Shown in pieces: positions 1 to 32,000 of a stretch of 32,000 nucleotides of DNA. The DNA lies in NCBI GenBank assembly GCA_037444445.1, contig JBBIMK010000019.1, positions 5,573-37,572 of the forward strand, in the 5' to 3' direction. A program made the translations under genes and the position numbers. The notes beneath the pieces are model-generated. The model was not told the DNA's origin, searched no databases, and saw nothing but the letters and a program-made list of their open reading frames with translations. This DNA comes from a bacterium (GTDB lineage Bacteria > UBP7 > UBA6624 > JBBIMK01). Position 1 is the stretch's first letter; every line of letters starts with the position of its first letter.

Positions 1-1443
1 ATCGTCCACTTCCAGCGGGACGATGATGGCCGAGCGGGTCAGATATTGGGGATTTGCCAGCCGCTGAAATAGAGGGTCGGATTGCACATCCCGTATCAAA
101 AGAGGCTTTTTGTTCTGGAACACCCATCCGGCAATCCCTTCTCCAGGGTGGAGTTTCGCCTCTCGGGCCGCCTCCGGGCTCATCCCGGCACTGGCTTTCA
201 CCTTCAGGTAGCCATCGTCATCCAACAGCATCACGGACCCCCGCCGAGTCTTCAATCCATCCGTCACCGCCAGGATGATGGAATTCAAAGTCTTCTGCAG
301 GTCTAAAGTTGAAGAGACCAGTTGAGAAGTTTGATGCAGGATGGACACTTCGGTAATCCGTCTGTGGAAACTCTCCGTAGTGTATAGGTTTTCCATAGAC
401 AGAGCCACCTGGCGGATAAAAGTGGTAATAACCTGGAGATGGCCAGGCAGGAAGGAGCGATTGCTTTCAGGGTTGTCCATATAAACGACGCCGAAGACTT
501 TTCTCATAGAACAGCGGATGAAATCTGCCTCGTAGATTTTGGAAAAGCCTACATGAACAAGGGTGCGCTCGGGCAAGAACTGGAGGGCGCAGCACCGTGG
601 AGTTCCACAAACCTCGGGTGTTCGGCACGGAATCTCGGCGGTCAGGTCCACCGGTATGGCGATGCCCTCCTTCGTCGGGTGAACAATGGACTCAAAAATC
701 CCTTCGGGGGGCAACTCCGAGCCTTGCACACATTTCCCTTCCGGGTTCAGTACAGCAGTGGAGAGCAGGCGTCCCTCCTGCAAAGGAATATGGAGTGAAG
801 AGAACAGACCCGCAGAAAACCCCCGGCAAGCCACCGGAAGAAGTTCCTTCAAATCACTGGAGAAACGGAAGAAAAAGAGTCGCTCCGCGGAAGTCAGACG
901 GGTGAAATGAAGAAGGGATACCTCCGCCAGTGCTTCCACAGATTGAACTGTGGTGAGGCTACCCACAAACTTTCCATAAGTCCGCATCTGTTGGAGAGAT
1001 GCATCCAGTTGTGCCTGCATTTCCTGGAGGAGGCCGTAAGGGTATTCCTCGGCAGGAGCGGTGGGAAGAACGGGTGAGGGAGGCAACAGGTCCAGAATTT
1101 GAAAGAAACTGGGCAGGTCAAAGGGCTTCACCAAATAGGCATCGGCCCCCGTATCCATCTCCGATAGCCGCCTTTTCTCTTCCTCATTTTGAACAATCAG
1201 CACCACAGGAATGGCTTTCCACTGGAGGTTGTTTTTCAGGAGGCGGGCGAAGGAGCCCCCTTCCAGCCTCGGAAGTTGATGCTCAAGGATTAATGCAGAG
1301 CATCCCTTCTCCCGGAGAAGTCGGTAAGCCTCCAACACATCCGTGGCGCGCGCAAACTCATAACCCTTTAAGGATACCGCCTGCTCCAGGAACTGGGCAA
1401 AGGTATCATCGGGTGTAGTAAAGATTAGTCGCCGAGTTTCCAT
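1..1443 (-). CDS. Response-regulator receiver domain fused to tandem GAF domains (partial; the C-terminal part lies beyond the left edge of the window)
   Basis: Absent from the ORF track because it runs off the window. My minus-strand translation from ATG 1443..1441 reads METRRLIFTTPDDTFAQFLEQAVSLKGYEFARATDVLEAYRLLREKGCSALILEHQLPRLEGGSFARLL...IPVVLIVQNEEE...GADAYLVKPFDL, a CheY-like receiver. A divergent GAF-like block follows, then a canonical GAF block (...LHQTSQLVSSTLDLQKTLNSIILAVTDGLKTRRGSVMLLDDDGYLKVKASAGMSPEAAREAKLHPGEGIAGWVFQNKKPLLIRDV...). The frame is open to base 1. The start overlaps the stop of the upstream HAD gene by 19 nt. The + strand ORFs listed at 54-1418 are Pro/Arg/Gly-rich antisense shadows. 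Confidence 0.8.
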   Translation of the reverse strand, partial: METRRLIFTTPDDTFAQFLEQAVSLKGYEFARATDVLEAYRLLREKGCSALILEHQLPRLEGGSFARLLKNNLQWKAIPVVLIVQNEEEKRRLSEMDTGADAYLVKPFDLPSFFQILDLLPPSPVLPTAPAEEYPYGLLQEMQAQLDASLQQMRTYGKFVGSLTTVQSVEALAEVSLLHFTRLTSAERLFFFRFSSDLKELLPVACRGFSAGLFSSLHIPLQEGRLLSTAVLNPEGKCVQGSELPPEGIFESIVHPTKEGIAIPVDLTAEIPCRTPEVCGTPRCCALQFLPERTLVHVGFSKIYEADFIRCSMRKVFGVVYMDNPESNRSFLPGHLQVITTFIRQVALSMENLYTTESFHRRITEVSILHQTSQLVSSTLDLQKTLNSIILAVTDGLKTRRGSVMLLDDDGYLKVKASAGMSPEAAREAKLHPGEGIAGWVFQNKKPLLIRDVQSDPLFQRLANPQYLTRSAIIVPLEVDD

Positions 1444-1925
1444 AACCGTGTCAGCCAACCTTCCAGCCGGCGGGCGAACCATCGGGTAATAAAAAACTCC
1501 CGGGGTGAAATCGGCCGCACCCAGGCTGTCCGAACTTTCACCAGCTTCCCCAGTAGGATGTCCGTCAGTAACTGGTCCCCGACGAAAATGACTTTCTCTC
1601 GGGGCAAGCGGAGCAGACGCAAGGCTTTCCAGGTGGCGAAGGGAACGGGCTTTAATGCCAAACGAACCGCTGGCACTCCTAATTTTTCTGCCAGGTCCCT
1701 CAAACGAGCCCAGGGTGAGTTGGAAATAAGAACCATTTTCACGCCTTCTGCCTGGGTTCTTCTCACCCAGTTTTCTACCTCTTTGCTGAAAGAATTCCCG
1801 CCCCACGGCAGTAGGGTATTATCCAGGTCCACCAGCAACCCTTCCACCTTCTGCTCCCTCAGCAGAACAGGCGTAATCTCCGACACACTATTCAGCACAA
1901 AATCTGGCTTCAAAAAATCCAGCAT
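1425..1925 (-). CDS. yqeG: HAD superfamily subfamily IIIA phosphatase, YqeG family
   Basis: 166 aa. HAD motif I is LLVDLDNTLLPW (DxDxT), motif II is VLISNS, and motifs III/IV are K...FVGDQLLTDILLG. The overall layout and the C-terminal FITRWFARRLE match my recollection of Bacillus YqeG (ITDLDNTLVEW ... IGDQLLTDVLGG ... FITRFNRQVERR). Confidence 0.85.
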   Translation of the reverse strand: MLDFLKPDFVLNSVSEITPVLLREQKVEGLLVDLDNTLLPWGGNSFSKEVENWVRRTQAEGVKMVLISNSPWARLRDLAEKLGVPAVRLALKPVPFATWKALRLLRLPREKVIFVGDQLLTDILLGKLVKVRTAWVRPISPREFFITRWFARRLEGWLTRLWKLGD

Positions 1926-1996
1926 CCCATCTTCCTTTACTTTAATTATACCCCAAAACCACTCTCCTATAGCTTCCCCCGTAGATGGATTTGAAG

Positions 1997-2965
1997 TTAA
2001 TGCCTGCCTCCGAAATTCTTTTTATACTGAAGGTGCTGGGCATAAGAGGAGGAGAAAGTGTGGGAGCCGTTGCCCGTGAGGACGAAATAAAGATAAGAAG
2101 TGTTAGCTGGATAGAAAGCAGCCCACAGAGAACTGGCTCCCGGATTCCCGATGGCTCCCGGAGGTAAGCCGTAATACCGGTAGGTGTTATAAGGGCTGTC
2201 CACCTGTAGGTCCTCGTAAGACAGAGCCGACCACTTGTTCAGGGCGAAAGCCACGGTGGCATCAATCTCCAACTTCATTCCCCTTTTCAGACGATTGTAG
2301 ATAACGGAAGCCACCAGAGGACGTTCTTCCTGTTTCTGCACTTCCCTTTCTATCAGTGAGGCGATAATCACGATTTCCAGGATGGAGCGATGAAGTTGCT
2401 TTGCCCTCTGCTCCGCATCCGGGGGCAGATGCTTCAGAAACTCTCTCAGCAGGGTTCCGATAACCTCTTCCGCCGGTAGTCCGGGAGCAAAGGAATAGGT
2501 GTCCGGGAAGAGGAATCCCTCCAGAGTGTTTCCTGCGTAAGGGAACCAGGGAAACCGAGAGGGCTCTACCACTGCTTTCAGGAAGGCTTTTCTGGATGTG
2601 ATTTGCTGGCTTTCCAGTAAGGTGGCCATCTCCTCTGCCGTCATTCCCTCGGTGAAGGTGATACGAACCAATTCCTCTTTGGCTCCGGAAAGGAGTTTTT
2701 GAAACACTTCCACCAGGGATTCTCTCCCGTGGAGCATATACCGGCCAGCCAGCAGACGATTTTCTCGCCTCGTGAGTTTCAGGATGCCCGCCAGAACTGT
2801 GGGATTCAGCACAACCCTTTGCTCATTCAAGCGATGGACGATGTCCGTGGCAGATTCACCTCGGTGTATCGTAAATTCTGATGAGGGGCGGGGAAATGGA
2901 AAGAGGGAAAAGAGGACCGCCAGAACGAATAACCCCACCAAAACCAGGGTTTCATCCTTTCCCAT
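1997..2965 (-). CDS. mltG: Endolytic murein transglycosylase MltG (YceG-like family)
   Basis: 322 aa. It has an N-terminal TM helix (LVLVGLFVLAVLFSLF) followed by a YceG domain. Hallmark segments are IIASLIEREV, VIYNRLKRGMKLEIDATV, SPYNTYRYYGLPPGAIGNPG and SYLYFVLTGNGSHTFS. Confidence 0.93.
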   Translation of the reverse strand: MGKDETLVLVGLFVLAVLFSLFPFPRPSSEFTIHRGESATDIVHRLNEQRVVLNPTVLAGILKLTRRENRLLAGRYMLHGRESLVEVFQKLLSGAKEELVRITFTEGMTAEEMATLLESQQITSRKAFLKAVVEPSRFPWFPYAGNTLEGFLFPDTYSFAPGLPAEEVIGTLLREFLKHLPPDAEQRAKQLHRSILEIVIIASLIEREVQKQEERPLVASVIYNRLKRGMKLEIDATVAFALNKWSALSYEDLQVDSPYNTYRYYGLPPGAIGNPGASSLWAAFYPANTSYLYFVLTGNGSHTFSSSYAQHLQYKKNFGGRH

Positions 2966-3155
2966 CGGAATTTATCCCCTTCTTCCAGTCATCCGCACAG
3001 GGGTGAAGAAGCCCGCCTCCCCCAAAAATTCTCACGCACTGCCCACCCCGCTGAAATATAACGAGGCTTTCTTTCAACCCCTATGTATGAAACTACTACC
3101 AGCGGAAATCCATTCACTTCAGACATCTTGAGGCTGGCCACTTACGCGGGTTTGC

Positions 3156-3695
3156 TCAAGTGGCAGAGATGAGACCATAGTTCCCGTCGTTCCGACAGTA
3201 CAGCACGCTGACCTGAAGGTCTTCCGAGTTTATAAAAACGAAGAAAGAATGCCCCAGAAGTTCCATCTGGAGGATGGCTTCGTCCGGGCTCATAGGCTTG
3301 AGTTCCACCAATTTTCTTCGCACGATGCGAGGAGAACCGGGAATGGAAGGCCCCGGTGTGGCAGTTTCGGCGCGGGCAACTACCCGTGGCTCGCCCGGCT
3401 TTCGGGGTTTATCTTCCTTCAGCGTTTTATACCGCTTCACCTGCCGCTCCAGTTTCTCCATCAAGACATCAATCACCTGAAATGCCCCATCCCCGATTTC
3501 TTCTGCGCGGATGATGTTGCCGGGAACTTTTAAAGTAACCTGGGCCCGGAATCCTGCCTTCTCATCCGATAATTCCACATCCGCACTCAGGATTCGCTGG
3601 TAGAATCGCCCGAGTTTTTGCACCTTCTTCCCTACATACTCTCGGATTTCCGCAGGAATATCGCCATTTTTTCTCTGTATACTCACCTGCATCAT
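3156..3695 (-). CDS. hpf: Ribosome hibernation promoting factor, long form (HPF/RaiA family)
   Basis: The N-terminal S30AE domain is MMQVSIQRKNGDIPAEIREYVGKKVQKLGRFY...VELSDEK...VTLKVPGNIIRAEE...AFQVIDVLMEKLERQVKRYK. A linker follows, then the C-terminal dimerisation domain (IVRRKLVELKPMSPDEAILQMELLGHSFFVFINSE...VSVLYCRNDGNYGLI). I moved the start to ATG 3695 because a GGGGG Shine-Dalgarno lies 5-6 nt upstream. The track ORF starts at GTG 3701. Confidence 0.92.
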   Translation of the reverse strand: MMQVSIQRKNGDIPAEIREYVGKKVQKLGRFYQRILSADVELSDEKAGFRAQVTLKVPGNIIRAEEIGDGAFQVIDVLMEKLERQVKRYKTLKEDKPRKPGEPRVVARAETATPGPSIPGSPRIVRRKLVELKPMSPDEAILQMELLGHSFFVFINSEDLQVSVLYCRNDGNYGLISAT

Positions 3696-3721
3696 TATCA
3701 CCCCCTGTCGGGCATATTCTT

Positions 3722-3750
3722 ATTGTATGAGATAACCGGCAGGCTGTCAA
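3722..3750 (-). promoter_or_regulatory. Sigma-70-type promoter upstream of hpf (TTGACA - 17 nt - TACAAT)
   Basis: The minus strand reads TTGACAgcctgccggttatctcaTACAAT, with the -35 at 3750..3745 and the -10 at 3727..3722. The -35 is a perfect consensus, the spacer is 17 nt, and the -10 lies about 27 nt upstream of the hpf ATG. Sequence match only. Confidence 0.5.
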
Positions 3751-3992
3751 GAAAGGAGGATTAGGAAAACAGGTTTTGCGGGCTTGGAGGAACCCTGTTT
3801 CTCACTGACTCGGCGAATTCTACAACCTGTTCAGGCAAAACCTATCCTCCAATTCTGAGGTTGTTAGGGTAGTGATGTTCGTGTGGAGATTGTCTCTCCG
3901 GGGGAAAGAGGCAGGGTGAGAGGGAAACCATCGTTTTTAAGCGGGAAACACCTTGAACTGTGGCCGTTCGCATCCCCTTCACCTCCCGTAAC

Positions 3993-4021
3993 TTGCAACC
4001 TGTCTGTTGATATGTTATATT
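3993..4021 (+). promoter_or_regulatory. Sigma-70-type promoter upstream of the Big_2/NHL lipoprotein gene (TTGCAA - 17 nt - TATATT)
   Basis: TTGCAA at 3993-3998, a 17-nt spacer at 3999-4015, and TATATT at 4016-4021. This lies 30 nt upstream of ATG 4051, which has a GGAGGTG Shine-Dalgarno at 4038-4044. Sequence match only. Confidence 0.45.
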
Positions 4022-4050
4022 ACCATATCAGTAAGGATGGAGGTGAGTTT

Positions 4051-5538
4051 ATGAAGAAACGATTTTTGTTTTACGGCGTAGCAGGTGCTTTCTTGGTTCT
4101 CTACCTGGTGGGATGCCAGGGGGAAGATACCCGGATTCTGCCGGTGGAGGGTGGGCTGATAAATAACCCGGGGAAGAAACCTCCTGTGGGTGAAGTCAGC
4201 GTCGCCGTGAATCCCCCCATTGCGAGCGTCCTCACGGGCGATACTCTCCAGTTCTCCGCATCAGTATCCGGAACGGAGGACCAGCGGGTGACCTGGAGCG
4301 TGGTGGAAGGTCCCTCCTGCGGGTCTATCACATCTGGAGGGCTTTACACCGCTCCTTCTACGGCGCCGGAGAGTGGGAAGTGCCACATCAGAGCCACCAG
4401 TGTGGCAGACCCCTCCCAATCCGCCACCGCTGAAATTACCATCACTTCTTCCGTTGTGGGCTGCGTCGCCCCCACCATTCCCGGCTTCTCTGGATATGTG
4501 GACATCTTCAGTGGAAATTCAGGCCAGGTGGATGGTCCCATTGGACCCAACGGAACGGCAGAGATTGATATTCACCACGCCACGGGAATAGTGGACGATG
4601 GCAGGAACCACTTCTTTATTCCAGATAGCAATGGCGGAGTCCGCAAGATTGACCTGAATGTAACTCCCGGGCAAATGACCACGGTGATTAACGCATCTGA
4701 CTGGTCAAATGGTGGAGGAACTGGCTCGGTTACCGGTATTGCCCTCCTGCCCAATGGTGACATCCTCGTCTCCGATGGAGGTGTGTCAGTCATCTGGCGA
4801 GTAACGCAATCCGGGCAAATGTCCCTCTTTGCCGGGGAGTATGATACTTCCGGCTATCAGGATGGTCCCGCCACTGGCGGAGGCGAAGGTAATGCTCTCT
4901 TCAACCTGGATGAGGCTGGGCTTACCGTGGGTCCCAACGGTGAGGTCTATGTGGCAGACGATGAGAACTGCGCCATTCGCAAAATCAGCAACGGGCAGGT
5001 CTCCACCGTTGCCATTACCCCGAATTCCCTTAACGCAAACTGTCCCGTTGTAACCCCTTCCCCGGGTGCTATCGTCACAGACCTGTTAGTGAATCCAACA
5101 GGCGTGGCGGTGGACTGCAATGGCAACATCCTGGTGGCGGCTGCATCAGCGAACCGTGTCTTACGGGTTATCCTTACCGGTCCGAATGCAGGGCAGGTCG
5201 TCACTGTGGCTGGCACCGGGGCAGGCGATGATTCAACGGATAACACTGACCCGCTTCAGGCAGATTTTTGCTACCCGATTGCCATCTCCGTGGACCGGGA
5301 TAACAACATTATCGTCAGCGACCACTGTGGCACCTTCCGTCGGATAGCCGCGGGGCAGAATATTCCAGGCGCCGATGGCACAGCCCCCAATGGCGAGGTC
5401 ACTTCTCCGCTGGGCTATAATCAGCCCGGTTCTCCACTGGAGTATATTGCTTTCACGAAGGATGGCAATCCGGTTCTGGTCATAAACGCTCAGCGGATTG
5501 CCCTGACCTATGTGGGGTCGCCCCCGCCGGGGTATTAA
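4051..5538 (+). CDS. Lipoprotein with a bacterial Ig-like (Big_2) domain and an NHL-type beta-propeller repeat region
   Basis: I trimmed the start from the track ORF (3883) to ATG 4051, which has a strong SD. This gives MKKRFLFYGVAGAFLVLYLVGCQGE, a signal peptide with lipobox LVGC. The Big_2-like block is VAVNPPIASVLTGDTLQFSASVSGTEDQRVTWSVVEG...IRATSVADPSQSATAEITIT. Repeated NHL-like blades are GIALLPNGDILVSDGGVSVIWRV, LTVGPNGEVYVADDENCAIRKI, GVAVDCNGNILVAAASANRVLRV and IAISVDRDNNIIVSDHCGTFRRI. Confidence 0.8.
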   Translation: MKKRFLFYGVAGAFLVLYLVGCQGEDTRILPVEGGLINNPGKKPPVGEVSVAVNPPIASVLTGDTLQFSASVSGTEDQRVTWSVVEGPSCGSITSGGLYTAPSTAPESGKCHIRATSVADPSQSATAEITITSSVVGCVAPTIPGFSGYVDIFSGNSGQVDGPIGPNGTAEIDIHHATGIVDDGRNHFFIPDSNGGVRKIDLNVTPGQMTTVINASDWSNGGGTGSVTGIALLPNGDILVSDGGVSVIWRVTQSGQMSLFAGEYDTSGYQDGPATGGGEGNALFNLDEAGLTVGPNGEVYVADDENCAIRKISNGQVSTVAITPNSLNANCPVVTPSPGAIVTDLLVNPTGVAVDCNGNILVAAASANRVLRVILTGPNAGQVVTVAGTGAGDDSTDNTDPLQADFCYPIAISVDRDNNIIVSDHCGTFRRIAAGQNIPGADGTAPNGEVTSPLGYNQPGSPLEYIAFTKDGNPVLVINAQRIALTYVGSPPPGY

Positions 5539-5557
5539 AACAAGGAGGAGAGGAGAA

Positions 5558-6283
5558 ATGATAAAAAGGAAAATTATTCTCTGGGTCGGGATACTTCTGA
5601 TAAGCGGGGTGATGGCGGCCTCACGGGCTTTCGGGGCGTCCCTCGTTCAGCCGGGCTTCGGCAACGGCTTCATCAACACGCCCATAGCGTGGAACTCTGC
5701 CCACGGCTGGGCTATCGGAATCTATGATGCCACCGCAGGAGGGCTGTTAGCGGATTCCATTAAACTGGCTGGCTCTTACTCCTACGAAGATTTAGAATTC
5801 TCTGCCGGCCTTGTGGACTACGGCGATAAGAACGATACCTTCCTTCTGGGCATCTCGGGTCGGTATAACTTCCACGCATCGGAGACAGGGTTTTATGCCA
5901 CTGTCCTGGCGGGCTTACAGAGGAACCGGAATGATGTGGCGGATAATTCTACCGCTCTGGGCGCTCTGCTTTTTGGGCAGAAGTTCCGGGGTGGCGGCGT
6001 TTCCCTCGGCGCCTTCCTCTGGAGCGATGCCGGTGTGGATAACGCTGGAAATGAAGTGAACACGGACTTTGAAGCCACCGGCAATATCTACTACGACTTC
6101 AGCGATACCTGGAGCATCTTTGGTGAAGGCTATTCCTTCGCCGATGCAGATAAAGCGGGCTGGGCATTTGGCCTCCTCTACAAATTCCACGACAACATTA
6201 CGGGCATGCTGGCGGTCTCCGGCGCCAGCGACCCGGTGGACGACAGCCAGATTCAGTTGGGAGTGAACTTCCGCCTTCAATAA
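5558..6283 (+). CDS. Secreted protein, putative small outer-membrane beta-barrel (hypothetical)
   Basis: I trimmed the start to ATG 5558, which has an AGGAGGAG SD at about 5543-5553. This gives MIKRKIILWVGILLISGVMAASRAFGA, a signal peptide with an AFG-A cleavage site. The remainder is Gly/aromatic-rich with alternating-polarity strands (FLLGISGRYNF, FYATVLAGLQ, WAFGLLYKF, IQLGVNFRLQ at the C-terminus). It starts 20 nt after the lipoprotein gene. The fold assignment is inference only. Confidence 0.6.
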   Translation: MIKRKIILWVGILLISGVMAASRAFGASLVQPGFGNGFINTPIAWNSAHGWAIGIYDATAGGLLADSIKLAGSYSYEDLEFSAGLVDYGDKNDTFLLGISGRYNFHASETGFYATVLAGLQRNRNDVADNSTALGALLFGQKFRGGGVSLGAFLWSDAGVDNAGNEVNTDFEATGNIYYDFSDTWSIFGEGYSFADADKAGWAFGLLYKFHDNITGMLAVSGASDPVDDSQIQLGVNFRLQ

Positions 6284-6384
6284 GGCTTCTGGATTGCTCC
6301 GCCAATAAATTGGCGTTAAATCTTTGAGCGGTGATAAATCCCCGCCTGCACAGGGTGCCGCACTCGGAAAGGGGTGAAGTATTT

Positions 6385-7710
6385 TCAGGCGGGTGGCGGG
6401 GCTTCCACAGGAGCCATCTCTTCCTCTTCCGGCGCCTCCACCACCAGTATTCCTTTATCCACGAGAAACTTCTCAATCAACAGGGCGTTTTCCTCACCCA
6501 CGCCCTCCAGTGCCGAGAGTTCAGAAATCGTGAAGCGGAACAAATCGCCCACCACATTCAACCCATTCTTTTTCAGGATTTCCACCACTCCTGCCGGAAG
6601 GTCTGTCTTCTCTAACTCCAGCGCTGGCAGGGCTTTAAATTCGCTTTCTTTGACGATGTCAATATACCAGCCGGTCAGTTTCCCCGCCAGGCGCACATTC
6701 TCCCCTTGCTTTCCGATAGCCTGGGAGTAAGCCTTATCCGGAACCTCCACAATCATCTTCCGCTTTCCGGGTTCCAGGTTGACGATATGCACCGCATTGA
6801 TGTCCTGGAGCTTGAGGGGGCTGAGAGCGTTACTGACGAACTTTTTCGGGTCATCATCGTAGTGAATCACATCAATGCGTTCACCGGAGAGCATACGGAC
6901 GATGGGGAGGATTCTTCTCCCTTCAGCGCCGATGCAGGCTCCCACCGGGTCCACATTCGGGTCTTTAGAAATCACCGCCACCTTCGCCCGAACACCGGGA
7001 GAACGAACGACCTTCTTCACTTCTACCAGCCCGTGACGCACTTCGGGAATTTCCCGCTCAAATAGCTTCTTCAGCAGGTCGGGATGGGTTCGGGAAACGC
7101 GAGCCAGCGGCACGCCCGTGGGAGTCTTGGTGATTTTCAACAGTAGCACTTCCAGTTCCTTTCCCCGCCGTAGTTTTTCATCACGGATTCGCTCCCGAAA
7201 TTCCAGAACCGCATCCAGTTTATTCAGGTCCAGCCACACATCACCCCGTTCATCCATTTTATAAATTTTCCCCGTGACCAATTCATTCTCCTTCACTTTC
7301 ATTTTTTGAAAGAGGTTTTCCCGCTCCCGATTGATGATGTTCTGCACGAATTCTTCCCCGGCTGCCTGGAGGGCGATTCGGCTGAAGTCCTTCAGCGAGA
7401 TTTCTTCCCGATAAAACTCGCCTGCGCCCGTATAAGGCTCTTTTTTCGTCGCTTCTTCCACCGAGATTTCCAGAACTGGATTCTCCACCTTCGGCACGAC
7501 GCGTTTCAAAAGATACATCCTGGCAATCCCTTTCTGCAAATCCAGTTCTACCCGAAGGTTCTCCGGCGGGCTTTCCAGATGCTTGTCCTTCATATAGCCC
7601 ACCTTCAGTGCGGATTCCAGCGCCGCCTCCAGTTCTCCCTTTTCCAGCGCCCGCTCCCGGGAAATCGTTTGAACCAATTCCACAATCTCTGCCTGCCGCT
7701 CTTCAGCCAT
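6385..7710 (-). CDS. nusA: Transcription termination/antitermination factor NusA
   Basis: 441 aa. It has an NusA N-terminal domain, an S1 region (GKIYKMDERGDVWLDLNKLDAVL), KH1/KH2 regions (SRTHPDLLKKLFEREIPEV, GVRAKVAVISKDPNVDPVGACIGAEGRRI, AIGKQGENVRLAGKLTGWYIDI) and a C-terminal HhH-like segment. It lies downstream of rimP as usual. Confidence 0.97.
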   Translation of the reverse strand: MAEERQAEIVELVQTISRERALEKGELEAALESALKVGYMKDKHLESPPENLRVELDLQKGIARMYLLKRVVPKVENPVLEISVEEATKKEPYTGAGEFYREEISLKDFSRIALQAAGEEFVQNIINRERENLFQKMKVKENELVTGKIYKMDERGDVWLDLNKLDAVLEFRERIRDEKLRRGKELEVLLLKITKTPTGVPLARVSRTHPDLLKKLFEREIPEVRHGLVEVKKVVRSPGVRAKVAVISKDPNVDPVGACIGAEGRRILPIVRMLSGERIDVIHYDDDPKKFVSNALSPLKLQDINAVHIVNLEPGKRKMIVEVPDKAYSQAIGKQGENVRLAGKLTGWYIDIVKESEFKALPALELEKTDLPAGVVEILKKNGLNVVGDLFRFTISELSALEGVGEENALLIEKFLVDKGILVVEAPEEEEMAPVEAPPPA

Positions 7711-7918
7711 CTATCTTCCCTGCCTTCATTGAAGGATTTTCAGTTCCTGCAAATTCTACTAATCCAATTGTAACACATCATCCTTTCTATGGACCCGGAA
7801 AACCCTCCTGTGCTCACCGCTTCTTGTGGCAAACATTCGCTTATTTGAATTCGCTCAGAATGGAAGATTCTACATTGGTTTTACATTCACCCATTCCGCA
7901 TTTATTCACTCCTGCACT

Positions 7919-8380
7919 CTAAAATTCTATCGCGGGCTCTATCCGAACGGATTGAATCACTTCCTCTGGAATAAAACGCTTTTCTCCCTCGGAAAACAGC
8001 AGTAGCACACCCTCCTGATACTCCCGGAGTTCCCCTTTATATATTTTCTCATTCTTCAAAATGACACGGACTTTATAGCCTTGATACCGGATGAAATGCT
8101 CTTTCTTTTTCAAAGCCCGGTCCACCCCAGGAGAGGAAACTTCCAGATGGTAGTCCCCTCCGAGGAGTTCTTCTATCATAGGTTCATTTCGGATGAGGTT
8201 ATTCACCTTCACACAATCCTCAATGCCCGTTTTCCCTTCTCTTTCAATAAACACCCGAACCTGGGGGTTCGTGGAGAGGATACCGGTGATGGAGATGTCC
8301 CACAATTCATACCCCCGTGAAGAAAGGATTTTTTCAATTCGCCACTCAATTTCCCGTTTTCTTTCCTCAATATGAGACAA
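7919..8380 (-). CDS. rimP: Ribosome maturation factor RimP
   Basis: 153 aa. It has the typical RimP layout: GYELWDISI..., VRVFIEREGK.GIEDCVKVN, the hallmark YHLEVSSPGVDRALKK, and a C-terminal Sm-like part (YKVRVIL...YKGEL). It sits upstream of nusA. Confidence 0.93.
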   Translation of the reverse strand: MSHIEERKREIEWRIEKILSSRGYELWDISITGILSTNPQVRVFIEREGKTGIEDCVKVNNLIRNEPMIEELLGGDYHLEVSSPGVDRALKKKEHFIRYQGYKVRVILKNEKIYKGELREYQEGVLLLFSEGEKRFIPEEVIQSVRIEPAIEF

Positions 8381-8392
8381 TTTCTCTCCTTT

Positions 8393-9052
8393 CTACGGGA
8401 GAAATTTGACCGATTGGATTTTTTCCATCATCTTCAATTGTTCCACCACGGTTTGGGGCTGAATTGCTTCCGGCAGGTGAATCTCGTAGACCAGTTCAAC
8501 GGTGTGTGGGGAGATTTTCTCAAATTCCATTTCCTCCACCCCGATGCCTAACTGGTCAAAGAGGCGGTGGATGGACCCTGTTACCGCAGGGTCATCGGTG
8601 GTCAGGATGCGGAGAATGCGAGGGGGATAAAGGCCTCGGTAAGCAGGCTTCTCTATTCTTGGCACGAGGAAAAGAGTGAACCAGACAAGGACAAAGGCAG
8701 AGATGGCGAGCAGGTAAATGCCCAGCCCAATAGCGAGGCCGAGGCCCGCGGAAATCCACAAAGTCGCCGCCGTAGTCAGCCCTTTCACCACACCGCCGTA
8801 ACTCATAATGGCGCCCGCCCCGAGAAAACCAACTCCCACCACAACCTGAGCGGCAATCCGTGTTACATCCGCACCTTCATTCACTTCACCCATCCATAAA
8901 GAAGCCAGAGCAAACAGGCAGGCACCGAGGGATACAAGAGCATGAGTTCGTGTTCCCGCAGGCTTGCCCACCCGCTTCCGCTCATACCCCAGCAACCCCC
9001 CCGCGATGACTGAGAAGAGTAGCCTTAAAATCCCTTCCAGGGCCCCGGGCAT
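8393..9052 (-). CDS. MgtC/SapB family membrane protein with a C-terminal ACT-like domain
   Basis: 219 aa. The MgtC signature is GGLLGYERKRVGKPAGTRTHALVSLGACLF ... AAQVVVGVGFLGAGAIM ... GLTTAATLWISAGLGLAIG. A soluble C-terminal domain follows. Confidence 0.9.
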   Translation of the reverse strand: MPGALEGILRLLFSVIAGGLLGYERKRVGKPAGTRTHALVSLGACLFALASLWMGEVNEGADVTRIAAQVVVGVGFLGAGAIMSYGGVVKGLTTAATLWISAGLGLAIGLGIYLLAISAFVLVWFTLFLVPRIEKPAYRGLYPPRILRILTTDDPAVTGSIHRLFDQLGIGVEEMEFEKISPHTVELVYEIHLPEAIQPQTVVEQLKMMEKIQSVKFLP

Positions 9053-9053
9053 C

Positions 9054-9689
9054 CTAAGTTTTCCTCCAGAGAGCCTGCAGAATATCCCAGTACATCCGAA
9101 AACGCCAGAGAATTCCCCTCCGGGGTCCTACCTTCTCTTCCTTCAACCGATGGGTCATACCCTCCAGGGCTACCTTTTGAATCCTCAGGTTCCTCTTCTG
9201 CGCCCAGCGGGTTAACGCAACCTCCAGTTGATAACCAGAGTAGAGATGAAAAGGGAACTCTTTCAACCATTCCCGACGAATAGCACGCTGGCCCGATAGT
9301 TCCGGGGCGATTCGTTGAGCCATATCCGTGGACGCCCGTCCCTTATGAAAAATTCCCACCGTCATATCCGCCGTCCCTAAAAATACCGGCTCCACCAGAG
9401 CCTCTATATGCCTGGATGTAAGTCCAATCAAATCTGCATCCACCAACAGAAGAACATCCCCACCCGCTGCCATTATTCCCTGATATATGGCCCGGGCTTT
9501 TCCACGATTTTCCTCCAGGCGAATGAGATGCACCCTTCCGTATCTCATCACCACGCGAGAGGTCCCATCCGTAGAGCCATCATCCACCACAATGACTTCA
9601 TCCACCACGGGGCAGGATGCCACAACATCTAACACCCTCCCGATATTTGCCTCTTCATTAAACGCTGGAACAATAGCTGAAACCTTCAT
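9054..9689 (-). CDS. Family 2 glycosyltransferase (GT-A fold)
   Basis: 211 aa. MKVSAIVPAFNEEANIGRVLD...EVIVVDDGSTDGT...NRGKARAIYQGIMAAGGDVLLLVDADL shows the classic GT2 nucleotide-binding region and DxD motif. Substrate specificity cannot be inferred. Confidence 0.85.
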   Translation of the reverse strand: MKVSAIVPAFNEEANIGRVLDVVASCPVVDEVIVVDDGSTDGTSRVVMRYGRVHLIRLEENRGKARAIYQGIMAAGGDVLLLVDADLIGLTSRHIEALVEPVFLGTADMTVGIFHKGRASTDMAQRIAPELSGQRAIRREWLKEFPFHLYSGYQLEVALTRWAQKRNLRIQKVALEGMTHRLKEEKVGPRRGILWRFRMYWDILQALWRKT

Positions 9690-9705
9690 GCTATTCGCTT
9701 CCCAC

Positions 9706-10188
9706 TCACGAGTATACTCTTATGCCTATCCCGGTAATAAATTTTTTTAGAGTTTTCAGCCTTTCGCTTTTGCTCCTCTTTATCGCATTGATGAGTTGTT
9801 CAAAATTCCGCAGGTTTGCAGGTTGATTTATCACCTTTTTGATTTTATTTCCTTCATCCGGCAGGGCGAATCTGGATAAATCTATTTCCGCTTCCGATGC
9901 AGTTTTCACAATCCAACTTTCTAACATCGGACACAATACGATTAAGAGATTTTGCCTTTTCCCATCCTTGCATAGTTTTATTTCGTCTTTGCGCGCAATT
10001 AGTTGCATCTCTTTCAAATACCAGGGTTGGACAGATTCCGGGTCCTCATCTACCAATCCCTTTGAATTCGTGCTATTTCTTAAATGCTTGCACACATTTC
10101 CTTTACCGCCTGAATGTGTGATATTCTTTTTTCTCCCCTCAAGAGTTTTCACCAGGATTTTATCAGGCTTGCACTCCACAAATATCAT
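9706..10188 (-). CDS. Small Toprim-like protein (E ... GGK ... DxD arrangement as in DUF4435/OLD-type Toprim), partner of the upstream ATPase
   Basis: I trimmed the start from the track ORF (10248, which overlaps the ATPase gene) to ATG 10188, 4 nt after the ATPase stop. The 160-aa product begins MIFVECKPDKILVKTLEGRKKNITHSGGKGNVCKHLRNSTNSKGLVDEDPES. It has the acidic VEC..D motif, a GGK motif and a DED motif about 41 residues after the Glu. The region is AT-rich. The family assignment comes from motif order only. Confidence 0.6.
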   Translation of the reverse strand: MIFVECKPDKILVKTLEGRKKNITHSGGKGNVCKHLRNSTNSKGLVDEDPESVQPWYLKEMQLIARKDEIKLCKDGKRQNLLIVLCPMLESWIVKTASEAEIDLSRFALPDEGNKIKKVINQPANLRNFEQLINAIKRSKSERLKTLKKFITGIGIRVYS

Positions 10189-10192
10189 TCTA

Positions 10193-11179
10193 TCATGCTT
10201 TTTCCAAGAAACGCTCCAGGTTGAAAAACACGCTGGAGTCCATCTCAAGTATTTCAGCCAACTCCTCTTGAACGAGAGGCCTCACCTTCGTTTGATAATC
10301 ACCATAGTAAGTAATAAAAATCTTGATTTCATCTATGGGTGTTTTTTCTAATACCGCAAGTAGAAAATAGGGATTGTGAGTGGAAATAAAATATTGATTG
10401 GAATCATCTATGGCGATATTTTCTGCGAGATACTTCGTGTAATACGGGAAAGCGTGGGCTTCCGGCTCCTCAAAGATGATGATGGAATCCTTGTTCGTTT
10501 CCATGGCTACAAAATGAAAAACCACTCGCAGTAAAGTATCAGAAGCCAGTGAATAAGGATAAGCAATGAAAGTTCCATCACTCTCTTTCAGAACCTCAAT
10601 TTTATTTTCTGTTTGTCTTAAGTTAATCCGAAACCCGTATTCGCGGAAGAAATCTGTTACCCGCTTCCTTAATTCTTTATGGGTTATAAGAATCGTCAGG
10701 AGATTTTCTCCCCCAGGTGGTAAAAGATAATCTGCCTCCTGGCTTTTGAAACTATCCAACACTTGAAAACGATAGAATTTGAAAGGTAAAGGTTTACTGA
10801 TAGGTTTTGTGGAAAGGATTAGACCGGCTTCATTACAGGAAATGTGAAAGAGGGGCTTTTGCCTGGCTTTATCTACTAAACTCAGATGGAATTGTCTATC
10901 TTTGTAACTGACTTCGCATCCATACTCACCAGCACTGATTCTGATGTTAGAGACCAGATTGTTGTCATAAAACAGGTTCGTCATAGATTCAATTCGGATA
11001 AAATCCCTCAGATGCTTATACTCTTTACCCTGAATATGTGGAAGTGAGAAGATGCCCACACTTTCCAGGATGTTAGATTTTCCTGCATTCGGTTCACCGA
11101 TGAAAATGTTGACTCTTTTACAATCCAGTCTTAAATGTTTGATAGACTTAAAGTTCCTGACTTTTAGGGTGTTTATCAT
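10193..11179 (-). CDS. ABC/SMC-type ATPase of the AAA_15/AAA_21 (OLD / AbiL / PARIS AriA-like) group
   Basis: 328 aa. The N-terminus MINTLKVRNFKSIKHLRLDCKRVNIFIGEPNAGKSNILESV contains Walker A GEPNAGKS. It also has a signature-like LASDTLLRVV, Walker B plus D-loop SIIIFEEPEAHAFP, and an H-loop YFISTHNP. The ATG lies 10 nt after the ispG stop. It is markedly AT-rich compared with its flanks. Confidence 0.85.
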   Translation of the reverse strand: MINTLKVRNFKSIKHLRLDCKRVNIFIGEPNAGKSNILESVGIFSLPHIQGKEYKHLRDFIRIESMTNLFYDNNLVSNIRISAGEYGCEVSYKDRQFHLSLVDKARQKPLFHISCNEAGLILSTKPISKPLPFKFYRFQVLDSFKSQEADYLLPPGGENLLTILITHKELRKRVTDFFREYGFRINLRQTENKIEVLKESDGTFIAYPYSLASDTLLRVVFHFVAMETNKDSIIIFEEPEAHAFPYYTKYLAENIAIDDSNQYFISTHNPYFLLAVLEKTPIDEIKIFITYYGDYQTKVRPLVQEELAEILEMDSSVFFNLERFLEKA

Positions 11180-11189
11180 TTCTACACCA

Positions 11190-12296
11190 TTATTGAATGC
11201 CTTTCAGGTGGTCGCTTTCGTTCACGAGGCTTTTCACCCACTCTGTGATGTGGGCTTCCAGTTGAGAATTAGGCACCCGTTCCACCTTTTTGCCTTTGAA
11301 ATAAAGGGTGGAGGTGTTCACTCCGCCGGCGATGCCCAGGTCTGCCATGCGGGATTCACCGGGACCATTGACTTCACACCCCATCACAGCGATGCGAACT
11401 AACTGCTCGGGCGCCTTGAGTTCCTTCAAGACCTTTTTCACCTGCTGGGACAGGAATTCTACATCCACCCTGAGCCTACCGCATCCGGGGCAGGCTATCA
11501 GGTCAAATCCCTTCTCCCGTAAGCCCAGGGCTTTCAGGATTTCAAACCCTGCCTGCACTTCTTCCACCGCCGGTCCTGCCAGAGAGACCCGGAGGGTATC
11601 TCCGATGCCTTCCTCTAAAAGGACGCCCAGCCCGATGGCAGATTTAATGATGGCTTCCATCCCGCTTCCCGCCTCTGTGACCCCCAGGTGAAAAGGGTAG
11701 GGGCACTGGCTTGCCATCATCCTGTAAGCCGCAATGGTTTCCATCACCCGGGAAGATTTCATAGAAATGACAATCTGGTCAAACCCTTCTTCTTCAAAAT
11801 CCCGGATGTAGAACAACACGGTTTCCACCATTGCCTTCGGAATCTGGTCGGCATACCGGATATAAAATTCCGGAGGAAGGGAACCCGCATTCACCCCGAT
11901 GCGGATGGAAGCCCCTTTCTGCTTCGCTTCCCGAACAATCTGGCGGAGGATGGGACCGCTTTTCGTATTCCCGGGGTTCAGGCGGAGTTTATCTGCCCCC
12001 GCTTCCAGGGCCTTCAGGGCGATGCGGGGGTTAAAATGAATGTCCGCCACCAGGGGCACCTGAACTTCCTTTTTGAGAAGTTTCAAAAGGGAGGCATCCT
12101 CTTCTGTTGGAATAGCCACACGAAGAATCTCTACCCCGGCCTGCTCTACCTGATGTGCTTCCTTCAGCATCTTTTCTGTATCTCGCAGGGAGTGCTTGAG
12201 CATGCTCTGGACGGCAATGGGATGATTCCCTCCCAGCATCACCCTGCCCACTTTTACCGGGATGGTTTTCCGCCGGTTCTTCACTTCACTTGTCAT
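11190..12296 (-). CDS. ispG: 4-hydroxy-3-methylbut-2-en-1-yl diphosphate synthase (IspG/GcpE)
   Basis: I trimmed the start to ATG 12296, 2 nt after the rseP stop. The track ORF extends to 12536 across rseP in another frame with an implausible N-terminus. The 368-aa product reads MTSEVKNRRKTIPVKVGRVMLGGNHPIAVQSM...IHFNPRIALKALEAGADKLRLNPGN...RIGVNAGSL...SMKSS...PFHLGVTEAG...ACPGCGR...MGCEVNGPGE, which matches IspG throughout, including the Fe-S cysteines. Confidence 0.95.
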   Translation of the reverse strand: MTSEVKNRRKTIPVKVGRVMLGGNHPIAVQSMLKHSLRDTEKMLKEAHQVEQAGVEILRVAIPTEEDASLLKLLKKEVQVPLVADIHFNPRIALKALEAGADKLRLNPGNTKSGPILRQIVREAKQKGASIRIGVNAGSLPPEFYIRYADQIPKAMVETVLFYIRDFEEEGFDQIVISMKSSRVMETIAAYRMMASQCPYPFHLGVTEAGSGMEAIIKSAIGLGVLLEEGIGDTLRVSLAGPAVEEVQAGFEILKALGLREKGFDLIACPGCGRLRVDVEFLSQQVKKVLKELKAPEQLVRIAVMGCEVNGPGESRMADLGIAGGVNTSTLYFKGKKVERVPNSQLEAHITEWVKSLVNESDHLKGIQ

Positions 12297-12298
12297 CC

Positions 12299-13603
12299 TC
12301 ACCCTCGGATGCTCAAAATCCCCAGAATGTCCCGATAGGTCACCCACAGCATCAGGAGAATCAGAAGGAAAAATCCAGCGATATGGAAGGCATTTTCCAG
12401 CGTGCGATTCACCGGCTTGCGTGCCACCGCAAAAAGAATGAGGAAGAACAGCCTGCCTCCATCCAGGGCAGGGAACGGAACCAGGTTCACAATCCCCAGC
12501 GTTACAGAAAGTAGAGCCATCTGAAACAGAAGCCATTTGAAGCCAGACTCCAGGGCTTGAAGCGTATACTTAAATATCCCTACCGGTCCCACAATCTCCG
12601 CTTCTTTACGACCGGTGAACAGCCCCTCGAAAAATTCCCAGAAACCCTGAAAAACGGAAACGAAACGCTCTCCAGCAATCTGAAGCCCCTGAATCAGTCC
12701 AACCGGCTCTCTCTCCATCTCAAATACCATACCCGGGTGTTGCCTTTCTTCCATCTGTAGTGTAACCTGGAACGGATTCCCCTCCCTCATTCCTTCCAGC
12801 CGAATCTGTTTCGGCGGTTCCGCTTCGGAAATCTGGAGGGATGCCTGAAACAATTCGGGTGGCATTCCATCTATCCGTTGAATTGTATCTCCGACTCGGA
12901 CACCCGCTTTCTCCGCGGGGCTGTGGGGCAAAATCTGAACCACTTTTCCAGAGATTTGTGCCGCCTCCGTAAGAAGAACGCCCAGACCCACCATCCGTTC
13001 CCCGGGTTGCCCTATCTCTCCCGGCGTCACAGAAATCTCCCGGATCCCCTCCCGCCCTTCAACCTTCAACAGAAGAGGCTGGTTGCCTGCTGACTGCACC
13101 AAGCGAGACAATTCCATCCTGTTCAGTGTTTTCCCGTTGACACTCAGAATTAACTCCCCTGCCCCCAATCCCGCCTTCTCTGCAGGAGACCCACGCAGAA
13201 CTCCCTGGATGAGTGGAATATGTCGTGGAATACCATAGCCCACTGCTTCCCCATAAAATAACAGGTAGCCAGCCAGTAAATTCATCATAGGACCGGCAAC
13301 CAGAATGAGGCTCTTCTGCCAGGTTTTTTTGGTGGCATAACTATCGGGTTCCAAAAGGTTCGCTTCTTCTTCGTCCTCCAGCCCTTTGAGACGAACATAT
13401 CCACCTAAAAGCAGAAGTCTTAACGACAGCACAGTGGATTTGAAGGGTTTCTTCACCAGAGGAGGTCCGAAGCCCACGCTAAATTCTTTCACCGCCACTC
13501 CCATCATTCTGGCTCCGACGAAATGCCCCCACTCATGGATGACTATCAACGCCCCAATGAGCAGAGCAATCATCAGGTAACCCAGGAAAGTTGCCAGGGT
13601 CAT
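12299..13603 (-). CDS. rseP: Site-2 zinc metalloprotease RseP/RasP (M50 family, two PDZ domains)
   Basis: 434 aa. The HExxH motif sits in the first TM helix (IVIHEWGHFVGARMMG). Two PDZ-like blocks are present (GSPAEKAGLGAGELILSVNG and HSPAEKAGVRVGDTIQRIDG). The C-terminal motif is NLVPFPALDGGRL. Its ATG overlaps the cdsA stop as ATGA. Confidence 0.93.
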   Translation of the reverse strand: MTLATFLGYLMIALLIGALIVIHEWGHFVGARMMGVAVKEFSVGFGPPLVKKPFKSTVLSLRLLLLGGYVRLKGLEDEEEANLLEPDSYATKKTWQKSLILVAGPMMNLLAGYLLFYGEAVGYGIPRHIPLIQGVLRGSPAEKAGLGAGELILSVNGKTLNRMELSRLVQSAGNQPLLLKVEGREGIREISVTPGEIGQPGERMVGLGVLLTEAAQISGKVVQILPHSPAEKAGVRVGDTIQRIDGMPPELFQASLQISEAEPPKQIRLEGMREGNPFQVTLQMEERQHPGMVFEMEREPVGLIQGLQIAGERFVSVFQGFWEFFEGLFTGRKEAEIVGPVGIFKYTLQALESGFKWLLFQMALLSVTLGIVNLVPFPALDGGRLFFLILFAVARKPVNRTLENAFHIAGFFLLILLMLWVTYRDILGILSIRG

Positions 13604-14475
13604 CCCGCACCTCCTGCCGATGGCAACACCCAGTAACGCAAAAGGTAAAAGCCCACTGGAAGCGTGAAAAGAAAACTATCCATCCGGTCCAGCAAGCCTC
13701 CATGCCCCGGGATGAGCCGGGAAGAATCCTTCGCTTGCACCTCTCGTTTCAAGGCGGACACGCTCAAATCTCCCAGTTGCGCCGCTATCCCGAGAATCCC
13801 TCCCAACAGGAGGCAATTCCAGAGCGGTAGCCCGAGATGCTTCAGCCCGAACCACCACAGGAGTGCAAAGGCGGCGGTCACGCCTGCCAGCCCTCCTGCC
13901 ATTCCTTCCCAGGTTTTCTTCGGGCTCAACACCGGTGTCATCCGAGTTTCACCGAAGAGTTTCCCGCTAAAAAAAGCGGAGGTGTCATACCCCCACGCCC
14001 CCACCACAGGCACCAGGATAAGGTAATCCACCTTCATCTGCTCCGAAACCCCCGTGTAGAACTTTTTATACAGGAAGATATAACTCAACAGACCCGCTAT
14101 ATAGAAACTTCCAAACAGGGTTACAGCCAGTTCCGGCACCCGATAAGGCCGTCGTCCGCTGGCATTTTGTATCACCTGAATCAGAAACGACAGCAGGATG
14201 AATACCGCTACAAGAAATCCCAGATAATTTTCTTGAACCTCTTGCTGTTCTGAAAAAAAGGACATCAACAGAATCAACAGAGCGAACGGGTAACCAATCA
14301 CTTTTGCCGTTTTCGTTCCCTCCCGGGATAGGAGGCTGTAAAATTCCCGGAGCGCCTGCCCCGCCACGAGAATCACGCCCACCAGCAGGGCATAGCCACC
14401 CCACAAGAGCATAAAAACCGCCGTCGTCCCGAGAATCACTCCCCAGAACAACCGGCGGACAAGGTCATTTTTCAT
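13600..14475 (-). CDS. cdsA: Phosphatidate cytidylyltransferase (CDP-diglyceride synthase)
   Basis: 291 aa and polytopic. The CdsA signature region is SPKKTWEGMAGG ... DLSVSALKREVQAKDSSRLIPGHGGLLDRMDSFLF. It overlaps the uppS stop by 11 nt. Confidence 0.92.
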   Translation of the reverse strand: MKNDLVRRLFWGVILGTTAVFMLLWGGYALLVGVILVAGQALREFYSLLSREGTKTAKVIGYPFALLILLMSFFSEQQEVQENYLGFLVAVFILLSFLIQVIQNASGRRPYRVPELAVTLFGSFYIAGLLSYIFLYKKFYTGVSEQMKVDYLILVPVVGAWGYDTSAFFSGKLFGETRMTPVLSPKKTWEGMAGGLAGVTAAFALLWWFGLKHLGLPLWNCLLLGGILGIAAQLGDLSVSALKREVQAKDSSRLIPGHGGLLDRMDSFLFTLPVGFYLLRYWVLPSAGGAG

Positions 14476-15196
14476 CCGGCACCTGCACTCGCCCGAAGCG
14501 CCGCTCCCGCTTCTGATAATTGTCTATCGCTTCATTCAAGTCTTCCTCCGTAAAATCAGGCCAGAGGGTGGGAGTGAAAAATAACTCGGAGTATGCTACC
14601 TGCCACAGGAGAAAATCGCTCAGGCGGTATTCATTACTGGTGCGAATCAGCAGGTCCGGGTCCGCCATCCCATTGGTATACAATTCCTTACGGAAGTCCT
14701 CCGGGGAAATGGTAGAAGATTGGAGTTTACCCTGTTCAACCTTTTCACACAGCCGCTGGGCCGCCCGCACAATCTCTTCCCTGCCACTGTAATTGATGGC
14801 TACATTCAAAAGCATGCGCGAGTTGTTTTGAGTGGCAGACTCCACCTCCTGAAGGTCCTGACGAATTTGCTCTGGAAGCAGAGAACGGTCACCAATCATC
14901 CGAAACCGTATCTTCTCTTTCATCAGGGTGGGAAGTTCCAGGTGTAGATACTGGTGGAGAAGAGAGAATAAAGCCTCAATCTCTTCCTCCGGCCGTCCCC
15001 AGTTATCCCGGGAGAAGGCAAAGAGGGTGAGAATTTTCACGCCCCGGCGAGCGCAGGCTTCCACCACTCGCCTTACCGTTTTCGCCCCTTCCTTATGCCC
15101 TTCTATTCGCGGTAAGCCGTGCTGTGTAGCCCACCGCCCATTCCCATCCATAATGATGGCGATATGCTCAGGTATTCTCTCTCCCTTTTGTTCCAT
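14465..15196 (-). CDS. uppS: Isoprenyl transferase / undecaprenyl diphosphate synthase
   Basis: 243 aa. HIAIIMDGNGRWA, GHKEGAKTVRRVVE, LTLFAFSRDNWGRPEEE, LLIRTSNEYRLSDFLLWQVAYSELFF and RRFG are the canonical cis-prenyltransferase motifs. Confidence 0.96.
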   Translation of the reverse strand: MEQKGERIPEHIAIIMDGNGRWATQHGLPRIEGHKEGAKTVRRVVEACARRGVKILTLFAFSRDNWGRPEEEIEALFSLLHQYLHLELPTLMKEKIRFRMIGDRSLLPEQIRQDLQEVESATQNNSRMLLNVAINYSGREEIVRAAQRLCEKVEQGKLQSSTISPEDFRKELYTNGMADPDLLIRTSNEYRLSDFLLWQVAYSELFFTPTLWPDFTEEDLNEAIDNYQKRERRFGRVQVPDEK

Positions 15197-15377
15197 ATCC
15201 CAGTTTCCTCAGTAAAACCTCTGTCGTGTCAGGAGAGAGGTAGACCCGATACCCTGTCACAAGAGATTGAACCCGTATCACACGCCACCGCCCGCTCATT
15301 TTTTCCATTTCTTCCCTCTTCCAGGGGGCTACTACATACACTTTTTCTACTGCTCTTCCCTCCAGTTCTTTCTCCAC
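15168..15377 (-). CDS. Possible small ORF (69 aa) filling the frr-uppS spacer; hypothetical
   Basis: The GTG start lies 20 nt after the frr stop and the ORF ends 29 nt inside uppS. The product is MEKELEGRAVEKVYVVAPWKREEMEKMSGRWRVIRVQSLVTGYRVYLSPDTTEVLLRKL... I recognise no family. The only support is that it exactly occupies an otherwise empty 201-nt gap in a tight operon. Confidence 0.25.
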   Translation of the reverse strand: MEKELEGRAVEKVYVVAPWKREEMEKMSGRWRVIRVQSLVTGYRVYLSPDTTEVLLRKLGYGTKGRENT

Positions 15378-15397
15378 CTCTTCCCAGTAACGCCCGA

Positions 15398-15952
15398 TTA
15401 ACCTTCCAAAATCTCTTTTTCCTTCTTCTGGTATAAAGTATCCATCTCCTCGGTGATAGAATCCGTTAACTTCTGGATTTTCTCCTGGGTGCGATAGTAA
15501 TCATCTTCTGTGATTTCTCCAGCTTTCTCCGCAGATTTCATACTTTCCATAATGTCCCTGCGGATATTTCGGATTCCCACCTTGCTTTCTTCTATATCCC
15601 TTTTCACAATTTTCAGGAGATTTCTGCGGGATTCTTCATTCAGAGGTGGGAGGAAAATCCGAATGCTCTCCCCCTCCCGATTCGGGTTCAACCCCAGATT
15701 GGCTTTCAGTATGGCTTTCTCAATTTGTGGGAGAATGGAGCGGTCGTAGGCTCTGATTTGCAGAGTTCGGGGGTCAGGCACCAGAATGCTCGCCACCTGC
15801 TTCAACGGGAGCACGCTTCCATAAGCCTCCACTTTCACATCGGAAAGGATAGCCGGATTGGCCCGTCCCGTGCGTATCCTGGATAGGGTTTCCTTCAGCA
15901 CCTCCAGGGTTTTGTGCATCCTCTCTTCCGCTTCTTTCACAAAGTCTGGCAC
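15398..15952 (-). CDS. frr: Ribosome recycling factor
   Basis: 184 aa. ...RIRTGRANPAILSDVKVEAYGSVLPLKQVASI...LGLNP...IRIFLPPLNEESRRNLLKIVKR..EESKVGIRNIRRD matches RRF end to end. GTG start. Confidence 0.97.
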   Translation of the reverse strand: MPDFVKEAEERMHKTLEVLKETLSRIRTGRANPAILSDVKVEAYGSVLPLKQVASILVPDPRTLQIRAYDRSILPQIEKAILKANLGLNPNREGESIRIFLPPLNEESRRNLLKIVKRDIEESKVGIRNIRRDIMESMKSAEKAGEITEDDYYRTQEKIQKLTDSITEEMDTLYQKKEKEILEG

Positions 15953-15959
15953 GAGATTC

Positions 15960-16676
15960 TCACCTCCGAACCAGGGTTCCTACCGCAGATTCACCCATCA
16001 GCACCCGGAGGAGATTCCCACGAATGGTGATATTGAACACGATGATAGGGATATTATTATCCATAGACATAGAAATAGCGGTTGAATCCATGATTTTCAG
16101 GTCCCGGTCCAGAATCTCTTTATAACTGATTTCCCGGATGAGATGAGCGTCTGCGTTGCGTTCCGGGTCGGCGGTGAAAATTCCCTCCACTCTCGTGGCT
16201 TTTAACAGGACTTCTGCCTGGATTTCCGTGGCGCAGAGGGCGGCCGTGGTGTCGGTGGTAAAGTAGGGCCGCCCCGTCCCGCCAGAGAAAATCACCACCC
16301 GCCCCTTCTCTAAATGCCGTATCGCTCTCCGCCGGATGTAAGGCTCCGCAATGGAACGCACCTCAAACGCTGTCTGCACCCTCGTCTGAACCCCCCTCTG
16401 CTCCAGTGCACTCTGGAGTATCAACGAGTTAATGATGGTGGCTAACATCCCGGCATAATCCGCTGTCACTCGCTCCACGCCGTGCTCACTGGCTTCACTC
16501 CCCCGAAAAAGATTCCCTCCCCCAATGACCACCGCCAGTTGCACCATCTGCGAGGCGGTCACTAACTCATCCGCTATATTGTGAATGGCTTCATAACTGA
16601 TGCCCCTTCCCTCTTCACCCGCCAGAACCTCTCCACTCAACTTCAACAGCACCCGTTTATATCTGGCTTTTTTCAT
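15960..16676 (-). CDS. pyrH: UMP kinase
   Basis: 238 aa. YKRVLLKLSGEVLAG, VVIGGGNLFRG, DYAGMLATIINSL, VVIFSGGTGRPYFTTDTTAALCA and TRVEGIFTADPE are canonical PyrH motifs. Confidence 0.97.
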   Translation of the reverse strand: MKKARYKRVLLKLSGEVLAGEEGRGISYEAIHNIADELVTASQMVQLAVVIGGGNLFRGSEASEHGVERVTADYAGMLATIINSLILQSALEQRGVQTRVQTAFEVRSIAEPYIRRRAIRHLEKGRVVIFSGGTGRPYFTTDTTAALCATEIQAEVLLKATRVEGIFTADPERNADAHLIREISYKEILDRDLKIMDSTAISMSMDNNIPIIVFNITIRGNLLRVLMGESAVGTLVRR

Positions 16677-16696
16677 ACCGGGTTCCCCTCATTCCT

Positions 16697-17299
16697 TTAC
16701 TCCCGCCCCACCTCAAATCGCGCGAACCGGCGAATCACCACATTCTCTCCGAATCGTGCAATGGCTTCTTTAATTAAGTCAGACACCGTTCTCTTTCCGT
16801 CCCGAAAGTAAGGTTGCTCCAGCAGGCAATTCTCCTTAAAGAAGGTTTCCAGCCTGCCCTGCACAATTTTCTCTATGGCTTTTTCCGGCTTTCCTTCTTC
16901 AATGGCTTGCTGGCGATAGATGGCTTTTTCCTGCTCAATGATTTCCGGTGGCACATCTTCCCGACGGATAAATCGGGGTCCTGCCCCTGCCGCCACCTGC
17001 ATAGCCAGTTCTTGAGCCAGATGCTTGAACTCCTCCGTTCGTGCGACAAAGTCGGATTCACAATCCACTTCCACCAGGGAGCCCAATCGTCCCCCCCCGA
17101 AGTGAATATACGAGGCAACGGTCCCTTCTCGGGCTACCCGGGTGAGTTTTTTATCCGCCCGGGCCGCCCCCTTCACCCGCAGAATTTCTACAGCCCTCTG
17201 TATATCCCCTCCCGCTTCCTCCAGCGCCTTCTTACAATCCAGTAGTCCGGCTCCGGTTCGCTCTTTCAGCGCCTTTACGGTTTCCAGAATCTCAGCCAC
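16697..17299 (-). CDS. tsf: Elongation factor Ts (short, about 200-aa form)
   Basis: The N-terminal UBA-like region [34 protein letters not shown] is followed by [26 protein letters not shown] and a dimerisation core. The GTG start overlaps the rpsB stop by 8 nt. Confidence 0.95.
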
Positions 17300-18068
17300 C
17301 TTCGCTCTCTCCTCCCTCGGCAGGGATGGGGGATTCCTCTGCCCCCACCCCTCCTTCCTCTATGACGCCCTCCCGAAGTTTCTTCCCCTCCACAACTGCA
17401 TCCGCTATCTTCTGGGTAAATAGTTTGATGGAGCGTATGGCGTCATCATTGCCCGGAATCCCATAATCCACCTTATCCGGGTCGCAGTTCGTATCCAGGA
17501 TGGCAATCACGGGAATCTTCACCTTATTCGCTTCTTCCACCGCTATCTGTTCCTTGTTCACATCCACCACGAACAGGGCATCTGGCAGGCCGGGCATCTC
17601 TTTAATCCCTGCCATCGCCTTCTGAAATTTCTCCCGGCTGAGAAGAATTTTTTTGGATTCCTTCTTCGGCATAGCGGATAGGGAGGCTTCATCTATCGCC
17701 TCCAGGGCTTTCCACTCATCTATCCTTTTTTTGACCACCTTCCAGTTGGTCAACAGCCCTCCAATCCACCGCTGGTCCACATAGAACATTCCGCATCTCT
17801 GGGCCTCTTCTGCGATGGTCTGCTGAGCCTGCTTCTTCGTCCCCACGAAAAGAATGATTCCTCCCTCCTTCACCTTGTTTCGCACGAAAAGATAAGCCTC
17901 TTCCAGGCTTTTTGCCGTTTTTTCCAGGTCAATGATATAAATCCCGTTCCTCTTCCCGAAGATGTGAGGCTTCATCTTCGGGTTCCAGCGCCGGGTGGGA
18001 TGCCCGAAATGAACCCCTGCCTCCAGCAATTCCTTCTTATCCACTATCGCTGTTTCCTGTTCAGCCAC
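17292..18068 (-). CDS. rpsB: 30S ribosomal protein S2
   Basis: 258 aa. [60 protein letters not shown] and [14 protein letters not shown] are present, followed by an acidic C-terminal tail. GTG start with a G-rich SD. Confidence 0.97.
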
Positions 18069-18099
18069 AACTCAACCCCCTCTTTGCCATTCTATTTTA

Positions 18100-18128
18100 A
18101 TTATAGTATCACACCTTCATACTTTCCA
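18100..18128 (-). promoter_or_regulatory. Candidate sigma-70-type promoter for the rpsB operon (TGGAAA - 17 nt - TATAAT)
   Basis: The minus strand reads TGGAAAgtatgaaggtgtgatacTATAAT. The -10 is a perfect consensus at 18105..18100. The -35 matches 4 of 6 positions at 18128..18123. It lies about 30 nt upstream of the rpsB GTG. Sequence match only. Confidence 0.4.
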
Positions 18129-18366
18129 CAACCTCCCCCAGTAGAGGTATGTTTGAACTGCGGTATGATTTACTACAATGCTCGGGTTCTGTAAGAGATT
18201 GAACAAGGATTCTCAGCGATTCAGCGGAAGACAGAGGAGCCCGACCGTTCTGCTCAAGTGCCAGAAAAGTCCTATTCAGGATAACTCTCCGTCCTCTGAA
18301 ATGGAGCGCCCCCTCCTCTCCCTCTCTTCTCCCCGTTCTTCTGGTATAATAGTGATGCCTGCGGGG

Positions 18367-18717
18367 ATGACCGAAGTTACTATAAGCGTAATGGGAGATT
18401 CAAGAGAGGTCCGTTTTACGGTTATAGCGGATACCGCCGCAACTTATCCCGTTTTCCCCAGGCCCATTCTGGAGTCACTGGCCGTGGAGCCGGTAAAGAA
18501 AGTGGAGATAGAACTGGCAGATGGTTCGGTAGTTACCCGACTTATGGGGGATGTGTTGATGAAATTAAACGGTGAAATACACCCTGTGCCCGTTATTTTT
18601 GGGGAAGAGGGAGACACAATGGTTCTCGGGGTAACAGCGCTGGAGATTTTTGGGCTCACCGTGGACCCGGTAAACCATCGCCTCATCCCTGCCCGTATCC
18701 TCTGGTTCTCCTCTTGA
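18367..18717 (+). CDS. Retropepsin-like (clan AA) aspartyl protease domain protein
   Basis: The core MTEVTISVMGDSREVRFTVIADTAATYPVFPRPILESLAVEPVKKVEIELADGSVVTRLMGDVLMKLNGEIHPVPVIFGEEGDTMVLGVTALEIFGLTVDPVNHRLIP has the layout of bacterial single-domain retropepsin-like proteases, namely D-T/S-G-A, ...A.G..., ...LG...L....D. The start is uncertain. An extended -10 (TGgTATAAT, 18342-18350) argues against the long track ORF from 18178, whose N-terminus is low-complexity. It favours ATG 18367, with ATG 18355 as an alternative. Confidence 0.55.
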   Translation: MTEVTISVMGDSREVRFTVIADTAATYPVFPRPILESLAVEPVKKVEIELADGSVVTRLMGDVLMKLNGEIHPVPVIFGEEGDTMVLGVTALEIFGLTVDPVNHRLIPARILWFSS

Positions 18718-18792
18718 AATCCCCCCTCTTCCGTCCCATCCTTCTCCGCTTTCAGAACTAAGATTTTAGAAGTAAGATTTTCAGAATAGATA

Positions 18793-18826
18793 AATCTCCC
18801 AATCTCAAAATCCCCCAAATCTCCCA
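18793..18826 (+). repeat. Copy B (partial) of a short G/T-rich (C/A-rich on this strand) intergenic repeat element
   Basis: aatctcccaatctcaaaatc at 18793-18812 is identical over 20 nt to 24247-24266. It continues as ccccaaatctccca. It lies between the convergent stops of the retropepsin-like gene and the Crp-like gene. Confidence 0.6.
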
Positions 18827-18838
18827 GATGGGTGGGAG

Positions 18839-19450
18839 TTATTTCTCTCGCTCTTCGGCGATGAACTTCCGAAGCCCTTCCGGGTTCTGGACTACGATTT
18901 CGTGGCTATGGGATGGCAAATCCACCCACCCATTCTCCTTGAACTCTTTGAGAATTCGGAGGGTTTGTTGCCAGGAAAGCCCACAGAAGCGGGACAAATA
19001 GGCTTTCGTCAGCCCGGATGGGCAATACTCAGGAAAATCCTCAAAAAGGAGAAGAGCGGTGGCAATTCGCTTACAGCCCCTGCCAGGCTTCACACCGAGA
19101 ATTTTCACCTGCTCCGTCAGGCGGACAATCCTGCACGCCAGCCTTCTCAGAATCTCCCTCACCACAGCGGGTTCCTTCTCCAGAAGAAGAAAAAACTGGT
19201 CCCGGTTCAAGAACACCGCTTCCCCATTCCTTCTGGCTATCACTGTGGCAGAGCGAGCCTTCCCCGTGAGAAGCATTGGCCATTGCGGTGCTCCCGATGA
19301 CGCCAGCCCCACGCCATTCCTGCCATTACGTTCCTTCACCAAAGGAACCGGTGATATTACGCTCGGGCCGCCGCCGCAGGCGGTGAGAAGCACGATGAAG
19401 CCCAGCACCGCTATCAGCGGTGCGAAACTCACGAACTTACGATTTGCCAC
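18839..19450 (-). CDS. Crp/Fnr-family-like protein: truncated cNMP-binding barrel plus HTH, preceded by a lipoprotein-type signal sequence (chimeric or degenerate)
   Basis: 203 aa with a GTG start and a GGAGGTGG SD. The N-terminus MANRKFVSFAPLIAVLGFIVLLTACGGG looks like a signal peptide with lipobox LLTAC. Only the last strands and the C-helix of a cNMP-binding domain follow: LLTGKARSATVIARRNGEAVFLNRDQFFLLLEKEPAVVREILRRLACRIVRLTEQV. A Crp-type wHTH follows: RIATALLLF...LTKAYLSRFCGLSWQQTLRILKEFKENGWVDL...IVVQNPEGLRKF. Confidence 0.7.
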   Translation of the reverse strand: MANRKFVSFAPLIAVLGFIVLLTACGGGPSVISPVPLVKERNGRNGVGLASSGAPQWPMLLTGKARSATVIARRNGEAVFLNRDQFFLLLEKEPAVVREILRRLACRIVRLTEQVKILGVKPGRGCKRIATALLLFEDFPEYCPSGLTKAYLSRFCGLSWQQTLRILKEFKENGWVDLPSHSHEIVVQNPEGLRKFIAEEREK

Positions 19451-19823
19451 TTTGAACCACCTCCATATTTTGATTGCGGAGTGCGGAATGATGGATGGGA
19501 AGAAAAGGGGAAGCGGTGAAAGGGAATAAGGGGCAGGAGGCTGGGTTTTGAACCTGAGGGAGATGAATGAACCGAAGTGCTTGCCCCCTGCCCCGGTGTA
19601 AGAAGAGGTGTTGGGTGATAAGCCTCCGGGAGTGGAGGTTGCGAGGGCGGAATGGAAAAGGGGCGGAGATTTCGGGAATTCCGGGAAGCGGGAAGTTTCT
19701 TAACCCTGTCCATCATTTCTAAATGTATGCCCGATTCTTAAAAAGTGAATAATACATATATGTCAGGTTTTAGGGGGGATGGCAGGTGGCAGATGCGGAG
19801 GTTAGAAGAGCGGAGGGCGAGGG

Positions 19824-22800
19824 TTAGATTTCCATCGCGTCGGCGAACACCAGCCGACGAGCCCTGGGCACCGGGGCGGCAGTCAACGGAGTCTCAGACG
19901 ATGGAGCAGTTCCTTCCCCTGCTTTATCCGCCCTGAACCACTCATATTCCTTGATGACCAATCGGAAGGGCTGGGAACCCCGAGGGGCGGGCAGGATGAC
20001 CTGACCCGTCCACACATTTTCTTTCTCTGGCTTCACGGGTGGAGGGGTGGATAGGATGCCCTCCCGGATGATTTCTCCGGGAGCGGTGGATTCAGGAGTG
20101 AATCTCTGGATGACTTTCGGCCGGAGTCTTACGGGTGGAGGGGATGGGCGGGATGGAGCGCCGAGGGTAAAGGTGGCATCGGGGACGGGAACCCAGCCCA
20201 CATCTCCTTCCACACCCTCCTGCCTTGTCTCCACGGTCACCTCTACTTCGGAAGGACCTTTGCCCGCTGTCGTCTCCGTGTATGAAATCCCGGAAACCGT
20301 GACGGTGAGAACCTTCGGGTCGCCGGGGTCATAGGAGAGGGTAACAGTGCGGTGGGGTGCCAGCTGGGCAAAATCGGCAAGGACGACCCGGGAAAGATGG
20401 GCGTTCTCAATGGAATTGGGCTGATAACGGGCAAGGGCAAGACGAACGAAGGGATAATAAGAATCTCCGGGGTCCAGTTCTATGTCAAAGAACCAGAGCC
20501 CTCTATCCGGGTCGTAATGAGGCTCGTAACCCGCCACAGAAACCTGGTTGGACTCGGGATGGTCAGTTAATTCTTCCAGCGTTAAGCCGGATTGCTTTCT
20601 GGCGGTATTCTTAAAATGTGTCAGGGCTGGGCTGGCAAAAGAAGGGGTGGGGCTGGATTTCCATATAGGGTCCATCCCCCACTGGGTTACATAGGGCTTG
20701 AGGATGTCAGGAATTTCTGGCTCGGGTTGGGCAGGTCTGATGCCGGGCAGGATACCGCTGATGCCTCCACCCATGCCCACCGCTCGGCGGATGGTGGGTG
20801 CAACTCCCGGGAGGATGACGCCCAATAACTCGCCGTCGCCGGAGGACCACCAGGGACGCTTCACATACACCCGAAGCCCTCCCCCGGTGCGTCGGCTCTC
20901 CCTTCCACCCGCCGTCTCCTTCTTCTCCCACCCAAAGGTGGGAATCACATACAGCACCCCGGGGGCAGAAGGACGAGCAGAGTTGGGTATATCTACCTCA
21001 AACTCCTCGCTCTCCCGGGTAATGTTCTTCGGGTCAGAAGTGATGGCAGGAGAGAAATACTCACGAAATCGGGTGCTGGCTACTGCCCTGTAATAAACCT
21101 TTCGGTATTTCGTATCACCGAATTCATGGCGAGGAGCCACCACAGGAAGCAGAGCGCTAACGACCAACGCAGGGGATATACCACGAATTGCTCCCGTGCC
21201 CAGCCCGTCTTCCCGTGGAGGGCTGTAGGAAGAGCCTTCTCCTTGCCCGAGGATGAGGGCTTTCTTCTCTTCGCTGTAGCGGACGCTTCCGCCGGCTACG
21301 GGAACCGCTTTTTCATCCAGTTGAACAGGGGCTTCAAACGCACGGGCGTTCCCGTATAGCCGGTCTTTATCCGGAATATTGGTAGGGCTGGCTGGCTCAT
21401 CCACCGGCTCGCTCCACCGTGCCAGAAGGTCAATTTTCATCGTGCTCTTCCCATGAACATTCACCACCCCATCCAGGCCAGCGAAAGTATCACCGATATT
21501 CCTGCCTGGCTTTAATGCAGTAATTTTGGGGATGAGCAGAGGCTGTTGAACCGCATGAACCAGAGTCAGTTCACGATACGGGGTAAGGAGCCAGAGTTTC
21601 CCGATGGCACCCAGTTTTGTGAAGTCAGCCATGGCTAAGGCTTTGGGCTGAATCGCTCCCATATCCATCTTCGGCGCCGCATAAGAGGGCTGGCTTTCCA
21701 GCCTTGCCTCCACCTTCTCCTTCATCCACTGCCACATTCCAAAGGTGTTCAAATCCTTTTCATCAAGATGGGCGCTGAGGCGAACCGTTGCCACTTCCGC
21801 TTTCGGCAGGTAGACCGTGAGGAGGCGGGAGGAGGCATTCCACCGGGGCTTTCCAGAGCCTTCCTCCACACGAATGCGGAATGGCAAAGCATCAGGCCAG
21901 TTTTCGGGAGTGTTCTGAAAGTCCACATCTATCACCTCTCCCGCAGGGGCGCCGGGAAGGCCTTCAAAAGCAGCTTTCCGCGCCAGCGGGTCAGGCAGGT
22001 AAGGCAATACCAACTGCTCCTCGCTCTGAATGGCATAACGGAGGGGCTTGGACGGGTTTTCAGGGTTGGGAAATTCCACCTCCTGGAATCTGCCCACATC
22101 CTTCTGGGCAATCATCTGATAGGTGGCGGGGTCGCCTTTCATTCCGCCAGTGGTTTTATCATCAAATAACCCGTGAGTTTCAGCCATCAGTTGAGAGGTT
22201 TTCGGCGGGGCGATGTGACGCTCCGTGGCTTCACCCGTGGGAATGGCATCTTTTGCAGGGGAGTCGTTGAAGGTGCGAATCACCAATCGCTCTAACGATT
22301 CACCTTCTCTGGGCTTTTCACGCAGGACGACGGGAGGAGTCTGGATGGGTTCAAAGCGCTGATAGGATTGGGCGGAAGAAGCCAGGGAAGCGTCCGCTTC
22401 CTCCAGGGAGAGGCTGTTACCTGCCAGGTCCACCGCCCTCGCCCTCAGGCGGTAAGAAACACCGAAGCGGAGGCGGGGAAGAGTGCCAGGCACAACGGGC
22501 GAAAAATTGACCTCCAGCCCGAAGGCAGTGACCGCTTTATTCTGTATCTCCCCAGGCGTGTCATCCGGTTTGATAGTCCTGCCCGGCCTGGGAACGCAGA
22601 GGCTCCAGCCATCCCATCGGAAGAGGGATTCGTGAACAAACAGGTCAGAGTCGGTAGCGCCAGGCACCCGGGTTGCCGCTGAGGAAACCATCCCTTCATC
22701 CACGATTTCCACATCCTCGTTGATGGAACTGAAGTGATACTTTCCCTTTCGCCAGCACAGGGAGTGCCATTGATTGGATTGAGAATCCCAGACATCAATC

Positions 22801-24158
22801 CGGTAACCCCTGACCAGGTCCTCGGCATATAAAGTGATGTCCTGAGAGGCCGAGAGGGCATCATTTCTCTGTTTTGCGGACTGGAAGGATTGATTGAGGC
22901 GGTCAGCGCGCCCATTTCTCACTATAGAAAGCCCGGCAGAGCGCATAGAGGGTAAGCCCTGCCTTTGAGGCGGAGGTGCCTCAGGGGCTCCCGAAGGCTG
23001 GTCCACTACGGGTGGAGCGTCGGCTTTCTTCAGCATCACCATAGCGGGAGCCTTGAAGGTGAGAACTCGTTGCAGGTTGCGGGCAAAGTCCATAACCTTC
23101 ATTGCCGCCCCGTCCACATCCACCTGCACCAGCTCATACATCTCCGGGTCGTTCAATTTCAGCATGCCATCCTGAATCTCGGGATTCTGTGGCCGTGGCT
23201 TCGCCAGAAACTTCCCCCCCTTGATTTCATACGCAGTCCAGGGGGAAGAGTTGGTGGTAGAGGGCAATTGCGCCGCCCAGTTGGGGATTACTCTCAGAGT
23301 GGAAGAAGGGGGAATGGAAGAAGAATAGGGAATTTCCAGGTCCACCACCAGCCCCAGCATCCGTAACAACTCCGGATATTCGCCAAGGGACGAGAGTGCC
23401 TGGTGAAAATCTATCTCCGGGATTTGTGGGGGAATGGGCTTCATCAGCAGGGGTTGGTGGAAAAACTGAACCTGCAGGAAGTCCACGGGTGTGTTTCTAA
23501 CCGGACTGAAGGGGATGGCTTTCCTGCCCTTGAATTCCTTCTCTAATTCCGAGGGCATAGGGCGCACTGAAGATACGGGCGCATCCACTCCCGGAGGCGC
23601 ATGCCCCACAGAAGAGCGAAGTTGCGGTATAGAATGCAGGACGGTGGGACCCAGCCCAACTGTGGCATCCTTCGGATTTATCAGGGTTTGAATCTCCGGC
23701 AACTCCGTAGGTGAAGAGATAGCCACATTCTGATAGGTCTCTTTCAGGTATGAGAGGACATGCTTCACAGGGAAAGAATGGATTTTCCGCTCCGAATAAT
23801 CCTCAAACTTGTGAGGGCGAACAAAGGTGGATTCATTGAACAGGGCTTTCCAGAGGCTGGAATCCGGGTCCGGACTCGTCCGGGGAGCGGGAATGGGAGC
23901 CCCGTTTCCGAATTGAACCGAGAACTGGATGGATTTCAGAGTGGCGGGCAAATCCAGAAAATCCGGAAATTGAGACAGAGTCGGCTTCGGCAAGCCAATA
24001 CTCGTATCCAGGCGAGGGGAAAGAAAGACAGAAAGCCGAAGGCGCTGGTCGCCGCCAGAACCGGTGATGCCTGCAGGCAGAGCGGTCCAGAGGAGGAGTT
24101 GCTTCCTCTGCCCCGTTAGAGCCACAACCGGTGGAAGTTTTGGAATCATCACGCCCAT
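19824..24158 (-). CDS. Giant hypothetical protein, 1444 aa, no recognisable domain, no N-terminal signal peptide
   Basis: An uninterrupted 4.3-kb ORF with host-like composition. The ATG is preceded by a GGGGG SD 8 nt upstream. All opposite-strand ORFs inside it are short. The N-terminus is MGVMIPKLPPVVALTGQRKQLLLWTALPAGITGSGGDQRLRLSVFLSPRL and the C-terminus is ...RRLVFADAMEI. I could not match any segment to a named family by eye. Confidence 0.85.
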   Translation of the reverse strand: MGVMIPKLPPVVALTGQRKQLLLWTALPAGITGSGGDQRLRLSVFLSPRLDTSIGLPKPTLSQFPDFLDLPATLKSIQFSVQFGNGAPIPAPRTSPDPDSSLWKALFNESTFVRPHKFEDYSERKIHSFPVKHVLSYLKETYQNVAISSPTELPEIQTLINPKDATVGLGPTVLHSIPQLRSSVGHAPPGVDAPVSSVRPMPSELEKEFKGRKAIPFSPVRNTPVDFLQVQFFHQPLLMKPIPPQIPEIDFHQALSSLGEYPELLRMLGLVVDLEIPYSSSIPPSSTLRVIPNWAAQLPSTTNSSPWTAYEIKGGKFLAKPRPQNPEIQDGMLKLNDPEMYELVQVDVDGAAMKVMDFARNLQRVLTFKAPAMVMLKKADAPPVVDQPSGAPEAPPPQRQGLPSMRSAGLSIVRNGRADRLNQSFQSAKQRNDALSASQDITLYAEDLVRGYRIDVWDSQSNQWHSLCWRKGKYHFSSINEDVEIVDEGMVSSAATRVPGATDSDLFVHESLFRWDGWSLCVPRPGRTIKPDDTPGEIQNKAVTAFGLEVNFSPVVPGTLPRLRFGVSYRLRARAVDLAGNSLSLEEADASLASSAQSYQRFEPIQTPPVVLREKPREGESLERLVIRTFNDSPAKDAIPTGEATERHIAPPKTSQLMAETHGLFDDKTTGGMKGDPATYQMIAQKDVGRFQEVEFPNPENPSKPLRYAIQSEEQLVLPYLPDPLARKAAFEGLPGAPAGEVIDVDFQNTPENWPDALPFRIRVEEGSGKPRWNASSRLLTVYLPKAEVATVRLSAHLDEKDLNTFGMWQWMKEKVEARLESQPSYAAPKMDMGAIQPKALAMADFTKLGAIGKLWLLTPYRELTLVHAVQQPLLIPKITALKPGRNIGDTFAGLDGVVNVHGKSTMKIDLLARWSEPVDEPASPTNIPDKDRLYGNARAFEAPVQLDEKAVPVAGGSVRYSEEKKALILGQGEGSSYSPPREDGLGTGAIRGISPALVVSALLPVVAPRHEFGDTKYRKVYYRAVASTRFREYFSPAITSDPKNITRESEEFEVDIPNSARPSAPGVLYVIPTFGWEKKETAGGRESRRTGGGLRVYVKRPWWSSGDGELLGVILPGVAPTIRRAVGMGGGISGILPGIRPAQPEPEIPDILKPYVTQWGMDPIWKSSPTPSFASPALTHFKNTARKQSGLTLEELTDHPESNQVSVAGYEPHYDPDRGLWFFDIELDPGDSYYPFVRLALARYQPNSIENAHLSRVVLADFAQLAPHRTVTLSYDPGDPKVLTVTVSGISYTETTAGKGPSEVEVTVETRQEGVEGDVGWVPVPDATFTLGAPSRPSPPPVRLRPKVIQRFTPESTAPGEIIREGILSTPPPVKPEKENVWTGQVILPAPRGSQPFRLVIKEYEWFRADKAGEGTAPSSETPLTAAPVPRARRLVFADAMEI

Positions 24159-24198
24159 AATTTCAACCCCCTATTCTTTAGTTCGCAGTAGCCCTTTT

Positions 24199-24273
24199 TT
24201 CATTATTCGGATGTGAGATTGCAGATTTCATATTTCCCAATCCTCCAATCTCCCAATCTCAAAATCTCAAAAT
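24199..24273 (+). repeat. Copy A of the intergenic repeat element, lying between the two giant ORFs
   Basis: The sequence is ttcattattcGGATGTGAGATTGCAgat...tcctcCAATCTCCCAATCTCAAAATCTCAAAAT. It aligns in inverted orientation with 31751-31808 apart from a 13-14 nt indel. It shares a 20-nt exact core with 18793-18812. It begins 1-2 nt after the stop codon of the 1497-aa ORF. Confidence 0.7.
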
Positions 24274-24274
24274 T

Positions 24275-32000: not shown

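Follow-up and report, generated by a model that had tools for sequence, protein, structure and literature searches.

A compact gene pair, apparently an undescribed variant of bacterial and archaeal anti-virus modules built from an ATPase and an effector

What do two small adjacent genes with a base composition foreign to their surroundings, one for an ATPase and one for a still smaller protein, do in the midst of a housekeeping gene string of a bacterium? The question arises in the window, that is, the entire 32,000-nt stretch of DNA analyzed here, in which the pair has a GC content of 0.391 compared to 0.533 in the rest of the sequence. The initial annotation of this locus read the two genes as a miniature split pair of an ATPase and a Toprim nuclease and proposed that they form an anti-phage defence module. 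The analysis described below suggests that the pair is an as yet undescribed version of the modules in which bacteria and archaea combine an ATPase with an anti-virus effector.

Both open reading frames were located 4 nt apart, as originally annotated, and lie on the minus strand, and every motif quoted for the two proteins was found when the respective residues were located by translation (Table 1). Direct reading of the junction gives GCA TGA-TAGA-ATG ATA. The small gene was taken to start at the ATG that yields MIFVECKPD, instead of at the TTG at 10248 to which the frame extends in the list of open reading frames, because all homologues begin with MI[FY]VEC. The 4-nt spacing is kept in the sister genome and, as read from the sequence, points to translational coupling of the two genes. 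In both the window and the sister genome, the pair is embedded in the gene string uppS-cdsA-rseP-ispG…rimP-nusA (flanks identified by Pfam), separated from the flanking genes by spacers of 10 nt and 16 nt. The housekeeping string of the window leaves no room for a promoter that would belong to the pair alone.

Table 1. Positions of the gene pair, its junction and its conserved motifs in the window (residues are numbered within each protein)
Feature	Position	Strand	Description
Low-GC insert	9700..11189	.	Between ispG and a family-2 glycosyltransferase (GT2)
Gene 1, ATPase	10193..11179	-	328 aa, 38.3 kDa
Walker A / P-loop GEPNAGKS	11075..11098	-	Residues 28-35 (Lys34), from translation
ABC signature-like LASDTLL	10529..10549	-	Residues 211-217, from translation
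Walker B / D-loop IIIFEEPEAHAFP	10445..10483	-	Residues 233-245, from translation
H-loop FISTHNP	10370..10390	-	Residues 264-270, from translation
Inter-gene spacer TAGA	10189..10192	-	4 nt, ATPase stop to ATG of the small gene
Gene 2, small partner	9706..10188	-	160 aa, 18.3 kDa, pI 9.7
Motif 1 FVECKPD	10162..10182	-	Residues 3-9; Glu5 ends strand 1, then Cys6, Asp9
Motif 2 GLVDEDP	10039..10059	-	Residues 44-50; D47-E48-D49 where strand 3 ends
Motif 3 CPMLESW	9913..9933	-	Residues 86-92; start of the helix past the last core strand

The product of gene 1 exceeds the gathering scores of two Pfam models, AAA_15 (61.4 bits against a cut-off of 32.1, E=1.6e-16) and AAA_21 (29.5 bits against a cut-off of 27, E=1e-6), and its Walker A, signature, Walker B and H-loop motifs follow each other in the order of ABC proteins. 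Judging from these matches, the protein is an OLD-type ABC ATPase of the AAA_15/AAA_21 group, in agreement with the initial annotation. The P-loop pattern G.PN.GKSN.LE is kept at at least 98% across the family (n=120 members), and so is the EEPE of Walker B, the acid of which is Glu rather than Asp family-wide; STHNPYF at the H-loop is conserved across the family, and the signature consensus is YPYSL.SDTLQR, with S-D-T replacing the canonical S-G-G. A long insert is lacking, as also annotated originally, and the relatives are of the same size of about 320 aa (2642 database sequences of 313-343 aa). The top PADLOC scores of the ATPase were merely 50-64 bits, with weak resemblance to PARIS, Gabija, Menshen, AbiL, HEC-01 and several PDC candidate ATPases (1e-10 to 1e-18), and at the level of such profile scores the protein is outside every named defence ATPase family. 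Its sole sequence match in the PDB is the OLD protein of Thermus scotoductus (TsOLD, 6P74, E=0.008); weak matches to RecF, Rad50 and SMC_N were obtained with profile libraries.

The ATPase gene is located directly upstream of the small gene in 48 of the 49 genome loci, bacterial and archaeal, and an overlap of 4 nt (ATGA) joins them in 34 of the 46 evaluable loci, nearly all the rest being spaced at -1 to +4 nt. The distance matrices of the two proteins are correlated (r=0.83; Mantel test, 0 of 999 permutations as high), that is, the two genes co-diverge. This adjacency, along with the 2642 relatives of the ATPase and the 1312 representative clusters of the small protein (E<=1e-3, 50% identity level), places the pair far beyond chance. 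Archaea account for 14 of the 49 loci, with ANME, Methanoperedens and Archaeoglobales often carrying the pair, and the remainder are spread across many bacterial phyla, at about 45-60% identity; about 6 of the 49 copies (~12%) are disrupted. The gene neighbourhood changes in almost every genome, and no third conserved gene was detected among the 143 nearest neighbours (192 Pfam families). Whether homologous pairs sit in defence islands had been raised in the initial annotation; no such enrichment is evident, most of the neighbours being housekeeping genes, and in an uncontrolled count no more than some 5% of the proteins encoded nearest to the pair look defence-related. Matches to mad2 were found for 3 of the 143 nearest-neighbour proteins, a MADS-like cluster of methyltransferase, AAA_21 and DUF4276 genes is located 5 kb from the pair in one locus (L048), and other dyads of AAA_21 and a partner are close by in two more (L050 and L058). 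The pair is also carried, as gp15/gp16, by the integrated archaeal pleolipovirus GahPV1 of Geoglobus ahangari, where it adjoins wHTH regulators and a RelE/ParE toxin; another copy is that of Fulvivirga imtechensis AK7. A conflict role is suggested by the carriage by a provirus and by the MADS or restriction-modification (R-M) neighbours that turn up occasionally. A search of 72,556 plasmids yielded only remote matches to the ATPase and not one homologue of the small protein, and a pattern scan of IMG/VR did not find the pair.

Gene 2 had no match in Pfam, PADLOC, NCBIfam or PHROGs, the same outcome as for 67 of its relatives scanned singly and for the HMM consensus, nor in the PDB sequences, among which a search with the family profile returned chance matches only. 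By sequence comparison, it founds a large unannotated family of proteins of about 150 aa. In 208 distinct sequences, the residues of motif 1 (E5, 100%; C6, 96%; D9, 96%), motif 2 (D47, 100%; E48, 93%; D49, 98%; P50, 96%) and motif 3 (P87, 100%; E90, 100%; W92, 98%) are nearly invariant, H25 is conserved at at least 95%, and K29, which belongs to the GGKGNV stretch (residues 27-32 by translation), is also conserved. Two AF2 models of the protein (pLDDT 90.4 and 91.7) assign residues 2-4 to strand 1 and residues 43-47 to strand 3, and the first of them situates the conserved E5/D47/P87/E90 and C6/D9/H25/D49/W92 at strand ends. The C-terminal half is modelled as a helical bundle, with H117 as the only conserved polar residue; the copy in the window carries I116/K117 at positions that are L (85%) and H (86%) in the family, and has an unusual C-terminal extension. 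The small partner is a putative metal-dependent effector resembling nucleases.

The more specific identification of gene 2 as a Toprim or DUF4435 domain was not confirmed: the order and placement of the motifs fit, whereas a match to either family is lacking. A Glu closes strand 1, within hhhVE[G]xxD, and a DxD closes strand 3, as in Toprim domains at the level of motifs; E5 is positioned past strand 1, D47-x-D49 past strand 3 and E90 further on, with 42 residues from E5 to D47. The DUF4435, DUF4276, RloB and Toprim models did not match the protein, the 67 family members or the consensus, even at E<=1-10. In three Foldseek runs (full model against the PDB and against BFVD, and a model of the N-terminal 102 residues against the PDB), nothing was retrieved at E<1e-3; the best PDB matches were Rossmann domains of SAH hydrolase (E 0.012-0.021, TM 0.27-0.38), no Toprim entry was present among the best 50 PDB matches, and BFVD was likewise empty. 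The hhalign probabilities were 5.4% for a 28-sequence short DUF4276 subfamily, 1.2% for a canonical DUF4276 profile made of 72 sequences from a metagenome scan and at most 8.5% for single DUF4276-like neighbours; the positive control, short against canonical DUF4276, reached only 76%, and thus the method is weak at the present alignment depth. The collinear score against the short subfamily was 13.9, compared to 2.7±2.1 for column-permuted controls, 0 of 100 of which reached that value, so that remote homology to DUF4276 is possible; motif 3 is the sole segment that hhalign pairs with this subfamily (RREIEAWYL). Because the profile comparison with DUF4276 is insignificant, the identity of gene 2 as a Toprim is, at the sequence level, plausible but unproven. 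Toprim domains have a three-layer alpha/beta fold with the sheet order 2-1-3-4; mean-field DCA of about 150-200 sequences, aimed at the strand order of gene 2, was swamped by gap and insertion artefacts. A Toprim-style regular expression matched 0 of 734 unrelated neighbour ORFs, yet few true DUF4276 proteins, and given its circularity it carries no evidential weight. A PIN domain was rejected for gene 2, as the first acid is a Glu with an Asp at +4, followed by a DxD, a pattern that does not fit, and as no PIN domain, although many have solved structures, appeared among the Foldseek matches. A tentative possibility is that the partner is not a Toprim but has a new effector fold with a metal site of E, D, H and K residues. 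Together with the minimal OLD-type ATPase, such a protein would make up a compact defence system that is new, occurs commonly among archaea and uncultivated bacteria, and is borne by archaeal pleolipoviruses for competition between viruses. The fold would have a beta-alpha-beta-alpha-beta core, followed by a meander of three strands and by a tail of helices.

We favour, with a probability of roughly 0.55, the interpretation of the pair as a self-contained, horizontally mobile conflict module composed of an OLD-type ABC ATPase and an effector, the former probably acting as a sensor and the latter being nuclease-like. If the module works like PARIS, Septu and Gabija, the 38-kDa ATPase would dimerise via its ATP sites, bind the 18-kDa partner and keep it inactive. 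Recognition of an invader, for instance through a viral protein or an abnormal end of a nucleic acid, might then change the nucleotide state of the ATPase, which would free or activate the partner. The acidic cluster of the latter (E5, D9, D47-E48-D49 and E90, with H25 and K29) is predicted to lie where parallel strands reach their C-terminal ends, the location expected in a divalent-metal phosphodiesterase, and the basic protein could cut DNA or RNA, possibly tRNA, so that the virus or the infected cell would be stopped.

The genomic setting invites a different interpretation, namely that a mini Rad50/SbcC-like or RecF-like ATPase and a small nuclease, transcribed together with core genes, function in housekeeping nucleic-acid maintenance. 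This would accord with the position of the pair within the uppS-cdsA-rseP-ispG…rimP-nusA string with its 10- and 16-nt spacers, with the housekeeping flanks of many other loci and with the weak RecF, Rad50 and SMC_N matches. Such a role is nevertheless very improbable given the patchy spread, with bacterial and archaeal copies about 50-60% identical, the GC content 14 points lower than that of the surroundings, the neighbours that differ in nearly all genomes, the share of broken copies (about 12%) and the presence of the pair in a provirus. The comparison with the sister genome also argues against it: nonsynonymous and synonymous codon differences number 41:15 for the pair, compared to 50:107 for the five flanking housekeeping genes, a ratio that is five-fold higher in the pair (Fisher p=1e-7). 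The excess of amino-acid change could come from relaxed constraint instead of an arms race, and the pair might be a decaying passenger in this genome, with intact reading frames that are no longer under selection for function. The values of both genes (18:4 for the small gene, 23:11 for the ATPase) would suit such decay, as would I116/K117 off the family consensus and the odd C-terminal extension. We regard it as improbable, because both reading frames are intact in two diverged genomes, the 4-nt spacing has been held, and the invariant motif residues, including all those conserved at 95-100%, are retained in both proteins despite the amino-acid change.

Alternatively, the two genes could form an addiction cassette of the toxin-antitoxin (TA) type, one encoding a toxin (the small protein as a nuclease) and the other its neutraliser, or the reverse, which would be kept by post-segregational killing or selfish spread and have no dedicated antiviral role. 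The stand-alone organization with overlapping genes, the single copies scattered amid housekeeping genes outside defence islands, the frequent pseudogenised copies, the RelE/ParE toxin next to the pair in GahPV1 and the Pfam text for AAA_21 ('putative AbiEii toxin, Type IV TA system') are all compatible with such a cassette. However, plasmids are a common home of addiction modules, and none of the 72,556 searched has the pair; moreover, where a role is known for an ABC ATPase of this clade, it is that of a sensor in a defence system (PMC11464382), so that we consider this interpretation rather unlikely. TA function and abortive-infection defence are mutually compatible. Distinctly unlikely is a small protein that is not an enzyme but an adaptor or regulator which modulates the ATPase or connects it with a target, its acidic cluster binding a metal or the ATPase and the effector activity residing elsewhere (ATP depletion, DNA binding by the ATPase). 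In favour of such a protein, HMMER, hhalign and Foldseek detected no nuclease or Toprim family, the helical C-terminal half lacks conserved polar residues save H117, and the inactive PIN domains of Menshen act as ATPase-binding adaptors (PMC12065111). The four acidic residues that are 98-100% conserved, with H25 and K29, are nonetheless all located at the C-termini of strands, a pattern typical of catalytic metal sites and not of protein-protein interfaces, and no alternative effector gene is conserved beside the pair.

OLD-type ABC ATPases coupled to nucleases underlie validated immunity in P2 Old, Gabija, PARIS, AbiL, Septu and retron Eco8. Among the split versions known to date, the pair would be the smallest (38 + 18 kDa, without coiled-coil inserts), and its small size makes it an attractive minimal model of trigger sensing by an ATPase and of effector control. 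The partner family has no Pfam, PADLOC or NCBIfam model and is therefore missed by annotation pipelines built on these resources. To our knowledge, few defence systems have been characterised in archaea and archaeal proviruses. Should the effector fold be genuinely new, it would add a nuclease class to the immune repertoire.

Among the known systems, AbiL, Septu and Menshen resemble the pair in combining an AAA_15 ATPase with a separate effector in a dyad or triad, and AbiLi and NsnB of Menshen score 53 and 54 bits, respectively, on the ATPase in PADLOC (the latter aligned over residues 1-292 of 328). Their partners are different (RloB, HNH and an inPIN-effector), and Menshen adds DUF3696 and NsnA. 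RloB (PF13707) and AbiLii were unmatched in Pfam and PADLOC, PtuB HNH was unmatched and the NCBIfam PtuA model, which has a cut-off of 500, gave 28.6 bits; a C-terminal DUF3696 such as NsnB has is missing from the ATPase, the last residue of which is 328, and there is no DUF262 (NsnA) or NsnC-like neighbour. The OLD proteins of classes 1-3 (P2 Old, GajA and the retron Eco8 effector) share the ATPase clade (GajA and Eco8 matches of 1e-9 to 1e-15) and the principle that an ATPase works with a metal-dependent nuclease, a putative one in the present case, but they are ATPase-Toprim fusions of 530-700 aa instead of two genes. A UvrD-like helicase (GajB) is adjacent in class 2 and a reverse transcriptase in class 3; here, Toprim_OLD was unmatched, neither a helicase nor a reverse transcriptase is conserved among the nearest neighbours, and the neighbours in the window are ispG and GT2.

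Further parallels are offered by PARIS and MADS. Integrated mobile elements often carry PARIS, in which, as here, a split OLD-type ABC ATPase is paired with a small effector of E…DxD chemistry; its AriA is the top PADLOC match of the ATPase (64 bits), but the match is in two stretches, best over residues 1-48, and not full-length. DUF4435 (PF14491) was absent from the partner, its 67 relatives and the consensus, and PADLOC did not detect AriB. PARIS is a class 4 OLD-like system in which AriA is a protein of about 55 kDa with the coiled-coil insertions IS1/IS2 and AriB is a 35-kDa DUF4435 protein (PMC11464382). Both proteins of the pair, at 38 and 18 kDa, are thus smaller than their PARIS counterparts, as the initial annotation had suggested. 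The MADS3-MADS4 (mad3/mad4) or AAA_21 + DUF4276 dyads similarly consist of a split AAA_15/21 ATPase (about 360 aa) followed by a small partner (about 175-235 aa) with N-terminal hhhVEGxxD, central acidic and C-terminal hExW motifs in the shared order, and the NCBIfam MADS3 model weakly matches the present ATPase (1.1e-8). Conversely, the partner described here is shorter than DUF4276 proteins (150-160 aa), has Cys instead of Gly after the Glu and contains a beta-hairpin insert; hmmscan did not assign it to DUF4276 (PF14103), and neither in the window nor in most loci is there a MADS methyltransferase (DUF1156/mad2) or any other mad gene. Since the pair fits none of PARIS, Gabija, AbiL, Septu, MADS and Menshen, the original proposal of a minimal or new subtype stands, in keeping with the recurrent defence theme of OLD-ABC ATPases joined to varied nucleases (PMC11464382, PMC12065111, PMC12839542).

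The ATPase gene and the adjacent small gene of the pair are best read as a self-contained conflict module of the 'OLD-ABC ATPase + effector' kind, which is known from several other systems (PMC11464382, PMC12065111, PMC12839542, PMC10568477). The ATPase would act as sensor and regulator, presumably in a complex with the small basic protein, which would be a metal-dependent effector with nuclease-like activity; a trigger and an antiviral outcome are likewise presumed. The initial annotation had proposed a miniature split ATPase + Toprim anti-phage pair, and both open reading frames indeed lie on the minus strand at the coordinates it assigned, with all the motifs it quoted present at the corresponding residues of both proteins. 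Although the mechanical ORF of the small gene opens farther upstream, with a TTG at 10248, all relatives begin with MI[FY]VEC, and the start was accordingly set at the ATG at 10188. The gene junction reads GCA-TGA-TAGA-ATG, with a 4-nt spacer, and the base composition of the pair is foreign (GC 0.391 vs 0.533 in the remaining window).

Features of the window and of related loci
Sequence	Feature	Coordinates	Strand	Remarks
Window	Gene 1, ATPase	11179-10193	-	ORF, 328 aa
Window	Gene 2, small protein	10188-9706	-	160 aa; MIFVECKPD…; stop 9706-9708; start set by homology
Window	Walker B segment of gene 1	10445-10483	-	FEEPE
Window	Residues 116-121 of gene 2	9826-9843	-	family consensus LHKxIN
Window	Housekeeping string	6385-15196	-	uppS, cdsA, rseP, ispG, [ATPase, small protein], GT2 glycosyltransferase, mgtC, rimP, nusA
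Window	ispG (GcpE), mechanical ORF	11190-12536	-	448 aa
Window	ispG, probable	11190-12296	-	from ATG
Window	rseP ORF	12299-13603	-	
Window	Long ORF	19824-24158	-	1444 aa
Window	Long ORF	24275-28768	-	1497 aa
L062 (sister contig)	Segment compared with window 9706-11179	4038-5499		sequence evolution, two genomes
GahPV1, BK065157.1	gp15/gp16	5364-6805		
L048	MADS-like set: DUF1156 methyltransferase, AAA_21 ATPase, DUF4276 protein (1.6e-51)	2614-7360		5 kb from the pair
L058	AAA_21 ATPase, 195-aa protein without Pfam match	7274-9018		directly upstream of the pair
L050	AAA_21 ATPase, 175-aa protein	1894-3734		near the pair
L050	175-aa subfamily member	3207-3734		

The assignment of gene 1 to the AAA_15/AAA_21 ATPases was borne out by Pfam (AAA_15, E=1.6e-16; AAA_21, E=1e-6; both above the gathering score), with sub-threshold matches to SMC_N and DUF2813. 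The PADLOC matches are many and weak, including AriA (64 bits), GajA (55 bits), NsnB (54 bits, covering residues 1-292), AbiLi (53 bits), HEC-01A and several PDC-M candidates; those to NCBIfam models (Eco8 effector, MADS3, RecF, PtuA) all fall far under the cut-off, and the sole PDB sequence match is the Thermus scotoductus OLD protein (6P74, E=0.008). Judged from these comparisons, gene 1 therefore encodes an OLD-type ABC ATPase outside every named system. Its 2642 relatives, 313-343 aa long in all 120 among the matches listed, share the motifs G.PN.GKSN.LE, PFKFYRF, LPP.GENL, YPYSL.SDTL, FEEPEAHAFP and STHNPYF. The Walker B acid, usually Asp (DEPE), is Glu throughout the family, and the ABC signature, usually S-G-G, is S-D-T in the whole family.

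The small protein has no match in Pfam, PADLOC, NCBIfam or PHROGs; none of these libraries recognises any of 67 relatives scanned singly or the family consensus, and the family profile has no recognised match among PDB sequences. A word-indexed search returned only 14 relatives, and an exhaustive profile search 1312 representative clusters at E<=1e-3 (828 at <=1e-10), with lengths of ~145-170 aa in nearly all of 150 among the matches listed. Over 208 distinct sequences, conservation is concentrated in E5 (100%), C6 (96%) and D9 (96%) of motif 1, H25 (95%) and K29 (86%), D47 (100%), E48 (93%), D49 (98%) and P50 (96%), and P87 (100%), E90 (100%) and W92 (98%). Positions 116 and 117, Leu (85%) and His (86%) in the family, are Ile and Lys in the window copy and its sister, and the window protein carries a C-terminal extension of 8 residues (GIGIRVYS). 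The AlphaFold2 models are confident (pLDDT 90.4 at full length, 91.7 for residues 1-102), with the predicted topology β1(2-4)-α-β2(23-25)-α-β3(43-47)-α-β(62-67)-β(70-75)-β(80-85)-α(89-99) and then a helical tail. Each invariant acid lies either at the C-terminal end of β1 or β3 or where the helix behind the final strand begins.

The proposed Toprim identity of this protein is plausible but was not confirmed: the motifs hhhVE[G/C]xxD and hhDxD have the order, structural positions and spacing of Toprim, but neither hhalign nor Foldseek yielded a Toprim-type family match. The third motif, PxLExW, resembles RREIEAWYL of a 175-aa DUF4276 subfamily, a member of which adjoins an AAA_21 ATPase in L050. 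Global hhalign against this short subfamily scored 13.9 vs 2.7±2.1 for column-permuted controls (0/100 reached 13.9), with a probability of only 5.4%, and of 1.2% against the canonical DUF4276 profile (72 sequences from a metagenome scan). Three Foldseek searches with the models gave nothing at E<1e-3, the best matches being SAH hydrolase Rossmann domains (TM 0.27-0.38). These negative results are weak because an hhalign comparison of the short with the canonical DUF4276 profile reaches only 76%, and the short profile finds no Toprim among PDB sequences. The odds of Toprim-fold homology appear roughly even, and a metal-dependent phosphodiesterase-like effector is somewhat likelier. The 175-aa subfamily itself (proteins P0285-P0343, ~60 clusters, mostly on Dehalococcoidia-type contigs) falls just under the Pfam DUF4276 threshold (23/28 members at E<=0.01, best E 1.2e-7); since one member also matches DUF4435, it is a possible bridge among Toprim-clan families.

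The two genes are strictly paired and co-diverge. A pattern scan with one genome per species gave 49 loci, in 48 of which the ATPase gene is directly upstream of the small gene, with a 4-nt overlap in 34 of the 46 evaluable loci; the distance matrices of the two proteins are correlated (r=0.83; 0/999 Mantel permutations as high). The spread is patchy and crosses domains, with 14 of the 49 loci in archaea (Methanophagales, Methanoperedenaceae, Syntrophoarchaeum, Archaeoglobaceae, Nitrososphaerota, Thermoplasmatales and others) and the remainder including Dehalococcoidia, Zixibacteria, KSB1, Ignavibacteriota and the cultured Fulvivirga imtechensis AK7. The one clear carrier in the phage collection is the integrated pleolipovirus GahPV1 (Geoglobus ahangari pleomorphic virus 1), whose gp15 shares 51% identity with the ATPase and whose gp16 shares 46% with the small protein (E=1e-49). 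These genes are flanked by two wHTH/HxlR-type regulators, with a RelE/ParE toxin near; their annotation goes no further than 'AAA family ATPase' and 'hypothetical protein', and they are absent from the discussion in the paper that describes the virus. An IMG/VR pattern scan found no pair; the 72,556 plasmids hold no relatives of the small protein and only remote ones of the ATPase.

Alternatively, the pair could be an addiction cassette or a housekeeping repair pair, or the small protein a non-catalytic adaptor; all are less well supported than the conflict module. The 143 nearest-neighbour proteins (192 Pfam families) include no third conserved gene and are mostly metabolic or housekeeping, with a restriction-modification or helicase minority (HsdR ×2, Type ISP ×2, ResIII ×4). 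Defence-like neighbours are CHAT and patatin upstream in one locus (L009), PglZ downstream in another (L004), an OLD-like ATPase of 594 aa in Methanoperedens, and, 0-7 kb from the pair in three loci, AAA_21 ATPases with small partners (L048, L058, L050). In the window, the pair is wedged into housekeeping genes with spacers of only 10 nt and 16 nt and so lacks an obvious separate promoter. The mechanical ispG ORF overlaps that of rseP by 238 nt, its Pfam match begins only with residue 92, and the gene called in the sister genome has 368 aa, so that ispG probably starts at the downstream ATG. By length and arrangement, the two adjacent very long ORFs would suit rpoC and rpoB. Neither tRNA nor tmRNA genes were found in the 32-kb window (1-32000), nor any Rfam family at gathering score.

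A further, less likely reading is that of a decaying passenger in the window genome. Across the 49 loci, about 6 copies (~12%) are damaged, either because the ATPase gene is broken into two ORFs or because only 50-84 codons of the small gene are left; these are L016, L032, L053, L055, L056 and L058, and in L055 the small-gene fragment has no ATPase upstream. In the sister genome (Logan contig, SRR11582170), the insertion occupies the same site in identical arrangement. Between the two genomes, dN/dS rises from 0.10-0.21 in five flanking core genes to 0.53 in the ATPase gene and 1.12 in the small gene. The ratio of nonsynonymous to synonymous codon differences is 41:15 for the pair, as against 50:107 for those flanking genes (Fisher p=1e-7). 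Such fast protein evolution is compatible with diversifying selection, which immune genes would be expected to show, and equally with relaxed constraint; the invariant motif residues are untouched by any change.

The proposed conflict module would be of greater interest should its effector turn out to have a new fold, or should the pair lend itself to study as a minimal model of ATPase-gated immunity. Assignment to PARIS, OLD/Gabija, AbiL, MADS3-4, Septu or Menshen was rejected, the defining tests having failed for each, in agreement with the initial suggestion of a minimal or new subtype. The architecture of the pair is familiar, and both protein families lie outside current models.
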